In this document: positions 1 to 64,000 of the stretch, piece by piece | Position numbering within the stretch: the first letter of the stretch is position 1 | Layout: every line of letters starts with the position of its first letter | Origin: Dehalococcoidia bacterium | Lineage (GTDB): Bacteria > Chloroflexota > Dehalococcoidia > Lucifugimonadales > UBA3495 | NCBI GenBank assembly: GCA_963664725.1 | Contig: OY761558.1 | Coordinates: 3,075,361-3,139,360 of the forward strand | Length of the DNA: 64,000 nt | Direction of reading: 5' to 3' | Translations under genes and position numbers: made by a program | Notes under the pieces: generated by a model | Database searches by the model: none | What the model saw: the letters and a program-made list of their open reading frames with translations, nothing else | What the model was told of the DNA's origin: nothing

Positions 1-829
1 CCGGCCCCAACCAGGGCGTAACGCACCGGCACATCCCCGACGATTTCAGGGCGTTTTTCCAGAACCGATGCCGGTTAACCCCCCGTCACGCACCCCCACG
101 TCAATCGGGTTTTCGACCGCAAGACCGGAACCAGCCCTTAACTCCAAGTGTTTCCTTTTTACGTCCGGTAGGGAGGTGATTTCCCCCTGTTTCTGCTTTG
201 GGACGACCCACATGAGGACATCGCTACAAAACTCAATCTCCTGTACACCCCCGCGACAGCGGGAAAAACACCGGATGCCGAGAGACCCGTAGGCGTTATC
301 AACATTGATAACCCTCACAGGTAGTTTTCCGCCGCTGTCCTGCTGTCCACACTCTCTGGCGGCAGCGGCAAAGACGCCGATGACCCAAACCGATGAAAGG
401 TGAACGACATGATCCTGAACCGTGAATTCCGGCACCACGCAGAGGCCCAATCACACAACCCGAACGAGAGGATATGCGAGACAAAGCAAGAAACATCAAA
501 CCGGACCGTCCCGGCAACGGCGCCCGGAAATCCGGAACCGCCGGCAGGAACGCGCCGAGGGGAATATCCCCGCAGCACACCGACGCGCAGCGGGAGCAGA
601 TTCAGACGGGGCTGCTCTTCCTGGCCCGCATGATCGCCCGCGCCCACCTTCAGCGTCAGGCAGCGGAGGCCGCGCCGGAACCCCCGCCGGACCCGGATGC
701 TGGCGATTGATGCACCGCCGGAAGCGGCCCCGCGTCCGAAGGATGCGGTACGCCCCCTGCGTTGCCCCGAGATAATCGCATTCGCGGACCGGCAGCGCCC
801 CCGCGCCATACCACAAGACTCGCTCAAAT

Positions 830-851
830 GTAATGCCTCGCGAGGCATTAC
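830..851. repeat. 22-bp perfect palindrome GTAATGCCTCG|CGAGGCATTAC upstream of the replication-relaxation-like gene
   Basis: Read directly from the sequence. The two 11-nt arms are exact reverse complements with no spacer. Confidence 0.9.
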
Positions 852-904
852 GAGCGAACAATTTCTCTTGGACAATGGAGTGTTGGGCCATTGTGACGGG
901 AGGA

Positions 905-3007
905 ATGAGAATGACAACAACTAACACCAACACGCCAATCCCGGAAGACGACGAGTTTTCCAGCGACGACCTCGAAAACGCCATCCGGCACTACGTGCAA
1001 ACCTACGCCGACTGGCGCGGCAGCCATAAGGCGATGGAGCGATTCGGCGTCTCGCGCCAGACCCTCTGGCGGTTCCTGGAACGGGGACACCTGGGCCGCG
1101 CCCTGCCCAAATCCGTCCTGGACAGCGTGGGCAATAGCGTACAGGCCATCGACGCGGCAACCTGGGCCGTCGTGGCCTCGGAGCGCATCAACGCCAATTT
1201 CAACCGTGCCGCCAGGAACCGGCGCCCGGTGGGTCCCGCCCTGCGCCGGGGCCAGGAGGACGCGCTGCTGCAACTGTGCGCCGCGCCGCTGACCACCGTG
1301 AGCGAACTGGCCCGTTTCAACCGGGAACCGCCCACGACCTTGCGTGGCAGGCTGGAAAGATTAACGGAACTGGGCCTGGCTGATTCGGTGTCCCACAGCC
1401 TGGCCGCCCTGGGACCAAAGCCCCAGCGCCGCTACTTTCCCACGACACAGGGCATCCACGCCGCCGCCGCTCTTGAGTCGGGCATCAGGAGTTTCCTGGC
1501 CGACCGGCCGGTGTCCCGCCAGTGGTTCCGGCTGCTCACCGAGCGCCTGGACGCCGTGGCCGTACTCTACCACGTGGCCGCCCTCATCGCCGACGCCGAC
1601 CCGGAGGGAAGCCCCGTCCGGGTGGACCACTACCGCCAGGGACCCTATGACCTGCTGGTTACGTTGTCTCAAGGCCGTTCCGTGGGCATCCTGCGCCAGG
1701 GAGCGACCCTGCCCTCATCCCACCTTCGCTACCGCCTGAGAACCATCGAGAACCTGCCCGCGAGCGAGAGGCCCACGGTTACCCTGGTGATCACCGGCTC
1801 CGACCAGGCCACCCGCCGGGCCGTCCGCACCCTGGGCCACCCGGTGGAGCACGAGAGCTTCTTCGTGGCCACCGAGGGGGAGCAACTGGCCGGGGACCAC
1901 CGGTTCACAGCCTGGCAGCAGTGCGGCCACGGGATGGGGGTGCAGGTGAAGATAGCCCCCCACCTCTCCCTGGAGAACTTCGTCGCCTCCATCGGCTGGC
2001 TGGTGGACAGAGACGCCAGGAACCGCCGTGACCGGACCCCGCCGGACAGGCGCCGGCCCCAACCGGACCCGTATTCCCTCTACCCCACTCACCTGCGGGC
2101 CGCCCTGCCCGACCCAACGGAGCAGGTCAATAGTTCCCTCGCCGTCCAGCTCACCCGCGCCGACAAGGAGGCCCTGGACCTGCTGGCCGCCTGGCCCCTG
2201 TGCACCACGGAGCAACTCGCGGGGCTGATGGGCGGCGTCACCCGCCGACGGGCCAACCAGGTGCTCCGGTCTCTCACAGACCGTTCCCTGGTCCACTCGG
2301 AGAGCCAGCGCCACGTCCTGGCCGACGAGGGGCTGCGCTACCTGGCCCGGAGGGACCGGGCCGCCGTGAGAATCGCCCTGGGCCGCTGGAGCGCCCGCAA
2401 GCGCCGCCGCAGCCGGGGCAGCGCCCCGGTCATAGCCGGCACCTCCCTGCGCAGCCTGGACTCCCAGCTGGCACACCAGGACGCCATCAACACCCTCGCC
2501 GCCGCCCTGAGCGCCGAGGCCGCCCGGTCCAAGGACCATCACCTGCTGGAGCTGCTGCCCACCTACCGTTCCAGCATCGGCTATCGCCACCAGGGCCAGG
2601 ACTACGTGATCCACCCGGACGCCACCTTGTGGATGTCATACCGGGGAGACTGGCGTCCCTATTTCCTGGAGTTCGAGCGCCGCGCCGTCACCCCCAGGCG
2701 GGTCCGCGAACGGCTGAAGAACTACCCCCGCTACCTCGCCAGCGGCTGGGCCGACCTGGACCACGCCGGGCAGCTGCCCCTGGTGCTGTTCGTGTTCGAG
2801 ACCCACGACGCCGAGGAGTCCTTCCTGCGGGCCGCCGGAAAGCACCGGCTGCCCATCTGCACTTCCAACCTGGAAATGATCGCCGACCTTGGCGTGTTGC
2901 GTGAGGTGTGGCGCTGGCCGCCGCCCAATGCCCCGGATCGACTGCCGCTGCACCGGCTGGGCGAGGGCTACAAAAATGTACCTTCCCGTTCCAGGCATTT
3001 CCTGTAG
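905..3007 (+). CDS. Replication-relaxation-like protein with multiple winged-helix modules
   Basis: ORF 833..3007. Its first ATG lies inside a 22-bp perfect palindrome (830-851), so the start is more likely ATG 905 or 911, after GGGAGG. It has repeated wHTH-like segments (e.g. LTRADKEALDLLAAWPLCTTEQLAGLMGGVTRRRANQVLRSLTDRSLV) and a C-terminal core HPDA...YFLEFERRA typical of replication-relaxation family proteins. Confidence 0.5.
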   Translation: MRMTTTNTNTPIPEDDEFSSDDLENAIRHYVQTYADWRGSHKAMERFGVSRQTLWRFLERGHLGRALPKSVLDSVGNSVQAIDAATWAVVASERINANFNRAARNRRPVGPALRRGQEDALLQLCAAPLTTVSELARFNREPPTTLRGRLERLTELGLADSVSHSLAALGPKPQRRYFPTTQGIHAAAALESGIRSFLADRPVSRQWFRLLTERLDAVAVLYHVAALIADADPEGSPVRVDHYRQGPYDLLVTLSQGRSVGILRQGATLPSSHLRYRLRTIENLPASERPTVTLVITGSDQATRRAVRTLGHPVEHESFFVATEGEQLAGDHRFTAWQQCGHGMGVQVKIAPHLSLENFVASIGWLVDRDARNRRDRTPPDRRRPQPDPYSLYPTHLRAALPDPTEQVNSSLAVQLTRADKEALDLLAAWPLCTTEQLAGLMGGVTRRRANQVLRSLTDRSLVHSESQRHVLADEGLRYLARRDRAAVRIALGRWSARKRRRSRGSAPVIAGTSLRSLDSQLAHQDAINTLAAALSAEAARSKDHHLLELLPTYRSSIGYRHQGQDYVIHPDATLWMSYRGDWRPYFLEFERRAVTPRRVRERLKNYPRYLASGWADLDHAGQLPLVLFVFETHDAEESFLRAAGKHRLPICTSNLEMIADLGVLREVWRWPPPNAPDRLPLHRLGEGYKNVPSRSRHFL

Positions 3008-3211
3008 GGGAGCTATGACCAAAGGTGATTTCCGGCGTACCAACCCTGTCAGACCCCCCAGGCCCGGAGCGCGTACATTTTGTTGCAGAAATCCGACCTT
3101 TTGGCAGAGGCAGACCGGCCCCGAGTCCGTGGGCGGAAGAACCGCTGACACGTATGACACATTAGGATTGACCCGTAAATGAGACGTAATGACACAACGG
3201 GAGGTGAGGAC

Positions 3212-3565
3212 ATGAGACTGCTGACCAAGGCGGAAGCCTGCCGGGAGTTGAGGTTGTCCCTGTCAACGCTGAACCGGCGCATCGCCGCCGGGGAGGTGGG
3301 GGTAAGAAGGGAGCCGCGAGGCAGGCGGCACCGGGTGTACGTGATGCTGGACGACGACCTGCCGGTTGCCGCCAAGGACGCCGACTCCGGCGAAACGACG
3401 CTGGTCGTGGCCCAGGAGCGGATACGTGGGATGGAGGAACAGGTGGCATTCCTCCAAGAGCAGCTTGACCTGGAGCAGCAACGCAATACCGAGCTGGTCA
3501 ACGAGTTGGAGGCCGTGACGGTACAGCGAAAGCGCTGCCGCTGGTGGCGGTTCTGGCAATCGTAA
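3212..3565 (+). CDS. Excisionase/MerR-type HTH DNA-binding protein (candidate recombination directionality factor) with a C-terminal coiled coil
   Basis: GGAGGTGA RBS before ATG 3212. N-terminus reads MRLLTKAEACRELRLSLSTLNRRIAAGE (Xis-like HTH). The C-terminal part is heptad-like (EEQVAFLQEQLDLEQQRNTELVNELE). Confidence 0.6.
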   Translation: MRLLTKAEACRELRLSLSTLNRRIAAGEVGVRREPRGRRHRVYVMLDDDLPVAAKDADSGETTLVVAQERIRGMEEQVAFLQEQLDLEQQRNTELVNELEAVTVQRKRCRWWRFWQS

Positions 3566-3711
3566 ACGGGGACGCGCCCCTTGCCGCCGAGTAGCGCTTT
3601 GGCAATCTCCAGGAGCAGCACTGTCCGATAGGAATGGAAGGAGCCAACCGGCGAAGATACTGACGTTTCCCGCTTGCGCATTGGGTATCCGTTGCGATAC
3701 CATAGTGCGGT

Positions 3712-4053
3712 ATGGGTCAAACTCACGATGGCGAGGGAGCGGCAATGGGCAGCAGTGAAGTACAGGCGGCATTTCCGGCCACGTCGGACGAAACGACGGC
3801 TGCCCTGAACCAAGCACTGGAAGCGGGCGACCTGGACCGCATCATGGGCATAATGGGCGAAATGACCCGCGCCCACCGGATGCGACGAGTTGCCCGGGAG
3901 ACGGGCTTGGGCGAGAAGAGTTTGTACAAGTCCATGCGGGCCGGAGCCAGCCCCGAGTTCAACACCGTGCTCCGGGTCCTGCGCTCCCTGGGTTTCCGCC
4001 TCCAGGTCCACCCCATTGCCGGTCAGACCGACATTTCCTCAGACCCTAGCTGA
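3712..4053 (+). CDS. HigA-family addiction-module antidote protein (TIGR02684-like)
   Basis: Motif block ARETGLGEKSLYKSMRAGASPEFNTVLRVLRSLGFRLQV is typical of the 'probable addiction module antidote protein' family. An alternative start is ATG 3745, after GAGGGAG. Confidence 0.7.
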   Translation: MGQTHDGEGAAMGSSEVQAAFPATSDETTAALNQALEAGDLDRIMGIMGEMTRAHRMRRVARETGLGEKSLYKSMRAGASPEFNTVLRVLRSLGFRLQVHPIAGQTDISSDPS

Positions 4054-4146
4054 GGGAGGACTTATACCGTAAAAAGAGCCATATGCAGGCGGACCCCCGA
4101 CACTTTACAAGTGAGGCTATTGTGGCCAGAGGGAGAGGGAGCAGCC

Positions 4147-4701
4147 ATGGATGGGAAACTGATGTCCATCATTGAAATTGCTGATGCTTACGGCAAGAGG
4201 AGGCAAAGCATCCATAAGCTCGTGAAGCAGCTTGAAATCGAAGTAGTCAAGAGGAAAAGCCACAACGCTCACGGGCAATTCATCTCTTTCATTTCAGCTG
4301 GTGACTACGAAAAATTGAAAGGGCGATTAGAGGGGCCTGACAGCCTTATTGCCGATACGCGTGAAGATTGGCCTGGCGTGTTCTACGTCGTCCAACTGGA
4401 ACCGCAGTTTGACCCGGGGCGCTTCAAAGTTGGCTTTACGACTGATCTTGCAGAACGAATTAGGAGTCACCGCACGTCTGCTCCGTATGCTAACCCTATA
4501 ACGACATTTCCCTGTAAGCTCTTATGGGAAAAGACAGCAATTGAATGTATAACCCAAAGTTGCGAACAACTCCACACTGAAGTCTTCAGAACAGACAACA
4601 TTGAGGAAATCATTGGCCTAGCAGAGCGATTCTTTGACTTGATGCCTGACATAGCAAATGGTAGAAACAACAACTCAGCGATAACGTTCGTGGGAACGTA
4701 A
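4147..4701 (+). CDS. GIY-YIG superfamily (T5orf172/MUG113-type) domain protein with an N-terminal HTH
   Basis: GVFYVVQLEPQFDPGRFKVGFTTDLAERIRSHRTSAP matches the T5orf172-type GIY-YIG core. N-terminal HTH-like segment: MSIIEIADAYGKRRQSIHKLVKQL. The gene is clearly AT-richer than its neighbours. RBS GGGAGAGGGAG precedes ATG 4147. Confidence 0.6.
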   Translation: MDGKLMSIIEIADAYGKRRQSIHKLVKQLEIEVVKRKSHNAHGQFISFISAGDYEKLKGRLEGPDSLIADTREDWPGVFYVVQLEPQFDPGRFKVGFTTDLAERIRSHRTSAPYANPITTFPCKLLWEKTAIECITQSCEQLHTEVFRTDNIEEIIGLAERFFDLMPDIANGRNNNSAITFVGT

Positions 4702-4718
4702 TAGTGCAGGAGGACTAC

Positions 4719-6311
4719 ATGACAAGACAACTGCAACCCCTGACCCCGGCGGCCCTCTACGCCCGGGTGTCCAGCGACCGCCAGGACGTGGACCTCTCCG
4801 TGGCAGCCCAGCTACGTGCCCTGCGGGACTACGCCAAGAGCAACGGCTACTCCGTGGCCAGGGAGTACGTGGACGAGGCCGAGAGCGGCAGAATCGCCGA
4901 CCGGCCCCAGTTCCGCCAGATGATCGACGAGGGCGGCAAGGCCGCGGCTCCTTTCCAGGTGATTTTGGTATGGAAATTCAGCCGCTTCACCCGCAAGCGG
5001 GAACATGCCGTGGCCTTCAAGTCCATGCTGAGGCGCAAGGGCATCAGGGTGGTCTCCATCACCGAGCACGCCGACGACTCCCCCACCGGCAAGCTGATGG
5101 AGGCCATCATCGAGTCCGTGGACGAATTTTATAGCGAAAATTTAGCTCAAGAGGTCGTAAGAGGAATGCGGGAGGCCGCCTCTCGCGGCTATTTCCTTGC
5201 CTCCAAGGCCCCCTTCGGCTACACCCGCATCAAGGTCAGCGACGGGGTGAAGGACCGTCCCACCCTGGAGGTTGACCAGGCGGCCGCGCCCATCGTCAGG
5301 GAAATTTTCGAGAGTTCCCGCCGGGGCAACGGGCTGGCGGAAATCTGCAAGGAGCTGAACGGCCAGGGCATCACCAACCGGGGCAAACGCTGGCAGAAGA
5401 ACGTCATCCACTACCTGCTGACCAACGAGGCATACACGGGGACGGCCGTCTGGGGAGTCAAGAGCAAGGACGAGAAGGCGGGAGAGCCGGTGAGGGTGGA
5501 GAACGCCTGGCCCGCCCTGGTGTCGAGGGAGCTGTTTGACGAGGTTCAACAGGGACTCCACCAGCGGGCGCCCACGGTGCAGCGGCCGGGTCGAGTTGGC
5601 AGCCAGTACTTGCTGAGCGGTCTCCTCCGCTGTGGGGTGTGCGGCAAGCCCTACTCGGCCCAGGGGGCCAAGAGCGGCCAGTTCGCCTACTACGTCTGCG
5701 CCAGCCTGTTCCGCGAGGGAGCGGGGGCGTGCAGCAACGGGCGCTACCTGAACGCCACGAAAGTCGAGGACCTGGTGATCGAGAAGGTCAGGGAGCGGAT
5801 ACTCACCGAGGAGACCATCACCGAGTTGGTGACACTGGTGGCCGAGGAGATCGACAACCTGGCCGGGGAGGTCAACGGACGGCTGACGGCCATCAACAGC
5901 GAGCTATCCGACGTGGAGACGCGGTTGGAGAACCTCTACCAGGCCCTGGAGACGAAGCAACTGCCCATAGAGGTGATCTCTCCCCGTATCCTGTCCCTGA
6001 AGAGCCGCCAGGACCAGCTTGTGGCAGCGCGGGAGGGGGCCGAGGCCCAGTTGGAGCAGCGTCGGGCGGAGTTGCCCACCAGCAGGGAGGTCAAGGGGTA
6101 CGTGGCTGACTTCCGCGCACTCTTCCAGGAAGGGACGTTCCCGGAGCGGAAGGCGCTCATCCGCAACTTCGTGCAGGGCATCGAGATCGTGGAGGACGAG
6201 GCGGTTCTGACGTACACTATCCCCATGCCCCAAGACGGGGTGACGTCGGAATCGGCCTCGGTTCTTGATTTTGTCCAGTCCGGCCCACCATCATATAATC
6301 CCCACTTGTAA
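4719..6311 (+). CDS. Large serine recombinase (integrase)
   Basis: Resolvase catalytic N-terminus (LYARVSSDRQ...), a recombinase domain, a zinc ribbon (CGVCGKPY...YYVC) and a long coiled coil. AGGAGGA RBS precedes ATG 4719. Confidence 0.9.
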   Translation: MTRQLQPLTPAALYARVSSDRQDVDLSVAAQLRALRDYAKSNGYSVAREYVDEAESGRIADRPQFRQMIDEGGKAAAPFQVILVWKFSRFTRKREHAVAFKSMLRRKGIRVVSITEHADDSPTGKLMEAIIESVDEFYSENLAQEVVRGMREAASRGYFLASKAPFGYTRIKVSDGVKDRPTLEVDQAAAPIVREIFESSRRGNGLAEICKELNGQGITNRGKRWQKNVIHYLLTNEAYTGTAVWGVKSKDEKAGEPVRVENAWPALVSRELFDEVQQGLHQRAPTVQRPGRVGSQYLLSGLLRCGVCGKPYSAQGAKSGQFAYYVCASLFREGAGACSNGRYLNATKVEDLVIEKVRERILTEETITELVTLVAEEIDNLAGEVNGRLTAINSELSDVETRLENLYQALETKQLPIEVISPRILSLKSRQDQLVAAREGAEAQLEQRRAELPTSREVKGYVADFRALFQEGTFPERKALIRNFVQGIEIVEDEAVLTYTIPMPQDGVTSESASVLDFVQSGPPSYNPHL

Positions 6312-6350
6312 TCATTTCAGCGCCACCCGGCGCCTTAGGGAGTGACGACA

Positions 6351-6821
6351 ATGCCGGAAAAGAAGCCCAGGAGCAACGCCAGGATGAAGGAGAGGCCGCC
6401 CCTGCCGGTGAACGAAAACGGGGTGGTGATGCTGTCCGGCGGCAACCCCCAGATAGCCAAGGGCGACGGCGACGGGCCGGTGCAGATGTACATCGCCAAC
6501 ATGCCCGAGTGGAAGAGGGACGTGGGCCGCCAGCTAGATGACCTGATCGTCCGCACGGTGCCCAACGTGCAGAAGGCGGTGCGGTGGAACTCACCCTTCT
6601 ACGGCGTGGAGGGCCAGGGGTGGTTCATCAGCTACCACGTCTTCGCCCGATACGTGAAGGTAACCTTCCTCAAAGGCAAATCCCTGGACCCAATGCCCCC
6701 CATAGACTCTAAGGACCCCGACGCCCGCTACTACCACATCTTTGAGGATGGTATGGACGAGGGGCAGATGGAGGAATGGGTGCGCCAGGCGGCGGAGATG
6801 CCGGGGTGGGATGGGTTTTAG
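6351..6821 (+). CDS. DUF1801 (YdhG-like) domain protein
   Basis: Pattern WKRDVGRQLDDLIVRTVPNVQKAVRWNSPFYGVEGQGWFISYHVFARYVKVTF is typical of DUF1801 proteins. Confidence 0.7.
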   Translation: MPEKKPRSNARMKERPPLPVNENGVVMLSGGNPQIAKGDGDGPVQMYIANMPEWKRDVGRQLDDLIVRTVPNVQKAVRWNSPFYGVEGQGWFISYHVFARYVKVTFLKGKSLDPMPPIDSKDPDARYYHIFEDGMDEGQMEEWVRQAAEMPGWDGF

Positions 6822-7209
6822 GGGGCTATGTTACATGGTGAGGTTCAGTGAAAAGCTAGTCGCAAGCCTAGGACAGCACTGAAACGCCTCCCGATTGAAT
6901 GATCTGGGAGAGAACTTGCTAAGGGGACATGATTAGCTTATGGCCTAAATTGGTTTCCCTATTCGGAATAATCTAACCACCTGAGGTGTGTTGACACTGT
7001 AAGGGATTTTCTCGCGTTCTCCTGAATTCTATGGTCTAGCCTTATGCATTCGGAAAGGAAATGACACTAGCAAGAGGCAAATGCGATTGAACCTAGTTTG
7101 CGAGGTCAGCGAACTCACTCGAATTGAAGTCTAAGGCGACAGCAGACTACGGTGAAGAGTTTCTATCTTTGATTCAATAGCTTTGCCCTTTCTCATCTTG
7201 GGGAGACAA

Positions 7210-8166
7210 ATGGATAAACAGCTTTTCTCAAGATTCGGCTGGCCATCCGCGGTAGCCGCCATCTTGGTTGCTTGTATATTACTCTCTATTCGCTTTTGGG
7301 AGTGGTTGAGTCGTACAGAACAGGCAACTGTGACTAATGGTGAAACACTTCGTAATGTAGGGCTTCTGGTTGGAGGTTTGCTTGCCCTGTTGTTTGCATT
7401 ATGGCGTGCCCAAGTAGCCTCAAGGCAAGCAGCAGCAGCCATTCTTCAGGCAGAAACAGCCCATCAGGCAATGCTAAATGACAGCTATCAGAACGCTACT
7501 GAGATGCTTGGCAGCCCTGTCTTAAGTGTCCGTTTAGGCGGCATACATGCCTTGCAAGATATAGCCGTGCTGGATCCCCATCAGTTTCATGTGAAAGTGA
7601 TGAAGCAACTATGCGCTTACGTGCGACATCCGCCAGAATTTGAAGGGCAGCCCGTTGTACATAATGACGTTATCGATTTAGGATTTGCTTACGGGGTTAC
7701 TAACGCAGCAGATTTTGCAGCTGCTGGGTCCATTGAGATAGAAACTGTTCGAGAAGACATTCACACCGCTGTTGACTCCCTCACCTTTTGTCATGGCCTG
7801 AATGTTCAAATTGAAAGTCAGAACAATTTCTGTATTGACCTTCATAATGCAGATCTCCGGGGTATTGACTTGTCGGGCAAAGACTTGTCCAGGGCTCCTG
7901 AACCTCCAACAGCGACACCATACAGTTATGAAATGGTGCGGTCCTTTTGGACCGATTTACGTGGGGCTAATCTACGCTATACATTTCTAAAAGACACCAA
8001 CCTATCTCGAACGGACCTTTCGGGGGCAGTGGGGCTAACTCAATCCATCCTGAACGATGTTTTCGCGACTTCAGATAGGCCACCTAGGTTGGAGGGCACC
8101 TTCGATTCTGAATCTGGTCAAGCATTGGTCTGGCAAAATGGGCAAGGTGGCAACAATGAGCCTTAG
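7210..8166 (+). CDS. Membrane-anchored pentapeptide-repeat protein
   Basis: Two N-terminal hydrophobic helices. The C-terminal part has pentapeptide repeats (NADLRGIDLSGKDLS...DLRGANLRYTFLKDTNLSRTDLSGA). It lies in an AT-rich islet. GGGGAG RBS precedes ATG 7210. Confidence 0.75.
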   Translation: MDKQLFSRFGWPSAVAAILVACILLSIRFWEWLSRTEQATVTNGETLRNVGLLVGGLLALLFALWRAQVASRQAAAAILQAETAHQAMLNDSYQNATEMLGSPVLSVRLGGIHALQDIAVLDPHQFHVKVMKQLCAYVRHPPEFEGQPVVHNDVIDLGFAYGVTNAADFAAAGSIEIETVREDIHTAVDSLTFCHGLNVQIESQNNFCIDLHNADLRGIDLSGKDLSRAPEPPTATPYSYEMVRSFWTDLRGANLRYTFLKDTNLSRTDLSGAVGLTQSILNDVFATSDRPPRLEGTFDSESGQALVWQNGQGGNNEP

Positions 8167-8419
8167 CTATTGACCTGGCCTTGCATTTCTTGCATTGCTA
8201 AGATAAAAACATAAGTGTACCCGGTTTCTGAATCGCACTGCCGGCCGGTACATATCGGCGACCGCAAGCCTGAATGGCGCCTAGTGACTTTCGATATACC
8301 CGTCGCCCAAGGTCGTTATCTAATTTCGCCTTTGGTTCTTTCTGTGCCGAGGTCATGAGAAAGCAGTTACCTTAGGGTAACCAGCATTAAATGGTCTTTA
8401 GGAGCGCGAATTGTAAGAA

Positions 8420-8665
8420 TGGTCTTTCAAAGAAGTAAGAGCCAACTTAGAGGAAGTAGTAAATGCTGCCTTGGCAGGCAATTCCCAACTGATAATTTGT
8501 CAGGAACAGGGAAATGTTGTCGTAATCTCGGCGGTTGAATATGACCGACTTCGCCAGATCGAGGATTCTTACGTACTAACCTTCAGTGGATTATTGCTTG
8601 AAATTCCCCAAGAGGACCAGGAATTCGACGGGCCAAGCATCACGCCTAGGGCCCTAGGCGATTAA
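8420..8665 (+). pseudogene. Phd/YefM-family antitoxin remnant with no intact start and no partner toxin
   Basis: The frame reads WSFKEVRANLEEVVNAALAGNSQLIICQEQGNVVVISAVEYDRLRQIED, a Phd/YefM core. A TAA at 8414-8416 sits two codons upstream of that tryptophan in the same frame, with no start codon in between. The first usable start is TTG 8471, inside the conserved domain. No toxin ORF follows. Confidence 0.5.
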
Positions 8666-8705
8666 GACTCTCCCAGATTTTCTAACCCTTCAGGAGGGAA
8701 GAACT

Positions 8706-9542
8706 ATGACCACCAACACCAAACCCGTAGCAGTAGTTATCGGCGCTACTTCCAAGTGGCAGGCCGATGGGCGTAATACCCAGATGATTCATGGGGGGGC
8801 TATTGACGACAGCGACCTGCCCGTGGGGATCCGGTTCGGCGTGGGAGGGGCTATCGCCCAGAAGTTTGCCCAGGAGGGCTTCCTGACGGTGCTGACCACC
8901 CGTAGTGCCGCCAACGCCGCGTCGCTGGACGCCGCCATTCGCGAGCAGGGGGGCGACACCCTGATCGTGGAACTGGACCTGGCGTCGCAGGAGTCCATTT
9001 CCGAGGCCTTTGCCCAGATACGGGCCGAGGCTGGCGACCCGCTAGTACTGGTGTACAACGCCGGGTACCTGGAGGGGCGGGACCTGCCGCCGGAGATGGA
9101 ACTGCTGGAGCACATGCCCTACGAGATGTTCGAGACGGCCCAGCACATCTCCAGCAGCGGCCCCTTCCTGGTGGCCAAGGAGGTGCTGCCGGCCATGCGG
9201 GAACGGGGCGAAGGGAGCATCCTGTTCTCCAACAACCCGGCGTCGCTGCGGGGCCGGAAGCGGTACACGGGCCAGTCCCTTTACTACCCCCGGGTAATGA
9301 TGCGGACGCTGTCCCAGGCGCTGACCGAAGAGTACTCGGAGCACGGCGTCCACGTCGCCAACGTGGTCATTGACGGGACCATCGACTCGCCGGGCACCCG
9401 GGCCCGGGCCGGGCAGAACCCGGAACTGCTGGTTAACCCGATGGCCATCGCCGACGCCTTCTATTACCTGCACAGCCAGGACAGGTCGTGCTGGTGCCAC
9501 GAGATACAGTTGACGCCGTATGCGGCCAGGCCCGCTTACTAG
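8706..9542 (+). CDS. SDR-family oxidoreductase
   Basis: Rossmann N-terminus VAVVIGATSKW...GVGGAIAQKFAQEGF and an SDR-like length and layout. Confidence 0.8.
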   Translation: MTTNTKPVAVVIGATSKWQADGRNTQMIHGGAIDDSDLPVGIRFGVGGAIAQKFAQEGFLTVLTTRSAANAASLDAAIREQGGDTLIVELDLASQESISEAFAQIRAEAGDPLVLVYNAGYLEGRDLPPEMELLEHMPYEMFETAQHISSSGPFLVAKEVLPAMRERGEGSILFSNNPASLRGRKRYTGQSLYYPRVMMRTLSQALTEEYSEHGVHVANVVIDGTIDSPGTRARAGQNPELLVNPMAIADAFYYLHSQDRSCWCHEIQLTPYAARPAY

Positions 9543-9711
9543 GAACGGTGGTCACTCGTCCCGCCCGTCATTCCGGACTTGATCCGGAACCCGGGACGGC
9601 GTGGGGAAGGATGTGGCGATTGGGGGGTGGGGAGACCGGATGCCGGCCTTCGCCGGAAAGACGGGGTAGGAGGGACGAAGTCGCCGCGAATCGGAAGCAA
9701 GGAGTAACGCC

Positions 9712-10776
9712 ATGGACGTGGGATTGATGATGATCTTCTCCAGCTACGGCTGGGAAGAGGGATCGGACGGCCAGATGTGGGAGGAGGAACTGCGCCTGGC
9801 GGAGATTGCCGCCGATGCGGGGTTCGACTGCCTGTGGTCTGCCGAGCACCACTTCAACGACTACTCCTTCGTGCCGGACAACCTGCAACTGATGACCCAC
9901 GTCGCCGCCAAGCACCCGGACATTGAAGTGGGCACGGCGGCGGTGATCCTGCCCTGGCATAACCCCCTGCGGGTGGCGGAGAACGCCGCCGTGCTGGACA
10001 TGCTGAGCGGCGGGCGGCTGCGGCTGGGATTCGGTCGGGGCCTGGCCCGGAGAGAGTTCGAGGCTTTCGGCGTCAGCATGGACGAGTCCCGCGACCGGTT
10101 TGACGAGGCGGCGCCCATGATCGTGGAGGCGTTGAAGACCGGGTACATCGAGGGCGACGGGCCCCACTATCCGCAGGCGCGGACGGAAATCCGGCCCCGT
10201 CCCCAGCACTCCTTTGATGGACGAATCTATGCCGTGGCCGCCAGTGACGAATCGGTGATGTCGGCGGCGCAACTGGGCGCGCACATCATCATGTTCGCCG
10301 ACCGGCCCTGGGAGATGCGCATGCCGGGCATTGAGCGGGGACGCGCGCTGCACCGGGAGTTTCACGGCACGGAACCGCCGGCGCTGATGATTACCGAGTT
10401 TGTCATCTGCGGCGAGGACCTGGCCCAGTGCGAGGAGGAGGCCCGCCAGTACCAGGGCAAGTTCGTGGAGAGCAACTTCCACCACTACGAGTTCCTGGGC
10501 GACCACTTTCGCGACGTGAAAGGCTACGGCGCTTACCAGCAGAAGGCGGAGATCGCCCGGGCCGCCGGCCTGGACGGCGCCGTGGAAGGGTTTATGAAGG
10601 CGGCAAGCTGGGGTACGCCGGACAAGATTCTGCGGGGTCTGGAGGACCGAAAAGAATTGTTGGGCGAGTTTGAGTTGAACGTGGCCTTCCGCTTCGGCGG
10701 CACACCCCCCGAGGTGGCGGAACGGGGCCTGAAGCTGTTCGCCAAAGAGGTGCTGCCGGTACTGAAGTCCTGGTAA
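9712..10776 (+). CDS. LLM-class (luciferase-like) flavin-dependent oxidoreductase
   Basis: AGFDCLWSAEHHF...LPWHNPLRVAENAAVLDMLSGGRLRLGFGRG is a canonical LLM signature. Confidence 0.9.
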   Translation: MDVGLMMIFSSYGWEEGSDGQMWEEELRLAEIAADAGFDCLWSAEHHFNDYSFVPDNLQLMTHVAAKHPDIEVGTAAVILPWHNPLRVAENAAVLDMLSGGRLRLGFGRGLARREFEAFGVSMDESRDRFDEAAPMIVEALKTGYIEGDGPHYPQARTEIRPRPQHSFDGRIYAVAASDESVMSAAQLGAHIIMFADRPWEMRMPGIERGRALHREFHGTEPPALMITEFVICGEDLAQCEEEARQYQGKFVESNFHHYEFLGDHFRDVKGYGAYQQKAEIARAAGLDGAVEGFMKAASWGTPDKILRGLEDRKELLGEFELNVAFRFGGTPPEVAERGLKLFAKEVLPVLKSW

Positions 10777-11156
10777 CCGTTCCCTCGGGGATATGGGCCG
10801 AGTGATTTACTCCCTTACGTTGGGACTGTCCATCCCGGTCGCGACATCTATCTTCAATGTCTTCCCGGTCAGCCTATCCCGCCGCGTTCCAATGGGCCCA
10901 ACTGCTTCAGGTTGCTTTGACTCCACCTTTCTATTGCGATGGGTAGTGGCGGGCACCACCCAGATTGGTCCGATTTCGCTTCGCCATTATTCCACTGGAC
11001 CGGCAAGGTTACGGTGTGCCGGGGCGGTATGCTAAACTGTGGCGGCCTCAGCCGAAAAGGTCCGGCTCACATGTGGGCGGGCGACTTTCATGCCAGGGGC
11101 TTCACATGCAATCCATAATTAATTTGAACCGCTACTAAGAGCGCCATTCACAGCCC

Positions 11157-11972
11157 ATGACACGACTGGTTCAACTCTCCTCACGCCTGGCCAACTCCCA
11201 CTCCCTGGAATATTTCATCATCGGCGTAATAGTCGCCAACGGCGTCCTTTTGGGTCTGGAAACCTCGCCGCGACTGGTCGAAAGGTACGGGGAACTGATG
11301 CACTGGGGAAACCAGGTTGCCCTGGGCATCTTCATAGCCGAGGCGGCCCTAAAGCTGCTGGCCCATTTCCCCCGGTCGCACCGGTATTTCCTGGACGGCT
11401 GGAACGTGTTCGACTTCCTGGTTATCGTCTTTGCCCTGGTCCCGGCGACGGGCCAGTTTGCCATGGTGGCACGGCTGGCGCGTCTGCTGCGGATCGTGCG
11501 CCTTGTGTCGGCGATTCAGGACCTGAGGCTGATTGTGGCGGCCCTGGTGCGCTCCATACCCAGCGTGGTGCACGTCATCCTGCTGATGAGCATTGTGGTG
11601 TACATCTATGCCATCATGGGGTATCACCTGTTCCACGAACATGACCCCGACAACTGGCGAAGCCTGGGCGTTTCTCTCCTGACACTGTTTAACATCATCA
11701 CCCTGGAAGGGTGGACTGAAGTGATGAACACGGCCATGGAGCGCCATCCCCTGGCCTGGATATATTTCGTCAGCTTCGTAGTCCTGGGTACATTCGTGGT
11801 CATCAACATGTTCATTGCCATCATCATCAACAACCTGGATGAGGCCAAGCGGGAACGCCTGGAGGAACTGCAGTCTCCTCCTTCCAGCGACCAGCTTCTG
11901 CGGGAGATTCGGGCCACCCAGGAAGCCCTGCGGCGCCTGTCGGAGCGGTTAGACCAGGACCCAAAAGAATAG
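11157..11972 (+). CDS. Voltage-gated ion channel of the bacterial NaV (NaChBac/BacNaV) type
   Basis: Six-TM layout. The S4 helix has Arg at every third residue (VARLARLLRIVRLV). The pore filter is FNIITLEGWTEVM. A C-terminal coiled coil follows. Confidence 0.85.
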   Translation: MTRLVQLSSRLANSHSLEYFIIGVIVANGVLLGLETSPRLVERYGELMHWGNQVALGIFIAEAALKLLAHFPRSHRYFLDGWNVFDFLVIVFALVPATGQFAMVARLARLLRIVRLVSAIQDLRLIVAALVRSIPSVVHVILLMSIVVYIYAIMGYHLFHEHDPDNWRSLGVSLLTLFNIITLEGWTEVMNTAMERHPLAWIYFVSFVVLGTFVVINMFIAIIINNLDEAKRERLEELQSPPSSDQLLREIRATQEALRRLSERLDQDPKE

Positions 11973-12075
11973 GCTACGCAGGCTTTCCATTGCCCATTCC
12001 CGCCGGCGCCTGTAGTATGGGGCCGTCGCCCGCGATTCCCCGGCAGCGGAAATCCAATTGCGGAAAGGGTGCTTT

Positions 12076-13248
12076 ATGACTGCCAGGCCCATTACCCCCG
12101 CCTCGGAACTCTCCCGCGATCAGCTGCTGTATAGAGCCGGAGAGCTTACGCCCGTGCTAAGAGAGCGGGCCCGCCTGACCGAAGAAATGCGCCGCGTACC
12201 GACCGAGTCCGTGCGGGACATGATTGATGCAGGTCTGCATCTCATTGGCGTGCCGAGAAAATTCGGCGGGCTGGATATCGATTACGGCGCCGGACACGAA
12301 GCGGGCGTTGAGCTGGCCAGGGGTTGCGCGTCAACCTCCTGGTGTTACTCCCTTTGGGTTGCCCACTCCTGGCTGGTGGGATTCTGGCCGCTGGAAGCCC
12401 AGGAGGACGTATTCGGGGATGGGCCGGATGCGCTTTGCTCCAGTTCACTCAGTCCCGGCAGATCAACCTGCACACCGGTGGAAGGAGGATACCGACTCAC
12501 GGGTCGGTGGGAATTTTCCAGTGGCTGCGACTCGGCCAACTGGCTAATGCTGGGCGTGGCGGGCATTGGCCAACGCAACTGGGTGCTGGTACCCAAGGGG
12601 GACTACCAGATAATAGACAACTGGTTTGTCTCTGGTCTGCGGGGCACGGGCAGCAAGAATATTGAAGTGGAAGACGCCTTCATTCCTGCCCACCGGGCGC
12701 TGGAGGTCACCACGGCCGGCGTTACTGACCTTAGCGCGTGGGAACTCCACGGGCAGGACCGTTACCGGGTACCCGTCCCCGTTTTGCTGGGCTGGGACCT
12801 GGTAGCGCCGATGATCGGCCTGGCCCGTGGCATGGCAGATGAGTTTGCCAGCAGACTCTCGGGCACGTCAGGGCCGGGCCGCACAGCCGATTCGGCCGCC
12901 ATCCATCTGCGTTTGTCCCAGGCCTGCGCCGAGGTGGACGCGGCGGAGGCCCTGATGGAGCGGGACGTGGCCGAAACGCTGCGGAAGGGTCGCGATGGAG
13001 AATCGTTCACTGTCATGGAGCGGGCCAAGTTCCGGCGTGACAAGGCATTTTGCACTCAGCTTGGTCTGCAGGCAGTCAACCGCCTGTTCGACCTGAGCGG
13101 GGGACATGCCCTGTTTGATTCCGAACCCCTCCAGCGGTTCCATAGGGATGCCCAGGCGGTGGCCCATCGTGACGGCCTGATAATGGACCTGGGCGGCCAA
13201 CAGTTCGGCAGGGTCATGCTGGGGCTGGAACCCGACGGGCCTATTTAG
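12076..13248 (+). CDS. Acyl-CoA dehydrogenase-fold flavin monooxygenase (type-2 ACAD / two-component oxygenase-like)
   Basis: The length and motifs (GLRGTGSKNIEVEDAFIPAHR, C-terminal RDAQAVAHRD) resemble ACAD-type-2 / DszC-HpaH-like oxygenases. Confidence 0.75.
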   Translation: MTARPITPASELSRDQLLYRAGELTPVLRERARLTEEMRRVPTESVRDMIDAGLHLIGVPRKFGGLDIDYGAGHEAGVELARGCASTSWCYSLWVAHSWLVGFWPLEAQEDVFGDGPDALCSSSLSPGRSTCTPVEGGYRLTGRWEFSSGCDSANWLMLGVAGIGQRNWVLVPKGDYQIIDNWFVSGLRGTGSKNIEVEDAFIPAHRALEVTTAGVTDLSAWELHGQDRYRVPVPVLLGWDLVAPMIGLARGMADEFASRLSGTSGPGRTADSAAIHLRLSQACAEVDAAEALMERDVAETLRKGRDGESFTVMERAKFRRDKAFCTQLGLQAVNRLFDLSGGHALFDSEPLQRFHRDAQAVAHRDGLIMDLGGQQFGRVMLGLEPDGPI

Positions 13249-13618
13249 TCTCTGTTGGCGGCGATACCCTTCCTGATTCAGGGTAAGCCGACCCGTCATA
13301 GGGAGCCGCGCGATGCTGCAATCACATGCCCGTGAAGCAGGTCAGGCAGTCAACAGGCGAATTAAAGCGAGGCCCGATTACCCGGAAATATTACTGCACT
13401 CTGGTTCAAACCGGTAGTGGATTACGGTTTAACCCGTATCCAACTGAGTGGTAGTATCCGACGGGCAGTAAACCCTCCCGGTGGCTTGCGTCGGTAGAAT
13501 TTGGAAGTAGAACGATCGAGAACGCCGGCAGTGTGGAAGGGTATCTGCAAGTTTTGCGCCTTGGCGACCTCCGGCACCGCAACGACGGGCTGGACGGGTT
13601 TCGAGTAACCGGCCACCG

Positions 13619-14419
13619 ATGTTCTTTGAATCTCCCCCAATTCGCCCGTTGGTGCAGCAGGCCCAACGTCCCCTCGTAAAGAGGCTGGCCCGACCTTTCA
13701 TATGGTCGCTGCGCCGTCTGCTGGTCTCACTGCGCGACCTTGCGCCCATCATCCTTGTCATTGGTTTCTTTCAGATAGCAGTCCTGCAGCAACCCTTTCC
13801 TAACCTGGTGGGCGTGATGGCAGGTCTGCTGTGCGTTGTTGGGGGCCTTTCCCTTTTCATGCAGGGCCTGGAATACGGACTGTTTCCACTGGGCGAAACA
13901 CTGGCCCAGAGCTTTGCCAGCAAGCGAAGCCTGTTCGCGCTGCTGTCTTTCGCATTTTGCCTGGGATTCGGCGCCACGGTGGCCGAACCTGCCCTGATAG
14001 CGATTGCAGACGAGGCCTCGAAGGTAGCATCAGAAGCTGGCGCCATTCCCGACGCCGAAGATGCCCGGTCCAGCTACGCTTTTAACCTGCGTATGGTGGT
14101 TGCTTTTTCTGTAGGCATTGCTGTGCTGATAGGCGTGCTGAGGATTCTAAAGGGCTGGCCCATCCACCGCCTGATAATAGGCGGCTATCTCCTGGTCACG
14201 CTGATGACAATATTTGCGCCGGCGGAGATAGTAGGCGTGGCTTATGACTCGGGAGGCGTGACGACGAGCACGATGACGGTGCCACTGGTTACGGCGCTGG
14301 GCGTGGGCCTGGCCACATCCATCAGGGGGCGGAATCCACTGGTGGACGGATTCGGGATAATAGCCCTTGCCAGCCTTACGCCGATGATCTGCGTCATGGG
14401 CTACGGAATAGTGATATGA
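13619..14419 (+). CDS. DUF1538 family membrane protein (copy 1)
   Basis: [14 protein letters not shown]...[13 protein letters not shown]...[25 protein letters not shown]. It is paralogous to the next ORF. Confidence 0.8.
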
Positions 14420-15207
14420 GCGCCGGGTTCTTTGACATATTATGGACCACCCTTTTGAACACGGTTCGAGACGTGGTTCCCATTGTGGCAGTGCTGGCCT
14501 TTTTCCAGGTGGTGGTGCTCCGGCGACGGTTGCCCCAGCCACGCCGGATGATAGTGGGCTTCGGGTTTGTGCTGGCGGGCCTGGCCCTGTTTCTGATTGG
14601 CCTGGAACAGGCCCTGTTCCCCATCGGGGAAACAATGGCCCGGCAGTTGACTGCGCCGGAAATGCTGGGAACCCTGGGAGCAGAAGGTGAGATAGACTGG
14701 CGCAATTACCTGTTGATATATGCCTTTGCCGCGGCCATTGGATTCGCTACCACTGTCGCGGAACCCGCCCTGATCGCCGTAGCCATGAAGGCAGAAGAGG
14801 TTTCAGGCGGAGCCATCAAGTCCTGGGGGCTAAGGATAGCGGTGGCACTGGGAGTAGCCATAGGCGTATCGCTGGGGTGTTTCCGCATCGTAACAGGCAC
14901 GCCGCTGCCGTGGTATATCATCGGCGCCTACATTGTAGTAATTCTGCAGACTTTTCGGGCCAGCAAGACGATAATCCCGCTGGCTTACGACAGCGGGGGG
15001 GTTACTACGTCAACGGTTACTGTGCCGGTGGTTGCGGCGCTGGGGCTGGGGCTGGCCGCCAGCATACCGGGCCGAAGTCCGTTGATAGACGGGTTTGGGC
15101 TTATTGCCTTTGCCAGCGTTTTTCCCATAATGACTGTGCTGGCATATAGCTTTATATCATCCCACATCACGCGCCGGCGGAATCCGGCCAAGGCAGAGGG
15201 GGAGTGA
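14416..15207 (+). CDS. DUF1538 family membrane protein (copy 2)
   Basis: [14 protein letters not shown]...[13 protein letters not shown]...[25 protein letters not shown]. It shares an ATGA start/stop overlap with copy 1. Confidence 0.8.
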
Positions 15208-15210
15208 TTA

Positions 15211-15561
15211 ATGAGAATGAAGCTGATAGTCGCTCTGGTCAGCGACAGCAAGACGGAAGCCGTATTGGAAGCGGGAAGGTCCGGTGGGGCCACGGGCGCC
15301 ACGATAATAACCAGCGTACGGGGAGAGGGTCTGCTGCCCCAAAAGACCTTCTTCGGGCTGCAGGTGGTGGCCCAGCGAGACCTGGTTATGTTTGTAGTGG
15401 CTGATATCAGGGCCCGGTACATTTTGGAGCGGATCAGGGATGCGGCGGGTTTCGATACTGAAGGGGGATCCGGCATAGCATTTCAGATTGATGTGGAAGA
15501 CGCAGTAGGACTGGTGACACAAATGTCAGCCATCCGGGAAGAGGTGGAGCAGGAAATATGA
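15211..15561 (+). CDS. P-II-like signal transduction protein
   Basis: 116 aa with a MKLIVALVSDSKTEAVLEAGRSGGATGATIITSVRGEG beta-alpha-beta start typical of P-II-like proteins. It starts 4 nt after the DUF1538 stop. Confidence 0.7.
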   Translation: MRMKLIVALVSDSKTEAVLEAGRSGGATGATIITSVRGEGLLPQKTFFGLQVVAQRDLVMFVVADIRARYILERIRDAAGFDTEGGSGIAFQIDVEDAVGLVTQMSAIREEVEQEI

Positions 15562-15962
15562 ACGAATACAGGAATTTGCGGGTGGAGGATGTAATGTCCG
15601 CCAACCTCCACGTCATAGAGGGCCTGGCAACTGTGCTGGAAGCCATAAACATGATGCGGGAGTATGGAGTTAATTCCCTGGCAGTGATGCGCCGTGACGA
15701 GGATGATGAAGCCGGACTATTGCTGCTGCGGGACGTAGCCCAGAAGGTGGTGGCGCAAAACCGGTCTTCCGAGCGCGTCAATGTGTATGAGGTGATGACG
15801 AAGCCGGCTTTTACACTGGCGCCCAGGATGATGGTCCGCAACGCCGTCATATTGATGGTGGAGCATAATGTGGCCCGGGCTTTGGTGGTGGACAATGACC
15901 GTAATCCTATCGGTATTGTCACACTGCGGGACCTGGTACTGGGGGAAGACCCGGAGGACTGA
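15558..15962 (+). CDS. CBS-pair domain protein
   Basis: Two CBS motifs (VMSANLHVIEG...INMMREYGVNSLAV and VMTKPAFTLAP...ARALVVDNDRNPIGIVTLRDL). It shares an ATGA overlap with the P-II gene. Confidence 0.85.
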   Translation: MNEYRNLRVEDVMSANLHVIEGLATVLEAINMMREYGVNSLAVMRRDEDDEAGLLLLRDVAQKVVAQNRSSERVNVYEVMTKPAFTLAPRMMVRNAVILMVEHNVARALVVDNDRNPIGIVTLRDLVLGEDPED

Positions 15963-16054
15963 TCTGCCCCGCGTGGGCCCTTGTGCCTTGCGCCTGAGGT
16001 CCCTGGAGCGGAAACGCGCGAGGGCGAATATCCTAGCGTTGGTTGAACAAATGA

Positions 16055-16095
16055 GGGGCGCCCCAGCCGATCGGCTGGGGCGCCTTGCCTTTTGG
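16055..16095. terminator. Bidirectional intrinsic terminator between the CBS gene and the convergent SBP gene
   Basis: A 28-nt perfect GC-rich palindrome GGCGCCCCAGCCGA|TCGGCTGGGGCGCC (16057-16084) followed by TTGCCTTTT. Confidence 0.7.
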
Positions 16096-16128
16096 AACTT
16101 AGTTCCGCGGAGATACTTCGGTTAGGGC

Positions 16129-18090
16129 TTAATTGGCCGCGAAGTCCATGATGTTGGCACGAATGCGAGGAGCATAGTGTGGCTCCCACCGCAGGTCTTC
16201 GGCCATGCCATAAATCTGGACGACCAGGAAGTTGGGTACGAAGTGGTAGTTGTTATGCACGTAGTCCGCTAACCATTCCATTCGTTCCCTGCGCAGGTCT
16301 CCTGTCGGCGTGGCGATCGCTTCCACCAGTGCATCTTCAAAGTCCTGGTAGCAGACACCGCTGGAACGGCTGAAGCAGCTGTTGCGCAGGATGGCCTGGC
16401 GGGAGAAGTCCAGGGACTCGGTTGAAGTGGCCGGCGCGGTTATGTGCATGGAAGAGAAGTTGGGCATGCCCGGGCCGAGGGCGACGCACTTCTCGTGCAG
16501 ATTCGCTCCGGGGGCATTCTCAAAGTCTTCCCTGGTGCGCCCATGGCCGCAGTTGGAACGACCGGTTCCGGCGTGAATGGATGACTCCACCACCAGGAGT
16601 TCGGCGTTGACGCCGATGTCCCTCCAGAAGGTTACCACCGCTTCCGCGTATTCCACGTCCTTGGGAACCCGCTGGGAGCGGATGTGCAACTTAATCAGGC
16701 TGTCGTCAGCATCAGCATCATAACCCACCTGCTGAAGCAGTTCACGAGCCCGCTCAGGATCATAGGGGTAGCCGGCGGAGTTTTCCGGGGTGATGCCGAC
16801 TGTGCCGGTCTGAGCGACATTCCCGTAGCACTCCAGCACGCCGTCAAATACCTGTTCCATCACCGTCTCGCAATCGATGGCCAGGTTGAGTGCTTCGCGG
16901 ACTTCGATCATGCGCAGCCAGGGATGGTGCACCGTGTCGATGGCGTAGACGTAGGCCTCGTTATTGGTGGCCGACTTCCATTGGGGAGCCAGTTCACGGT
17001 CCTGGAAGGCGATTTCCGCCCAGTCAGCTTCACCAGCCGCCAAAGCGCCGGCGCGGACGAAGGGCTCGTTGCGCCATTGTTGAATGACGGTCTTGATTGT
17101 TGGTGCGCGGGAATAGTTGGTAGCAGGATTGGGGTTGTAGCCCTCGTATGCTTCCAGTTCAACTTCGATGCCGGTACGCCACTCTACTATCTGGTAGGGG
17201 CCCAGCCCAACAGTATGCCGGTGGATTTCGGCCGGCAGTTCCTCCGGCAAGTCGGATATAGAGGTCGCTCCGGCGGTTTCAAGAAACCAGCCTACGTCCT
17301 GGAACTTTGTGAAGATGGTGGTACGAGGCAAGATGGGGCAAGCGCTGCCGCAGACGACGTCCAGGGTGTATTCGTCTACTACTTCGCCCCCAATCACGCC
17401 GTGGAAGCTGAAGTCATTCGAGTTGTAGTGGCCGCTGGTCTCTTCGTCGCCGAAGTAATCAATCCAGAAGGCCGCCTGTTCGGCGTTCCATGGAGCGCCG
17501 TTGTGGAAGGTGACACCCTGCCGCAGGTTGAACTGCCAGCGGTCGGGGCCAATTTGTTCCCAGCCCTCGATGCCGGTCATACCTACAACCTTGTAATTGT
17601 TATGGTCGTCGATCCAGGTCAGGGGGTCGCTGGCCAGATCGTCGCAGACGGTGTTCTGGATATTGCCGCCGCAGTTAGGGCTGGCCGCGCCCAGGGTAGT
17701 GGGTTCCTCAGCGGTAAGGAAAGTGAGGGTATCCCTTGCCGACACGGCTACCTGTGGAGGTGCGGCCGTAGGCTGGGGAGCGGCAGTGGGAGCCGTAGCG
17801 GGGCTGTCCCCCTGTGCAGCGGGGGTGTCCGCCTGTGCAGCGGGAGCCACAGCGGGGGTGTCCGCCTGTGCAGCGGAAGCCTCAGCGGGAGCTTGGGGCT
17901 CTGACGTTGCCGGAATCGCCAAGGCCTGGGGCCTGGCGGTGTCAGGTTGGGTGGCTTCGGTAGTGGTGGTCTGCTGCTGTTCCGCGGCGGGAGACGAGCC
18001 GCAGGCAACCGCTAATAGGGCCAACACCACGAGCATGGACGCAAGGACACGGCCATACCAGCGACCTCTTGCCGATTTTCTTGTTCTCAT
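16129..18090 (-). CDS. ABC-transporter substrate-binding protein, family 5 (peptide/nickel type), lipoprotein with a repetitive linker
   Basis: Signal peptide plus lipobox (LLAVACGSS), a low-complexity Ala/Pro/Thr/Gln linker with AAQADTPA repeats, then an SBP_bac_5-like body. No permease or ATPase gene is adjacent. Confidence 0.85.
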   Translation of the reverse strand: MRTRKSARGRWYGRVLASMLVVLALLAVACGSSPAAEQQQTTTTEATQPDTARPQALAIPATSEPQAPAEASAAQADTPAVAPAAQADTPAAQGDSPATAPTAAPQPTAAPPQVAVSARDTLTFLTAEEPTTLGAASPNCGGNIQNTVCDDLASDPLTWIDDHNNYKVVGMTGIEGWEQIGPDRWQFNLRQGVTFHNGAPWNAEQAAFWIDYFGDEETSGHYNSNDFSFHGVIGGEVVDEYTLDVVCGSACPILPRTTIFTKFQDVGWFLETAGATSISDLPEELPAEIHRHTVGLGPYQIVEWRTGIEVELEAYEGYNPNPATNYSRAPTIKTVIQQWRNEPFVRAGALAAGEADWAEIAFQDRELAPQWKSATNNEAYVYAIDTVHHPWLRMIEVREALNLAIDCETVMEQVFDGVLECYGNVAQTGTVGITPENSAGYPYDPERARELLQQVGYDADADDSLIKLHIRSQRVPKDVEYAEAVVTFWRDIGVNAELLVVESSIHAGTGRSNCGHGRTREDFENAPGANLHEKCVALGPGMPNFSSMHITAPATSTESLDFSRQAILRNSCFSRSSGVCYQDFEDALVEAIATPTGDLRRERMEWLADYVHNNYHFVPNFLVVQIYGMAEDLRWEPHYAPRIRANIMDFAAN

Positions 18091-18958
18091 GTAGGTCCTC
18101 CTCCAGGTTGAATTCTAGGGAAAACAGGTCGAATTACTTTCATTTCAGCCAGAATATTTCCTGTTCACCTCCTGAATGGGAAGGTACCCCTCTGCGAGGT
18201 TCGTGCTGTTATATAGTATTCATCACACACTGTCAATACGTATATAGCTTATGCTTCAGACGTTACAAGAGCAATATTGGTTCCAAAGCAAATAAGGCTA
18301 CGGATTATTATTAAATGTGCCCCGATGGGGATCTGAAACCGATCATTAGCAAAAGGGAATTCTGCAGGCCTGTACCGCGATACAGGACGAAATGGTCAAG
18401 GCAAAATTGATTATGGCGATAAATGATATACGCCAATCAAGAATGCCAGAAGTTAGGTCTCGGACCTCGGGGCGTGGGCGAGCGGACCAAGAAAATTGCA
18501 GGGAGTCTGCCGGCCGGCCGAGTGAGTTAGCTTTCCGCAATGAAAGATGCACTGGTTAGTTGTGCTGGGGGAGATAAGCTTGCCGGCAATGGGGCAACAT
18601 TACAAGGGAATGGGTTCAACCTGGTTTTTCGCCCAAAGCAATGTGCAAGACGCCTGTTGGACCAGTTTTAGACGCTGGAAGAGTCGGATTCGGGGAAAGG
18701 GGATAAGACGATACTGCGGGCCCCCACCTTGAGTACCTGCCGCAGGCCAGAATTATTGCGCTTTTGCAGAAGAAAGGCGCGAAGAGTTCAAGAATCTCAT
18801 GGCGGTGTCTCACCCATGTTTCTGTGCAACAACTGGACTGCATGGTGAGGATTCAGGTATCAGGACTAGCTCAAGGGGACACACCTGTTCGGCAAGATGC
18901 CATTACATTAACCAGCGCGAATGTAAGTGCGACCTACCTGTCCGGGAGTAATTTCAGG

Positions 18959-18987
18959 TTGACGCAGTTATAGCTGGCCTGTTAAAT
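18959..18987 (+). promoter_or_regulatory. Sigma-70-like promoter candidate for guaB3
   Basis: TTGACG, 17-nt spacer, TTAAAT, about 40 nt upstream of ATG 19028. RBS GAGGTG at 19015-19020. Confidence 0.35.
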
Positions 18988-19027
18988 TCTATAGATTAAA
19001 TCAACTGCATAAGCGAGGTGTGCTGGG

Positions 19028-20164
19028 ATGTCTAGACGCCTGTTCAAGGAACTGGAGCGTTCCTACGGCTTCGACGAAGTAGCTATTGTTCCCGGTGATG
19101 TGACCATCAATCCTGAATTGACATCCACCACAATGACCATTGGGGAATGCTCCTTTGACGCTCCCATGATGGCGTCTGCGATGGACGGCACGGTTTCGCC
19201 CAGGTTTGCCACCCTGATGGATGAGATGGGTGGTCTGGGGGTGCTCAACGGGGAAGGACTCTATTCACGTTACGAGGACCCTTATTCCATTTTGGAAGAA
19301 ATCACTTCCATGCCCCAGTCGGAGGTGACCCAATACCTTCAGCAGGTGTATGCCGAACCGATCAAGGACAACCTGATCGGGCAGCGGGTGGAGGAGATAA
19401 AGAGCGCAGGTTCGACCTGCGCGATTGCTTTTACCCCCCAGAACACCAAGCGGATGTCGCCGGTGGCGGTGGAAGCCGGGGCGGACTTAGTGGTAGTCCA
19501 ATCCACGGTAACTACGGCGCGTCACTATTCGCGAAGCTACCGGGGGCTGATCTTCGCGGAGTTGATCGAGTCGCTTAGCGTGCCAGTAGTGGTGGGCAAC
19601 TGTGTCACCTACGACGTGGCCATGGAGTTGATGGAAACCGGTGTGGACGGCATTCTGGTAGGCGTGGGTCCCGGCGCCGCCTGCACTACCCGGGAAGTCA
19701 CCGGGGTGGGCGTGCCGCAGGTAACCGCTACCCTGGAGTGTGCTGCGGCCAGGCAGGACTACTTTCACCGCACTGGCCGCTATGTCAACGTCATTACCGA
19801 CGGCGGCATTCGCACCGGCGGGGACTTCTGCAAGTCAATTGCCAGCGGGGCCGACGGCGTGATGGTGGGCACACCCTTTGCCCAGGCCGCCGAAGCGCCC
19901 GGCCGGGGTTACAACTGGGGCATGGCCAACGCCCACGCTGAGTTGCCTCGAGGCACCCGCATCAAGGTAGGAACCAAGGCGACGCTGAAGGAGATAATGT
20001 ACGGGCCCACTTCGGTCACCAACGGCACGCAGAATTTGGTAGGAGCATTGAAGGTGGCCATGGGAATGTGCGGGGCCTACACCATTCGGGACTTTCATCA
20101 GGCGGAGATGGTAGTTGCGCCATCTATCAAGACCGAAGGGAAGTTCTTCCAGTTGGGTGAATAG
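19028..20164 (+). CDS. guaB3: GuaB3-type IMP dehydrogenase-related protein
   Basis: The N-terminus [17 protein letters not shown]...[14 protein letters not shown] and the lack of a CBS insert are typical of the GuaB3 subgroup of the IMPDH/GMPR family. Confidence 0.8.
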
Positions 20165-20262
20165 CCCTTCTGCCTGTTACGCGGCAGCGAATTTTTGCCC
20201 AGCAAGAGGGGATTAATAACAGTCAGCAAATTTTCTAGCGAATCCCAGGGAGGTAAAGGGAA

Positions 20263-20805
20263 ATGGTTCTGGCAAACGGGACTATTCAGATACTGGACCC
20301 GCGCCCGGAGGGAGTGCCTGAAGAACGGGGCATAAGCGACGAGATTCCCAGCCTGGAAGGGAAAGTGGTAGGCCTGCTTGAGAACCGGAAATATCACGCA
20401 GATTCTTTTCTGCTGGAGTTGCAGCGGGTGCTGGAGGAAGAGTACAAAGCCAAGAAGGTGGTATACGCTTCCAAGTTCACTTTCAGCATGCCCTGTGCCG
20501 ACGAGACCATAGACAATTTAGTGGAGGAGTGTGACGCCGTTGTGCACGGCATAGCCGATTGAGGCTCCTGCACGGCGTGGGGTCTCCACGACACGGTAGT
20601 AACTGAATCTCGCGGGGTTCCGTCGGTCAGCGTTATAACCAGCGCATTCACCCGGGCGGCGCACGCCCGGGCCGCTTCCCTGGGAATGCCTGGGGTGCGA
20701 ATAGTGGTGCTGCCCAGCCCGCTGGCCTCCCGAAGCGTGCCGGAGGTACAGCAGCTGGCCCACGAGTACGCCGAGGAAATTGTCGGACTGCTTACCAAGG
20801 GCTAA
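20263..20805 (+). CDS. UGSC-type selenoprotein: 180 aa with Sec encoded by in-frame UGA at 20560-20562
   Basis: The track ORF 20263..20562 ends ...VVHGIAD at TGA. The same frame stays open for 80 more codons (GSCTAWGLHDTVVTESRGVPSVSVITSAF...EIVGLLTKG) to TAA 20803-20805. A SECIS-like hairpin starts 6 nt after the UGA. The motif U-GSC matches the name-giving motif of the 'UGSC family (seleno)protein', recalled from memory. Confidence 0.75.
20568..20599 (+). promoter_or_regulatory. Bacterial SECIS-like stem-loop downstream of the recoded UGA
   Basis: Lower stem CUGC/GUAG, then CG/CG. Apical stem CGUGG/CCACG (20576-20580 with 20586-20590). The apical loop GGUCU (20581-20585) begins with the 7th codon after UGA. 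As I recall it, the E. coli fdhF SECIS has the same loop sequence and spacing. Confidence 0.55.
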
Positions 20806-20838
20806 AATAGCGGCTGATGGCAGGTGTTTAATTGTTTT

Positions 20839-20873
20839 CGCCGGAGTCAATGGCTCCGGCGATTATATTGTTA
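20839..20873 (+). terminator. Terminator-like hairpin after the selenoprotein gene
   Basis: CGCCGGAG-TCAATGG-CTCCGGCG followed by a U-rich tail, ATTATATTGTTAT. Confidence 0.4.
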
Positions 20874-20905
20874 TGAAAAATTCAGAATGAATCAGGAGAT
20901 AGGAA

Positions 20906-21598
20906 ATGCAAACTGCAATCGAATTTGAAGCCAGTTATGCCATGCTGACCGTGGCGCTGGAAGCTGGCGAAAGCATCAAGGCGGAACCGGGGGCAATGGT
21001 GGCCCAGGAAGGAGTGGAGATGAAGACCGGCTCCGCCGGCGGAGGAATATTCGGGGGAATCCGGCGAATGATGGGCGGAGAGTCCTTTTTCATTAATACC
21101 TTCACCGCCCAGCGCGGCGGGGGGCAGGTATGCCTTGCTCCCTCCACACCCGGTGACATAGGGTCCTTCACGTTGCCGCCGGGCCGAAATCTGTTCATTC
21201 AGGGCAGTTCCTTCCTGGCCTGCACCGACAGTGTACAGACAGATTCCCAGTTCCAGGGTTTCCGAGGCATGTTCAGCGGCGAGAGCCTCTTTTTTCTGCG
21301 GGCGTATTCAGAGCGGGGAGAAGGGACCGTATTCTACAACTCCTACGGAGCCATCAAGCGGCTGCCGGTGGAACCCGGCAAGGAACTGGTGGTAGACACC
21401 GGGCACCTGGTGGCATTCAGCGACGACGTTGAATATTCCATAGGAAAAGTGGGCGGCATCCGGTCGCTCATTGGCGGCGGTGAAGGCCTGGTAATGAAGT
21501 TCAAGGGCAACGGCCAGGTGTGGATACAAACGCGCAACCTGGCGTCCCTGGTGGAGAAGATTGTGCCGTTCCTGCCCACACCGAATCGGGGGCAATAA
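20906..21598 (+). CDS. AIM24/TIGR00266 (DUF124) family protein
   Basis: AMLTVALEAGESIKAEPGAMVAQEGVEMKT...GGESFFINTFTA...GEGTVFYNSYGAI is characteristic of the AIM24 family. Confidence 0.8.
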   Translation: MQTAIEFEASYAMLTVALEAGESIKAEPGAMVAQEGVEMKTGSAGGGIFGGIRRMMGGESFFINTFTAQRGGGQVCLAPSTPGDIGSFTLPPGRNLFIQGSSFLACTDSVQTDSQFQGFRGMFSGESLFFLRAYSERGEGTVFYNSYGAIKRLPVEPGKELVVDTGHLVAFSDDVEYSIGKVGGIRSLIGGGEGLVMKFKGNGQVWIQTRNLASLVEKIVPFLPTPNRGQ

Positions 21599-21600
21599 GA

Positions 21601-22668
21601 ATGAACCCGTTGACTATTCAGTCTCGGCGTGTGGAAGTCCCTGCGGACTTTGATGCCGTACAAGACTATTATGAACAGCAGGGGTGGACTGACGGGTTGC
21701 CGGTGGTTCCGGCGACGGAAGACCTGGTTCGGAAAATGCTACTGCCCTACGGCCAGGACCCGTCTACCAGTCTGGGAGTGGTGCAGCCCCGGAATGCCGA
21801 GGTTACGCTGGAGAAGGTTGCCATTAATGCCGTAATGGCAGGGTGCAAGCCCGAACATTTTCCCGTGGTGGTGGCGGCCGTGAAGGCAGCTATGCAACCC
21901 GACTTCAACATAGCCGGCGTGCAGGCCACGACCGGTGGCGCGGCGCCGGCAGTCATAGTCAACGGCCCTGTCGCGCAGGAACTGGGGATTAACGGCGATA
22001 CCGGGTGCTTTGGTCCGGGCTACCGGGCCAACGCTTCCATCGGCAGGGCATTGCGCCTGTTTATCCGCAACGTGGCCGGCCTGGTGCCCGGGGAGATGGA
22101 CAAGGCGACGCTGGCGCTGCCGGCGCGGTACACCTTCTGTTTCGCGGAAAACGAGGCCCGCAGTCCGTGGGAGCCTTGGCACGTGGAGCTGGGCCTGGAT
22201 CCGTCTGCCAGCATGGTTACTGTGATGGGTGTGCGGGGGATGTACGTCATCATGGAGAGCACCTCGCCGACGGGCATCCAGGTTCTGCGGACGCTGGTGG
22301 ATTCCATCCGCACCACCGGCTTTTCCAACTACTATCAGACTGGCACGGGGGCGCAGATGGCGTTGGTGCTGTGCCCCGAACATGCAGAGGAAATCCACGC
22401 TTCAGGGCTTTCGAAGCAGGACGTGAGGGAGTACGTGTTCCAGAATGCCCGGATGCCTCTGCGCAGGCTGAAGGGAATAGCCCATTACGGCAACCGCAAT
22501 TGGCCCAAGTGGATTGATGAGTCTGATCCCGATGCGATGGTCCCGATATTAGGTTCGGCGGACGACCTGCTGGTGATGGTGGCGGGCGGCGATGGCCGGC
22601 ACTCGGCGTGGCTGGCTGGATGGGGAGTAACCCGGAGGACCACGCAGGTGATAGAAGAGCCACAGTGA
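21601..22668 (+). CDS. Conserved-looking protein of unknown function (355 aa)
   Basis: ATG 21601 lies 2 nt after the AIM24 stop. The amino-acid composition is balanced and the motif QQGWTDGLPVVPAT lies near the N-terminus. I cannot recognise a family. The track start at 21520 would overlap the AIM24 gene and is rejected. Confidence 0.65.
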   Translation: MNPLTIQSRRVEVPADFDAVQDYYEQQGWTDGLPVVPATEDLVRKMLLPYGQDPSTSLGVVQPRNAEVTLEKVAINAVMAGCKPEHFPVVVAAVKAAMQPDFNIAGVQATTGGAAPAVIVNGPVAQELGINGDTGCFGPGYRANASIGRALRLFIRNVAGLVPGEMDKATLALPARYTFCFAENEARSPWEPWHVELGLDPSASMVTVMGVRGMYVIMESTSPTGIQVLRTLVDSIRTTGFSNYYQTGTGAQMALVLCPEHAEEIHASGLSKQDVREYVFQNARMPLRRLKGIAHYGNRNWPKWIDESDPDAMVPILGSADDLLVMVAGGDGRHSAWLAGWGVTRRTTQVIEEPQ

Positions 22669-22737
22669 GACCCATAGAGCGCAGGTTGCCTGGCGGGTAT
22701 TAAAACCTTCCGTGGCAAGTGTAGGACGAAACGCGCC

Positions 22738-22773
22738 GGCCCCGCAGGATATTCCTGCGGGGCCCTTCTTTTT
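22738..22773 (+). terminator. Intrinsic terminator after the AIM24/unknown pair
   Basis: An 11-bp perfect stem GGCCCCGCAGG/CCTGCGGGGCC with a 5-nt loop, followed by CTTCTTTTT. Confidence 0.8.
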
Positions 22774-23042
22774 GATCGTCAGGAGGCATATCGGATGCCA
22801 CTAAGAGACGGTTGGACTGCCATTGTTTCATCATAAGGATTGATAATAAAGTCTGTTGATGAGTGAACCTCATCACAAAGTTCTGACAATATATTGGTAT
22901 TATTGATAGAACATATATTGACTAAGCAGCAATTTTGCTCTATATAGACGGGTACGGGGACAGAAGCAATGAGTTTTGTGCCTTGATATTTTCTTGATAT
23001 CCATCCTTTAGAATAGAGTTATAAAGAAAAGAGATAAAGCTA

Positions 23043-23071
23043 TTGACTTGAAGGGTGAAACATAATACTAT
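23043..23071 (+). promoter_or_regulatory. Sigma-70-like promoter candidate in an AT-rich spacer
   Basis: TTGACT, 17-nt spacer, TACTAT, about 28 nt upstream of ATG 23099. Confidence 0.4.
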
Positions 23072-23098
23072 ATATCTATCAAAGGCATGGAGGCAGAG

Positions 23099-23356
23099 AT
23101 GATTGACGAGCAGGCCACCGGTTTAAGCCCTTCTGACAGTATCATTGAGGATTGCAGTCACCACTGGGTAATCCAGGACGGGGACGGCCCGACCAGCGCC
23201 GGGGTTTGCCGCCTGTGCGGCGAGTTGAAGCAGTTCAGAAATTACCTGGAAGCGTCCCACTGGGGAGACGATAAGTCCAAGAGCGACCCCCGCACCAATT
23301 TGCTGGGTAGGCCGTCCAGGGCCCGAGTGATATTGGAGGACGACGACGATTTCTAG
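23099..23356 (+). CDS. Small zinc-ribbon-like protein (85 aa) with an acidic C-terminus
   Basis: GGAGG at 23090-23094 precedes ATG 23099. Putative metal ligands are C-x-HH...C-x2-C (CSHHWVIQDGDGPTSAGVCRLCG). No family was recognised. Confidence 0.45.
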   Translation: MIDEQATGLSPSDSIIEDCSHHWVIQDGDGPTSAGVCRLCGELKQFRNYLEASHWGDDKSKSDPRTNLLGRPSRARVILEDDDDF

Positions 23357-23966
23357 TGCGGCAAGTGCTAGCCTGGGTCAGCCAGCCTGACTAGAAAATG
23401 CCGGGGATCCGGCCCCGGCATGGTTGAGGTAAATAAAGGGTAGCTATCCGCGAGCAAAGTGCGGGCCGGGATTGGGCAGCAAGGAGAAAAATTTTGGGCC
23501 GTGGCTCTGTTACCAGGAAGCCACGGCCCAACTGATGCCTGGTTCGGGTGTCAGTCCGGCGGGGCGGGATGCTGAATCGCAGAATCACGGCCCTGCGGTC
23601 GGCCATGAGCCCTGGGCTCTTCCGTGTCAGGATCCCGGGAGAGCCCTGATTGTGCAGAAAACAGCGAGTCCGCGCTTATAGGAATCAGAGGAGGCCATGC
23701 TGACAGAAAATTTAGGGTACCTTAAATCCTATAACACTGTGCTGCCCGCCCGGCGATGAAACCCCGGTATCCCCGCAACTATTATCCTTCGCACTCGGTT
23801 TTCTCTTCGTTATCCCATACGGGAACGAGTCCCTATCTGCGGATACGCAAAGCCACAGAACATTCACGAAATCCCCCAATTCTGTAAGCTTGCCGAAATG
23901 CCGGACGGTGTATTATGTTCAATCATTAGTTCATTAAGAAGCTCTTCTCACGGAGGCCCTCACCCG

Positions 23967-26900
23967 TTGTTCACCCACCTGCACACCCACACCGAATACA
24001 GCATGCTGGATGGCATCAGTCGCATTCCCGACCTGGTGTACCAGGTCCGGGACATGGGAATGGAGTCCCTGGCCATTACCGACCACGGCAACCTCTATGG
24101 TGTGGTGGACTTCTACTCCGAGTGTAAAGAAGCGGGGATCAAGCCCATCATTGGTTGTGAAGTCTACGTGGCACACCGTAGCCGACATGATCGCAATGCC
24201 TCGGAGCGCAGCCCCTACCACCTGGTGCTATTGGCGAAGAACAATACCGGATACCGGAATTTGATGCAGTTGGTGACCAGGGGGCACCTGGAAGGCTTTC
24301 ACTACCGTCCACGCATAGACTGGGAACTGCTGCAGCAATACCACGAGGGGCTGATCTGCATGTCCGGGTGCGCCTCGGCCGAGGTGCCCAGGCTGCTCGC
24401 CGACGGCAGAGGGGAAGAGGCCCGCCAGAAGATGCTCCAGTACCGGGAGTTGTTTGGCGACGGTTATTTCTTGGAGCTGCAGCGCCATGAGCACGTGGAG
24501 CAGTTGCCGGATATTAATGACGGGTTGACGCGCCTGGGCAGGGAGTTGGAAATCCCCCTGGTGGTTACCAATGATTCCCACTATGTCCGCCAACATGAGG
24601 CCCCCTTCCAGGACCTGTACATCTGCATCCAGACAAATACCACGGTCCAGGACGAGAAACGGCTGCGGATGGAGGACAACTCCTACTACGTGAAGAGTCC
24701 GGCGGAGATGGAGCACCTGTTCTCGGACTATCCGGAAGCGCTGACCAATACCCAGCTTATCGCTGATATGTGCCATGTGGAACTGGGCTTTGGTCAGACC
24801 CACCTGCCCAAGTTTCCCACTCCTAACGACATGCCGGCCGACGAATACCTGGCTCAGCTTTGTTGGGAGGGCTTTCGCCGTCGCTATCCCCGGGCAACTC
24901 CGGAGGCCGAGGAGCGGTTGAAGTACGAACTGGAGGTAATCCGCCACACCCAGTTTGCCAACTACTTCCTGGTGGTCTGGGACATCTGTGACTTCGTCCA
25001 TCGAAACAGCATAATGTTCGGAGTAAGGGGGAGCGCAGCCGCCAGCGTGGCCCTGTACTGCCTGGGCATAACCGACGTGGATCCCCTGGAGTACCGCCTT
25101 GTTTTCGAACGGTTCCTCAACCTGGAACGGAAGGAAATGCCTGATATCGACATGGACTTTCAGGATGACCGGCGGGACGAGGTGCTCCACTACGTTATAG
25201 ACCGGTACGGCAGCGACCGCGTGGCACAGATAATCACGTTCGGCACCATGGGCGCCAAGGCTGCCCTGCGGGACGTAGGCCGCAGCCTTGGCATGAGCTA
25301 CGGGGACGTGGACCGCATAGCGCGGATGGTCCCCTTCAAGACCCGTACCCTGGATGATGCCCTTCGGGTGAACCCGGAATTGACCAATACATACGAGGCG
25401 GACAACGCCGTCCATAACCTGGTGGACAACGCCAAGGGACTGGAAGGCATAGTACACCACGTCAGCACCCACGCCGCCGGGGTTTTGATCGCGGACGAGC
25501 CCTTGACGGAAACGGTGCCCCTGCAACGTCCTGCCCGGGGTGACGAAAACAGTCCGGTGCTGATGACGCAGTATTCCATGGATCCGGTGGCCAAGCTGGG
25601 TCTATTGAAGATGGACTTTCTGGGACTTACCAACCTGACCATCCTGGATCGGGCCACCAAGCTGCTGGACGAAACCCAGGGCATCAAGATTGACGTGTCC
25701 CGCCTGCCCCTTGACGACAAGGAAACCTTTGACCTGCTGTCCTCTGGCAAGACTACCGACCTGTTCCAGTTGGAAAGCGCGGGGATGCAGCGGTACATCA
25801 AGGAATTGAAGCCTTCCAACCTGGGCGATATCGCTGCAATGATTGCCCTCTACCGACCCGGGCCCATGGAGCATATCGACACGTTTATCGAAGCCAAGCA
25901 CGGACGCAGGGGCATTACCTACCCCCACCCGAGCCTGCAGGAACTTCTGGACGAAACCTACGGGGTAATCGTGTACCAGGACCAGGTGTTGCTGATATTG
26001 CAGCGGTTCGCAGGTTACACTCTGGGAGAAGCGGACACCGTCCGAAAGGCCATGGGCAAGAAGATCGCCTCACTGATGGCCGAGGAGCGCGACCGGTTCA
26101 TAGACGGCGCCCTGGGCAAGGGCTTCGATCGTCCCCTGGCCACCCAGGTGTTCGACTTGATTGAGCCCTTTGCCGGCTACGCCTTCAACAAGGCCCACAG
26201 CGTCAGCTATGCCCTGATCTCCTACTGGACGGCATATTTCAAGGCCCACTATCCCCTGGAATACATGTGCTCGGTATTGAACTCCCGCCTGGACAATACT
26301 GACCGCATCGTCAGTTCCATCAACGAATGTTCCAAGCTGCAGATTCCGGTGTTGTTGCCGGACATCAACCGGTCGGGGGAGTTCTTCACCATCGACAAGG
26401 ACAGCGGCACCCTCCCAAGCCTGCGGTTTGGCCTGGCCGCCATCAAGACGGTGGGAGAAGGGGCAGTGAAGCCCCTGGTGGCTGAGAGGCTCGAGAACGG
26501 TCCTTTCGAGTCCATAGACGATTTCTGCAGGCGGGCGGACGTGAGCGGACTGAACCGCCGCACTCTGGAGAGCCTGGCGAAGGCAGGAGCCTTCGATAGC
26601 CTGGGATCTCGGGGGGCCGTGCTTACCGCCCTGGACCAGATAATGGCCACGGCGCAACTGGAAACCCGTACCCGCAACTCCGGCCAGACCAGCCTGTTTG
26701 GTGGGATGGAGCAGACCGATGCGCCTCAAATGGCGGGGGTTTTGCTCAGCGGTCTGGACATTTCCGCGGAAGAAAAGGCAGCATTGGAGAAAGAATTGCT
26801 GGGGGTCTCGCTGTCATACAATCCGTTGATGGCCCTGGCTGGCGCAGACGTGGGCGACGGCATAAACTCCATAGACCAACTGGACGAAGACATGCAGGGG

Positions 26901-27671
26901 CTGACCTACACCCTGGTGGGTCACGTGGCCTCGGTGACGGAGCGGTACACTCGGGAGCAGAAAAAGTTCCTGGTGGTCAACTTCGATCTGCTGGGCGGAC
27001 AGGTGGAAGCGCTGGTCTGGCCCGATGTGCTTGAACGGACGGCAGATATGTGGGTCACGGGCAGGCTGCTTAAAGCCACTGGTAAGTTGCGCCTCCGTGG
27101 TGATGGGTTTTCCCTGGCCTGTGAGCAGGTTTCGGCTTTCGTGCCCGTGGCTAATCCACCGGAAGAACCGCAGTCTGGCTTTCCACCCACGATCAGGGAA
27201 ACTCCGGCCCCTGCCGCCCCGAATGGCCAGTCAAACGGCGTCAAAGGCAACAGCCCTCCTAGTCCTCGCCGGAGCGGCGGAAACGGTAACGGCAACTACC
27301 GTCACCAACCTAATGGTTCCTATCGACCTCGTATCAACGGAAACGGCAATGGAGTCGGATACGGGGAAGAGACTACCGCTGTTTCTTTGCCCGCCTCCCG
27401 TGCGGTGTATGTGGGAATAACCGAATCCGAGGATCCGGTGGAAGATGCTCACCTGCTCAGAGAGGTTATTGCCCTGTTGCTGGAATACCCCGGCAAGGAC
27501 CGTGTCAACCTGGAAATTTACACCGATGGCCGCCGGGTTGTGCTGGACCTGCCGGTAGTGAGCACGGGCTATTGCGTCGAGATGCGGGATCGGCTGGAAG
27601 GACTGCTGGGCGCCAATTCGGTTGCGCTGCAAGGTGCAGATGAGGCGGGGTCAGACACGGTCCCCTTCTAA
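23967..27671 (+). CDS. dnaE: DNA polymerase III alpha subunit
   Basis: PHP domain start FTHLHTHTEYSMLDG, then the polymerase core, an OB fold and a C-terminal extension. The likely start is TTG 23967, which gives MFTHLH...; the longest ORF starts at ATG 23898. Confidence 0.95.
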   Translation: MFTHLHTHTEYSMLDGISRIPDLVYQVRDMGMESLAITDHGNLYGVVDFYSECKEAGIKPIIGCEVYVAHRSRHDRNASERSPYHLVLLAKNNTGYRNLMQLVTRGHLEGFHYRPRIDWELLQQYHEGLICMSGCASAEVPRLLADGRGEEARQKMLQYRELFGDGYFLELQRHEHVEQLPDINDGLTRLGRELEIPLVVTNDSHYVRQHEAPFQDLYICIQTNTTVQDEKRLRMEDNSYYVKSPAEMEHLFSDYPEALTNTQLIADMCHVELGFGQTHLPKFPTPNDMPADEYLAQLCWEGFRRRYPRATPEAEERLKYELEVIRHTQFANYFLVVWDICDFVHRNSIMFGVRGSAAASVALYCLGITDVDPLEYRLVFERFLNLERKEMPDIDMDFQDDRRDEVLHYVIDRYGSDRVAQIITFGTMGAKAALRDVGRSLGMSYGDVDRIARMVPFKTRTLDDALRVNPELTNTYEADNAVHNLVDNAKGLEGIVHHVSTHAAGVLIADEPLTETVPLQRPARGDENSPVLMTQYSMDPVAKLGLLKMDFLGLTNLTILDRATKLLDETQGIKIDVSRLPLDDKETFDLLSSGKTTDLFQLESAGMQRYIKELKPSNLGDIAAMIALYRPGPMEHIDTFIEAKHGRRGITYPHPSLQELLDETYGVIVYQDQVLLILQRFAGYTLGEADTVRKAMGKKIASLMAEERDRFIDGALGKGFDRPLATQVFDLIEPFAGYAFNKAHSVSYALISYWTAYFKAHYPLEYMCSVLNSRLDNTDRIVSSINECSKLQIPVLLPDINRSGEFFTIDKDSGTLPSLRFGLAAIKTVGEGAVKPLVAERLENGPFESIDDFCRRADVSGLNRRTLESLAKAGAFDSLGSRGAVLTALDQIMATAQLETRTRNSGQTSLFGGMEQTDAPQMAGVLLSGLDISAEEKAALEKELLGVSLSYNPLMALAGADVGDGINSIDQLDEDMQGLTYTLVGHVASVTERYTREQKKFLVVNFDLLGGQVEALVWPDVLERTADMWVTGRLLKATGKLRLRGDGFSLACEQVSAFVPVANPPEEPQSGFPPTIRETPAPAAPNGQSNGVKGNSPPSPRRSGGNGNGNYRHQPNGSYRPRINGNGNGVGYGEETTAVSLPASRAVYVGITESEDPVEDAHLLREVIALLLEYPGKDRVNLEIYTDGRRVVLDLPVVSTGYCVEMRDRLEGLLGANSVALQGADEAGSDTVPF

Positions 27672-27828
27672 CTTTTTCAGTGCCTTGCGGTAGATATTTG
27701 GAACATCCCCGGGAGCCGGGGGCCTTTGTCTGTTACGTCCCGCCGACGGGCAAAGGGAACAGGGGGCCGCCCCTGATAAACTCCATCACTCCCGCCTCCT
27801 CCACTCCATAAACCCAACAAATATATAG

Positions 27829-27857
27829 TTGACATATTATTTGGGGTGTGTTAACTT
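27829..27857 (+). promoter_or_regulatory. Promoter candidate upstream of dnaG
   Basis: TTGACA, 17-nt spacer, TAACTT with a TG one base upstream (extended -10 style). Confidence 0.35.
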
Positions 27858-28012
27858 TCTAATATAGGCGTATTGTGCCATTTTGTTAGAGTAAGAATGG
27901 GTAACCGTACGTTATTCCTCGGGTAACAGGAGAAGGGCCCGCACGGATAGCTTTGTGGTTCCTGGCGCCTGATCTGCTTATTGGATTCGCTTCCCTGCCC
28001 GCGATTTAGCCT

Positions 28013-29920
28013 ATGGCCGTTTTAGATGACATAAGAGCTCGCCTGGATATTACGGAAGTGGTTTCCGGCTATGTATCTCTGCAACGTTCTGGGCGGGCTT
28101 TCAAGGCTTGCTGCCCGTTTCACCAGGAGCGGACACCATCCTTCTACGTAAACCCGGAGCGGCAGTCCTGGCACTGTTTCGGCGCATGCGCCACAGGGGG
28201 CGATATTTTCGGCTTCATTATGAAGGCCGAAAACCTGGAATTCAAAGAGGCGCTGCAGCGGTTGGCACAGCAGGCGGGCGTAACCCTGCCCACCCGGGAA
28301 CGCCAGTCGGAACAGGATGACTTGTACCGCCTCAATGAGGCTGCTCGGGAATATTTCCAGCAATACCTGGCATCTTCCATTGGAGCCGGAGCGCGGGCTT
28401 ACCTGGAAGGTCGCGGGGTCAGCAGGGAGAGTGTTAGCAAGTTTGAACTTGGCCTCAGTCCGGTTGACGGACAGGGACTTTTTACCTATCTAATGAAGGC
28501 GGGCTTTGCGCCTGAGCAGATGGTCCGCGCCGGGGCGGTGTACCAACACCAGGACGGTGGACACAGGGATGCCTTTCGGGGCAGGCTGATTATTCCCATA
28601 CGTAACGGCCAGGGAGAATTGGGCGGGTTCGGCAGTCGGGCGCTGGACGATTCCATGCCCAAGTACCTGAATACGGGGCGCACACCGGTCTTTGACAAGG
28701 GCCGCACGCTTTACGCCCTCCACCTGGCGCGCGAGTCGGCTCGGAAGCAGGGTATGGTAATCGTGGAAGGCTATATGGACGCTATCTCGGCCCATCAGCA
28801 CGGGTACGAGAACGTAGTGGCCTCCATGGGGACAGCCCTTACCGATCACCAGGTGGCTGAAGTGCTCCGGATAACACGGCAGGTTACCCTGGCTCTGGAC
28901 TCCGATGCGGCGGGCCAGCAGGCTACCTTGCGTAGCCTGGAGTCCTCGTGGCAGGTGTTCCAGAATCGCCAGGTCTGGCAGGCAGGTGGTTCCACTTCGC
29001 CCCAGCGGCGTGAAGATTTGAACCTGCGGGTGGCGGTGCTGACTGACGGAAAGGACCCGGACGAGGTTATTCGTCAGGCGCCGGATAAGTGGGAAGAGTT
29101 GGTCCGAAACGGGGTGCCGTTGTTTGATTATCTTTTGCCGGCCCTTTCGGGGCAGATAGATACGGCTACACCAGAGGGCAAGGTTCGAATGGTGGAACGG
29201 GTAAGCCCGTTCATATATGCAGTGCAGGAGCCAATCCTGCAGGACAGTTATTTGCGCAAGCTGGCCGACTTTCTGTCGGTGAGGGAAGAGAGCTTACGTG
29301 CTACGTTGAACCGGCCCAATATGGGGCAGCGACCTGCTGGAGCGGGCAACGGCGCCAGGAGCGTCGGTCAGGGTGGAGAGAGTCGGTCAGCCAACCGAAC
29401 CGGTGTTGACCGGTCGGCATTGCTGGCAGAGGAACGGGATCCGCTGGACGAGCATTGCCTGGCGTTGCTGCTGCGGTACCCGGAACTGGCAGGCGAATTG
29501 CCTGAGTGCGGGGGTCTGCCGCCGGAATATTTCAGACGTCCAGAGAACCGGGAAATTTATTTGCAGATGACCTCTGCGTGGAGCCAGGCCCCGGAAATGC
29601 TGATTCCGGAAGATAATATGGCGGAACAGACCAGGCGTATTCTGACGCCCGAACTGTGGGACCAGCTGGACAGATTGGCATCTGTGAAATTGCCGCCTAT
29701 GGAACCGTGGGAGCGTCTGGAGGTTCTGCAGCAGATTCTAGGTCGCCTGGAAGAGCGGCAACTGAGAGAATTGAAACTGGCCGAGCAGGTACGTTTTTCC
29801 GATGACCCGTCGTCAATACCCGAAGAAGCGTCTGAAGAAACCCTAACCCTGAACAGGAAGATCAAGGCCAACGAGGAATCGAGAAAGCAATACTCCCAAA
29901 AAGTATCGCGTGGAAGGTGA
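28013..29920 (+). CDS. dnaG: DNA primase
   Basis: Zinc-binding domain [26 protein letters not shown], a Toprim domain ([11 protein letters not shown]) and a C-terminal helicase-interaction region. Confidence 0.95.
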   Translation: [635 protein letters not shown]

Positions 29921-29926
29921 CAGTAT

Positions 29927-31675
29927 ATGGTAAGACGCAACAAGACCAGCCAGGACATCGGCGCTGAAGAGGACCTGTACGACATCAACGACGAACCGTC
30001 GAGTAACGACAAGTACCTGGGCATTCTGGGCGCAGTGGCCAAGGAGGAAGATGACCTGGCAGAGGGAGGCGGAATGGCGGTAGCCACCATTCCCCTGGTG
30101 GTTGAATCCCCCGACGACCCCGACGACCAGGATGACCAATGGGTGCCGGGGCGGACTGCCGCCATCAGCCCTTCGGGCAGCCTGGATGAAGGCCCCGCCG
30201 ACACTGAAATAGAGGAAGAGGAAGAGGGCGAAGAACCAGATTGGGAGGCGGAAGCCGAAAGCCTGCAGGTGCTTGACGACCCGGTCCGGATGTACTTGCG
30301 AGAGATTGGTCGAGTCGGATTGCTGGCCGCCAAGGACGAACGGGAACTGGCGCGAAAGCTGGAGGGAGAGAAACACCTCCTGGCCCTGGGCAAAGAAGTT
30401 CTGGGCGAGGAGTACTGCCAGACGCTGGAACGGGAAGTCCTGGAAGAACGGCGTGGACCGGAGTACGGTTTCAAGGGGGAAAAGGTGGACCTGGGCCCTC
30501 TACGCAGTCCGGACCTGCTGAGCAAGAAAATACGGCTGGAGTTCAACGAAAGCGCCCGCAACTGGGAGCTTACTGAGGCCCTGCTGCGCCGCCTGGTGCG
30601 GGCCACCGCGCTGGTGGACGCATTGAGCGATTACCTTGAGTTGCCACGCAATCCAACCCTGTCCCAGTTGATTAATGAACCCGTTCTGGCGGACGCCATC
30701 GACGCCCAGGTGTCGGAGGAGATGCTGGTCAGCCTGGCGGAAACCCTGGAAATGGAACGGGACGATGTGTACCGACAGGTGGTGAACCTGTCCCTCGACC
30801 GCTGGATTCTCGCGCCGGATACGGTGGACGTGTTGCGGGACTGCACTTTGCTGCAACTGGACGCCACTTTCAGTGAGGTTGGGTCTATTCCGGAACTGGC
30901 AAGGTATGAACCCCTGTTCCGCAACAGATACAACCACATCAAGGCCGACGGCGACCGGGCCCAGGCCCATCTTACGGAGGCCAATCTCCGGTTGGTGGTC
31001 AGCGTGGCCAAGAAGTACATCGGCCGGGGCATGGCCCTGCTGGACATGATCCAGGAAGGGAACATTGGTCTGATCCGGGCGGTGGAAAAGTTTGACTATC
31101 GCAAGGGTTACAAGTTCAGCACCTACGCCACTTGGTGGATCCGCCAGGCCATTACCCGGGCCATTGCCGACCAGGCCCGCACCATCCGGATTCCGGTTCA
31201 CATGGTGGAAACTATCAACAAGCTGATGCGCCAGCACCGGCGACTGCTCCAGGAGTATGGCCGGGAACCTACACCCGAGGAAATCGGCGCGGCAATGGAA
31301 ATCGGGCCGGAAAAGGTTGAGGAGATCATGAAGATCTCTCAGGAACCGGTTTCACTTGAAACTCCCATTGGTGAGGAGGAAGACTCGCACCTGGGCGACT
31401 TCATTGAGGACCGTACCGCCCCCGCCCCCGCCGATGCCGCGTCCTTCCAGTTGCTAAAGGAGCAAGTGTCGGAAGTATTGGGCACCCTGACAGACCGGGA
31501 GAGCAGGGTGCTGCAACTGCGATTTGGCCTGGAAGACGGGCGCAGCCGTACCCTGGAGGAAGTGGGGAGAGAATTCGGGGTTACCAGGGAGCGAATCCGG
31601 CAGATTGAGGCCAAGGCCTTGCGGAAGTTGCGTCACCCCTCGCGCTCTCGGAAACTGAAAGACTTCCTCGAATAA
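29927..31675 (+). CDS. rpoD: Primary RNA polymerase sigma factor (sigma-70/SigA) with an acidic N-terminal extension
   Basis: Region 2 ([49 protein letters not shown]) and region 4 ([30 protein letters not shown]). Confidence 0.95.
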
Positions 31676-31708
31676 GTCGGCGGAGTTACAAATTGGCTTT
31701 AAGCCGGT

Positions 31709-31742
31709 AAGGAAGGGGGCAGCATGCTCCCTTCCTTTTTTC
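31709..31742 (+). terminator. Intrinsic terminator after rpoD
   Basis: GGAAGGGGGCAGCATGCTCCCTTCC hairpin followed by TTTTTT. Confidence 0.75.
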
Positions 31743-31871
31743 ATATCCAGTCCGCGCCAGGAACGAAATTGCCCGAATGACCAACGGCTTACAAGGGCCA
31801 AAATACACGATAACTGTCCGGCGTTTAACTTGTTTGCGTAAAAATTCGGGTGATATACTCGGCTCACTTTA

Positions 31872-32102
31872 ATGGTGGGGGGTGATGAAGTGGAAGATTA
31901 CAATCTACCCAAGTGTCTGAAATGCAGCGAGGGCCAACTGGTGCCCCTTTCCGACTATGGCGGGCAAGGAGCGGCGGTTCACTACAAGGCCTGGGTGTGC
32001 ATAAATCCTGTTTGCGGCTTTAACATCAAGATCCGGAACGGCGACATTTATCTGAATGAGCCGATAACCCCGGGTGGAATGAATACCTCGAGATCCCGCT
32101 AG
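31872..32102 (+). CDS. Small zinc-ribbon protein (76 aa)
   Basis: C-x2-C ... C-x4-C pattern (CLKCSEGQL...VCINPVCGF). An extended -10-like TGATATACT lies upstream. The start codon is uncertain. Confidence 0.4.
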   Translation: MVGGDEVEDYNLPKCLKCSEGQLVPLSDYGGQGAAVHYKAWVCINPVCGFNIKIRNGDIYLNEPITPGGMNTSRSR

Positions 32103-32262
32103 CAGGGCCATTATTCCCCTCTTCCGGCAGAATTTCCCCGAGTGTTCCCAGGGTGGAAGTGCGGCTAAGGGTTGGTGACAGGAAGCGGAAGGGGAAAGCA
32201 ACTCCGTTCTTTGTATTGCAATAGTTTTCTTCTTCAATAGTTTCTTTCTTTGAGGGGTATTT

Positions 32263-32607
32263 ATGGAAGCTGGTTACGACTACACGTTGCTGGGAGCTCG
32301 TCCACAGAGTAATGCCAGGTACCTGCCTGCCCTGTTTGTCGCGGTGCTGGCGGGCATACTACTGTTGTCCGGCCTGGCCTACTACGGGTTTGCGTCGGGT
32401 GCGGAGGCACGGCAGGCCGCGGTCGCCGAATCTGACGTAGGAGACGTCAAGGTTTCTGAAGGTTCCGGAGGCAGTACGGTCCCTGGGGTAAAGTTCACCC
32501 ACAGGGTAGCTCCCGCGACGGTAGAAGATATTGCGGGGCAGGAACTGTATCCTGCCGGTTTGTCTGAGCCCAGGCACTGGGTAAATCCGCTGGGATATGA
32601 ACAATAG
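32263..32607 (+). CDS. Hypothetical single-pass membrane protein
   Basis: One hydrophobic helix (LPALFVAVLAGILLLSGLAYYGF). No family was recognised. Confidence 0.35.
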   Translation: MEAGYDYTLLGARPQSNARYLPALFVAVLAGILLLSGLAYYGFASGAEARQAAVAESDVGDVKVSEGSGGSTVPGVKFTHRVAPATVEDIAGQELYPAGLSEPRHWVNPLGYEQ

Positions 32608-32659
32608 GGAGGACCCAACCACGGAAAAGATACCCTGTCGTCCAGTCGGCAGGGCAGAC

Positions 32660-32708
32660 AATAACAGGACGGGGCGGGAATCACTTCCCGCCCCGTTTCT
32701 GTTATTCC
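32660..32708. terminator. Bidirectional terminator hairpin between convergent genes
   Basis: AATAACAGGACGGGGCGGGAA-TCAC-TTCCCGCCCCGTTTCTGTTATT, a long GC-rich stem with U-rich flanks on both strands. Confidence 0.7.
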
Positions 32709-32746
32709 TCTTTGGGAACCGTGTCCGGAGGAACCGACCGTGCCAG

Positions 32747-33958
32747 CTATTGAGGGTTGGCGGACACACCTTCCCTCCGCCGGACACGAACCTTCTGTAT
32801 TCGGCGGCCCAGAACCGAAACAATCTCAATAGTCAGGAAGTCGGTCTCTACCAGGTCCCCCAAGCGAGGCATACGGCCGAGGCTCATGTAGACGTACCCG
32901 CCAATGGTATCTACGTCTGGATTGTCCAGCTTGACGTCAAACATTTCTTCAATTACGTCGTTGGTGACGCTGGCATTGACCATGGCGCTTCCGTCCTCTT
33001 CCAGGACAACCTCTTCCTCCTCGGCCCAGGAAAACTCATCCTCTATTTCTCCGACGATCTCCTCCAGCAGGTCTTCCAGTGTGATTATTCCCTCAGTACC
33101 GCCGAATTCGTCCACGACTACGGCCATCTGCACGGCCTTCTGTTGAAACTCCCCTAACAGATCGTCGAGTCGCTTGGTCTCGGGGATAAAGTACGCCGGT
33201 CTCGCCAGGTCTTTGAGAGAAGCCTGGGTCCAGTCGTCCCTCGCCAGAAGCTGTAGGAGGTCCAGGGAGTGGATGATGCCAACGATGTGGTCAATATTTT
33301 CTTCGAAAATTGGTATACGGGTGTGCCCGCTTCTGATGATGGGTTCAATGGCCTGGGGAATTGGGGTGCTGATTTCGAGAGCCACCACGTCCAGCCTGGG
33401 AACCATGATTTCGTGGGCGGTGGAGTTGTCCAGTTGGATAATTGATCGAAGCATTTCCCGGTCGTGCCGGTCCATGCTTACAAGTTCTTCCTCGGTTATG
33501 TCCAAGGTGGTTGATTCGGCTGCTCCCGCCCCGTCCGGTCGGGCGCTTCCATTTCCTGCTCCCGGCCCGCCGCTGGTCGAACGACTCTGGCTGCGGCGAA
33601 GGAGCGCCAGTAGAGGATCCGACAAACGGGTCACCAATCCCTGGTGACGGACCGCAATGCTGGAAGCTAGGCGGTGGATGACAGTGAAAACCAACAGAGA
33701 GACCAGGAATACAATGGCGGCATCCAGCCATACCTGATCGAGGAAGAGCCGGATAATGGAAAAGCCTGACAGGACGGTGGCTACGATACAGGCATACTTG
33801 AAAGGGGAGATCACGAACCAAGCCCGCTGACTAGACGACCTGTCACGCAGGATGGCACCGCCGCCGCTTCCCGTGTGCTCGGCGAGACTCAGGAGAGTAA
33901 AAAGGAAGAGGGAGCCAACCAGAATTATTAATAATGGAGGTAAACTATCAGTATCCAA
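32747..33958 (-). CDS. CNNM/CorC-HlyC family protein (DUF21 membrane domain, CBS pair and CorC_HlyC domain)
   Basis: CBS pair (AHEIMVPRLDVVAL...) and C-terminal transporter-associated domain (GYVYMSLGRMPRLGDLVETDFLTIEIVSVLGRRIQKVRV). The longest ORF (to 34132) would overlap the glmU 3' end, so I propose TTG 33958 as the start; this is uncertain. Confidence 0.8.
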   Translation of the reverse strand: MDTDSLPPLLIILVGSLFLFTLLSLAEHTGSGGGAILRDRSSSQRAWFVISPFKYACIVATVLSGFSIIRLFLDQVWLDAAIVFLVSLLVFTVIHRLASSIAVRHQGLVTRLSDPLLALLRRSQSRSTSGGPGAGNGSARPDGAGAAESTTLDITEEELVSMDRHDREMLRSIIQLDNSTAHEIMVPRLDVVALEISTPIPQAIEPIIRSGHTRIPIFEENIDHIVGIIHSLDLLQLLARDDWTQASLKDLARPAYFIPETKRLDDLLGEFQQKAVQMAVVVDEFGGTEGIITLEDLLEEIVGEIEDEFSWAEEEEVVLEEDGSAMVNASVTNDVIEEMFDVKLDNPDVDTIGGYVYMSLGRMPRLGDLVETDFLTIEIVSVLGRRIQKVRVRRREGVSANPQ

Positions 33959-33965
33959 TATTTCT

Positions 33966-35339
33966 TCAGTTGGACGGTCTCGTCTCTTTTTGTGATGAAT
34001 TTTCCCTAATTCTAGCAGGAACTCCAACGGCCAGCAAATTTCCGGGAATGTCCCTGGTAACCACCGCCCCAGCTCCGGTGGCAGCGCCTTCCCCAACGGA
34101 TACCGGAGCCACCAGCATGGTGTCGCAGCCAATGAAGGCTCCCTCGCCGATGGCAGTGTGGTGTTTGTCCCTGCCGTCGAAATTACAGGTCACGGTACCG
34201 GCGCCAATATTGGTTCCTGCGCCTACACTGGCGTCTCCCAGATAGCTAAAATGGCCAGCGAGGACTCCTCTTCCCAGGTGACTTGCCTTGATCTCCACGT
34301 AATTGCCGATGTGAACTCCAGTTTCCAGGTAAGCCCCGGGTCGCAGGTGGCTAAAGGGACCCACGTCTACGCCCGCTTCCAGGGAGGCTTCCTCCAGCAC
34401 CGACGAAGTAATCCGGCACCCGTCGCCTATTTGGGAGTCTTGGATGTTCGAGTTGGGACCGATGTCGCAATCTTCGCCGATCACGGTCTTACCTGACAGG
34501 CTGGTGTTGGGGCGGATTATGGTATCCCTCCCGATGACTACGTCTGCATCAATGAAAACCGATGCCGGATCCTGAATGGTAACGCCCGACCGCATAAGGC
34601 GCTCAGTGATTTGCCACCGCATAATGGCCTCTACCTGTGCCAACTGGACGCGGTCGTTCACGCCAAAGATTTCCTCCGGCATTTCGCTGGCTACTGAGCT
34701 AATTCGGTCTCCCCGCCGGGAGGCAAGGGCGACCAGGGAGGTAAGGTACTTTTCCCCGCTGGGTGAAGGTTCAATCTCGGCAAGTTTTTCCTGGAGCCAG
34801 CCCCGGTCAAAGCAGTAGACCCCCGCGTTAATTTCTGCGGGCGCCCAGACATCCCCCTCCCAGTCTCGCGCTTCGACCAGGTCAACAATTCCGTCGCTGT
34901 CATCTCGGACGACGCGCCCCAGGTCTTCCGCAAGCATGTCTGGCGCCGTCAGCATGGTCATAACATTGCGGTCGGATTGGTGACAGTTGACTAGCTGGAA
35001 GATCGAGTCCGACCGAATGAGGGGCGAGTCGCTGCCAAGGACGACAACGTGGCTTGCGGCTGAAGTCAGGGCGCTGATGGCCCACCCTACCGCGTCGCCG
35101 GTGCCCCTGGGTGCGGGCTGCACTACATAGTCCACAATGTCTCCCAGCGTTTCCCGCATCAGCGATTCGCAAGACGGAGAGACGACCACCACGATGCGCG
35201 TTATGCCCAGGGACTGGAGCAATTCGACCGGATAGCGGACCATTTCCTTGCCACAAACCTTGTGCAGGGGCTTGGGTATTTTCGACACCATGCGCCGCCC
35301 TTCACCGGCGGCCATGATTATTCCGGCCCAGTCTTCCAT
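33966..35339 (-). CDS. glmU: Bifunctional UDP-N-acetylglucosamine pyrophosphorylase / glucosamine-1-phosphate N-acetyltransferase
   Basis: N-terminal nucleotidyltransferase motif IIMAAGEGRRMVSKIPKPLH and a C-terminal left-handed beta-helix with hexapeptide repeats. Confidence 0.92.
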   Translation of the reverse strand: MEDWAGIIMAAGEGRRMVSKIPKPLHKVCGKEMVRYPVELLQSLGITRIVVVVSPSCESLMRETLGDIVDYVVQPAPRGTGDAVGWAISALTSAASHVVVLGSDSPLIRSDSIFQLVNCHQSDRNVMTMLTAPDMLAEDLGRVVRDDSDGIVDLVEARDWEGDVWAPAEINAGVYCFDRGWLQEKLAEIEPSPSGEKYLTSLVALASRRGDRISSVASEMPEEIFGVNDRVQLAQVEAIMRWQITERLMRSGVTIQDPASVFIDADVVIGRDTIIRPNTSLSGKTVIGEDCDIGPNSNIQDSQIGDGCRITSSVLEEASLEAGVDVGPFSHLRPGAYLETGVHIGNYVEIKASHLGRGVLAGHFSYLGDASVGAGTNIGAGTVTCNFDGRDKHHTAIGEGAFIGCDTMLVAPVSVGEGAATGAGAVVTRDIPGNLLAVGVPARIRENSSQKETRPSN

Positions 35340-35544
35340 AGTCTTACCTCAACTCTCCGTGCCAGTCGGGTGGGGAATCGCTCCTCCAGAAAGAAACGCG
35401 GTTGGGAACACGCGGAATCCACCAAACAATGCGTTTGACAACCCAAATTGCCGAGGCCAAAATGAGGCTGTTTCCCCCGGCAGACCATACTTGTGCGACT
35501 TGCCGTATTCTACACTATACCCTTTCCCGATGCAGGAGGACCCC

Positions 35545-35742
35545 ATGCCTGACCTGACGGACGAAGATATTCAGACCCTGGCCCGAGCGGCGGGCGTCAC
35601 CATACCACCGGAACTTGCAGCCGAGGTGGGTTTCAGCCTTAACGGGGTGCTGGAGGCCCTGGATAACATGGATATTCCCAGGCTGGATGAAATTGAACCC
35701 TTGCCTATAATTCGCCCATCTCCGCCAACCAGCGAGGCCTAG
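35545..35742 (+). CDS. AtzG-like/GatC-like small protein (DUF4089-like) preceding an amidase
   Basis: A 65-aa ORF after AGGAGGA. The pattern LARAAGVTIPPELAAEVGFSLNGVLEALDNMD...EIEPLPIIRP resembles small amidase-partner subunits. Confidence 0.5.
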   Translation: MPDLTDEDIQTLARAAGVTIPPELAAEVGFSLNGVLEALDNMDIPRLDEIEPLPIIRPSPPTSEA

Positions 35743-35756
35743 AGGAGGCTACGACC

Positions 35757-37172
35757 ATGGACAAGCAGGAAATCCCCTTCCTTTCCGCCACGGAGTTGGC
35801 TGGGCTGATCCGAGAGCGGGAAGTGTCCCCAGTGGAGGCCACAGAGGCTTACCTCGAACGCATTGCCGAGGTTGACGGGAAGCTTAATTCCTACATCACG
35901 GTTACCGGTGAAGCGGCTCTGGCTGAGGCCCGGCAAGCGGAAGCAGAGATAATCGCGGGAAATTACCACGGCCCAATGCACGGGATTCCGGTGGCTGTAA
36001 AGGATCAGCTAAACACTCGGGGCGTACGTACCACGGGCGGGTCATCCATCCTGGCCGACAACGTTCCGGGTGATGATGCCACGGCCATCGCCAGGCTGCG
36101 GGAGGCAGGTTCGGTGTTGCTGGGCAAGCTTAACATGAGCGAGTTTGCCAGCGGCGATGCTTTCCACCACCCCTACGGGCGCCCACGCAACCCCTGGGAT
36201 CTGGAGCGTAACCCCGGTACATCCAGCAGCGGTTCCGGCGCTGCCACGGCCGCCTTTCTGTGCGCCACTTCTCTGGGCGAGGACACGGGCGGTTCTATCA
36301 GAGGGCCAGCCACCTTCTGCGGCCTGGTCGGCATCCGACCCACCTGGGGGCGGGTGAGCAGGTATGGGATGCAGGCGGCGGCCTGGTCTATGGACACTGC
36401 CGGCCCCATTTCCCGGACTGTGTCCGACTGCGCCATGACTCTGGAGGCGATTGCCGGCTACGATCCGAGGGACCCATATACTGCGAACGTGCCAGTGCCA
36501 GCGTACCAGGCCAACCTGACACAGGACATTCGAGGCCTGAAGGTGGGGGTGGTCAGGGAGCGGGTCTATTCCGATACAGTGGACCCGGAAGTGGGGGAGG
36601 CCGTAATTCGAGCAATTGCCCGTCTCGGCGAACTGAGGGCGGACATTGAGGAAGTGTCACTACCATTGATGGTGCACTCGGCCGCCGTTTCCAGCCTGAT
36701 CATAATGGTGGACGCCGCATCCTTACACAAGGATGGTCTCGCCAGCCACCTGGACCAGTACGATTACAACAACCGCATCCGCCTGCTGGCGGGCAGCATC
36801 GTCCCAGCCCAGGCCTACCAGCGGGCGCTAAAGGCGCGTCAGGCCATAAGGCAGGAGATTCTGGATGCCCTGAACCAGGTGGATGTGCTGGTGATGCCCA
36901 CGTCGTCAATACCAGCCTCATTAATTCCTGACCACGCCGGTATTAGCAGCAAGCAGGAAGTGCTGGATGGTTACCGGGGGCGTCGCAGCTTTACCTCGCC
37001 TTTCAACCTGGCGAGTGTGCCGGCCCTTTCGGTGCCCTGCGGGTTCACGTCCAACAGCCTGCCCATTGGATTGCAAATGGCTGGCAGGCCCCTGGAGGAA
37101 CAGACGTTGTTCAACGCCGCCTACGCCTACGAACAGGCCAACGATTGGTACCAGAGGCATCCGGAGATCTGA
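35757..37172 (+). CDS. Amidase-signature family amidase (GatA/AtzE-like)
   Basis: GIPVAVKDQLNTRGVRTTGGS and the GTSSSGSGAATAA signature. Confidence 0.9.
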   Translation: MDKQEIPFLSATELAGLIREREVSPVEATEAYLERIAEVDGKLNSYITVTGEAALAEARQAEAEIIAGNYHGPMHGIPVAVKDQLNTRGVRTTGGSSILADNVPGDDATAIARLREAGSVLLGKLNMSEFASGDAFHHPYGRPRNPWDLERNPGTSSSGSGAATAAFLCATSLGEDTGGSIRGPATFCGLVGIRPTWGRVSRYGMQAAAWSMDTAGPISRTVSDCAMTLEAIAGYDPRDPYTANVPVPAYQANLTQDIRGLKVGVVRERVYSDTVDPEVGEAVIRAIARLGELRADIEEVSLPLMVHSAAVSSLIIMVDAASLHKDGLASHLDQYDYNNRIRLLAGSIVPAQAYQRALKARQAIRQEILDALNQVDVLVMPTSSIPASLIPDHAGISSKQEVLDGYRGRRSFTSPFNLASVPALSVPCGFTSNSLPIGLQMAGRPLEEQTLFNAAYAYEQANDWYQRHPEI

Positions 37173-37237
37173 GGGTTTGATAGCAAGAACTCTTCAAGCC
37201 GGAGCCACCGAATTAAATGATAGAGGAGGAACAACTA

Positions 37238-37603
37238 ATGAAACTCTTAAGGCTTTCCCGTATTGACCAGGTGCCCATCGCCACCGCCACTCCCATTGAA
37301 GGCTGGACCGGTGGCGAGGTAAGCCGCACTCGCCAGCCACTGCTGGGCGAAGGGGACAGCGAGTGGTTCAGCAGCAGCGTTGTCAACTTCGGCAAAGGCG
37401 CCACTACCGGCTGGCACACTCACAACACCGACCAGCTTCTGGTCGTTGTCCACGGCAACGGAATCGTGGCCAATGAGCATGAGACCCACCACATTTCTGT
37501 TGGTGATATCGTTCAGATTCTGCCTGGGGAAAACCATTGGCATGGCGCTACGGCAGATTCCATCATGGGCCACATTACTATCACAGGTGTAGTCAAAGAT
37601 TAA
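37238..37603 (+). CDS. Cupin domain protein
   Basis: GWHTHNTDQLLVVVHGNG...GDIVQILPGENHWHGA cupin motifs. GAGGAGGA RBS precedes ATG 37238. Confidence 0.75.
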   Translation: MKLLRLSRIDQVPIATATPIEGWTGGEVSRTRQPLLGEGDSEWFSSSVVNFGKGATTGWHTHNTDQLLVVVHGNGIVANEHETHHISVGDIVQILPGENHWHGATADSIMGHITITGVVKD

Positions 37604-37809
37604 TGCAGTGGGCACCGCTAGGGTGCAGGTGATGTTGTGCGTCGGGGAACCCAACTTTGTTCCACGGGCGCCCGCCAGGCCCCTTTCCCTCAGCGCAAGC
37701 GAGTTAACCAACGGGGGTTCTACACAGACCAGAACTCCCGTTTGCTTTCAATCAACGCCTTTGCTACACTCTCGCCAAAGCTCCCATCCTCTGCTCTGGA
37801 AGGTTGCTC

Positions 37810-38607
37810 ATGGCCTCTGTATCCGTTGCCTGGACTGAAGAAACCCTGTCTGTGGCCGGCGTTGACCTGCACTTCAGAAAAGGTGGGTCGGGCGACCCCC
37901 TTCTAATTCTCCAGGACGAATTCGGTCATATGGGCCTGCTGCGCTACCAGGAAGAGCTGGCCCAGAGTAACACCGTCTATATTCCCTCACACCCCGGCTT
38001 TGGTCCCACACCCCGCCTGGACTGGATAATGAATGTTCGGGACCTGGCTGGCTGGTACCTGATGGCGCTGGACGAACTGGGGCTGCAGTCGGTTAACGCC
38101 ATTGGCCTGTCCATGGGCGGTTGGCTGGCTGCTGAGATGGCCACTATGGATCCCGGCCAGTTCAAGAAACTGGCGCTGGTGGGGGCCATGGGCGTGCTGC
38201 CCCCGGAAGGCTTTATTTTTGACATGTTTCTGTCGGTCCCGGCAATCTGCATTACAGCCTGCTTCCACGACCCCGAGGGGACGGCTGAGTTCCGGGAGAT
38301 TTGTCCCGAGATGGCGTCTCCCGAACAAGCCCAGGCCTGGGAAATCTCTCGTGAGGAGGCCTGTCGGCTGGGCTGGCGACCCTACATGTACTACCCGGGC
38401 CTGCCCAACCTGCTGGCTCGCCTGAAGGATTTGCCCACAATGATTGTGTGGGGCAGAGAGGACGAATTCGTTCCCATCAGCGCTGGCCAGGTTTATCACA
38501 GTTCCATCCCGGGGTCGCAGCTGGAGGTTCTGGACAACTGCGGCCACATGCCCCAAGTAGAAAAGACCGAGGAATTCCTAGGTCTGATCAGGCAGTTCTT
38601 CACCTAA
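37810..38607 (+). CDS. Alpha/beta-fold hydrolase
   Basis: Nucleophile elbow GLSMGG and a C-terminal His region (LDNCGHMPQVE). Confidence 0.85.
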   Translation: MASVSVAWTEETLSVAGVDLHFRKGGSGDPLLILQDEFGHMGLLRYQEELAQSNTVYIPSHPGFGPTPRLDWIMNVRDLAGWYLMALDELGLQSVNAIGLSMGGWLAAEMATMDPGQFKKLALVGAMGVLPPEGFIFDMFLSVPAICITACFHDPEGTAEFREICPEMASPEQAQAWEISREEACRLGWRPYMYYPGLPNLLARLKDLPTMIVWGREDEFVPISAGQVYHSSIPGSQLEVLDNCGHMPQVEKTEEFLGLIRQFFT

Positions 38608-38687
38608 CCTGCTCAGACCTCCGCCTCTCCAAAGAATGATGCGAGATGCCGACCGACCCTCCACTCAAATCCAGGAGGTACAAGGGA

Positions 38688-39968
38688 ATGTTTATCGGGT
38701 ACTTCACCGAACGGCCCTATCAGGACCAGCGCTCTGGGTACTTTGGCGCGACCGGCAAGCCCATAATGGACCTGACGGTCAGCAACGAAATTTACGACGC
38801 CAAGCTGGGCGCCGAACTGTACAACCGCTATCTCGACGAAAAGATGTACGCCGAGGAAATGGGCTTCGACGGGCTGATGCTCAACGAGCATCACGGCACG
38901 CCCTTCTGTATGGGAGGCGCCATGAACGTGGAGGCCTCCATTCTGGCCCGTATGACCAACCGTGCCAAGATAGTCCTGCTGGGAAACATCCTGCCCATCT
39001 GGGATGACCCCCTTTGGCTGGTGGAACAGCTTTCCATGATCGACATGATTTCCCGAGGGCGGTTAGTATCCGGCTGGGTTCGGGGCACAGGCAGGGAAAG
39101 CGTGGCCCACAATTCGCCGCCGCCCTACAACTGGGAGCGGTTCCAGGAGGCCCACGAGTTTGTCGTCAAGGCCTGGACCACGCCCGGTCCCTTCCGCTGG
39201 GAGGGCAAGCATTTCCAGTACCGGCATGTTAACCCGTGGGTGCGGCCTTACCAGGAACCTCATCCGCCCATCTGGCTCCCCGGGGTGGTAAGCCGGGACT
39301 CGTTGATGTGGGCCGCCGAAAAGCGCATCCCCTACATTATGCTGGCCACGGAGATGGAACCGACCAAGCGAGCTTTTCAGCTATATCACGACACGGCCGC
39401 AGAACACGGCTATGAGTCTGGCCCACAAAACATCGGCTACCTCTGGAAGGTTCACGTTGACGAGACCGAGGAACTGGCGGAGGCAACGGCCCGCAAGTAT
39501 GTGCAAGGTCCCAGCAACCCATTCCTGGCCGGTAACGAGGGGACGGTCAACCCAGCGCTGGTGAACTTGCCGGGACTGACTTCCCGCACCCGTGTCCTTC
39601 CCACCCAGTCGGTGGCCACGGCGGCTCGGGGTGGCGGCGGCGGCGTAGCCGGAGTGTTGGGCCGAGCTTATGAACAGCAGATCGAAGACTACACCATAAT
39701 CGCCGGAACTCCGGATTCGGTGATTCCCAAGATTCGCCACGTCCTTGAGTACATCCGCCCTGGAAGTATCTTCTTCTGGGACGGCGACGGTGCGATGACT
39801 CACGACGACGCCATGCGCAGCCTGCGCCTTATGGGCCAGGAAGTTATACCCGCGGTGAAGGAAATCGCCAAGGAGCTGGAGCTTCCAGGTCCGTTCGAGG
39901 TGGATCCGGCCACGGGCAAAGACTTGACCCAAGAGGCTGAGGCGGCCAGTCCCACGGCGGATGATTAG
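38688..39968 (+). CDS. LLM-class flavin-dependent oxidoreductase
   Basis: GFDGLMLNEHHGTPF...LGNILPIWDDPLWLVEQLSMIDMISRGRLVSGWVRGTG. AGGAGG RBS precedes ATG 38688. Confidence 0.85.
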   Translation: MFIGYFTERPYQDQRSGYFGATGKPIMDLTVSNEIYDAKLGAELYNRYLDEKMYAEEMGFDGLMLNEHHGTPFCMGGAMNVEASILARMTNRAKIVLLGNILPIWDDPLWLVEQLSMIDMISRGRLVSGWVRGTGRESVAHNSPPPYNWERFQEAHEFVVKAWTTPGPFRWEGKHFQYRHVNPWVRPYQEPHPPIWLPGVVSRDSLMWAAEKRIPYIMLATEMEPTKRAFQLYHDTAAEHGYESGPQNIGYLWKVHVDETEELAEATARKYVQGPSNPFLAGNEGTVNPALVNLPGLTSRTRVLPTQSVATAARGGGGGVAGVLGRAYEQQIEDYTIIAGTPDSVIPKIRHVLEYIRPGSIFFWDGDGAMTHDDAMRSLRLMGQEVIPAVKEIAKELELPGPFEVDPATGKDLTQEAEAASPTADD

Positions 39969-40001
39969 GCCGGTTTCCTGAGGGCGCCTAGATTGGAGTA
40001 G

Positions 40002-40030
40002 GGGCGGGTCTTGTACCCGCCCTTTGCAGG
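40002..40030 (+). terminator. Intrinsic terminator after the LLM gene
   Basis: GGGCGGGT-CTTGT-ACCCGCCC followed by TTTGCAGGTTT. Confidence 0.55.
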
Positions 40031-40085
40031 TTTCCATTATTTTCAATTAGTAACAGGGTTCCCGTTCACCGGATTTCTTAAGCAG

Positions 40086-41801
40086 ATGATCTCAGAACCG
40101 ACAACTGATGTGGCGGTCATCGGCGGCGGGCCCGCTGGCAGCGCCGCCGCCACAATGCTGGCGCGGCAGGGCTTGAAGGTAATGCTGCTGGAGCGGGAGC
40201 GCTTCCCCCGCGACCACGTCGGCGAATCGCTGCTACCGGCCAGCATTCCCATCCTGGAAGAATTGGGCGTTATGCCAGCGGTAGAAGCTCAGGGATTCGT
40301 CAAGAAGCTGGGCGCCACCATGGTATGGGGCCGCGACAGGGAGCCCTGGAGCTGGTTCTTCGGCGAGACCAATCGGCGGTATCCGCATTCCTACCAGGTC
40401 TGGCGGCCCACCTTCGACCACCTGCTGCTAGACAATGCCGCTGCCAACGGAGTTGACGTGCGCCAAGGCTGGCAGGCTACAGAAGTGTTGCTTGATCCCC
40501 AAGTCCGTTATTCCGGCGTAAGCAGTAATCCAGAACCCACCGACTTTCTACAGACTTCGAACGAAAGTTACTTGCACACCAGCGTCCGCTGTATGGACGA
40601 CGCAGGCCGGGAACGTCACATCCCATCTCGCTTTGTGGTGGACGCCAGTGGACAGAACGGGCTTTTGGGTCGTCAGCTTGGTCTGCGCCGGTGGGACGAA
40701 TCCTTCCGTAACCTTGCGGTCTATGCCTACTATGAAGGCGCCGAGCGATTGCCTCCCCCCGCTGACACCAACATCTTCATCGAATCTTACGCCCACGGGT
40801 GGCTGTGGACCATTCCCCTGCACACAGGTTGGGCCAGCGTGGGGGCTGTGGTAGACCAGCGTGTGGGCGAAGAAAGGGTTCAATCCATGGGCCTGGAACG
40901 CTTTCTTGACGAGCAGCTTTTTCAAGCCCCACACACGGCGGAAATGCTGCGAAACGCTAACAGGGTTTCGGGACCGTCCATCGTCAAGGACTGGTCTTAC
41001 GCCTGCGAGAAAATAGCTGGAAGTAGCTACGTATTGGCCGGGGATGCCGCCTGCTTCATTGACCCCCTATTTTCGTCGGGAGTGCACCTGGCCCTGATGT
41101 CCGGCGTGCTGGCCGCGGCGTACGTCACCACTGCCCTACGGGATCCGGCGATAGCTCCGGCCGCCGCCCAGGTCTACCAGGAACTGTATATGAAGGAATA
41201 CCACCACTTCCGGGAGATGGTGCGGCTCTTCTATTCCAGCAATCGTACGGTGGATTCCTACTTCTGGGAGGCGCGGCGCATCCTGGAAGAAGATGATGGA
41301 GAAGCGTCCGGCCTGTCTCCCCGGACGTCCTTCATACAGGCGGTGGCGGGGCAGCCACCACAGGGCTACGAGCGGATGGTGTTGGAGAGGGGCGCTGCGC
41401 CCACCCATTTCGCCGACAGTGTACGGGCAGTGGAGGATGAGCGGGTCAGGCGCCATGTACTGATCGAGGAATACCTCAAAGCCGGGAATGGGCAACCTCC
41501 TGCGATATTAGCCGCTGTGCCCAGGCTGCGGCCTGGAGTACGGGTGGTTCGGAAGCCGGTTGCCGGCGACGGCGCCTTTGAATGGGGCTATGTGCTCATC
41601 ACCGATGGCCATCCGGAGGGTCTGCCCTGTAGCGATCTGGTGGCCCGCCTGGCCACTATGCTGAATGGCAGGACAGCCGTCTCATCAATCCTCGACACTT
41701 TGGCAGCAGAAGTGGACCCATCTCTGCAGCAGCAACTCCTTGGCAGCGTGATATCCACGCTGCAGATTCTCTACGTGGACGGAACGATAGCTGAGTTGTA
41801 A
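40086..41801 (+). CDS. Flavin-dependent halogenase-family protein with a C-terminal PqqD-like extension
   Basis: FAD motif DVAVIGGGPAGSAAA. Halogenase signatures are W-x-W-x-I-P (HGWLWTIP) and F-x2-P-x2-S-x-G (FIDPLFSSG). The last ~95 aa (PRLRPGVRVV...MLNGRTAVSSILDTLAAEV...ILYVDGTIAEL) follow the PqqD/RRE pattern. Confidence 0.7.
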   Translation: MISEPTTDVAVIGGGPAGSAAATMLARQGLKVMLLERERFPRDHVGESLLPASIPILEELGVMPAVEAQGFVKKLGATMVWGRDREPWSWFFGETNRRYPHSYQVWRPTFDHLLLDNAAANGVDVRQGWQATEVLLDPQVRYSGVSSNPEPTDFLQTSNESYLHTSVRCMDDAGRERHIPSRFVVDASGQNGLLGRQLGLRRWDESFRNLAVYAYYEGAERLPPPADTNIFIESYAHGWLWTIPLHTGWASVGAVVDQRVGEERVQSMGLERFLDEQLFQAPHTAEMLRNANRVSGPSIVKDWSYACEKIAGSSYVLAGDAACFIDPLFSSGVHLALMSGVLAAAYVTTALRDPAIAPAAAQVYQELYMKEYHHFREMVRLFYSSNRTVDSYFWEARRILEEDDGEASGLSPRTSFIQAVAGQPPQGYERMVLERGAAPTHFADSVRAVEDERVRRHVLIEEYLKAGNGQPPAILAAVPRLRPGVRVVRKPVAGDGAFEWGYVLITDGHPEGLPCSDLVARLATMLNGRTAVSSILDTLAAEVDPSLQQQLLGSVISTLQILYVDGTIAEL

Positions 41802-41892
41802 AATCCACAAAGCTATACCGACTATTATCGTAGTCCCTATTGGTGAGTCCGATTGCGGATGCGTGGATAAGGGATAACTGAGAGGTGGTGAA

Positions 41893-43491
41893 ATGAACTT
41901 TGTTCTGCCTGAACGTATGAAATTCGGAATCTTCCTGGGGCCTTTCCACAGGGTTGGCGAGAATCCTACGCTGGCTATGGATCGGGACATGGAGTTGATC
42001 CAATGGCTTGACTACCTGGGATACGACGAAGCGTGGATTGGAGAGCACCACAGCGCCGGCTGGGAAACGATATCTTCGCCCGAACTGTTCATTGCCGCCG
42101 CCGCCGAGCGCACCAAGCACATAAAGCTGGGCACCGGAGTTATAAGCCTGCCTTACCACCATCCCTTTATGGTGGCCAACCGCATGGTCCAGCTGGACCA
42201 CATGACCCACGGACGGGTAATGCTGGGGGTTGGCCCGGGCGCGCTGCCGGGCGATGCCTACATGTTGGGCATTGACCCCACCACTCAGCGGGAAAAGATG
42301 GACGAGGCTATGGGCATCATCCTGCGCCTCTTCACCGAGGACGAGCCAATTACCTACAAGAGCGACTGGTTCGAGCTTCGGGAAGCCATGCTGCAACTGA
42401 AGCCTTACCAACGGCCCTACATGCCGTTGTCTGTGGCATCGGTGCAGTCCCCTGCGGGGGTTGCCATGGCCGGCAAATATGGAGCGTCGGTACTGACAAT
42501 CACCGTACCCCGCGACCCTTCTGCCGGTCCCTCCAACCTCAAGGCTCTTTGGGAGATTGCGGAGACCTCTGCCGCCGAGCATGGGCAGACGGTGGACCGG
42601 CATGAGTGGCGGCTGGCCGTCCCCTGCCACCTTGCCGAAGACCGTGAACAGGCCTTGCAGGAAGTGAAGATGGGGGCGGGCAGATACTTACGGGAATACT
42701 CGGAAGGCACCAATGGCCGGAAGGCCGCCTTCGACGGGCCCCTGGAAGATGTTGCGGAGTTCATGCGGGACAACGGTTCCTGGATTATCGGCACCCCCGA
42801 TGACTGTATCGAAAGCCTGAACCGGCTGGCAGAACAAAGCGGCGGTTACGGCGGTTTCCTGGTCCAAACTATTGACTGGGCGCCTCGCGAGAAGATGCTG
42901 CACAGCTTCGAGTTGATGGCCCGCTATGTGATGCCACACTTCCAGGGCTCGGTTCGGAGCGTCGCCGCGTCCAACCGCTGGGCCGCGGAACGGCAGGAAC
43001 TCCTGGTTGGCGGGCGGGTGCGGGCCATAGACCGGGCCCACCAGGTCTACGCAGATCGGCAAGGTTCGGGCTCTCAGCAGAATGGTTCCAGCCATAACGG
43101 ATCGGGCCAGGAGAGCGCCGCCGAGGCTAAAGAAGAAGTTCCAAGACCGCCGGTCCCTGGCAATAATGGGGTTAGCACGGACCAGGTCCGCCGAGCGGCC
43201 GGGATTACGCCTGAAGGAGAGTTCGAGCTTCCCATCCTTGAAGTATTGTTCAACCTGGGCGGCAGTGGCTCCACCGACGACGTGTTGAAAGGAGTTGATG
43301 CCCTGATTGGCGGCTATTTCAAGGAAGGGGACTTCCATTCCTCCGAAAACGGCGGTGTAACCTGGCAGCAATCTGCGAAAGCAGCCCGACAGACATTGGT
43401 GACCTTTGGACTGGTAAAGGTAAACAGTGACGGCGACGCCTGGGAGTTGACCGAAGAAGGCAAGCGGGAGGCAGCCAAGGCCAAGATCTAA
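41893..43491 (+). CDS. LLM-class flavin-dependent oxidoreductase fused to a C-terminal Mrr_N-like winged-helix domain
   Basis: LLM core (GYDEAWIGEHHSAGWE...GRVMLGVGPG), a G/S/N-rich linker, then ELPILEVLFNLGGSGSTDDVLKGV...VTWQQSAKAARQTLVTFGLVKVNSDGDAWELTEEGK. Confidence 0.8.
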   Translation: MNFVLPERMKFGIFLGPFHRVGENPTLAMDRDMELIQWLDYLGYDEAWIGEHHSAGWETISSPELFIAAAAERTKHIKLGTGVISLPYHHPFMVANRMVQLDHMTHGRVMLGVGPGALPGDAYMLGIDPTTQREKMDEAMGIILRLFTEDEPITYKSDWFELREAMLQLKPYQRPYMPLSVASVQSPAGVAMAGKYGASVLTITVPRDPSAGPSNLKALWEIAETSAAEHGQTVDRHEWRLAVPCHLAEDREQALQEVKMGAGRYLREYSEGTNGRKAAFDGPLEDVAEFMRDNGSWIIGTPDDCIESLNRLAEQSGGYGGFLVQTIDWAPREKMLHSFELMARYVMPHFQGSVRSVAASNRWAAERQELLVGGRVRAIDRAHQVYADRQGSGSQQNGSSHNGSGQESAAEAKEEVPRPPVPGNNGVSTDQVRRAAGITPEGEFELPILEVLFNLGGSGSTDDVLKGVDALIGGYFKEGDFHSSENGGVTWQQSAKAARQTLVTFGLVKVNSDGDAWELTEEGKREAAKAKI

Positions 43492-43516
43492 TCCGCCGTC
43501 ATTTACGTCCGTTTAG

Positions 43517-43583
43517 ACATGGATAGACAGGGTACAAGGTACCAATCAAGACTCTCGAATTCACTTATCCTGTCCATCCATGT
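43517..43583. terminator. Long hairpin between convergent LLM genes
   Basis: 15-nt arms ACATGGATAGACAGG / CCTGTCCATCCATGT (one mismatch) with a ~37-nt loop, followed by TTTTAGTT. Confidence 0.4.
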
Positions 43584-43597
43584 TTTAGTTCCCGTGT

Positions 43598-44554
43598 TTA
43601 CAATCCCTGTCCCACCGTGGCAATGAGGTTCAGGTTTCGTTCTATGGAGGCCTGTGCGTTGCCGCCGGCGGTCAGCGGGTGGGCCAGGACTTCGGTGGCT
43701 CCCCAGTCGAACAATTCCCGAAGGCGACCGGCCACCGTCTCCTCGTCACCCATCAGCACCACATCATCTATCATGCCATCGCTCCACGCTCCCTCCCGCG
43801 CTTCGGGGTGGCCGGACGCGGCGAACATCTCCTGGTAAAAAGGGGAGCGGGGGTAATTGGCAAGCTGGGCCCGAGCCGCTTCCCGCACTTCGTCCGGGTT
43901 GTCGTGAACGCACACCGGGGCGTGGGCCACCAGGGGAGGCGTCTCCCGACCGGCTCTCGTCGCACCCCGCTGCATCTCCGGTAGGGCCACGTCGCGCAGG
44001 TATTGGCCGGGGCACACCCAGCTTATGGCGCCGTCGGCCACCTCGCCGCACAGGCGGAAGGAGCGGCGGCGCAGGGCCGATGCCATTACCGGCACGTCTG
44101 GAGATGTCGGCCCTGGCAGGGAGGCGTGGCCGTGGTACTGGGAGCCATCATAGTCCACCTGGCCCTCCCACAGCAGGGCTTTAACCAGTTCTATGTACTC
44201 CCGCAGGTTGGTCAGCGGCGCTTCGTGCTCAATTCCGAACATGGGCTCGATGCTGACCTTGTGGCTGGGTCCCAGGCCCAGCCGGAACCGGCCCGGGGCC
44301 AACTGGGCTACAACCTGGGTCTGGGCCACGGACACGATGGGGTGGCGTGGGTATGTGGGTATGATGCTGGTGCCCAGCAGGATGCGGTCGGTGGTGGCCG
44401 CTGCTGCCGCGAAGGTTGTAAGGGCGTCTGGCCCCGCCCCGCCGGAAGTCAACCACGCCGCTTGTATGCCCCGGGCCTCCAGGTCCTGGATGCGGGCCAC
44501 CACGGTGGGAACGTCTCCCCCCATGGCCGCCACGCCTATTCGCTTTTCTGCCAT
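43598..44554 (-). CDS. LLM-class oxidoreductase, probably F420-dependent
   Basis: GIQAAWLTSGG...LLGTSIIPTYPRHPIVSVAQTQVVAQLAPGRFRLGLGPSH resembles the F420-dependent LLM subfamilies. Confidence 0.8.
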   Translation of the reverse strand: MAEKRIGVAAMGGDVPTVVARIQDLEARGIQAAWLTSGGAGPDALTTFAAAAATTDRILLGTSIIPTYPRHPIVSVAQTQVVAQLAPGRFRLGLGPSHKVSIEPMFGIEHEAPLTNLREYIELVKALLWEGQVDYDGSQYHGHASLPGPTSPDVPVMASALRRRSFRLCGEVADGAISWVCPGQYLRDVALPEMQRGATRAGRETPPLVAHAPVCVHDNPDEVREAARAQLANYPRSPFYQEMFAASGHPEAREGAWSDGMIDDVVLMGDEETVAGRLRELFDWGATEVLAHPLTAGGNAQASIERNLNLIATVGQGL

Positions 44555-44691
44555 TGTTTCACCTACTTTGCTATTCAGATTGGGGGCAGGTTAGCATTGG
44601 CGGTGGGGAATCGCAACCAGAAGTCGGGCACCGCAACCTGTTGGTTGAGAAAGTTTCTCCGCTTCGGGAAATAGCAGCCCTTGAGCGCAAT

Positions 44692-44730
44692 GGTTCCGTT
44701 CTAAATTGGGGTATGGAGATTTAGAGGGCC
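44692..44730. repeat. Left terminal inverted repeat GGTTCCGTTCTAAATTGGGGTATGGAGATTTAGAGGGCC
   Basis: Read directly from the sequence. It pairs with 49514-49552. Confidence 0.9.
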
Positions 44731-44785
44731 TATAGACGGCCCCCTGCTTTCCTTGCGGAAGGGGATATGCTAGTCTGACCCTGTC

Positions 44786-44959
44786 ATGAATTTAAGCGTT
44801 GCTGACCTGTGTGCCTGGCTCTTCCCTGTATTCTTGGGCACAACGCTGTTATCCCTTATTGGGTGGATGAAGCGTCCTTGGTGGGCATTGGCGGCGTCGA
44901 TTCTAGTAGCCGGTTTTTTTGGAGTTTTGTATATATTCCAACAGTGGCCACCAAGTTAA
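44786..44959 (+). CDS. Hypothetical 57-aa two-helix membrane peptide (passenger ORF, not in the ORF track)
   Basis: Hand translation gives MNLSVADLCAWLFPVFLGTTLLSLIGWMKRPWWALAASILVAGFFGVLYIFQQWPPS. It is preferred over the overlapping 44809..45024 track ORF. Confidence 0.3.
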   Translation: MNLSVADLCAWLFPVFLGTTLLSLIGWMKRPWWALAASILVAGFFGVLYIFQQWPPS

Positions 44960-45098
44960 CGCAAATCAGAAATCCTAGCAAAAAAAAGAATTCCCACTAC
45001 TCCATCAAGTGTCATTGTTACTGACCTCCTAAAATCTTCCCCTGTACTTGAGTCACTACCGTGCGTTGGGGCGTGTAAGAGCTTTGAGAGTTAAATTA

Positions 45099-45524
45099 AT
45101 GAAGTGGGGCCGACCTGCAATTAGAAACCTCTTGTATGTTCACTATCTTACATCTGGTTTATTGGCCCTGATGGCTTTCATTGCTGCATTCATGGAAGAA
45201 CCCACTGCGGAGGACCCTACCGCCAAAGCAGGCTTTTATGGTGGCTTAATCGTATTTTGCGTTACCAGTATAGCAATTCTGGAGGGGCTGAAGTCATCTA
45301 GCTCCATAGGTGAGAAGTGTAGGGTCATTGGTGTAAGAATTGGACTCCTAGCGGGTGCGTACTTATTGATCGCCGCCGCTGCTGGCGTTGCTCCATCTGA
45401 CTTGAACTTTCTTGCAGGTTTCACAGTAGTCTGGCTTTTGTCTGCCGTAGTTGTGCTTATACTTTTTGCATTTGTGCTCTGGAGTCACTGGAAAGCCCCA
45501 AAATCTGATGCTGACGGAAACTAA
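45099..45524 (+). CDS. Hypothetical multi-pass membrane protein (passenger)
   Basis: About four hydrophobic helices. AT-rich. The start at ATG 45099 (MKWGRP...) is more plausible than TTG 45048. Confidence 0.45.
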   Translation: MKWGRPAIRNLLYVHYLTSGLLALMAFIAAFMEEPTAEDPTAKAGFYGGLIVFCVTSIAILEGLKSSSSIGEKCRVIGVRIGLLAGAYLLIAAAAGVAPSDLNFLAGFTVVWLLSAVVVLILFAFVLWSHWKAPKSDADGN

Positions 45525-45536
45525 ACAGGATTTACG

Positions 45537-46034
45537 ATGGTTCGCCTATTCGTCTTGTTAGCGATTACGACAGTTGCCTTGTTGAGTTGTAGTTCAGCGG
45601 CTTCAGGGACAAGTCCTACTTCCATGGAGACCTGCAAGGACTGTGTTACGGCAGAGACTAATGAGCTTCGTATCGAGAACTGTGATGATTGCATTACCGC
45701 AGGGGAAATAATGAGGGCGTATGAGACTCCCGCCGTGAGAGAAAAACATCCCTACGATGGTAATCGATACAAAGTGGTCGGAACTATTACAGGCATTCAA
45801 AGGGGTATGGGGGTTTGCCCGTGTCCCGACACTTTTTGGATTAAGTCGGGCGGCGAGAAGGCAACCATCATTTTCCCTGACACCAATTTTGATAACGATG
45901 AGATTCTGGCTCCTTATGGGCGGGGTGACACAATTATCGCAAATTGTTTGGTGGAAGGTATCTTCGGATATACCGCGCTAGGCATCGGCATAAAAGATGG
46001 TAGACCTGCTTTCGCGGATTGCAAGATACCCTGA
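45537..46034 (+). CDS. Putative lipoprotein with an OB-fold (tRNA_anti-like) C-terminal part (passenger)
   Basis: Signal peptide plus lipobox (ALLSCSS). The C-terminal pattern YDGNRYKVVGTITGIQ...ATIIFPD...GDTIIANCLVEG...DCKI resembles OB-fold lipoproteins. Confidence 0.5.
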   Translation: MVRLFVLLAITTVALLSCSSAASGTSPTSMETCKDCVTAETNELRIENCDDCITAGEIMRAYETPAVREKHPYDGNRYKVVGTITGIQRGMGVCPCPDTFWIKSGGEKATIIFPDTNFDNDEILAPYGRGDTIIANCLVEGIFGYTALGIGIKDGRPAFADCKIP

Positions 46035-46164
46035 TAGTAAATCGAACTCTACTGTAGTCACCTAATCAACGGAAGATCCGACCACGAAGTCTGTCACCCC
46101 ATTTCCGCTCTCGTCATCCCCGCCCAGCTTGCCTTCCCGGAAGGGCCGGGATAGAATGAATCTG

Positions 46165-46458
46165 TTATGGTTCCAGCACCTCCCATAGAACTGTTTTATG
46201 CCGTCGCACTTCTGCAATCTCTTGCGATGATTGCCATAGTAATAACAGTAGAAAGAGAACGCCGACGAATACGGCGATACCTCCGACAATGGCACAGTTG
46301 CAGCCAATGCGATTTGCCTTATCTTCTTTGCCCTGTTCCTCCCCATCCCTACGGGGCATATACACCCACACAAGCCCCCCAGCAACCGCCATCACCATCC
46401 CAATCACAATCAACCATTGGGCAATAGCCCCAAGGGACTCCCAAAAGGATTCGACCAT
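46165..46458 (-). CDS. Hypothetical two-helix membrane protein downstream of the transposase (passenger)
   Basis: MVESFWESLGAIAQWLIVIGMVMAVAGGLVWVY...IVGGIAVFVGVLFLLLLLW. It starts 21 nt after the transposase stop. The longer track ORF would overlap the transposase gene. Confidence 0.4.
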   Translation of the reverse strand: MVESFWESLGAIAQWLIVIGMVMAVAGGLVWVYMPRRDGEEQGKEDKANRIGCNCAIVGGIAVFVGVLFLLLLLWQSSQEIAEVRRHKTVLWEVLEP

Positions 46459-46478
46459 AGTATGGGTTGGCCTCTGAC

Positions 46479-47555
46479 CTAGAGCCTTCCCCTGATTTCT
46501 CGCTTCTTGAGCCACGCCGGATTGCGGTTCTTCTTCCGCTTCGGCAGTTTCGGCGGTTCCTGCGCCAGTGTGCGTTTGGGCCTCCCCATTTCGCAAGCGG
46601 CCAGCCGTTCAGTCTTTGCCGGTTCTACCATCCCCACCACCCTGACCGGCTTGTTGGCGGTGGGGTGGATTCGTGGCTTCGGTACTTCCTTTGCTTCCGC
46701 GACCGCTGCACCTTCCTTCACCACGTCCGCCCATTCCCCATAGGGACTCTTGACCTTGGCAGCCTCCGCCGGGGTGCGGTCATTTATGCTTTCGTGTTCC
46801 CGAAAGAGATTGTAGGTCAGTGTCCACCTGTCCAGGTAACGCTGTCCTGACTCCAGACTGTCCAGCCCCCGCAGGGTTTTGATTCGCTGGCGGTACGTCC
46901 CCTGCAGGCGTTTCGACAGGTTGTTGTTGACCTCCGCTCGCATGCCGTCGCTCTGGACGTGCTTCGTGTTGGGAAAGACCAGACTAACGGCGGCGGGATA
47001 GCTGGCGAGGCGGTCGGTCTTGATGGTCTTGGGGTGTTCGGTGGCCGCGGCTTCGGCCCTCTCCATCACGGTTTCGGCGGCCTTCATATTCCGCTGTTTG
47101 GACAGGTGAGAGGCCAGAATGTAGCGGGTCTTGGCGTCCATCACGTTCCATAGCCACATCTTTTCCCCGCCCACCTGAACCTGCAATTCGTCCGCCACCC
47201 ATTCGGGTCCGGTGGTGGCCCGATACTGCAGGTCCCGCATAGTGGCGCTGGCCTTGTCGGTGTAGTCGCAAACCCAATAGTAGATGATGGACTTGGAGGG
47301 TTCGGGAATATCGAAGGCGTCCGCCATCGCCTCGCCAATCTGTTTGTAGGACATTCCGCTGTAGAACAACCGCACGGCCATACCGATCTGCTCTGCCGGA
47401 ACCTGTCGGCCCTCTGGTGTCCCATCGGCCCGGAATTTCTTTTCACATCCCCGGCAGAGGTAGCGTTGATAGCCGTTGCGCCGTCCGATTTTGACAACCT
47501 GGGCGGAATCACATTCAGGGCAACGGACGCTGTAGGTGGTGGTGAACTCGGCCAT
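46479..47555 (-). CDS. Transposase with an N-terminal zinc ribbon and a DDE domain, IS6/IS1595-like
   Basis: CPECDSAQVVKIGRRNGYQRYLCRGCEKKF zinc ribbon, then ADELQVQVGGEKMWLWNVMDAKTRYILASHLSKQRNMKAA...IKTDRLASYPAA...NNNLSKRLQGTYRQRIKTLRG, which resembles IS6-type DDE transposases. Confidence 0.8.
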   Translation of the reverse strand: MAEFTTTYSVRCPECDSAQVVKIGRRNGYQRYLCRGCEKKFRADGTPEGRQVPAEQIGMAVRLFYSGMSYKQIGEAMADAFDIPEPSKSIIYYWVCDYTDKASATMRDLQYRATTGPEWVADELQVQVGGEKMWLWNVMDAKTRYILASHLSKQRNMKAAETVMERAEAAATEHPKTIKTDRLASYPAAVSLVFPNTKHVQSDGMRAEVNNNLSKRLQGTYRQRIKTLRGLDSLESGQRYLDRWTLTYNLFREHESINDRTPAEAAKVKSPYGEWADVVKEGAAVAEAKEVPKPRIHPTANKPVRVVGMVEPAKTERLAACEMGRPKRTLAQEPPKLPKRKKNRNPAWLKKREIRGRL

Positions 47556-47826
47556 TATACCCCCGGTAGAAATGCAGGATGAGGGGTTGTTCCCGGTTGC
47601 CCGGGAGACTGCTATCATTCTAGCAGAGTCCGATGTGCGTTATGACAAGCCCTATCGGACAAGGGGAGTGCAGTAGAGGGCACATAGGTCTGCCAAGACC
47701 GGCTTGGCAATCCCCTGAAAAGGGGAAACCCCGGCGCGCAAACACCGGGGCACGCATTTCCAGCGGTTAGGGGCCGCTGAATCAGCTGATACCCGGATTA
47801 TGACCGGGGTTCGCTTAAGATGTCAA

Positions 47827-47867
47827 CTGCCCCGCCGCTCAAAATTGAACGGCGGGGCAGTTTGTGT
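47827..47867 (+). terminator. Strong hairpin inside the transposon, immediately before ORF 47888
   Basis: CTGCCCCGCCG-12 nt-CGGCGGGGCAG followed by TTTGTGT. No obvious upstream + strand gene exists for it to terminate. Confidence 0.4.
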
Positions 47868-47887
47868 CCCGCCCTCTGAGGTACATA

Positions 47888-48274
47888 ATGAGTGATTTAA
47901 TAGCAAAAGTCCTTGAGTTCCTGGAGGACGTGGCCAGCGATATGGGCGGGGGACAGGGCAACTACCTTTTGGGAAGCGTCCTTCGCACCTGCCTCGCTAC
48001 CACTTGGGGTCAGGCCACATTGGGGATTCTACGCCGACAGACCTATCCATTGGGGCGTTGGGCCGTCAACTCTCCCGCCGTAGAGAAGTTGGCGGTCGTC
48101 TTTGGGATATGTTTCTTGGCAACTGCTGGCCACGAAATCCTGACGGGGATACCGACTCCCATCGGTATGCAGCTTGCCCTTGTGGGGGTCATAGTCTATA
48201 TGATCCTTGTGAGCCTCTACCGTACAGGTAAAACCCTGTGCTGGGTCAAATGGCGTCAGCGCCGTAACACCTAA
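47888..48274 (+). CDS. Hypothetical membrane protein (passenger)
   Basis: GAGGT RBS precedes ATG 47888. C-terminal hydrophobic helices (LAVVFGICFLATAG..., MQLALVGVIVYMILVSL). Confidence 0.4.
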   Translation: MSDLIAKVLEFLEDVASDMGGGQGNYLLGSVLRTCLATTWGQATLGILRRQTYPLGRWAVNSPAVEKLAVVFGICFLATAGHEILTGIPTPIGMQLALVGVIVYMILVSLYRTGKTLCWVKWRQRRNT

Positions 48275-48311
48275 CTCGAAGGGGGGCGCAATCCCCCCTT
48301 CGGCACTTCCA

Positions 48312-48701
48312 TCACTTCCGCCGAATCAATTCATACAGGCCCCGCAGGGTGAGCAGTCCTCCCACACCAATCGCTCCCAAGACGACCATTATCAGCCGCC
48401 GGGGATTATTCCATACATCCAGTGGGTCTCTCCAAAGATAAGACGCCGCCATGAGTACCGTCCCCGCGATGAGCAAACCCAAGCCGCAATAGAGAGTGAC
48501 CAACGAACCAGCCTTTCGCTCTCTTTTGAATTCTTCCTGCTGTTCTGCCACCAGTTGCGGATTATCCCGCCTCACATCAGCAATGAGTCTTTCAGCTTGG
48601 CCGGGGTCGTACCCGCTGATGACTAGTTCGTTGCGAATTTCATGGTCAGACTTGCCATCCCGGAATAGGTCGAGGATGTAGCCGGTAGGGTCGGATGTCA
48701 T
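48312..48701 (-). CDS. Hypothetical protein with a soluble N-domain and two C-terminal TM helices (passenger)
   Basis: GGAGG RBS precedes ATG 48701. Sequence: MTSDPTGYILDLFRDGKSDHEIRNELVISGYDPGQAERLIADV... followed by two hydrophobic helices. Confidence 0.45.
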   Translation of the reverse strand: MTSDPTGYILDLFRDGKSDHEIRNELVISGYDPGQAERLIADVRRDNPQLVAEQQEEFKRERKAGSLVTLYCGLGLLIAGTVLMAASYLWRDPLDVWNNPRRLIMVVLGAIGVGGLLTLRGLYELIRRK

Positions 48702-48767
48702 AAAGGAACCTCCGTGAAATTGGGCATTGGGGGGCAAACGCACTTGCCCCCCCTTTGGGCTATGGGT

Positions 48768-49136
48768 TCAGAGCGGCAGTATTCGGGTGAAGAACGTCAC
48801 CAAAGGCCTAAGGATTAGGGAATTGGACGGGTAGTTCAGAACGTCAACGTAAACGTACAGACAGGCCCGGAGCGTCACCACCGAAACCACAGCAAAAACA
48901 ATCAGCCGGAAGGAGCGGTGCAGCCAATTGACCGCACCAAATACTCCAACAAGAATCCCTCCCGCCGTGAAGAGAATCCCAAGGGCGGCGGGAAGCAAGA
49001 ATACAAAGGTGATTCTCTGGCCGAAGATAAACCACAAGGCGAGTGAGACGCCCGTAGTTCCGACCAGAATGGCAATGCCGATGAAGAACAACCCCATACC
49101 GGGGTCGTCTGCAGATTGACGTGCAGGCGTACTCAT
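48768..49136 (-). CDS. Hypothetical four-helix membrane protein (passenger)
   Basis: GGGAGA RBS. Consecutive hydrophobic segments run through the 122 aa. Confidence 0.45.
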   Translation of the reverse strand: MSTPARQSADDPGMGLFFIGIAILVGTTGVSLALWFIFGQRITFVFLLPAALGILFTAGGILVGVFGAVNWLHRSFRLIVFAVVSVVTLRACLYVYVDVLNYPSNSLILRPLVTFFTRILPL

Positions 49137-49513
49137 TCCATATCTCCCAAGGCGTATTCGTGTGACCGACTTCGTAGCCGTACCAGGGCACGACTAATGA
49201 GCTAAATGGTCAGGCGAATAGACAAGGGATGGGGAACAGGGAATAGCGCACAGGGGCGGAATGGAACTGGGGAAAAGCGAGGTAGAGGACGGCTGTGGCC
49301 TTGGCTGTAACCAACGTAAGAAAGGCAGGGTGAAAACGCATACAGGAACCCCCACGCAGGAAAGGAATGTTGGCACCTGCGACAGCAACCGACAAACCCC
49401 AATGGGCCACGTGGGGGCACGAAGCCCCAACGTTCCATTACTGTTAAGACCCCTTGGAGAAAGGTGTTGCTGTCGCAGACCGTAGTATGCGTAAATGATG
49501 TTATATTGTCAAA

Positions 49514-49552
49514 GGCCCTCTAAATTTCCATACCCCAATTTAGAACGGAACC
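49514..49552. repeat. Right terminal inverted repeat GGCCCTCTAAATTTCCATACCCCAATTTAGAACGGAACC
   Basis: Read directly from the sequence. There is one mismatch to the reverse complement of IR-L. Confidence 0.9.
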
Positions 49553-49567
49553 AGCGCAATTTATTCC

Positions 49568-49596
49568 TTGACACCCCATCTAGCCCCTCATACAAT
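49568..49596 (+). promoter_or_regulatory. Near-consensus sigma-70 promoter for the SMP-30 gene, 8 nt from the transposon end
   Basis: TTGACA (49568-49573), 17-nt spacer, TACAAT (49591-49596). ATG 49613 follows about 10 nt after the predicted transcription start with no obvious RBS, suggesting a short-leader or leaderless mRNA. Confidence 0.5.
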
Positions 49597-49612
49597 CCCA
49601 CCCATCACACAA

Positions 49613-50545
49613 ATGGGAGTATCAACGTTGACCTGGGAATTTCAACGGGTTGCCGGTACCTACGGGAGCCCTGCAGATGGGCCGGTGTGGGATGGGGCGG
49701 CCTTGCTCTTTACTCAGCTCACCTATCCTTTTAACGCAGCCAATAACAGAATCCTCAGTTACGACCCGTCCACCGGGGCAGTTTCGGATTTCCGGCGGTG
49801 GACCAACCGCACCTGCGGGCTTGCTTTCTCCCAGTCGGGCGTTCTGTACGGGGCCCAGAGCGGCGGGCGCAGGCTGGTGCGGTTCAACGCCGACGGCAGC
49901 ACGTCACCCCTGGCCCACAAGCTCGATGGCGTCTACCACAACCAACCCAAAGACCTGGCGGTGGACAGCCGCGACCGCATCTGGTTCTGCGATCCCCACG
50001 GGGACCTGCGTGAGGCGATGAATCCCCAGATTCACGACAAACTGGACCACGCTTCGGTGTTGCGTCTGGAGGCGCCAACCCTGGACGCACCCATTACCCG
50101 CATCACCTATGACACCGATGCCCCCGCTGCCTTGCTCCTGTCTGCCGACGAGTCCACACTGTACGTGGCGGAAACCAGTGAGGAACCTGACGGGACTCGG
50201 GAGTTGCGGGCTTATCCTATTTTGGATACGGGAGCTTTGGGCCCATATCGCCTCCTACACACCTTTGGCGGGGATGGTGGCGGCAGCCGAGCATGCTCCC
50301 ACCGGGGCATCTACGGGATGTGCCTGGACCAGGAAGGCAACATTGTGGCGGTGGCCGGAGGTAAGGAAGCCGGACCCGGCCCTATGGCCTACGTAATCAC
50401 CCCGCAAGGGCGTATTATCCAGACCCATCCCTTGCCTGAGACGCCAACCAACTGCGCCTTCGGCGGCCCCAGTCTTGAGGACCTTTACGTGACGACCACT
50501 GACGGCAGCCTGTTCCGAGCTTTGGGAGTTGGTACCAGCACATAG
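49613..50545 (+). CDS. SMP-30/gluconolactonase/LRE-family protein
   Basis: Beta-propeller lactonase-like motifs (GPVWDG..., NQPKDLAVDSRDRIWFCDP, PTNCAFGGPSLEDLYVTT). The track start TTG 49568 coincides with the -35 box and is rejected. Confidence 0.85.
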   Translation: MGVSTLTWEFQRVAGTYGSPADGPVWDGAALLFTQLTYPFNAANNRILSYDPSTGAVSDFRRWTNRTCGLAFSQSGVLYGAQSGGRRLVRFNADGSTSPLAHKLDGVYHNQPKDLAVDSRDRIWFCDPHGDLREAMNPQIHDKLDHASVLRLEAPTLDAPITRITYDTDAPAALLLSADESTLYVAETSEEPDGTRELRAYPILDTGALGPYRLLHTFGGDGGGSRACSHRGIYGMCLDQEGNIVAVAGGKEAGPGPMAYVITPQGRIIQTHPLPETPTNCAFGGPSLEDLYVTTTDGSLFRALGVGTST

Positions 50546-50617
50546 TGCCCGTTCCCCAGTCAGGATTGCTGCGAATAAGACGAACCTGTATTCAACATTA
50601 CGCGACAAGGAGAACTC

Positions 50618-51469
50618 ATGGTTTCCGGACCAACTGCACCCAATATGGAAGAGACAATTGCCCTGCTCCGCTCCGAATCCGCCGCGCTGGCCGAGTTTCT
50701 GGCCGGCCTGGACACGGAAGGCTGGGGACGGCAGAGCGCCTGCGACGCCTGGACGGTTGCGGACGCGGCAGCCCACATTGCCCAGGGATCCCAGGGTTCC
50801 TCGCTCTCCCTTACCCGCGCCCGAAACGATGAACCGGGTCCACCGGAGGGACAGCGGTTACTGGACGTCGGGGACCGGGCCTCCGCACCCACTGCCGAAC
50901 GGGCCATCGCCTTCAGCACCGGGAAGGACGCCTCGGAACTGCTGCAGGCCTACCGGGACGGGGCGGACCTGCTGGTCCAGACAGTCACGGAGTTGCAGCC
51001 TGAGGACTGGGAGAAGCCCTCATTCCACCGTCGGGGCATTATCCCCGTTCACGAAAACGTCACCCGCCGCATCCAGGAAATAGCCATCCATGGCTGGGAT
51101 ATTCGTTCTGCCTTCGACCCGGCTGCGGAGATTTCCGAGGCTGGCGCCCAGGAGATAGCCACCGTGGCTCACCGCTGGCTGGGCGTCTGCTTCGTGCCCC
51201 TGGAGGGCGGGGCCAACGCCCGCTTCCGGTTTGATGTCGCGGGTCCCAACGCCTTCAAGGAGGACGTGGTGCTGGAAGGCGACGCATTCCGCATTGAGCC
51301 AGCAGGTGACTCCGTCCCCGATGTCACCTTCCGGGCCAACACCAGCGCTTATGTGCTGCTGGTTTACGGTCGGCTGGACATTAGCTCCGGTTCCACGCCG
51401 GTGCAACTGGAGATCGACGGTCCATTGGAAAAGGCGCTACTGTTCACCCAGAGCTTCCAGGGGTACTAG
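50618..51469 (+). CDS. DinB/maleylpyruvate-isomerase-N-terminal (TIGR03083-like) family protein
   Basis: LRSESAALAEFLAGLDTEGWGRQSACDAWTVADAAAHI is typical of the mycothiol-dependent-enzyme/DinB superfamily. AAGGAG RBS. Confidence 0.75.
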   Translation: MVSGPTAPNMEETIALLRSESAALAEFLAGLDTEGWGRQSACDAWTVADAAAHIAQGSQGSSLSLTRARNDEPGPPEGQRLLDVGDRASAPTAERAIAFSTGKDASELLQAYRDGADLLVQTVTELQPEDWEKPSFHRRGIIPVHENVTRRIQEIAIHGWDIRSAFDPAAEISEAGAQEIATVAHRWLGVCFVPLEGGANARFRFDVAGPNAFKEDVVLEGDAFRIEPAGDSVPDVTFRANTSAYVLLVYGRLDISSGSTPVQLEIDGPLEKALLFTQSFQGY

Positions 51470-51616
51470 TCGACCCGAAGGTAGTTGCTTCCCCCTTGGA
51501 CGGTGAACGATTCGAATTGGGGGGGACGGCAAGCCATAGCGTGTCTTTATACAAAGAGACGAAGAGGCCGGGATGGAAGTCCCGGCCTTGTTGTTTCTAC
51601 CCGGTTGATGCTGAAA

Positions 51617-52309
51617 CTACCCGGTTGCCCAGTCCACGCCGTTGAGGACGATCTTCTGAAACTCGGGGGTTTCGAAGCTGCGGCCGTCGTGGCCGAGGAG
51701 CAGGACGAAGACCTTGCCGTCGCCGTAGGTGCGGGTCCAGGCCAGGGGATAGGTTCCGCCAGCCATGAAGGTGGGCGCCCGGTCCGGTCCCCAGGGCCAG
51801 GTGCCCTCTTCGGAATCGCCGGTGAGGAAAATGTCGTTGCCGTCGCCGTAGGCAAGGCCCATGTAGAGTTCGTCGTTAGTCGAAAAGTCGGAGACACCCT
51901 GGACGCCGGGGTGGCTGGGCTGGCTAACGTTGACGGTGAATTCGCCATAGGGCGGGTGGTAACTGGTCCCAGTGATCCAGCCGCCGCCGGTTATTTCGTG
52001 GTATTCGGGCCAGGTTTTGGAAAGGCAGGTGGAAATGTGGATGCACACAAAGCCCTTGCCGGACTTGATGTAGTTTGCCATACCTTCCTTCTCGGCCTCA
52101 CCCAATGCCCAGTCACCGAAGTCGGGAATGTTCTCGCGGCGGGTGTTGAAGACTAGCGCATCAAAGGTATTCATCTCGTCTGCGTTGGCCAGCACCGAGG
52201 CGTCCTCGGTGACGGTCACGTCGTGGCCTGCCGCATTGAGAAAGCTATTGAGAACAGGAGTAGATTCCTCGTAGGGGTGACGTCCCCCGCTAATCACCAG
52301 TAACTTCAC
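51617..52309 (-). CDS. ThuA-domain protein
   Basis: MKLLVISGGRHPYEES...FDALVFNTRR...GFVCIHIS is a ThuA-like class-I glutamine amidotransferase-like fold pattern. Confidence 0.8.
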   Translation of the reverse strand: MKLLVISGGRHPYEESTPVLNSFLNAAGHDVTVTEDASVLANADEMNTFDALVFNTRRENIPDFGDWALGEAEKEGMANYIKSGKGFVCIHISTCLSKTWPEYHEITGGGWITGTSYHPPYGEFTVNVSQPSHPGVQGVSDFSTNDELYMGLAYGDGNDIFLTGDSEEGTWPWGPDRAPTFMAGGTYPLAWTRTYGDGKVFVLLLGHDGRSFETPEFQKIVLNGVDWATG

Positions 52310-52391
52310 TGAATCATACCTCCGGTAATGTAATTGGTGGTCCCTCTAATGGTTGGCCCATTATACAACAGCGGTTGTCGACAAGTGAGGG

Positions 52392-53504
52392 TTACCCCAT
52401 CACCCTCCGGAAGAAGTCCAACGCATTGCCCCCCACAATCTTCAGAATATCTTCGTCAGAGTGGCCCCGACTGACCAGGCCGCGAATAATGTTCTGGCCG
52501 TCGGCAGGGGATTCCAGGCCGTCCAGGTATGGGGCGGGCAGGTCATCGTAGGAGCGGTTCAGGACGTAGTGGTGGAAGTCCACGTGGTCGCCCACGTTGG
52601 TGTCGGTGCCGATGGCCACGTGGTCCACGCCCACCAGGTTGACCATATAGTCGTAGTGGTCCAGTACGCAGTTGATGTCCTGTTTTGGGTCGTCGCTCAG
52701 GGAGTTGGGCACGGCAGTGATGGCGATCAGGCCGCCCTTGCGAGCGCAGGCGACCAGTTCCTCGTCGCGGCGGGTGCGGGTGGTGGGCCGCAAGGTATAG
52801 GAGGCGTTGTGGCTGAAGGTAATGGGCGCCTCGGAAAACTCGATGGCGTCCATGGCGGTGGGAATTGAGGCGTGGGAGACGTCGATGCACATGCCAAGCT
52901 GGTTCATGCGCTTCACCACTTCCACGCCGAACTCGCTAAGGCCGCCGGCGTTACGCTCGTTCTGTCCGTCGCCGATGTAGTTCTTGCGGTTATAGGTCAG
53001 TCCGGCCAGGCGCACACCGGCGCTGTAGAGAATGTCCAGGCGGTTGATATCCTTGCCGATGGCCAGGTGCTCCAGGGTGGGCATGAAGCCGACCTTGCCC
53101 TGCTGCCGGGCGGCCTCGATTTCGGCGGCATTAGTTACCTTGACCACGTCTTCCTGCCGATCCACGTCGGACAGCATCAACCCCACTTCAGTAAGAATGT
53201 CGTCGAACTCGGCAAAGGACATATCAGGGTTGTTGACGAGACACCGGAACATGTTGGCGGTGGTGACGGCGGTCCACCCGCCTTGCCGGACAGCTTGGTA
53301 TCCCCAGCCATAGATGTTGGTGCGCAGGTATTCGGTGAGGCGGCCGACGTCCTCGGGAAGGATCATGGGGTGCTGGTGGACGTCGATCATGACCGCTTCT
53401 TCCGCCAGGCGCTGGAAGCTGAGTTCCTGGGCGGCGTCCAGGGGGACCCGGCTGGACGGGACGCGGTCTAGTTCCCTGGCAAGGGGTATGGCTGGAGTTG
53501 TCAT
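52392..53504 (-). CDS. Membrane (renal-type) dipeptidase, peptidase family M19
   Basis: IDVHQHP..., LAGLTYNRKNYIGDG, MCIDVSHAS, FSHNASY motifs. AAGGAG RBS precedes ATG 53504. Confidence 0.88.
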   Translation of the reverse strand: MTTPAIPLARELDRVPSSRVPLDAAQELSFQRLAEEAVMIDVHQHPMILPEDVGRLTEYLRTNIYGWGYQAVRQGGWTAVTTANMFRCLVNNPDMSFAEFDDILTEVGLMLSDVDRQEDVVKVTNAAEIEAARQQGKVGFMPTLEHLAIGKDINRLDILYSAGVRLAGLTYNRKNYIGDGQNERNAGGLSEFGVEVVKRMNQLGMCIDVSHASIPTAMDAIEFSEAPITFSHNASYTLRPTTRTRRDEELVACARKGGLIAITAVPNSLSDDPKQDINCVLDHYDYMVNLVGVDHVAIGTDTNVGDHVDFHHYVLNRSYDDLPAPYLDGLESPADGQNIIRGLVSRGHSDEDILKIVGGNALDFFRRVMG

Positions 53505-53621
53505 TGTCGACTCCTTTGCGTGCGCGCCAATGGTTTGAGAATGGAAGGTTAATACCACATTAGTGATTGGCGAGCAATCCCCCTGGCCGGCGTAACCGTT
53601 CCGAGTCGTTGACCCGTCAAT

Positions 53622-53819
53622 GGGGCAGATACCCAGGTCTGCCCCTACGGTTGGACTCCACGGTCAAGGCGGCCACAAGGGCCGCCCCTACGAAGGGTCT
53701 GTCGAGGCCAGGGCAGGCACATAGGTCTGCCCCTACGGTTGGACTCCCCGGGCAAGGCGGCCACAAGGGCCGCCCCTACGTTGACCTGTAAAGGCCAGGG
53801 CAGACACATGGGTCTGCCC
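53622..53819. repeat. Tandem composite palindromic repeats: two full ~89-bp units and one partial unit
   Basis: Each unit is hairpin A GGGCAG(A/G)C-N6-GTCTGCCC + CTACGG, followed by hairpin B GGCGGCC-ACAAG-GGCCGCC + CCTACG. A copies lie at 53623-53645, 53711-53733 and 53798-53819. B copies lie at 53668-53686 and 53756-53774. Confidence 0.85.
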
Positions 53820-53849
53820 CTGCGGTGGGGGTTTTGCCATCGTTCGGTC

Positions 53850-54245
53850 TTATGACATGGCAAACCAGCGGGCCCAGAGGAGGGACAGGTCGGGTTTGGG
53901 CTTGGGTGGGGGGAGTTCCCGCATTAGCAGGCGGTCGTATTTTGTCTCCCACGCCCAGGGGAGCAAGGCCAGCAGCATGCGCCGGGGTTCGGGGATGTCT
54001 CCCTTCTCCCTGATTTTGTCCAGGTAGTTGTGCAGGTGCATCCAGGTGGTGAGGCGGAATCCTTTGTCGGCGATCTTGCGGATTACCTCCAATGGTTTGG
54101 GTGGTTCCTGCCGGTCTCCGACGGCGCGGGCGTAGTCGTTGTAGACCTGTTCGGTAACGCGGCGCATGCGGTAGATGGTGAGTTGGCGGTGGTATTTGCG
54201 CTGGAGGGCGCGGATTTCTTTTCTGATTTCGCTGAGGGTTCGCAT
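53850..54245 (-). CDS. Hypothetical 131-aa protein embedded between repeat blocks
   Basis: AAGGAGAAAG RBS precedes ATG 54245. MRTLSEIRKEIRALQRKYHRQLTIYRMRRV...; basic and helical by composition. No family was recognised. The longer track ORF (to 54410) runs into repeat sequence. Confidence 0.5.
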   Translation of the reverse strand: MRTLSEIRKEIRALQRKYHRQLTIYRMRRVTEQVYNDYARAVGDRQEPPKPLEVIRKIADKGFRLTTWMHLHNYLDKIREKGDIPEPRRMLLALLPWAWETKYDRLLMRELPPPKPKPDLSLLWARWFAMS

Positions 54246-54270
54246 GGTTGTCTTTCTCCTTTTGTTTATC

Positions 54271-54300
54271 CACGAAGGGGCACGAAGGGGCACGAAGGTG
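54271..54300 (-). repeat. Three consecutive 10-bp direct repeats (CACGAAGGGG x2, CACGAAGGTG) in the upstream region of the 131-aa ORF
   Basis: Read directly from the sequence. They lie 26-55 nt upstream of ATG 54245 on the minus strand. Confidence 0.85.
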
Positions 54301-54303
54301 GGA

Positions 54304-54670
54304 TTTTTTTGAAAAGTGTGCCGTTTTGTGCCATTTTGGCTCATTTTGGCTTCACCCCGGGCTTGGTACCGGAGGGTGACGGGGTCTTGTCCCTCGACCA
54401 GGGCAGACACGCAGGTCTGCCCCTACGATTGCGCCGGCGGCCAAGGCGGCCACAAGGGCCGCCCCTACGAGCAGGTGTCCACGGATGGACACGGGGTGGA
54501 GTATTTTTTAAAAGTGTCCCGTTTTGTCTCATTTTGTCCTATTGTTGCCTTTACCCCCGGGCCTGGTTTCGGTGGGTGAATGAGTATTGTCCCCTGTCGA
54601 GGGCAGACACGCAGGTCTGCCCCTACGGTTGCGGCGGTGGGGCAAGGGCGGCTACATGGGCCGTGCCTAA
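54304..54670. repeat. Two ~124-bp direct repeats (54304-54427 and 54504-54627), each ending in hairpin A and followed by a hairpin B-like element
   Basis: Shared blocks are TTTT(G/A)AAAAGTGT(G/C)CCGTTTTGT...CATTTTG...CCCCGGGC...GGGCAGACACGCAGGTCTGCCCCTACG. Hairpin B lies at 54445-54463, with a degenerate copy at about 54640-54668. Confidence 0.8.
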
Positions 54671-54897
54671 GAGGGGGAGTTTTGGATGGTTCATGGTTTT
54701 ATGGTGGGGATGGGTTATGCGGGTTGGCAAGTGAGGATTGTCAGAAATCGGGAAGTGGGAGGTGAATTGTTCAGAAGCAGGGTGGGAACCTGCCCTCCAT
54801 TTCTGAGCGGTTGCCGGGCAATATCCTGCCTTGCCCCTATGGGGCCCACGGTATAAGATAGGCGGGATATTTTGCCGGTTCCCCGCAGGAGGAGTTA

Positions 54898-55809
54898 ATG
54901 ACCACCCCGGACATCAAGCCCATTGACATTCACATACATCCCTTCACCCAGGAGACGTGCCTGGGTCATGGGCCGTCTTATACCGAAGCCCACTATGACT
55001 TTTTTGGCCGGAGTCCAGAGGCTCCCCACCATGGCAAGCAGTTCATAACCATTGACGAGACCTACGAGACCTTCCAGGAAGCCGGGGTGGACAAGGCGGT
55101 CATCGTCAACATGGTGTCGTACAACCAGTGGGGGCGGGCGCTGCCCAACGACTACCTGGCGCTGTACGCCGAGAAGTACCCCGACCTGTTCATTCCCTTC
55201 GCCGGGGTGGACCCGCACATGGGGCCGCTGGCATTGCGGGAGATTGAGCGGGCGGCCAAGGAACTGGGATGCAAGGGCTTGAAGTTTCATCCCGCGTACC
55301 AGGAGTTCTGTCCCAATGACAAGGAACTGATGTGGGACATTTACGCCAAGTGCGTGGAGCTGGACATCGCCATCCTGGTACACACGGGTACTACCCGCAT
55401 GACCCGCTGCACCATTAACGGGTGCCGCCCCGTCATGCTGGACGACGTGGCCACCGCGTTCCCCGACCTGAGGATCATCATGACTCATTTCGGCTGGCCC
55501 TGGACTGAGGAGGGCCTGGCCGTCTGCTGGCGTCACGATAACGTGTACATGGATCTTTCCGGCTGGCTGCCCCGCTACGTCTACGCTACCCAGCCCATCG
55601 TCTTCCAGTATATGAACACGGTGCTGCAGGACAAGCTGGTTTTCGGCAGCGATTATCCCGCCATTAACCCCAAGGTGTGGCTGGATGATTACCAGACGAT
55701 CGTTGACAACGGTTTTGAATGGGGCGGCGCTCACCGCACCATCAAGCCGGAAGTGTATGAGAAGTTTGTCCGCACCAACGCCATCAAGGCTTTGAAGCTG
55801 GAGGGCTAG
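54898..55809 (+). CDS. Amidohydrolase-2 (ACMSD-like metal-dependent hydrolase/decarboxylase) family protein
   Basis: IDIHIHPF..., ILVHTG..., MTHFGWPW... and FGSDYP motifs. Confidence 0.85.
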   Translation: MTTPDIKPIDIHIHPFTQETCLGHGPSYTEAHYDFFGRSPEAPHHGKQFITIDETYETFQEAGVDKAVIVNMVSYNQWGRALPNDYLALYAEKYPDLFIPFAGVDPHMGPLALREIERAAKELGCKGLKFHPAYQEFCPNDKELMWDIYAKCVELDIAILVHTGTTRMTRCTINGCRPVMLDDVATAFPDLRIIMTHFGWPWTEEGLAVCWRHDNVYMDLSGWLPRYVYATQPIVFQYMNTVLQDKLVFGSDYPAINPKVWLDDYQTIVDNGFEWGGAHRTIKPEVYEKFVRTNAIKALKLEG

Positions 55810-55930
55810 GTCCGGAAACCCAGGGACACAGTCACCCGCATACCCGTCATTCCGGCCAAAACCGGAATCCAGAACCAGAAGCATAGTTTAACTGGGAGGT
55901 CGGAATGACGGCACTTACAGGAGGCATTCC

Positions 55931-57340
55931 GTGCTGAAGAACGCTGAGTTCCATGATGTTCCCTTTTACTACAAGTCCATCGACTTTGAGGAACTGGTGC
56001 GGGAATACCCGCCGGCCCCGGACTTCTTCCGCGGTGTTTTCATGATGAGTACCGAGGAAATACGTGCCCTGCAGGAGCGGCGGTTGAGGGGCGCGGTGGA
56101 ACGGGCGTATAAGGTGCCCTTTTACAAGAGCAAGTGGGATGCCGCCGGTGTTGAACCCGGCGATATCAAGACCATCGAAGACATCAAGAAAGCGCCCATG
56201 TACACGGTGGAGGACATTCGCCAGAGTGTGGATGCCAATCCGCCCTTTGGCGACTATGTGGGCCGCGACGTGCTGGCCGGGGAGATTCCCTGGCGGATTC
56301 ACTCCAGCGGGGGAACGGCGGGGGAACCGCGTCCCACCTTTTACACGCCCTGGGACCGGGAGGTGGGCAACATCCTGCGGGCTCGTTCCTATTACTGGCA
56401 CGGGTTCAAGCCCGGTGACGTGGTGATGAACACCCTGCTCTATTCGACGCACAACGCCGCCTACTCGGCCCATGAGTCGCTTTGGCAGTGGCTGGGCTGC
56501 ATACCCGTTACCACCAGCGCCGGTGTGGTCACCCGCACTTCCCGCGCCCTGGAAATCGCGCAGAAGTGGCAGGTCAATGCTCTTATCGGATTCCCTGAGT
56601 ACCTGATTCACATGTCCCAGGTAGCCAAAGAGATGGGGCTGGAAGTGGGCAAGGACCTGAAGCTGAAGCTCATCGAGTGTTTTGGCAAGTCGGACCTGGT
56701 CAAGGAGGCCTGGGGTGTTCCGGCCTTCGACACATACGGGATGCACGAGGTGCAGGCGATCTCGTCAGAGTGTCCCTACGGCGGCGGTCACCATATCTGG
56801 GAAGACGCCTTCATCGTGGAGATTGTGGACCCGGAGACTTACGAGCCGGTGGAGCCTGGCGAACTGGGCACGATGATCGTAACTGCGCTCTACAAGGAGA
56901 ATTACCCCATCGTCCGCTATGACATCAAGGACGTTACCCGGCTGTGGCCCCAGGGCCAGTGCGAGTGCGGCAGCTGGATGCAGAAGATCGACCCCATCCA
57001 CGGCCGCTCGGACTTTATGGTGAAGCTGCGGGGCGTAAACGTGTGGCCCGAGGGCGTTGGGACCATCGTGGCCACCAAGAGCGGCCTCACCGGTGAGTAT
57101 TACTGCATCGTGGAGAGCCTGGTCAACCGGGAGGAGATGACGGTACAGGTGGAGCACACTCCCGAGGCGAGTGACCTGGAGTCGATCCAGCGGGACCTGG
57201 AGCGCACGTTCCGGGACAGGTTGAATGTGGGAATCAAGGTGGAGATGGTGGAGCCGGACAGCCTGGCCCCGCTGACCGGCGCGGGCGTCCTGCCCAAGGC
57301 ACGGAGGCTGGAGGACCGGCGCAAGTCAGGGCTACAATGA
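55931..57340 (+). CDS. Phenylacetate-CoA ligase-family (PaaK / F390-synthetase-like) adenylating enzyme
   Basis: IHSSGGTAGEPRP P-loop-like AMP-binding motif with PaaK-like length and layout. AGGAGG RBS precedes GTG 55931. Confidence 0.85.
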   Translation: MLKNAEFHDVPFYYKSIDFEELVREYPPAPDFFRGVFMMSTEEIRALQERRLRGAVERAYKVPFYKSKWDAAGVEPGDIKTIEDIKKAPMYTVEDIRQSVDANPPFGDYVGRDVLAGEIPWRIHSSGGTAGEPRPTFYTPWDREVGNILRARSYYWHGFKPGDVVMNTLLYSTHNAAYSAHESLWQWLGCIPVTTSAGVVTRTSRALEIAQKWQVNALIGFPEYLIHMSQVAKEMGLEVGKDLKLKLIECFGKSDLVKEAWGVPAFDTYGMHEVQAISSECPYGGGHHIWEDAFIVEIVDPETYEPVEPGELGTMIVTALYKENYPIVRYDIKDVTRLWPQGQCECGSWMQKIDPIHGRSDFMVKLRGVNVWPEGVGTIVATKSGLTGEYYCIVESLVNREEMTVQVEHTPEASDLESIQRDLERTFRDRLNVGIKVEMVEPDSLAPLTGAGVLPKARRLEDRRKSGLQ

Positions 57341-57404
57341 ACAAAGTTTGCTGAGGTGTAAACAAAAGCAAGGACAGGCTTCAAACCTGCCCCTTATGTA
57401 CCTA

Positions 57405-57935
57405 CTAAAGTGCCTTCAATAACAATTGTACGCACCCAATAGTGGCTCCTAGAAAAGCCCCGAACCAGTTTATCCACTTCAGGTGCTTACCGGTAACACC
57501 TAAGATCAAGCGTTCAATTTGTTCCTTGACCATAGCTTTCAGGTCAATGGCTTGACGCAGATCTAGCAGCTTGATTATAAAGAAATTAATCAGCCTACCG
57601 ATCAACCAATCGGGCATTATTCTCGAAACGGTCGGAGACTGATCACGAATCCAGATGTTCAAGTCCTCCCGTACAGAGGGAGTATCCAGTTGTTGCTGAA
57701 TTATCTCTACGCCCAGAAGCTCCGAATCAACTATACTGCCTATGCTGCTTGCCAACTCATGGCGGTTCCTTGGCACAATTCCCGGTGTTAGAGGAATCGG
57801 GATGGGCCCCAACTGCTTGGCTGTCAAAGGTCGAAACAGCATCATGATTGCGATTCGGTTCGTCCAATACCCAATGACAGCCCCTATAATTGGTGGCGCC
57901 AGCCACCCTGCAATAGTCAACAATAGTTCCTGCAT
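57405..57935 (-). CDS. DUF445-family membrane protein
   Basis: IIGAVIGYWTNRIAIMMLFRPL is a typical DUF445 N-terminal motif. The gene is AT-richer than its neighbours. Confidence 0.65.
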   Translation of the reverse strand: MQELLLTIAGWLAPPIIGAVIGYWTNRIAIMMLFRPLTAKQLGPIPIPLTPGIVPRNRHELASSIGSIVDSELLGVEIIQQQLDTPSVREDLNIWIRDQSPTVSRIMPDWLIGRLINFFIIKLLDLRQAIDLKAMVKEQIERLILGVTGKHLKWINWFGAFLGATIGCVQLLLKAL

Positions 57936-57961
57936 GTCTAGTCCATTAGTATTCGCTTGGC

Positions 57962-59815
<1,854 letters not shown>

Positions 59816-60019
59816 GGCTATCCTCCGGTTCGGGGGCTGGAGTTCCTCACAAACGATCTGTTAACCTCTCCCCCCTTTTGTGGCGGAAGGGCAGGATGGG
59901 GTAGAAGGCGACGCACCAAGTTTTACGCCTTTTCCTTCACTATTATTCTACGATCTGAGCACTATTGCCGGTTTCCCTCGAAAACTCTACGGGGTGCCAT
60001 GGACCGGGGCCGCCTGGGG

Positions 60020-61705
60020 CTACAGCGACCAGTCATCGGGAGCTTCCGGGGTAGGCATGGGACGAATGATCACCTCGCAGAGGGCGGCCTGACCGGACTC
60101 GGTGGCCTGAATGCAGCGGCCGAGGGCGGAGGAAATGTCGTCGGGATTCTCCACTCTTTCCGAGTAGGCGCCCAGGCCCTGGGCAACGACGCTGAAGTTG
60201 CCCCCCAGTTCGGCCATGGCCGGGGGCGCCGCGTTGTCGCGCGCCATGGACATCAGGCCGCCGCCGGTACCGCCGTTGTTGAGAAGGACGGTAAGGGTGG
60301 GCAGTCCCATTCTCACGGCCGTCTCGATTTCCATGCCAACCATTCCGAAGGAGGCGTCGCCGATGACGTTGAAGACCAAATGGTCAGGTTTCCCCAGCTT
60401 GGCCCCTACGGTCGCGCCCATGGACCAGCCCATGGCGGCCATCCCGCCCATGCCGATGTAGTTGCGGGGCCGCGTGACCATCCAGAAGGGGGAAAGGTAA
60501 CCACGGCTGCCGCCGGCATCGTGGAGGGCGACGGTACGGTCCAGGTCGACAAGCTTCATCAGTTCCTGGACAACCCGGTAGCCGTTGGTAGGAGACGAAG
60601 AATCGGTGAAAACTCCTTCCCACTCGGCAAGCCATTTGAACCTGGCCTGCTGAATGTCCGCCACGATTTCTTCCTTGATTCCACCGCCGCCGGGTCCGAG
60701 GCGGTCGCGTACGGCCTGGTTCAGGGCCTGGAGGGCCAGTTTCGCGTCCGCCAGCATGGGAACATCGGCAGGGTATATTTTGTTCAGGTCCTCCGAGTCA
60801 GCGTTGACGTGGATTAGCTTGACGCCGTCAGGGATGGGCCGCCCGTCGGTACCGTTGGGGAGGCGGAAGGAGTTTCCTACAGCTAATACAGCGTCGGCTT
60901 TCCGGTTGATGTGAAGGGCCTGGCCGGAAGCGTACTTGCTGCGGGGGTAGACGCCGCCGCCCAGGGACAGGGGGTGGTTTTCGGGGAAAGTGCCCTTCCC
61001 GACCAGGGTGGTGGCGACAGGCATGGAGAGCATTTCCGCAAGTTCACGGGCCTCGTCCCAGGCCTCGGCGGCAAGGACGCCGCCGCCCAGGTTGAGGATG
61101 GGATAGTTGGCGTTGACCAGAATATCGGCGGCCCGTTCGATGTCTGACGGGTCAGCGGCGGCCTTGCGTCCCGGGCCGACCGGTTCGTAGCGCAGCATCT
61201 CGTCGGGGGCCTCTGATGTGAGGACGTCGGAGGGCATTTCCAACACGACCGGGCCGGGGGTGCCGGACCTAAGGGCGGTGAAAGCGCGGCGCATGACGGA
61301 GGGAATATCCTCTATTTTTGAGAAGGTGCCCTTCCACTTGACAAAGCTGTCAAAAATGCTGGAAGGGGCTTCCTGCTGGATTTCCCGGCCCATATTGGCC
61401 AAGGGGTGCTGGCCCATCAGCAACAGCACCGGGATATTGTCAGCGTAGGCTCCGGCGATGCCGGTCAGGGTGTTGGTCGCGCCAGGACCGGTGCCGCAAA
61501 GGGCGACGCCGACCTTGCCGGTTGCGCGGGCGTAGCCGTCGGCGATTTCTACTCCCTGACGTTCGTGGCGGGCTGAGAAGACCTTGATGGTCGCTGACTG
61601 CCGGAGGGCAGGCCAGAGCGGCGCCTCTCCGCCTCCGGCGAACCCGGAGATATACTCGACCCCCTCTTTTTCCAGGGCGTGGACGACGGCATCTCCTCCG
61701 CGCAT
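60020..61705 (-). CDS. Thiamine-diphosphate-dependent enzyme (acetolactate synthase-like family)
   Basis: N-terminal Pyr domain (GGDAVVHALEKEGVEYISGFAGG) and C-terminal PP domain with GDASFGM...NNGG. Confidence 0.9.
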   Translation of the reverse strand: MRGGDAVVHALEKEGVEYISGFAGGGEAPLWPALRQSATIKVFSARHERQGVEIADGYARATGKVGVALCGTGPGATNTLTGIAGAYADNIPVLLLMGQHPLANMGREIQQEAPSSIFDSFVKWKGTFSKIEDIPSVMRRAFTALRSGTPGPVVLEMPSDVLTSEAPDEMLRYEPVGPGRKAAADPSDIERAADILVNANYPILNLGGGVLAAEAWDEARELAEMLSMPVATTLVGKGTFPENHPLSLGGGVYPRSKYASGQALHINRKADAVLAVGNSFRLPNGTDGRPIPDGVKLIHVNADSEDLNKIYPADVPMLADAKLALQALNQAVRDRLGPGGGGIKEEIVADIQQARFKWLAEWEGVFTDSSSPTNGYRVVQELMKLVDLDRTVALHDAGGSRGYLSPFWMVTRPRNYIGMGGMAAMGWSMGATVGAKLGKPDHLVFNVIGDASFGMVGMEIETAVRMGLPTLTVLLNNGGTGGGLMSMARDNAAPPAMAELGGNFSVVAQGLGAYSERVENPDDISSALGRCIQATESGQAALCEVIIRPMPTPEAPDDWSL

Positions 61706-61751
61706 GGTTAGCCTCCTGTTGGAGCGTATCGGAATTATTGGTGATTCTATT

Positions 61752-62795
61752 TCAGGGCAGGACGGCGCAGGCCCTTCCCGGCTGCTCCATAGCTTCGATA
61801 CTTTGCAGGACTTCCTCCGACTCTTCCAGTTGGCAAAGGCGGGTTACTATGGGGCGGATACGACCCTGGGCCACCAGTTCCACGGCCTCGGCCAGTTCCT
61901 GGCGGCTGCAGTAGCGGGAACCGGTCAGGACCAGTTCGTTGCTAAGAGACCGGGAGTTGAGCGGCAACGTGGCCTGGCCGTCGTAGGAACCCACGAACAC
62001 CAAGCGCCCGCCCTTGCCCAGACTGTCCAGGCTGCACTGCATGGTGTCGGCAATGCCTACCATTTCCACTACAACATCCACGCCCCGGCCACCGGTCAGC
62101 CTTCGGGCTTCCTCGTCAAACCCCACTTCGCGGGAATTAATGATTTCGTCGGCGCCGGATTCGCGGGCCAGGGCCAGCTTTTCGGCGGTAATGTCCACGG
62201 CGAAGACGCGAGCGCCCAGCACCTTGGCCATCTGCACCATGTGGATCCCCACGCCGCCGCCAGCGCCCACGATCATGACCGTTTCCGGCGCGCGGACGTG
62301 GGCCCGTTCCCGCAGCACGTGGACGGGCGTGGCGATGGCGTCGGCAGTGACGGCAGCGTCCACGTAACCCATTTCCGGCGGGATTTGGCAAAGGTTACGT
62401 TCAGGCAGGACCACATACTCGGCCAGGCCGCCGTCGATTTGGCGGCCGACGTAGCCGGCGTGATTGTCGCACAGGTCTTCCCGACCCACGTTGCACCAGC
62501 GGCAGTTGCCGCAGGTGAGGTAGAAGTAGACGTTGACGCGGTCGCCAGCCTTGAAGGCGGTTGCGTTGGGGCCGGTTTCCACCACGTCGCCGGCGATTTC
62601 GTGGCCGATGATGCGGGGCACCTTGTCGGGTATGGTTCCCCGGCCAAAGCCCCGGCCCTTCAGGTTCCAGACCAGGGTTAGGCCCAGGCCGCAGGCCCGC
62701 ACCCGCACCAGGACTTCACCGTTGCCGGGCTGGGGAACGGGCACATCTTCCAGGGAAAGGGATCCGCCCTGTTCTCGCAGGACCATTGCTTTCAT
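61752..62795 (-). CDS. Zinc-dependent medium-chain alcohol dehydrogenase-family protein
   Basis: GHEIAGDVVETG, structural-zinc cysteines (CGNCRWC) and a GAGGGVG Rossmann motif. Confidence 0.9.
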   Translation of the reverse strand: MKAMVLREQGGSLSLEDVPVPQPGNGEVLVRVRACGLGLTLVWNLKGRGFGRGTIPDKVPRIIGHEIAGDVVETGPNATAFKAGDRVNVYFYLTCGNCRWCNVGREDLCDNHAGYVGRQIDGGLAEYVVLPERNLCQIPPEMGYVDAAVTADAIATPVHVLRERAHVRAPETVMIVGAGGGVGIHMVQMAKVLGARVFAVDITAEKLALARESGADEIINSREVGFDEEARRLTGGRGVDVVVEMVGIADTMQCSLDSLGKGGRLVFVGSYDGQATLPLNSRSLSNELVLTGSRYCSRQELAEAVELVAQGRIRPIVTRLCQLEESEEVLQSIEAMEQPGRACAVLP

Positions 62796-63055
62796 TGGAG
62801 CCTCGGCGGTGACGAATTCGCCAAATGTCCGGATATTGGCATTGGCGAACCAGGGATGTGTTCAAACAATTAACGATGCCTTAATAATTGAATTATATGT
62901 TGCACTGCTATCGGTTACCATAAATTTGGGCACAAAAGCCGGAGGATTTTAGCCTGGAATCGGGAATTGTTGTAAAATGCCGGCCTGCCCGCTGGGCGCG
63001 GTAATGTATTTGAGAGCAGGCCGGACTCAAACAGTCCGGTTCAGGAGGACGATAA

Positions 63056-63817
63056 ATGGACCTGGGACTGGCAGACAAGGTTGTATTTATAACCGGCGGA
63101 GGTCACGGCATCGGGAGAGCTTTTGCGCTGGCTTTTGCGGATGAAGGCGCGTCGGTTGCCATTGCGGAGTTGGATACCCAGCGAGCGGATGCCACCGTGG
63201 GTGACATTCGCGAGCGGGGCGGGAACGCACTTTCAGTACCCTGCGATGTTAGCGACAGTTCAATGGTGCAGGCCGCCGTGGCTCGTACCGTGGATGAGTA
63301 CGGACGTATCGACATCCTGGTCAACAATGCGGTCAGTCCCAACCTGACTGGTTCCCTGGAGGAACTGGACGACGTGGACTGGGACCACAACTTCGACGTG
63401 AATGTGAAGGGCAGCTTTTACTGCTTCCGTGCCGTGGTACCCCACATGAAGGAACAGGGGTACGGCAAGGTGGTCAGCATGGCTTCCATTGTGGGCCGGA
63501 GGGGGTCGGCGGAACCCACGTCGGCGGCCTATTCAGCGTCCAAGGCTGGGATAATCGGTTTGACCGCCACCATGGCCCGGGAACTGGGTCCCTACAACAT
63601 TAACGTCAATGCCATTGCTCCGGGCAGCATCAACACTCCTCGCTGGAGGGATGCCCGCAACGATGAGCAGGTCAACCGTACCGTGAATGCCACGGCCCTG
63701 AAACGGCTGGGAGAGGCGGAGGACATTGTGGGCATGTGCCTGATGCTGGCTTCGGACCGGTCGTCGTTTATAACGGGGCAGGTGGTTACCATTGACGGGG
63801 GGATGCTGTGCATGTAG
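63056..63817 (+). CDS. SDR-family oxidoreductase (FabG-like)
   Basis: TGGGHGIG, NNAV and YSASKAG catalytic motifs. Confidence 0.9.
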   Translation: MDLGLADKVVFITGGGHGIGRAFALAFADEGASVAIAELDTQRADATVGDIRERGGNALSVPCDVSDSSMVQAAVARTVDEYGRIDILVNNAVSPNLTGSLEELDDVDWDHNFDVNVKGSFYCFRAVVPHMKEQGYGKVVSMASIVGRRGSAEPTSAAYSASKAGIIGLTATMARELGPYNINVNAIAPGSINTPRWRDARNDEQVNRTVNATALKRLGEAEDIVGMCLMLASDRSSFITGQVVTIDGGMLCM

Positions 63818-63860
63818 GGGGCAGGCCCCGTTAGCGCAATGGCTGTAGAACTCACCTGGC

Positions 63861-64000
63861 CTACTCCAGTTCCAGGAACTCCTGCACCCATTCGGTGGCG
63901 GGTTCCTTGTCGTAGAGGCCGTACAATACCGCGGCGTTGCGGATGTGGTCGCCGCCAAAGTAGCGTTCGTAGAGCACCTGCCTGCTGGCAAAGGAGCTGC
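63861..64000 (-). CDS. 3' end of an unidentified gene that continues beyond the window
   Basis: The open frame on the minus strand reads ...SSFASRQVLYERYFGGDHIRNAAVLYGLYDKEPATEWVQEFLELE, with its stop at 63861-63863. It is too short to assign. Confidence 0.3.
   Translation of the reverse strand, partial: SSFASRQVLYERYFGGDHIRNAAVLYGLYDKEPATEWVQEFLELE

Follow-up and report, generated by a model that had tools for sequence, protein, structure and literature searches.

Positions 20263-20805 (plus strand) of the window, the whole 64-kb stretch of DNA that was analysed, very probably constitute one complete gene for a UGSC-family selenoprotein of 180 residues. Its in-frame UGA codon at 20560-20562 (plus strand), present as TGA in 81/81 genes of the clade, would encode selenocysteine (Sec) as residue 100 within the motif D-U-G-S-C. 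A Shine-Dalgarno-like GGAGG, read from the sequence at 20249-20253 (plus strand), lies 9 nt ahead of the ATG start codon at 20263. This ATG opens an ORF of 99 codons ending in ...VVHGIAD-TGA, past which the same frame continues for 80 further sense codons to the TAA stop codon at 20803-20805. Reading the TGA as Sec or Cys results in a protein of 180 aa (180 codons plus TAA), with the peptide ...HGIAD-U-GSCTAWGLHDTVVTESR spanning the UGA; on cleavage with trypsin, the fragment across this site would comprise about 46 residues. The joining of two half-ORFs through an in-frame UGA had been put forward in a preliminary description of this DNA, and the frame, the stops and the 80-codon peptide were found to be exactly as quoted there. 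The statement in that description that only an antisense ORF covers the second half agrees with the mechanical ORF list, which has, besides the 99-aa ORF, the two antisense ORFs 20394-20798 and 20518-20850 there. TGA serves as an ordinary stop codon in 7 of the 24 other genes of the window. Truncation of the gene by standard gene callers had been anticipated and was evident from the 120 closest database proteins, all of which end at the UGA codon (115 with a length of 99 aa, the remainder with 102-106 aa). The exact 99-aa product of the window was absent from the identity index.

Profile searches with the window protein, where U was given as C, revealed a match to NF041046 over positions 2-147 of 147 (140 bits, cut-off 125) and to PF24696 over positions 1-171 of 172 (170.4 bits, cut-off 25). 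UGSC is a recognised family, namely the 'UGSC-containing protein' of Zhang & Gladyshev (PMC1976440, PMC2398784). It has been on record since at least 2007, and the window gene adds one member to it. Nothing essential sets the window protein apart from this family, with which it shares the full-length profile match, the size, the placement of the motif at the Sec/Cys column, the occurrence of the Sec form beside Cys-form homologs and the abundance in aquatic metagenomes. Though among the most abundant environmental selenoprotein families, UGSC stays without a functional assignment. The ratio of Sec to Cys forms was 118 to 3 among the UGSC genes counted here; for GOS, UGA and Cys forms were given as 255 to 21 (PMC2398784). 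Among 60 contiguous homologs of 170-215 aa, the aligned site reads CGSC in 54 and CGAC in 6, and the UGA column corresponds to the first Cys of the C-G-S-C motif. The homolog search that had been recommended as a check on the gene thus returned full-length proteins with Cys aligned at the UGA position (D-C-G-S-C).

An apical SECIS hairpin is predicted at 20574-20592 (plus strand), based on the zero synonymous variation among 81 genes, the RNAalifold consensus and the match to Escherichia coli fdhF. Its core consists of the stem CGUGG/CCACG, formed by 20576-20580 and 20586-20590, and the loop GGUCU at 20581-20585, with an extra G-C pair (20574/20592) beyond a G.A mismatch. The loop begins at codon +7, 18 nt past the UGA; the stem begins 14-16 nt past it. 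In bacterial SECIS elements of the SelB type, the apical loop is located about 16-37 nt downstream of the UGA according to bSECISearch-type criteria, and the loop at 18 nt lies within this range.

Folding of 20555-20615 gave, as the minimum free energy structure, the full 'bipartite' stem-loop at 20568-20599 (plus strand) that had been described initially. A 60-nt fold begun at the UGA led to a different structure, and the stability of the hairpin was no better than chance (z = -0.45), with 54 of 200 shuffled sequences folding equally well. RNAalifold yielded the same hairpin. A compensatory double change was seen in none of the six predicted pairs (0/6), the only changes in this stem, which lies in conserved codons, being six one-sided ones from G-C to G.U. 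The lower stem (20568-20573/20594-20599) is not conserved; a change from ACG to ACA in most relatives breaks its pairing, and pairs past the 7-bp stem form in just 29-34 of 113 Sec forms.

The likeness to the fdhF element, put forward initially, was confirmed on E. coli K-12: counted from the T of the TGA, GGTCT starts at offset 21 in fdhF as well as in the window. In both cases, the hairpin is situated within the coding sequence directly 3' of the UGA with the loop GGUCU at an identical offset, and the loop G-U of fdhF is conserved throughout the UGSC family. The two elements differ in their stem sequences, in the irregularity of the stem (in fdhF, the 5' strand has a bulged U; in the UGSC element, there is a G.A mismatch or, on the 3' strand, a bulged A) and in the long lower stem of fdhF, which has no conserved counterpart in UGSC. 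Of the fdhF-like SECIS proposed at the outset, the apical part is retained, with its GGUCU loop, its spacing and the synonymous constraint in Sec forms, and the lower stem is not. Rfam contained no match to the element, whether the gathering threshold or E<=10 was applied. Our own covariance model (R1) detected the window element with 42.3 bits (E 1e-9) as its sole match within the window. Its scores for Cys forms came close to those for Sec forms, which implies that R1 is not Sec-specific, and fdhF was not recognised by the model.

We propose that the hairpin would form the apical part of a bacterial SECIS and be bound there by SelB. Upon its binding, SelB carrying Sec-tRNA(Sec) would insert selenocysteine as in E. 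coli fdhF. It is very unlikely that the UGA is instead read through without selenocysteine, for example by a near-cognate tRNA that inserts Cys or Trp, with the hairpin just stimulating read-through or pausing the ribosome. Such decoding would agree with the lack of compensatory covariation in the hairpin and with the search for selA, selB, selD and tRNA-Sec, none of which was found within the 64-kb window. However, the element has the position, the size and the loop GU of a SelB-dependent SECIS as well as the GGUCU and the offset of fdhF, it resides in a recognised selenoprotein family whose UGA form is far commoner than its Cys form, and SelA and SelB COGs are reported for most sponge-symbiont bins from several phyla (PMC5649159).

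Selenocysteine insertion is further supported by the conservation of the hairpin at the nucleotide level, which goes far beyond chance and was found only in the UGA-containing members of the family. In the 81 genes of the clade, codons +5 to +10 showed zero synonymous variation, with an entropy of 1-1.9 bits at the flanking four-fold codons. Soil, freshwater and marine metagenomes provided 113 distinct Sec forms, and each of them (113/113) has the five pairs of the core, two of which were forced by the search pattern with which the Sec forms were gathered. The loop GU was likewise present in 113/113 and occupied loop positions 2-3 in 107/113. An intact stem together with GU at loop positions 2-3 was seen in 107/113 Sec forms versus 0/7 Cys forms, the latter control set comprising seven genes only. 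At the codon level, Ser +7 was encoded by AGT in all 93 Sec forms with this residue (93/93), compared with 14 of 183 Ser codons elsewhere in the same genes; the Cys forms that share the SWSVHD peptide have AGC at this codon (4/4). Ser +5 was encoded by TCG in 105/106 Sec forms versus 33/111 at Ser +2, and the third base of codon +8 was C in 112/113; Fisher tests on these codon contrasts count related sequences as independent.

It is highly improbable that this invariance downstream of the UGA merely reflects codon bias, an antisense gene or a hairpin involved in mRNA stability or regulation. Conserved amino acids do dictate part of the stem (UGG in the Trp codon and CA in the His codon), with Trp, His and Asp, conserved for protein reasons, supplying part of the complementarity; antisense ORFs are present, and the stem is retained in the Cys forms L146, L081 and L213b. 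Yet, for identical peptides, Cys forms use AGC and not AGT, GTG or GTT and not GTC, and TCC or TCA and not TCG, the same amino acids are encoded by many codons elsewhere in the Sec genes, and the constraint spans phylogenetically distant lineages of differing composition.

For the SECIS core, the family-wide consensus UGA-N14-GUCGUGG-RGUNU-CCACGAC was obtained, which provides a simple rule to recover such genes. In the SAR202/Dehalococcoidia clade, the first part of the core is GGCGUGG. This clade has Ala (GCG) at +5 in place of Ser (TCG), so that a G.A mismatch replaces the sixth pair of the stem, which most Sec forms have as U-A. The GAT codon ahead of the UGA is invariant in the SAR202 clade; family-wide, 59 GAT and 54 GAC codons were counted, and GAT is, therefore, no part of the signal.

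The approximately 80 codons after the UGA evolve as coding sequence under purifying selection. In 80/80 related Dehalococcoidia/SAR202 genomes, with identities of 67-97%, the TGA is followed by GSCT[ATS]WGLHD and by 79-86 sense codons. Variability in the downstream half amounted to 0.122, 0.068 and 0.385 at the first, second and third codon position, respectively, and 2262 synonymous versus 883 nonsynonymous codon differences were counted. An exhaustive search with the downstream half gave 337 matches. When the halves were compared separately with NF041046, the N-terminal half covered positions 2-68 and the C-terminal half positions 70-147, placing the UGA at profile position 69 with a match on either side. 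A lack of conservation past the UGA, named beforehand as an observation that would speak against the gene, was not what the relatives showed, given the frame kept in all of them and the third-position bias; the assignment as a UGSC-type selenoprotein is borne out by the fit of both halves to the profile, the UGA of the relatives and the Cys of the contiguous homologs. That the UGA is a true stop, leaving a truncated gene, a pseudogene or two separate small genes, is effectively refuted. In favour of this reading, all gene callers annotate a shortened product of about 99 aa, and near the UGA the second half lacks a start codon. Against it, the TGA and the downstream frame persist at identities as low as 67%, the third-position bias is strong, and the downstream half by itself reaches 72 bits against the UGSC model and aligns with contiguous proteins in their C-terminal halves.

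As described initially, the selenoprotein gene is preceded by a GuaB3 gene and followed by an AIM24 gene and an unannotated gene, all on the same strand. The GuaB3-family IMPDH-related gene (19028-20164, plus strand; TIGR01304, 428 bits, cut-off 342) is located upstream of UGSC in 75/80 SAR202 loci and does not adjoin UGSC in the other lineages examined; it is a clade-specific neighbour. The AIM24/TIGR00266 gene (20906-21598, plus strand; PF01987, 213 bits; TIGR00266, 198 bits) lies between UGSC and the following gene in only 21/80 related loci, with some members of the SAR202/Dehalococcoidia clade having it inserted at this place, and it is probably not part of the same module. The 115 flanking genes of UGSC loci included no dominant family and were heterogeneous. 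Transporters with NMT1- and TctC-type binding proteins are among the neighbours of UGSC.

The third gene (21601-22668, plus strand; 355 aa), previously listed as an unknown protein, is, by sequence similarity and adjacency, the conserved and essentially obligate partner of UGSC and no bystander. Its mechanical ORF starts at GTG 21520, and ATG 21601 is the likely start codon. UGSC fusion proteins have a C-terminal domain to which the encoded protein is 37-39% identical (E 3e-71 and 2e-78). The partner is found downstream of UGSC in 72/80 SAR202 loci, in every Cys-form context examined, and adjacent or fused to UGSC in about 89 of 95 (~94%) assessable metagenome loci. Homologs number at least about 8,000, and no Pfam or NCBIfam model matched the partner even at E<=10. 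A three-Cys Fe-S site was considered for the partner and dropped, C82 being the only common Cys and replaced by Ala in one subfamily. The UGSC-partner system is widespread, occurring in SAR202 as well as in soil and freshwater bacteria, with about 40 Sec forms for each Cys form.

Regarding the fold of UGSC, an AF2 model of P0126, a Cys homolog with 41% identity, was analysed (pLDDT 88.5). It shows a five-stranded (beta-alpha)5 flavodoxin-like sandwich in which CGSC begins helix 3. Foldseek comparison of this model with the PDB retrieved lumazine synthase, CheY and flavodoxin-type folds with TM values of 0.5 or less, and no thioredoxin fold was among these matches. UGSC is, thus, predicted to be flavodoxin-like and not thioredoxin-like, and the published 'likely Trx-like fold' of the family is not borne out by the model. 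Thioredoxin-fold selenoproteins with a UxxC motif (Trx-, Prx- and Grx-like) likewise have this motif at the N-terminus of a helix, although their topology differs from the (beta-alpha)5 arrangement predicted for UGSC; the placement suggests thiol/selenol redox chemistry. By analogy to P0126, the window protein would adopt a flavodoxin-like alpha/beta domain with U-G-S-C at the N-terminus of helix 3. For the partner, Foldseek gave only weak matches to class I fumarate hydratase (E about 6e-4, TM 0.3 or less). Solved structures included no close structural match for UGSC or the partner, and PDB sequence and profile searches with either protein returned chance-level matches only.

Among selenoenzymes, GrdB, GrdF, GrdH and PrdB (TIGR01917, TIGR01918, TIGR04483, PF07355) likewise contain a UxxC redox motif, and GrdB/PrdB is likewise paired with a second, larger subunit. 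The GrdB model TIGR01917 was matched weakly over its Sec-bearing region by 20 of 34 UGSC proteins, with a best E of 2.6e-5; the cut-off is 602 bits, of which the two matches with coordinates reached 14.6 and 12.4. In these two sub-threshold examples, P0126 and P0187, the first Cys aligned with about position 347 of TIGR01917; the Sec of GrdB is presumably near residue 350. The window protein itself had no match to the GrdB model at E<1, and Pfam GRDB gave no match. GrdB is much larger than UGSC, and GrdE/PrdA are pyruvoyl proproteins, to which the UGSC partner, lacking an invariant Cys, has no similarity. Genes for grdA, grdC and prdC were not seen in the UGSC neighbourhoods examined.

Taking pairing and fusion, the flavodoxin-like fold and the similarity to GrdB/PrdB together, a testable hypothesis is that of a small Sec redox subunit acting with a catalytic subunit. 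UGSC may serve as the redox subunit, cycling between the selenol/thiol and the selenenyl-sulfide state, and would act together with the 355-aa partner, to which it is fused in other organisms. Judging from the remote similarity of UGSC to GrdB/PrdB in the Sec region, the pair would probably catalyse a reductive or thiol-dependent reaction of a small organic substrate. We tentatively consider, at somewhat less than even chances, that UGSC and its partner make up a previously unrecognised two-subunit selenoenzyme, sometimes present as one chain, which is distantly related to the reductive-cleavage enzymes GrdB/PrdB and has a different substrate-binding subunit.

The lineage is abundant in marine and sponge-associated habitats, and in all public records examined the gene is cut short at its UGA, so that selenoproteome surveys of SAR202/Dehalococcoidia will undercount UGSC. 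Pattern scans of viral contigs gave no match. In the window, a second candidate for a Sec gene was noted at 48770 (minus strand), where 141 and 151 in-frame codons surround a TGA and a 9-bp GC hairpin lies 24 nt downstream. This candidate lacks a Cys/Sec-type motif and was ruled out, as it represents two adjacent small membrane-protein genes, the second of which starts with MTSDPTG.

The UGSC gene starts at ATG 20263 on the forward strand, preceded by a putative Shine-Dalgarno sequence GGAGG (20249-53), and runs for 99 codons to an in-frame TGA at 20560-62 (after ...VVHGIAD), followed by 80 sense codons and a TAA at 20803-05. The preliminary description, made from the sequence alone, was exact in these coordinates and translations; the mechanical ORF list shows a 99-aa ORF and two antisense ORFs across the second half. 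Taking the UGA as Cys gives a product of 180 aa that clears two thresholds: the NCBIfam model NF041046 ('UGSC family (seleno)protein') scored it at 140 bits against a cut-off of 125, across positions 2-147 of the 147 in the profile, and Pfam PF24696 at 170 bits against 25, bearing out the proposed family identity. Searched separately, the half-proteins matched NF041046 positions 2-68 and 70-147, so that the UGA corresponds to position 69. The gene is a correct, previously unannotated member of the known UGSC family. The best 120 database proteins, from MAGs of Chloroflexota, Dehalococcoidia and SAR202, sponge metagenomes included, all end at the UGA codon (115 at 99 aa, the remainder at 102-106 aa); gene callers therefore cut the UGSC gene everywhere, as had been foreseen.

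The locus is one gene whose UGA is decoded and lies at the Cys column of the family. A genome scan with one genome per species yielded 80 related loci of 67-97% identity, all of which carry TGA at the motif codon, then GSCT[ATS]WGLHD, and 79-86 sense codons after the TGA. Variability by codon position 3' of the SECIS region was 0.122/0.068/0.385. Codon differences from the window gene were 2262 synonymous versus 883 nonsynonymous in the C-terminal half and 1701 versus 1249 in the N-terminal half, where constraint is weaker; the downstream codons, whose lack of conservation or coding signal, together with homologs ending at the UGA, had been named as evidence against the gene, are thus retained and constrained. 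A profile-free exhaustive search with the C-terminal 80 residues returned 337 relatives, many being contiguous proteins of 170-215 aa aligned from about residue 95-115. The site aligned with the UGA reads CGSC in 54 and CGAC in 6 contiguous homologs, which supplies the full-length Cys forms that the preliminary description had proposed to look for.

Because TGA terminates 7 of the 24 family-matched window genes, UGA is not reassigned genome-wide. Within the 64-kb window, ARAGORN found no tRNA gene, and no sel genes were present among the ~34 larger ORFs scanned. In several phyla, most bins of sponge symbionts are reported to contain SelA and SelB COGs (PMC5649159), given which Sec use in this lineage is plausible, if not proven.

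The stem-loop at 20568-20599 with the loop GGUCU was recovered as the minimum-free-energy fold of 20555-20615. Its stability does not exceed that of shuffled sequence (z = -0.45) and another 60-nt frame, starting at the UGA, folds differently, so stability alone is uninformative either way. Codons +5 to +10 after the UGA (GCG TGG GGT CTC CAC GAC, 20575-92) show zero synonymous variation in 81 distinct clade genes, versus 1-1.9 bits of entropy at the flanking four-fold codons. RNAalifold recovered the identical hairpin; the pairs vary only from G-C to G.U, and none changes in a compensatory way. Of the fdhF-like bipartite SECIS originally proposed, the apical hairpin is conserved, whereas the lower stem is not conserved in the clade. 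The proposed likeness to fdhF was borne out in E. coli K-12, where GGTCT begins at offset 21 from the TGA, just as in the window.

A covariance model of the UGSC-family element, trained only on sequences without the GGUCU loop, gave a sole significant window match at 20560-20604 (42.3 bits, E 1e-9; next best E 0.69). The SECIS-model check suggested earlier thus finds the element, but the model scores Cys forms nearly as high as Sec forms and misses E. coli fdhF, and is therefore not a Sec-specific test. Rfam gave no match.

Metagenomes were scanned with the degenerate motif D-[U/C]-G-S-C-x-x-W-x-[LIVFM]-H-D, which returned at least 120 stretches; among the matches listed, from soils, freshwater and oceans, the motif codon was TGA in 118 and TGC in 3. 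Codons and pairings were counted in the 113 distinct Sec forms among these. The pattern imposed TGG, CAY and GA, so that two pairs of the five-pair core CGUGG/CCACG were set beforehand; the other three and every codon choice counted were free. Among these listed Sec forms, each core pair formed in 113/113, a sixth in 106/113 and a seventh in 97/113; GU was present in the loop in 113/113 and at loop positions 2-3 (loop RGUNU) in 107/113. Codon +8 ended in C in 112/113. Ser +7 was AGT in 93/93 (same-gene controls: Ser +2, 0/111; Ser +11 to +19, 14/72), Ser +5 was TCG in 105/106 (Ser +2, 33/111), and Gly +7 was GGT in 12/13 (Gly +1 and Gly +18 combined, 17/223). Cys forms with the same peptides chose other codons: GGA CTC CAT (locus L081), GGC GTT CAC (L084), TCG TGG AGC GTG (L168), TCC TGG AGC GTC (L210), TCA TGG AGC GTG (L212) and TCG TGG AGC GTT (L213b). 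None of 7 Cys forms joins a complete stem to GU at those loop positions, against 107/113 Sec forms among the matches listed (Fisher's exact test, 3e-8, relatives being treated as independent). The apical hairpin (20574-92) is an RNA element shared across the family and tied to the UGA; synonymous-site constraint, not covariation, supports it, and it bears the features typical of a SelB-type SECIS.

The partner ORF spans 21520-22668 (+), with a likely start at ATG 21601 immediately after the AIM24 stop (355 aa). It had no Pfam or NCBIfam match; its homologs, at least 7,967, are every one named 'hypothetical protein'. Some proteins of 541-569 aa carry UGSC as their N-terminal domain, and their C-terminal ~340 residues are 37-39% identical to the partner (E 3e-71, 2e-78); they appear to correspond to the 'UGSC/Unknown_1 fusion' reported in 2008 (PMC2398784). 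Roughly one in four Sec forms among the matches listed is such a fusion, with ~440 codons after the UGA (loci L090-L209).

The partner is the obligate companion of UGSC, either as a paired gene or as a fused domain. It lies downstream in 72/80 SAR202 loci. In all the independent Cys-form contexts covered (Porticoccaceae and Frankia included) it comes immediately after UGSC, and the two genes often overlap by 4 bp. Among the matches listed, 95 metagenome loci were assessable: the partner was separate downstream in 47, nearby in 11, fused in one ORF after the UGA in ~31 and absent in 6. The AIM24/TIGR00266 gene (20906-21598, +), found between the two in only 21 of 80 SAR202 loci, looks like a clade-specific insertion in a two-gene module; a terminator-like hairpin (~20842-20862) directly precedes it. 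GuaB3 adjoins UGSC only in the SAR202 clade, and genes flanking the pair (n = 115) were heterogeneous (NMT1-type binding proteins 6, MFS 4, amidohydrolase_2 4, Pyr_redox_2 4).

The partner model (pLDDT 82) had no convincing structural relative in the PDB; its best match, class I fumarate hydratase, had a TM of 0.3 or lower. Distant members share invariant Gly, Pro, Thr, Arg, Glu and Trp residues (IGRA, AEN, SPW) and no invariant Cys. In a Cys-only UGSC subfamily (L082, L085, L086, L087; motif N-C-G-S-C ... W-T-I-R-D), the partners have Ala in place of the otherwise common Cys of NAVMAGC, which suggests that UGSC and partner co-vary.

In a confident AlphaFold model (pLDDT 88.5, pTM 0.81) of P0126, the closest contiguous homolog (41% identity to the window protein), the topology is (beta-alpha)5 and helix 3 carries the CGSC motif at its N-terminal end. 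Foldseek against the PDB returned only generic flavodoxin-like folds (lumazine synthase, CheY, FMN reductase; TM ≤0.5) and no thioredoxin; the suggested 'Trx-like fold' (PMC2398784) is therefore unsupported. Weak individual matches to TIGR01917 (glycine reductase selenoprotein B) came from 20 of 34 UGSC proteins (best E 2.6e-5), alongside GrdF (12), TIGR01918 (11) and GrdH (8); unrelated families had one match each. In both cases with coordinates, the first Cys fell at about TIGR01917 position 347; the Sec of GrdB presumably lies near residue 350. The window protein had no GrdB-type profile match. UGSC is probably a remote homolog of the Sec-bearing domain of GrdB/PrdB, as distinct from a member of that family.

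SelB would insert Sec at the UGSC UGA, and U100 and C103 could cycle between selenol/thiol and selenenyl-sulfide. By analogy with GrdB/PrdB, UGSC may supply the redox subunit in a two-subunit enzyme that it forms with the partner and that acts on a small substrate. Lists of selenoproteins of unknown function have included UGSC-containing proteins since 2007-2008 (PMC1976440, PMC2398784), and they were still uncharacterised in a 2026 review (PMC13188914). The analysis adds a SECIS core common to the whole family, the link to the partner, a corrected fold and the lead to GrdB/PrdB.

The contig of locus L213 (719-2304 and 3001-3444) carries a Sec-form UGSC with partner and a Cys-form paralogue adjoining a NifU gene, and the UGSC proteins P0176 and P0364 have a NifU domain (PF01106) fused at their N-terminus; this context hints at a link of one subfamily to Fe-S cluster handling.

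Elsewhere in the window, 48312-49196 (-) holds in-frame ORFs of 141 and 151 codons with a single TGA between them at 48770, and a 9-bp GC-rich hairpin (GGGGGGCAA / TTGCCCCCC) 24 nt downstream. It was rejected as a selenoprotein and judged to be two small membrane-protein genes with an intergenic hairpin. The ORFs 833-3007 (+; 724 aa) and 3049-4011 (-; 320 aa) had no NCBIfam match at E ≤1e-5. Mobile-element genes encode a large serine recombinase (CcrB/XisF-like) and an IS240/IS6-type DDE transposase (4704-6311, +, and 46479-47618, -). Several luciferase-like (LLM) flavin monooxygenases, an HsaA-like oxygenase and a flavin-dependent halogenase or monooxygenase are encoded at 9712-10776, 12058-13248, 38646-39968, 40011-41801, 41893-43491 and 43598-44554, an inventory typical of SAR202 genomes.

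Follow-up and report, generated by a model that had tools for sequence, protein, structure and literature searches.

A halogenase-family flavoprotein with a predicted C-terminal PqqD-like domain, encoded in a conserved gene cassette of Dehalococcoidia

A gene for a flavin-dependent halogenase-family protein whose C terminus resembles PqqD raises the question of what the enzyme acts on: a ribosomal peptide or protein, or a small molecule. The gene lies in a 64,000-nucleotide stretch of a Dehalococcoidia bacterium genome (contig OY761558.1), called the window here. In the ORF listing, it runs from an ATG at 40086 to a stop codon at 41799-41801 and encodes a product of 571 amino acids (aa), for which full-length homologues with 59-96% identity were found (Table 1). 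A longer ORF starting from TTG 40011 was rejected; the homologues begin at the ATG. The protein matches the Pfam Trp_halogenase family (PF04820) with 140.7 bits (E 8.4e-41; cutoff 21) and contains all of the signature motifs, which bears out the sequence-only reading of this DNA in its assignment of the ORF to the flavin-dependent halogenases. The nearest solved relatives are FasV, CndH, and CmlS (E 1e-73 to 1e-76), and the Trp halogenases match far more weakly (E 1e-5 to 1e-9). A Foldseek search with the full-length model returned only flavin-dependent halogenases as top matches, the best full-length one being CmlS. Homology to these enzymes suggests that the protein is a halogenase, at ~29-36% identity to the closest characterized members.

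Table 1. Positions of the halogenase-family gene, its domains and motifs, and the neighboring genes in the window
Feature	Position	Strand	Evidence
Halogenase-family flavoprotein gene, stop codon included	40086..41801	+	ORF listing; Pfam PF04820; full-length homologues
Catalytic FAD-binding/halogenase domain, aa 1-404	40086..41297	+	Alignment to FasV (8zop), CndH (3e1t), and CmlS (3i3l); Foldseek
GxGxxG dinucleotide-binding motif GGGPAG, aa 13-18	40122..40139	+	G13, G14, G15, P16, and G18 invariant
Glu47 in invariant GESLLP segment	40224..40226	+	Aligned to Glu of CmlS VGESLLPG
Lys74, candidate chloramine-forming catalytic lysine, in KKLGATMVW (from aa 73)	40305..40307	+	Alignment to CndH and CmlS
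Variable low-complexity insertion, aa ~139-162	40500..40571	+	Low model confidence
WxWxIP signature GWLWTIP, aa 238-244	40797..40817	+	W239, W241, I243, and P244 invariant
DWSY, aa 302-305, invariant	40989..41000	+	Aligned to CmlS DWSY
FxxPxxSxG signature FIDPLFSSG, aa 324-332	41055..41081	+	Invariant in homologues
Helical linker, aa 405-476	41298..41513	+	Partly low confidence; conserved FIQAVAGQPPxGYERxVLxxG
Predicted C-terminal PqqD-like winged-helix domain, aa 477-571	41514..41798	+	AF2 model; hhalign; sub-threshold PqqD matches
Luciferase-like monooxygenase (LLM), upstream conserved partner	38646..39968	+	Pfam Bac_luciferase, 2.5e-30
Alpha/beta-fold hydrolase, enol-lactonase/C-C hydrolase-like, third cassette member	37804..38607	+	Pfam Abhydrolase_1/6
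Downstream LLM-class oxidoreductase with C-terminal extension	41893..43491	+	Syntenic in close relatives only; extension is a weak Mrr_N match
F420-type LLM oxidoreductase, TIGR03564-like	43598..44554	-	Syntenic in close relatives only

CmlS is the chloramphenicol halogenase, and its own C-terminal domain is reportedly a winged helix. The two proteins are similar in length (~570 aa), share the VKK lysine segment and the GESLLP, DWSY, and FxDPLFSxG motifs, and each carries a domain C-terminal to the catalytic domain; their structures (CmlS, PDB 3I3L) align over 571 columns with a Foldseek E value of 1.5e-34 and a TM score of 0.65-0.68. However, their identity is only ~29%, and their C-terminal domains are not similar in sequence and only weakly so in structure (E 0.4, probability 0.35). 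CmlS also belongs to an antibiotic biosynthetic cluster, whereas the window gene is accompanied by genes for an LLM and a hydrolase. Orthology with CmlS was rejected: the NCBIfam CmlS model (NF033113) scored 301.3 bits against a cutoff of 900, aligning query aa 7-406 with only model positions 3-382 of 570. The highest sequence matches are CndH (3E1T) and FasV (8ZOP), with E values of 3e-73 and 3e-76 and 35-36% identity, and the catalytic lysine (K76 in CndH) and both signature motifs are conserved in them. Neither aligns beyond query residue ~404, though, neither is matched by the C-terminal-domain profile, and both act in polyketide or NRPS-type pathways.

Conservation of the motifs was assessed in an alignment of 47 homologues with 61-96% identity. 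Glu47, Lys74, Trp239, Trp241, Ile243, Pro244, Asp302 to Tyr305, and Phe324 to Gly332 were invariant in all 47, as were the residues of the GxGxxG motif. Flavin-dependent halogenases have their catalytic lysine at K79 in PrnA, K76 in CndH, and K71 in CmlS. In the alignments, Lys74 falls opposite CndH K76, as counted along the sequence, and opposite the second lysine of CmlS VKK, and the earlier proposal that KKLGATMVW holds the catalytic lysine agrees with this alignment and with the invariance of the residue. The other sequence elements that had been pointed out, namely GxGxxG, GWLWTIP, FIDPLFSSG, and, in the C-terminal part, PRLRPGVRVV (from aa 479), were all found where they had been quoted. 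Glu47 presumably has a catalytic role, an assumption that we take from the CmlS literature, and we likewise take the Asp of DWSY to be the equivalent of the residue that carries the covalent FAD in CmlS. One part of the catalytic domain is variable: aa 141-162 form an insertion with pLDDT below 50, the length of which differs widely among homologues and which many of them lack.

The genomic context was compared across 80 loci, one per species. In 44 of these, the gene immediately upstream, in the same orientation, encodes an LLM; in 35, the alpha/beta hydrolase is present as well. The LLM is unusually conserved, with a mean identity of 75% versus 54% for the halogenase, and ends in a semi-conserved FEVDPxTG tail; its true start in the window is probably near MFIGYF at 38688. 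The hydrolase has weak NCBIfam matches to PcaD, HsaD, and BphD. The cassette genes are co-directional and separated by gaps of 38-117 bp, and no terminator-like site was found between them. Genes for an amidase, a cupin, and further LLMs surround the cassette and give the locus a catabolic flavor. No gene of the radical SAM, YcaO, lanthipeptide, NRPS, or PKS kind turned up in the neighborhoods examined. A search of 73 loci for small ORFs of 18-110 aa lying no more than 5 kb away showed none common to more than four loci, in keeping with the earlier remark that no obvious precursor-peptide ORF lies beside the gene. A small DUF2277-like protein is encoded after the halogenase gene in three loci. 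The sequence-only reading had argued that a halogenase fused to an RRE implies a ribosomal peptide or a carrier-bound substrate; a context of LLM and hydrolase genes, with no RiPP, NRPS, or PKS genes and no conserved small ORF, lends no support to the RiPP part of that implication.

Judged by sequence and gene order, the chances appear about even that the enzyme is a two-component FADH2-dependent halogenase belonging to the "variant B" phenol/enol-type branch represented by CmlS, CndH, and FasV, working within a small-molecule oxidative cassette. Its gene is part of a conserved alpha/beta hydrolase-LLM-halogenase cassette, the target of which is most probably a small organic compound and not a RiPP precursor. 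Reduced FAD from an unlinked flavin reductase, O2, and a halide would give hypohalous acid, and Lys74, with Glu47 nearby, would capture it and deliver it to an electron-rich carbon of the substrate. Several points count against this reading. A flavin reductase, a partner that is often but not always encoded near the halogenase, was found neither in the cassette, nor in the surrounding ~10 kb of the window, nor among the conserved neighbors; 32 of the 80 loci have no LLM within 6 kb; and the identity to characterized enzymes is low, as given above. A PqqD-type domain is, moreover, normally a peptide binder and fits a small-molecule substrate poorly. We know of no precedent for a halogenase in a catabolic-looking cassette with an LLM and a hydrolase.

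The same surroundings could be those of a flavin monooxygenase that has the halogenase fold but does not halogenate in vivo, and instead hydroxylates an aromatic or enolizable intermediate in a degradative pathway with the LLM and hydrolase. The amidase, the cupin, the PcaD/HsaD/BphD-type hydrolase, and the several LLMs are consistent with such a role, as is the wide occurrence of the family in SAR202 and other Dehalococcoidia, and halogenase-fold monooxygenases do exist, QhpG being an example (PMC7876137). QhpG has, however, lost halogenase features that are strictly invariant in the present family. It lacks the lysine, Glu47, WxWxIP, FxxPxxSxG, and DWSY, with GWAWMAR and AVDPLSGNG at the positions of the two signatures, and QhpG orthologues have neither an equivalent of Lys74 nor the KK..GAT..WG motif, in a segment where the alignment is poor. 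With the lysine, both signatures, and GESLLP all retained, we regard a pure monooxygenase as rather improbable.

The C-terminal ~95 aa are predicted by AF2 to be a conserved, separately folding domain, with a pLDDT of ~90 in the full model and 92.6 when modeled alone. The predicted topology is beta3-alpha3 (strands 486-493, 498-505, and 513-515; helices 517-525, 532-541, and 545-565). Membership in the PqqD/RRE group was judged by the strict structural definition of PMC12710340. The earlier reading had recognized a PqqD pattern here, and a lack of any significant PqqD/RRE profile match had been set beforehand as counting against it. With the single window protein as query, this lack was indeed found: Pfam PqqD (PF05402) scored 12.9 bits (E 0.15), below the gathering cutoff of 23.4, and NCBIfam gave no match to the C-terminal 95 aa. 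Across the family, PqqD was the commonest Pfam match, with E below 1 in 19 of 30 members and a best value of 0.0016, all below threshold; three weak matches recur, two of which, PqqD and NGO1945_C, are peptide-partner domains. A family alignment of the domain gave a stronger result. When compared by hhalign with an alignment of 12 PqqD sequences, a pairwise test that covered PqqD sensu stricto only, it matched with 92.1% probability and a score of 41.0 over 64 columns, against 11.1 +/- 2.2 (maximum 22.0) for 200 column shuffles. The probability reaches the level of at least 90% used by RRE-Finder in exploratory mode, and the two profiles stay in register from the PxLxxGVR segment through DG-x-T-x-V-x-x-I/L as far as helix 2. 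The proposed PqqD pattern held at the level of predicted topology and of the family profile, and did not hold for the single sequence or in searches of solved structures.

In those structural searches, Foldseek with the isolated-domain model returned no PDB match reaching E <= 1e-3, and the top 50 contained neither a PqqD nor an RRE; Foldseek performs poorly on domains as short as RREs (PMC12710340). The top matches were the carbamoyltransferases GdmN and NovN (E 0.012-0.05), of uncertain relevance, and QhpG and CmlS also appeared, weakly. A HMMER profile of the domain matched only QhpG (E 0.34) and EF-2 (E 0.82) in the PDB, neither of them significant alone. Against 1.84 billion representative proteins, the profile reached no canonical PqqD and gave 125 matches; those inspected proved in nearly every case to be C-terminal pieces of members of this family, and, with few exceptions, no new architectures were seen among the inspected matches. 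The exceptions were two stand-alone relatives of 113 aa, both in surroundings without RiPP genes, a family member to which a SEC-C motif has been added, and a chimeric LLM/halogenase fragment.

Because 72 of 73 family members carry the domain, its distribution indicates that it is ancestral to the family and not a recent fusion. Nor is the architecture a novelty: the combination of a halogenase fold with a C-terminal winged helix is already known from QhpG, for which the closest structure is CmlS (PMC7876137). QhpG (PDB 7CTQ) is a peptidyl-tryptophan dihydroxylase, and its winged-helix domain is the top PDB match of the C-terminal-domain profile. It is also among the top Foldseek matches of the isolated domain (probability 0.94), and hhalign gave 71% over the beta1-beta3 segment, although over 31 columns only. 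These results suggest that the QhpG winged helix may itself be a member or a relative of the RRE/PqqD superfamily. A direct hhalign comparison of the QhpG domain with PqqD showed no similarity and thus gave no transitive link between them. As a whole protein, the window product is distinct from QhpG. It scores 195.6 bits with the NCBIfam model NF049967, below the cutoff of 240, and its locus has no peaA, peaB, qhpC, or peaD (QhpC; radical-SAM QhpD), whereas the genuine QhpG loci that were recovered (L086, L088, and L089) have the qhp/pea cluster.

The resemblance to QhpG is one reason to consider an enzyme that halogenates or hydroxylates peptides or proteins, in which the PqqD-like domain would bind a segment of a ribosomal substrate and the catalytic domain would modify a Trp or Tyr in it, following the logic of QhpG, LodB, and GoxB. 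In lodAB and goxAB, the gene for the target protein comes first, followed by that for the flavoprotein that modifies it. The substrate could accordingly be the co-conserved upstream LLM protein or, alternatively, an unlinked peptide, and the tight pairing with an LLM of such high conservation, ending in the FEVDPxTG tail, is consistent with the former. The predicted PqqD-type topology, the profile similarity, and the recurrence of two peptide-partner domains among the three weak Pfam matches point in the same direction, as do the NCBIfam matches to QhpG, LodB, and GoxB (196, 130, and 91 bits). All three scores, however, are below their own cutoffs and below that of the CmlS model. The similarity to the QhpG domain is confined to its short segment, the LLM is missing near the gene in 32 of the 80 loci, the rare stand-alone relatives of the domain occur in non-RiPP contexts, and there is neither a conserved small ORF nor any RiPP maturation gene nearby. 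We consider a peptide or protein substrate possible but unlikely.

A narrower proposal, that the protein is a typical tailoring halogenase of a RiPP pathway, fused to an RRE, with the precursor and the other maturation genes elsewhere in the genome, draws on the same beta3-alpha3 topology and hhalign match, and the peptide halogenases MibH, SrpI, MppI, and ChlH show that flavin-dependent halogenases can act on ribosomal peptides (bioRxiv 10.1101/2025.09.03.674030). We regard it as highly improbable. Its catalytic domain belongs with the phenol/pyrrole halogenases, whereas those enzymes have one of the Trp-halogenase type; more than 80 loci from different species showed neither a RiPP gene nor a conserved small ORF; and synteny is consistently with the LLM and the hydrolase instead.

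Under the preferred reading, that of a small-molecule halogenase, the C-terminal 95 aa are predicted to be an integral winged-helix domain of the PqqD superfamily, present since the origin of the family. It would sit on the catalytic domain, either making up or gating the substrate pocket or serving as a docking site for a bulky partner; this role is proposed by analogy with the winged-helix domains of QhpG and, reportedly, CmlS. The PqqD/RRE proteins themselves offer a partial parallel, since the topology and the in-register profile match are alike but the single-sequence scores, the Foldseek result, and the absence of nearby RiPP genes are not.

Flavin-dependent halogenases are valued biocatalysts, and the present family is large, uncharacterized, and distinguished by keeping every halogenase signature together with what appears to be an ancestral PqqD-like domain. 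No description of this family or of a fusion of a flavin-dependent halogenase with an RRE was found in the literature searched. Trp residues of peptides are known substrates of only four flavin-dependent halogenases, MibH, SrpI, MppI, and ChlH (bioRxiv 10.1101/2025.09.03.674030), and no recognition domain of its own was found described for any of them. It is conceivable, although we think it unlikely, that the window protein represents the first flavin-dependent halogenase with a built-in peptide-recognition domain of the RRE type, halogenating Tyr or Trp of a ribosomal peptide or protein, possibly the upstream LLM or its C-terminal tail. If so, a widespread system of protein or peptide halogenation would exist in abundant Dehalococcoidia, including SAR202, and a domain that recruits its substrate in this way would be a new, portable module for targeting halogenation. 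If the domain merely caps the pocket, the hydrolase-LLM-halogenase cassette would still point to unknown organohalogen or oxidative chemistry. The bacteria in which the family is found are important for the turnover of dissolved organic matter. With sampling of one genome per species, the family was found in at least 80 species, and at least 571 stretches carrying it were confirmed, mostly from Dehalococcoidia that live in soil, in the ocean (SAR202), or in sponges. The cassette itself is distributed across the Dehalococcoidia, SAR202 and Tepidiformaceae among them, with occasional occurrences in other phyla.

The halogenase scored 140.7 bits (E 8.4e-41) against Pfam Trp_halogenase and 301 bits, covering aa 7-406, against the NCBIfam CmlS model; all five sequence features described for it in the sequence-only reading were found where that reading had placed them. 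By sequence, the closest solved structures are FasV (8ZOP), CndH (3E1T), and CmlS (3I3L), with E values of 1e-73 to 1e-76, followed by the pyrrole/phenol halogenases PltA, Mpy16, ChlB4, and RadH (E near 1e-50); tryptophan halogenases came last, at no better than 1e-5 to 1e-9. Because of this ranking, the protein is assigned to the "variant B" phenol/pyrrole/enol branch. The segment around Lys74 had been proposed to occupy the place of the catalytic lysine, and printed alignments agreed, with K74 paired with K76 of CndH and with the second lysine of YVKKPSATFLWG in CmlS. An alignment of 47 homologues (61-96% identity) revealed invariant G13-G18, G46-E47-S48-L49-L50-P51, K74, W239/W241/I243/P244, D302-W303-S304-Y305, and F324-G332. 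A low-complexity insertion at aa ~139-162 (window 40500-40571), modeled with confidence <50, is highly variable in length between homologues and absent from many. A longer version of the reading frame, from a TTG at 40011, was rejected because homologues begin at the ATG.

Coordinates of features in the window, the halogenase, and the loci of relatives
Feature	Location	Strand	Remark
DnaE	23898-27671		
DnaG	28013-29920		
RpoD	29927-31675		
Alpha/beta hydrolase	37804-38607		
Upstream luciferase-like monooxygenase (LLM)	38646-39968	+	440 aa
Halogenase ORF	40086-41801	+	ATG start, 571 aa
GGGPAG	aa 13 of halogenase		
KKLGATMVW	aa 73 of halogenase		
GWLWTIP	aa 238 of halogenase		
FIDPLFSSG	aa 324 of halogenase		
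PRLRPGVRVV	aa 479 of halogenase		
Downstream LLM	41893-43491	+	
F420-type LLM	43598-44554	-	
Two ORFs without family match	45048-45524; 45537-46034		in extra DNA
IS transposase	46479-47618	-	in extra DNA; DDE_Tnp_IS240 + InsA
Odd relative of C-terminal domain	locus L090 3511-3852		
MCRSIKTLRR... small protein	L012 3769-3981; L014 4749-4961; L021 4346-4585		

An AlphaFold2 model of the full protein, built on the 47-sequence alignment, had a mean pLDDT of 79.6 and a pTM of 0.80, with pLDDT about 90 for aa 480-571. The C-terminal domain was predicted to contain three strands (486-493, 498-505, 513-515) followed by three helices (517-525, 532-541, 545-565), and modeling it in isolation (pLDDT 92.6) left this topology unchanged. 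Sequence evidence for a relationship to PqqD was mixed. The single window sequence scored 12.9 bits (E 0.15) against PF05402, below the gathering score of 23.4, and found no NCBIfam match; an HMMER profile of the domain reached no canonical PqqD among 1.84 billion representative proteins, and of its 125 matches nearly all those inspected were fragments of the halogenase's own family. Foldseek, described as unreliable on the short PqqD/RRE fold (PMC12710340), listed no PqqD or RRE entry in the PDB for the isolated domain. On the other side, PqqD was the most frequent Pfam match among 30 family members (19/30, best E 0.0016), followed by NGO1945_C (14/30) and the PKMT winged-helix domain (5/30), an annotation that many genuine PqqD proteins also bear. 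Alignment of the domain family with 12 PqqD sequences (Xanthomonas/Lysobacter orthologues from the database plus the M. extorquens PDB sequence) using hhalign gave 92.1% probability and a score of 41.0 over 64 columns, the two profiles staying in register from P-x-L-x-x-G-V-R until helix 2 ends; 200 column-shuffled PqqD alignments scored 11.1 ± 2.2 and never above 22.0, and reversing the alignment gave 13.1. We conclude that the domain either belongs to the PqqD superfamily as a remote member or is structurally close to it. The PqqD-like tail proposed earlier is apparent solely at the profile-profile level and stays below the Pfam threshold.

Database searching with the halogenase returned thousands of family matches, of which the best 120 were full-length at 59-96% identity; the few with a source name were Chloroflexota or Dehalococcoidia MAGs. 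The nearest homologue among the matches listed (96%) comes from a contig of 4.38 Mb, where the order of genes is identical. At least 571 stretches in a one-genome-per-species collection encode a relative, and the best 80 are nearly all from Dehalococcoidia, including SAR202, Tepidiformaceae, and sponge symbionts; the others include one Entotheonella, one Acidimicrobiaceae, one unclassified Proteobacteria MAG, and four Pseudomonadales MAGs. Of the 73 family ORFs in these loci, 72 contain the C-terminal domain, which none of the remaining ORFs has, so it is ancestral to the family and not a recent fusion. Matches of the domain profile included four odd relatives (P0364, P0245, P0350, and P0357). 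In one family member the domain is followed by an added SEC-C metal-binding motif; a 260-aa ORF joins an LLM N terminus to a halogenase C terminus, perhaps through deletion or misassembly; and two 113-aa relatives stand alone, one among thiolase/ChsH2, SDR, PNPOx, and TetR genes.

The top PDB match of the domain profile was QhpG (7CTQ, residues 357-386, E 0.34), in which a winged-helix domain sits on top of a catalytic domain resembling that of halogenases, the two enclosing the substrate pocket between them, and whose nearest structure is CmlS (PMC7876137). Foldseek matched the isolated domain to QhpG (probability 0.94, E 0.046) and CmlS (E 0.4), and ranked CmlS first for the full model, with all 571 columns aligned. 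CmlS, too, reportedly consists of a halogenase fold and a C-terminal winged helix. Given these two precedents, the architecture is already known; what is peculiar to the present protein is that it keeps the full set of halogenase signatures with a domain sequence recognizably PqqD-like. Winged-helix domains of genuine QhpG orthologues, taken from qhp/pea clusters on plasmids, aligned with the domain family in hhalign (71% across beta1-beta3, V-R-V-x-R-x-P-V-x-x-D-G...V-x-I-T) and showed no similarity to PqqD. QhpG lacks the lysine and DWSY, both kept in the halogenase, and has GWAWMAR in place of WxWxIP and AVDPLSGNG in place of FxxPxxSxG. A non-halogenating monooxygenase is unlikely, since the residues lost in QhpG are strictly invariant here. 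Plasmid pAZKH of Azoarcus sp. KH32C encodes a QhpG-like protein (locus L087, 4918-6252) that bears the annotation "tryptophan 7-halogenase" and lies outside any qhp/pea cluster, adjoining SRPBCC, DUF5602, and PrpF genes, which hints at other substrates for QhpG-type enzymes.

Hydrolase, LLM, and halogenase show clear synteny. Within 6 kb of the halogenase, 48/80 loci have an orthologue of the upstream LLM; in 44 it is the gene immediately upstream, on the same strand, and the hydrolase accompanies it in 35, Pseudomonadales MAGs included; clustering of all ORFs revealed no further widely conserved neighbor. Mean identity across species is 75% for the upstream LLM versus 54% for the halogenase, is still 66% in Pseudomonadales MAGs, and extends over the whole LLM, which matched no characterized LLM subfamily above threshold. 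We consider it an even call that the enzyme is a CmlS/CndH-type, FADH2-dependent halogenase whose substrate would be a small organic compound handled within this cassette, the PqqD-like domain serving as an integral lid or recruitment module, by analogy with the proposal for QhpG. By a QhpG/LodB-like logic the domain would instead bind a peptide or protein, possibly the adjacent LLM; this is doubtful, and a peptide or protein halogenase would be considerably more interesting if true. The sequence-only reading had raised halogenation of a ribosomal peptide or a carrier-bound substrate; a canonical RiPP tailoring halogenase with an unlinked precursor we regard as very improbable. No cluster of 18-110 aa ORFs was common to more than four loci, and the neighborhood showed no genes of the radical SAM, YcaO, lanthipeptide, NRPS, or PKS kinds. 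Nor was a gene for a flavin reductase seen there. The analysis establishes family membership, motif conservation, the predicted fold, the distant likeness to PqqD, and the synteny; what the enzyme does chemically, what it acts on, and what its C-terminal domain is for are inferred. Searches of the literature turned up neither this family nor a flavin-dependent halogenase with a PqqD/RRE-type domain, and recent papers name MibH, SrpI, MppI, and ChlH as the only peptide halogenases, with no mention of such a domain. The upstream LLM ends in a semiconserved LxLPxxFEVDPxTG followed by a variable acidic tail. Three Dehalococcoidia/Chloroflexota MAGs (marine or other) encode a conserved, DUF2277-like protein of ~70 aa that starts MCRSIKTLRR..., its gene following that of the halogenase after 6-27 bp; the window has none.

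The hydrolase, upstream LLM, halogenase, and downstream LLM are co-directional in the window and separated by 38, 117, and 91 bp; a scan between them found no terminator-like site. Within the 117-bp gap, an 8-bp G+C-rich inverted repeat at 40001-40023 (GGGCGGGT cttg TACCCGCC, followed by TTTGCAGGTTT), not called in that scan, could be an attenuator or mRNA-processing hairpin. The wider neighborhood combines housekeeping genes (DnaE, DnaG, RpoD, GlmU) with catabolic-looking ones (amidase, cupin, F420-type LLM, SGL lactonase-like, DinB/MDMPI protein, M19 dipeptidase). The genes for core replication and transcription are found 8-16 kb upstream, so the cassette is part of the chromosome and outside any obvious mobile or biosynthetic island. 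The downstream LLM has a C-terminal extension of ~150 aa (window 43030-43488, +) with a weak, below-threshold match to the winged-helix Mrr_N (E 0.0048); its orthologue in locus L002 is just 389 aa and precedes a separate 177-aa ORF, suggesting fusion or splitting. In L001, the 96%-identical relative, an SGL-family gene directly follows the F420-type LLM; the window has about 4.8 kb of extra DNA between these genes (~44700-49500), and its G+C falls to 0.53 at 44-46 kb.

Follow-up and report, generated by a model that had tools for sequence, protein, structure and literature searches.

Positions 44684 to 49560 of the window, the whole 64-kb stretch of DNA that we analysed, hold a 4.86-kb transposon that is real and intact and belongs to an IS6-like lineage common in Chloroflexota. 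The element is 4,861 bp long (4,877 bp including both target-site duplications), and both the repeat finder and direct reading of the sequence place its terminal inverted repeats at 44692-44730 (transposase-distal end, plus strand, starting GGTTCCGTTCTAAA) and 49514-49552 (transposase-upstream end, minus strand), complementary at 38 of 39 positions. The arms reported by the repeat finder (44691-44731 and 49513-49553; 41 nt, 98% complementary) correspond to the 39-nt repeat with one ambiguous base per side. Directly outside each repeat the sequence reads AGCGCAAT (44684-44691 on the left, 49553-49560 on the right); this 8-mer is present four times in the 64 kb, and identity of the eight bases outside both ends is expected by chance with a probability of 4^-8. 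Across the window, the 25-nt terminus GGTTCCGTTCTAAATTGGGGTATGG is found only at these two ends, once on each strand, and 100 shuffles gave no occurrence. Partial copies of the terminus were not found inside the element, nor was a second copy of the element found within the window. The original prediction had described the repeats, the abutting 8-mer and an AT-richer left third, and all three hold: G+C content is 44-49% at 44.7-46.1 kb, 54-62% in the remaining element and 61-70% in the flanks.

The ORF list and the domain matches agree that the sole transposase gene is the one proposed originally, at 46479-47555 on the minus strand. Its 358-aa product, with zinc-ribbon and DDE matches, has an N-terminal Cys4 zinc ribbon (C12, C15, C34, C37), followed by a DDE core (D122, D181 and E215, with R222 at +7), and ends in a C-terminal extension of ~90 aa. 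An alignment of 36 homologues shows no variation in the DDE triad or the four zinc-ribbon cysteines, and dN/dS against the closest relative, L001, is 0.15. The protein scores 127 bits with the NCBIfam IS6 model NF033587 (cutoff 125), its best Pfam domain is DDE_Tnp_IS240 (E 8e-18), and Zn_ribbon_InsA also matches; among named elements the nearest relative found was ISCpe7, with 29% identity across residues 11-266, and annotated relatives are labelled IS6 or ISCpe7. The resemblance to IS6 ends that had been noted originally is borne out by the terminus, which matches 11 of 14 positions of the consensus GGTTCTGTTGCAAA and retains G1, G2 and G7 of the IS6/IS26 consensus (PMC6807381). Upstream of the gene, folding and alignment delineate a structured 5' leader made of a series of hairpins (47556-47796, minus strand; MFE -100 kcal/mol, z -4.2), which is partly conserved in L003 and L051. 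The promoter search placed a promoter-like site, TTGACA-N18-CATAAT, next to it (47797-47826, minus strand), and this site is kept in the same two relatives. Further upstream, the repeat finder detected a hairpin with 18-nt arms (47825-47862), at which homology with L001 breaks.

Seven passenger ORFs are present in the ORF list as predicted, all with membrane-like segments, and they lie on both sides of the transposase gene. Passenger A, a putative coding sequence (44786-44959, plus strand; 57 aa, two membrane-like segments), had no match in family searches and is missing from L001; passenger B (45099-45524, plus strand; 141 aa, four membrane-like segments) is 82% identical there, with a dN/dS of 0.26. 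Passenger C (45537-46034, plus strand) is a 165-aa lipoprotein, with a signal peptide followed by a Cys, and has a tRNA_anti-like OB-fold. The Pfam PF12869 match is weak for C itself, but six of the seven members of its family match (best E 3.7e-11). An AF2 model from a seven-sequence alignment has a pLDDT of 68-89 over residues 51-165, and its top PDB match is 3f1z, a putative nucleic-acid-binding lipoprotein; only six remote homologues of C were found among 1.84 billion representatives. The passengers had been called unassignable, which no longer applies to C but stands for the other six, for which family searches returned no function. Passenger D (46165-46458, minus strand; 97 aa, two membrane-like segments) starts 20 nt past the transposase stop codon on the same strand and is kept in L001, but with a dN/dS of ~1 from only nine substitutions its coding status is uncertain. 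Divergent from the transposase gene, passenger E (47888-48274, plus strand; 128 aa, two membrane-like segments) has a homologue in the same position in L005 (44% identity) and is replaced by other sequence in L001. A G+C-rich hairpin read from the sequence (48277-48302), with a putative function, separates it from the convergent passenger F (48312-48701, minus strand; 129 aa), which has a soluble N-terminal part followed by two membrane-like segments and is 91% identical in L001 (dN/dS 0.28). Passenger G (48768-49136, minus strand; 122 aa, three to four membrane-like segments) has a relative in L003 and a dN/dS of 0.20 against L001. With dN/dS values of 0.20-0.28, B, F and G are, by this measure of selection, real genes. 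The suggestion that the cargo forms a coherent envelope module has to be rejected: small membrane proteins and a single OB-fold lipoprotein make up a mosaic cargo that recombines. Blocks A and E are exchanged in L001, L003 carries G and its leader RNA in inverted orientation, E recurs in L005, and divergence from L001 differs several-fold between blocks.

New here are a promoter at the right repeat and a structured leader RNA of ~140 nt ahead of the first cargo gene. The promoter-like site, TTGACA-N17-CATACT, reads inward from directly inside the right repeat (49484-49512, minus strand), and its -10 box is kept in L003 and L005. The leader (49343-49484, minus strand), delineated by folding, covariance models and covariation, has a long closing stem around a multi-helix domain, and the ribosome-binding site at its 3' end is paired to a run of C residues within the RNA; its MFE is -66 kcal/mol, with z -4.2 on the minus strand versus -1.8 on the plus strand. 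We built two covariance models, R1 and R2, and searched with them; a model of the leader matched ~30 relatives. Pairing covaries strongly: 86% of cells are paired versus ~40% in slid controls, and both partners vary in 45 of 48 pairs. The covariation counts come from alignments fitted to the model, which favours the structure. The Watson-Crick run between the anti-Shine-Dalgarno and Shine-Dalgarno segments has a median of 8 nt, versus 3.7 with a shuffled tail, and in most relatives the next ORF begins 0-2 nt past the end of the model. In the window, the leader is followed first by a possible eighth passenger, a poorly conserved 43-aa ORF (49210-49341, minus strand; ORF list) whose ATG follows the leader's GGGGG ribosome-binding site, and G starts 206 nt later. 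Compared with L003, the position of this ATG is conserved and the peptide is not. Shine-Dalgarno-sequestering leaders such as translational riboswitches and RNA thermometers combine a closing stem, a multi-helix domain and an anti-Shine-Dalgarno run. The element's leader shares with them the pairing of such a run with the ribosome-binding site before a start codon, but differs in that it travels with a transposon and precedes unrelated genes, and a search of Rfam with it returned no match to a family.

The element landed in the promoter region that separates a luciferase-like oxidoreductase gene from an SMP-30/gluconolactonase-like (SGL) gene. Two loci in related genomes, L084 and L085, have flank genes 94% and 92% identical to those of the window and keep the gene order (halogenase / luciferase-like / luciferase-like on one side, SGL / MDMPI_N on the other), with 353 bp (L084) and 205 bp (L085) between the divergent genes and no repeats; given this short repeat-free spacing, both sites are empty. 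When the empty site is reconstructed, it aligns colinearly with L085 across the junction, and the neighbouring SGL promoter, TTGACA-N17-TACAAT, is kept in both. Orthologous empty sites, which the original prediction had proposed to look for, exist, but the exact 8-mer is not kept in these diverged loci, so that we infer the single-copy AGCGCAAT target rather than observe it, and exact-match scans of two collections for the empty site gave no match.

The relatives show the same behaviour. In a survey of 82 related loci and this window (83 loci), GGTTCCGTT-type repeat pairs flank the transposase gene in 60, and 34 of these 60 have perfect 8-bp duplications, with spans of 1,366-11,493 bp (median 3.5 kb). 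L001 is 92% identical in nucleotide sequence over B, C, D, the transposase gene, F and G, and there these adjoin the same terminus in a flank different from the window's. Three sets of copies are 100% identical at different sites: L014 and L015 (2,716 bp), L021, L022 and L018 (3,364 bp), and L045 and L061 (1,461 bp); homology ends exactly at the repeats in each set, and L014, L015, L021 and L045 have perfect 8-bp duplications. Identical cargo-bearing copies at different sites indicate that the whole unit moves. The core reading of the locus as a transposition event is thus backed by the empty sites, the L001 copy elsewhere and many relatives with the same termini, 8-bp duplications and other cargo.

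We consider it highly probable that the element is an intact transporter insertion sequence, autonomously mobile and part of a large Chloroflexota/Dehalococcoidia IS6-like lineage, with a mosaic cargo and a regulatory leader. Its single zinc-ribbon and DDE transposase would recognise the GGTTCC... repeats and move all sequence between them as one unit, making the 8-bp target duplication. It is scarcely credible that the repeats instead enclose a composite or accidental structure, in which a small IS lies in a stretch between two solo repeat relics and the passengers are not mobilised along with the transposase gene. L028, L025, L075 and L080 do have two transposase genes or fragments of one, which makes composite origins of cargo plausible in the clade, but this element has no internal repeat-like sequence and carries its duplication at the outer ends, the whole 4.86 kb is missing from the empty sites, L001 has the same cargo beside the same terminus at another site, and relatives have cargo-bearing units, identical to one another, at several sites. 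The assignment to IS6 has a similarly weak competitor. The original prediction had left the choice between IS6 and IS1595, and a transposase of IS1595 or IS1 type is very unlikely: IS1595 elements likewise give 8-bp duplications, the N-terminal zinc ribbon scores 42.6 bits with a model shared by IS1 and IS1595 and the IS1 transposase model gives 63.5 bits, but the latter falls short of its cutoff of 100, the DDE core had no match among IS1595 transposase models, and the IS6 model, the top domain, the termini and the annotated relatives all point to IS6.

By analogy with IS6, transposition would proceed by replicative copy-in to a cointegrate that host recombination resolves; long zinc-finger IS6-like elements, and the long bacterial members as a whole, have no experimental data (Harmer and Hall, PMC6807381), so copy-in here is an extrapolation. 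A simple insertion of the same element by cut-and-paste or copy-out-paste-in is the less likely course, but one to be taken seriously, as simple insertions flanked by perfect direct 8-bp duplications, an outcome of any DDE pathway, are the usual form among the relatives, the transposase is only ~29% identical to the nearest named IS6-like element, and it lacks the histidine motif that is the signature of IS6/IS26 behind the catalytic E (compare PMC6807381). Against it, every tested IS6 member forms cointegrates (PMC7986276, PMC8722142), identical copies at two to three sites per genome (L014/L015, L021/L022, L045/L061) fit a replicative route, and 26 of the 60 repeat pairs are without a matching duplication, as intramolecular copy-in would leave, although mis-paired ends could also explain these. 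In our model of regulation, the promoter inside the transposase-upstream repeat would drive the ~140-nt leader RNA, whose anti-Shine-Dalgarno run would pair with the next ORF's ribosome-binding site and may thereby block translation of the first cargo gene or make it conditional; the transposase gene would be expressed from its own promoter through its long structured leader, behind an insulating hairpin. The conserved 140-nt element could instead act at the level of DNA, for example as subterminal transposase-binding sites, or be a mere stabilising 5' hairpin without a switching role, since it lies 35-68 nt from the repeat end in most relatives, where such sites would be, and the genes behind it are too diverse for a metabolite-specific riboswitch. 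We think this improbable, because compensatory changes preserve pairing in 45 of 48 pairs, only the inward-reading strand has frequent G-U pairs, the fold is much better on that strand, and the anti-Shine-Dalgarno pairing covaries; in L003, L004, L081 and L082, moreover, the leader is also found deep inside transposons and in inverted orientation, always just before an ORF.

Among known systems, the element is an IS6-family transporter IS like ISDsp3 of Dehalococcoides sp. BAV1, the only one in Varani et al. 2021 (PMC7986276), which has repeats matching at 28 of 36 positions, an 8-bp duplication, a 319-aa transposase and a passenger inside the repeats (PMC7986276, PMC6807381). The two, compared by description only, share host class, long repeats, duplication length, a long transposase and cargo inside the repeats, but ISDsp3 measures 1,456 bp, carries a single hypothetical passenger and reportedly lacks an intact zinc finger. 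The present element has 4,861 bp, and its seven or eight passengers lie to the left and right of the transposase gene; its Cys4 ribbon is intact, and it has a structured leader RNA. The ISCpe7/ISCbo1 group, long IS6-like elements from Clostridia (clade h in Varani et al., clade VII in Harmer and Hall), has the same N-terminal zinc-finger and DDE architecture and 8-bp duplications, but its elements are 1.2-1.35 kb and cargo-free, most lack the GG start, their identity to this transposase is low, and their host phylum is different. IS26 and IS257 are similar in terminus (GGTTC-GTT---AAA here, versus GGTTCTGTTGCAAA), in a -35-like box in the repeat and in the 8-bp duplication. They are, however, 0.8 kb long with 14-bp repeats and 213-254-aa transposases without a zinc finger, have the signature E-(D/S)H---K where the present transposase has E215-RLQGTY-R222, and carry cargo only in pseudo-compound transposons between two copies, never within one copy. 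The element is atypical, as had been proposed, beside curated IS6 members, but not within its own Chloroflexota clade, where cargo is the rule and varies from element to element; in place of the cargo described here, relatives often carry DNA methyltransferases.

The element occupies 44692-49552 of the window and has two well-defined ends. The original prediction placed 39-nt inverted repeats at 44692-44730 and 49514-49552, with an 8-bp target duplication immediately outside them, and both are present: a repeat finder returns 41-nt arms at 44691-44731 and 49513-49553 that are 98% complementary, which are the 39-nt repeats plus one ambiguous base per side, and AGCGCAAT adjoins both outer ends. 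The 25-nt terminus has these two sites and no others in the window, one on each strand; 100 shuffled sequences contain no copy. No partial copy of the terminus was found inside the element, and a search of JGI metagenomes with the 25-mer repeat terminus gave no match. The left third is also AT-richer, as had been claimed, with a G+C content of 44-49%; the remainder of the element has 54-62% and the flanks 61-70%. Eleven of 14 positions of the terminus GGTTCCGTTCTAAA equal the IS6/IS26 consensus GGTTCTGTTGCAAA (PMC6807381), and G1, G2 and G7 are kept.

The insertion is intact and apparently recent, and lies in the promoter region that separates two divergently read, ordinary metabolic genes, one for a luciferase-like oxidoreductase on the left (43598-44554, minus strand; homologues of the protein that are 90-94% identical come from Chloroflexota assemblies) and one for an SMP-30/gluconolactonase-like (SGL) protein on the right (49568-50545, plus strand). 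Looking for empty sites in related genomes had been suggested as a check, and such sites exist. Two loci with homologues of the flanking genes, L084 and L085, keep the gene order of the window (halogenase, two luciferase-like genes, then divergently SGL and MDMPI_N), with 353 or 205 bp between the divergent pair and no repeats. When the window flanks are joined with one copy of the 8-mer, they align colinearly with L085 across the junction, and the SGL promoter TTGACA-N17-TACAAT, 7 bp from the insertion point, is kept in both loci. Because AGCGCAAT itself is unconserved at the distance of the diverged L084 and L085 sites, we infer the single-copy target rather than observe it; exact 22-mer scans for the empty site in genome_contigs and metagenome_contigs gave no match. 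A further related genome, the third, has an unrelated 204-aa ORF in this intergenic region (L086 3012-4000); foreign DNA may have landed between the divergent promoters repeatedly.

The transposase ORF (46479-47555, minus strand) encodes 358 aa and matches Pfam DDE_Tnp_IS240 (65 bits, cutoff 27) and Zn_ribbon_InsA, and it passes the NCBIfam IS6 model NF033587 by a small margin (127 bits, cutoff 125). In an alignment of 36 homologues, C12, C15, C34, C37, D122, D181 and R222 are invariant and E215 is conserved in at least 90%, giving the DDE triad D122, D181, E215 followed about 7 residues on by R222 at the K/R position, as in IS6. A homologue search returned 978 proteins, typically of 350-370 aa, of which the only one with a name is a Dehalococcoidia IS6 family transposase; among plasmid sequences, the closest annotated relatives are IS6-like transposases of the ISCpe7 type (29% identity). 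Exact-protein look-ups with the transposase (358-aa and 379-aa forms), the flank gene product and P0121, the twin of passenger C, gave no match. The original prediction had left the enzyme between IS6 and IS1595, and the profiles and termini bear out the IS6 half. What speaks for IS1595 is the zinc domain, but the model concerned (NF050000) is shared by IS1 and IS1595 and matches the N-terminus only, no IS1595 transposase model is among the profile matches, and the IS1 model scores under its cutoff. A Tn3-family transposon is rejected because no ORF has a large TnpA or resolvase domain and the duplication is 8 bp, not 5 bp, and a small internal IS because there is no internal repeat within the element; a composite structure was also considered and dropped.

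Of the features that define IS6 in the broad sense of ISfinder, four are found: IS6 profiles, the triad with K/R, termini that start with GG and have G7, and an 8-bp duplication. Strict IS6/IS26 transposases (Harmer and Hall 2019) have 213-254 aa, an H-HTH and no zinc finger, whereas that of the window has 358 aa and a Cys4 zinc ribbon. The E-(D/S)H---K signature after the catalytic E, a criterion for IS6/IS26 (PMC6807381), is absent, and the window transposase reads E215-R-L-Q-G-T-Y-R222, with no histidine. Broad-sense IS6 elements are also compact (0.7-0.9 kb, or at most 1.7 kb in long clades) and contain the transposase gene only, in contrast to the 4,861 bp and 7-8 passenger ORFs seen here. 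The element is best filed as a transporter IS in the long zinc-finger branch of IS6 in the broad sense, nearest to ISDsp3 (by description) and ISCpe7. ISDsp3 is the only IS6-family element listed with a passenger gene (PMC7986276). The finding of a cargo-carrying element of this kind was real, and its first interpretation essentially right.

A single transposase gene and its passengers lie inside the terminal repeats and move as a unit, as in a transporter IS: the cargo is present at another site in L001, identical loaded relatives occupy multiple sites, and the empty sites lack the whole unit. L001 (L001-L082 are loci with related transposases) has a transposase 95% identical to that of the window. 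The transposase gene and passengers B, C, D, F and G are together 92% identical in nucleotide sequence and adjoin the same terminus as in the window element, but the flank is different and blocks A and E are replaced. Homology stops at window position 49451, so the other element end is not seen before the L001 contig ends. In its stretches 1-190 and 4578-4743, L001, the closest relative, lacks the promoter, the 5' arm of the leader closing stem and the repeat at one end and has other DNA where blocks A and E would be; it is rearranged or decaying. L002 (71% identical) has the same terminus, a perfect duplication, GCAAGCTA, and a type IIG-like methyltransferase cargo in 4,331 bp, and L003 (72% identical) carries two small membrane proteins in 2,502 bp.

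A scan of one genome per species yielded 79 loci, all in Dehalococcoidia or Chloroflexota assemblies. A GGTTCCGTT-type repeat pair surrounds the transposase gene in 60 of 83 loci (82 relatives and the window), and perfect 8-bp duplications flank 34 of the 60 repeat-paired loci, window included. These 34 elements measure 1,366 to 11,493 bp, with a median of ~3.5 kb, and the window element ranks 28th of 34 by length. Three sets of copies are 100% identical, sit at different sites and lose homology at the repeats, namely L014/L015 (2,716 bp), L021/L022/L018 (3,364 bp) and L045/L061 (1,461 bp); the 8-bp duplications are perfect at L014, L015, L021 and L045, match at 7/8 positions at L022 and at 4/8 at L018 and L061. 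The Chloroflexota members of this lineage normally carry 1-10 kb of cargo inside a single copy, and a literature search returned no description of a Chloroflexota IS6-like cargo clade.

Some loci have more than one transposase sequence. A second, inverted transposase gene lies in the duplication-flanked L028 element (9559-14264), and transposase fragments in that of L025 (6372-16212), a hint that elements gain cargo through the fusion of two copies followed by the decay of one. On OZ244824.1, diverged inverted copies (L039, 4478-11285, and L053, 8144-11156) stand ~31.6 kb apart, and their right-flank 8-mers, CGAAATTG and CAATTTCG, are reverse complements, as if one duplication bracketed 41 kb; the match could reflect a composite move, an inversion or chance.

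All seven passengers (A-G) have membrane-like hydrophobic segments. Compared with L001, dN/dS is 0.20 for G, 0.26 for B, 0.28 for F, 0.50 for C and about 1 for D, the last on nine changes only; A and E have no counterpart there. Synonymous divergence from L001 runs from 0.03 (D) to 0.39 (B), a range that points to the window cargo being a recombination mosaic. A homologue of E occupies the same position in L005, and L003 has a homologue of G. Passenger C, a candidate OB-fold protein, has only six remote homologues among 1.84 billion representative proteins, and a k-mer search returned only C itself. Alone it matches Pfam tRNA_anti-like PF12869 weakly (16.6 bits, cutoff 23.5); across its family the model matches 6/7 members, with a best E of 3.7e-11. 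Given the family alignment, AF2 models residues 51-165 of C with confidence, and the best PDB match of this model is 3f1z, a putative nucleic-acid-binding lipoprotein (target-normalised TM-score 0.67); run without an alignment, AF2 was uninformative (pLDDT 41). One remote C homologue is found amid other transposase genes, outside any IS6-like element. For the passengers as a set, PADLOC gave nothing significant, PHROGs gave weak matches for D and F only (E 0.003-0.007), and the Pfam and NCBIfam matches, to holin, pilin and DUF families, are sub-threshold and were not relied on.

Elsewhere in the clade, an N6_N4 methyltransferase-HNH fusion is carried in 13 loci, usually directly upstream of the transposase gene and on the same strand (L007, L011, L017, L019, L021/L022, L025, L033, L039, L040, L042, L057, L063), and four loci (L002, L023, L033, L035) have large N6_Mtase/Eco57I-like proteins. 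Small ORFs with membrane-like segments make up 35% in cargo and 11% in flanks (Fisher p = 4e-8), the flank-ORF control being crude because spurious ORFs are included.

Inside the right repeat lies a non-coding stretch of 380 nt with a promoter-like TTGACA-N17-CATACT (49512-49484, minus strand). L003 and L005 share ~78% identity with the window over the block past this site, even though the downstream proteins of the window and L003 are only 38% identical. A conserved ORF does not account for this conservation, since L003 and L005 lack the ATG at 49438 and the indel lengths are not divisible by three. The block encodes a leader RNA of ~140 nt (49343-49484, minus strand) that folds at -66 kcal/mol, with a z-score of -4.2 on the minus strand and -1.8 on the plus strand; the long hairpin at 49372-49481 is its closing stem and no separate feature. 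After one iteration, a covariance model had 34 matches in the 83 sources, a few of them weak or antisense, including L005 8562-8712, L003 1298-1442, L014 8889-9034, L051 8230-8371 and ~25 more loci. In 33 distinct sequences the paired share of cells is 86%, compared with 38-45% when the partners are slid, and changes on both sides occur in 45/48 pairs, all in alignments that were fitted to the model and so favour the structure. One closing-stem position has all four Watson-Crick combinations.

The pairing at the 3' end can be seen independently of the model. In most relatives the next ORF begins 0-2 nt past the model end, so the G-run there is its Shine-Dalgarno (SD) sequence, and an internal run, CCCCCACG in the window, is complementary to the 3' tail CGTGGGGG. 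This anti-SD and the tail covary (UUG with CAA, UUUG with CAAA, CCUCCU with AGGAGG), and the Watson-Crick run between them has a median of 8 nt, compared with 3.7 for a shuffled tail. From this we infer translational control by the leader. The leader usually lies 35-68 nt inside the terminal repeat, immediately ahead of the first cargo ORF; the model mostly starts 35-37 nt from the outer end and always reads inward. The end at which it sits follows the cargo: transposase-upstream for cargo on that side, and the opposite end for downstream cargo (L028, L050). Deeper or inverted copies (L003, L004, L081, L082) always precede an ORF. The genes behind the leader are mutually unrelated, encoding Pro/Thr-rich lipoproteins, three-segment membrane proteins and others. 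Rfam gave no match at E <= 1 for the element and three relatives, and nothing at gathering score for the whole window; a conserved, folded leader RNA that is absent from Rfam is carried across the clade. In the window, a 43-aa ORF (49210-49341, minus strand) starts 7 nt past the leader G-run, and G begins 206 nt later. The ATG position of this ORF is kept in L003 and L001, its peptide is poorly conserved, and a count by eye against L001 gives 7 non-synonymous and 3 synonymous changes; it could be vestigial or encode a leader peptide.

What the IS6 family is known for is the spread of resistance genes that lie between two copies of an IS. This lineage differs. With single-copy cargo as the norm and identical loaded copies at several sites, the transposase can serve as a general gene vehicle, here in an abundant, poorly studied environmental phylum, with small envelope proteins and DNA methyltransferase-HNH fusions as typical loads. 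For the window taken singly the practical result is modest; clade-wide cargo carriage and a conserved leader RNA outside Rfam are what go beyond a routine IS call. The leader is a candidate new riboregulator and a possible handle for cargo cassettes in metagenomes. A more speculative reading, to which we give rather less than even weight, is that Chloroflexota hold a large, essentially undescribed lineage of gene-carrying IS6-like elements in which an end-proximal promoter, with its -35 box in the repeat, feeds a leader that sequesters the ribosome-binding site, with unrelated cargo plugged in behind; the leader would then be a new class of cis-regulatory RNA, a switch for an unknown signal or for the transposase. 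With such a leader, any cargo that the transposon acquires would be expressed from a portable, conditional platform.

On the minus strand, the order from the right repeat is promoter, leader RNA, small ORF, G and F; E follows on the other strand, and then, again on the minus strand, a hairpin, the transposase promoter, a structured leader, the transposase gene and D. From the left repeat, A, B and C point inward. The predicted promoter-like sites would drive expression of these units. By analogy with the IS6 family, copy-in transposition would form a cointegrate that is subsequently resolved; the identical copies that persist in one genome among the relatives lend such a route indirect support. 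At the cargo end of many loci there is an inward promoter-like site made of TTGCTT or TTGCCT within the repeat and TAGCAT or TAGAAT ~17-18 nt further in (for example L053 8144-8183 and L014 8853-8892), and this repeat-borne -35-like box is reminiscent of the bidirectional -35 box reported in IS26-type repeats. Ahead of the transposase gene, a hairpin with 18-nt arms (47825-47862) stands before the promoter-like TTGACA-N18-CATAAT (47826-47797, minus strand), and a 240-nt leader of consecutive hairpins follows on the minus strand (within 47556-47862; z -4.2), which may be a second regulatory RNA. L003 and L051 retain part of this leader and promoter region, with compensatory changes.
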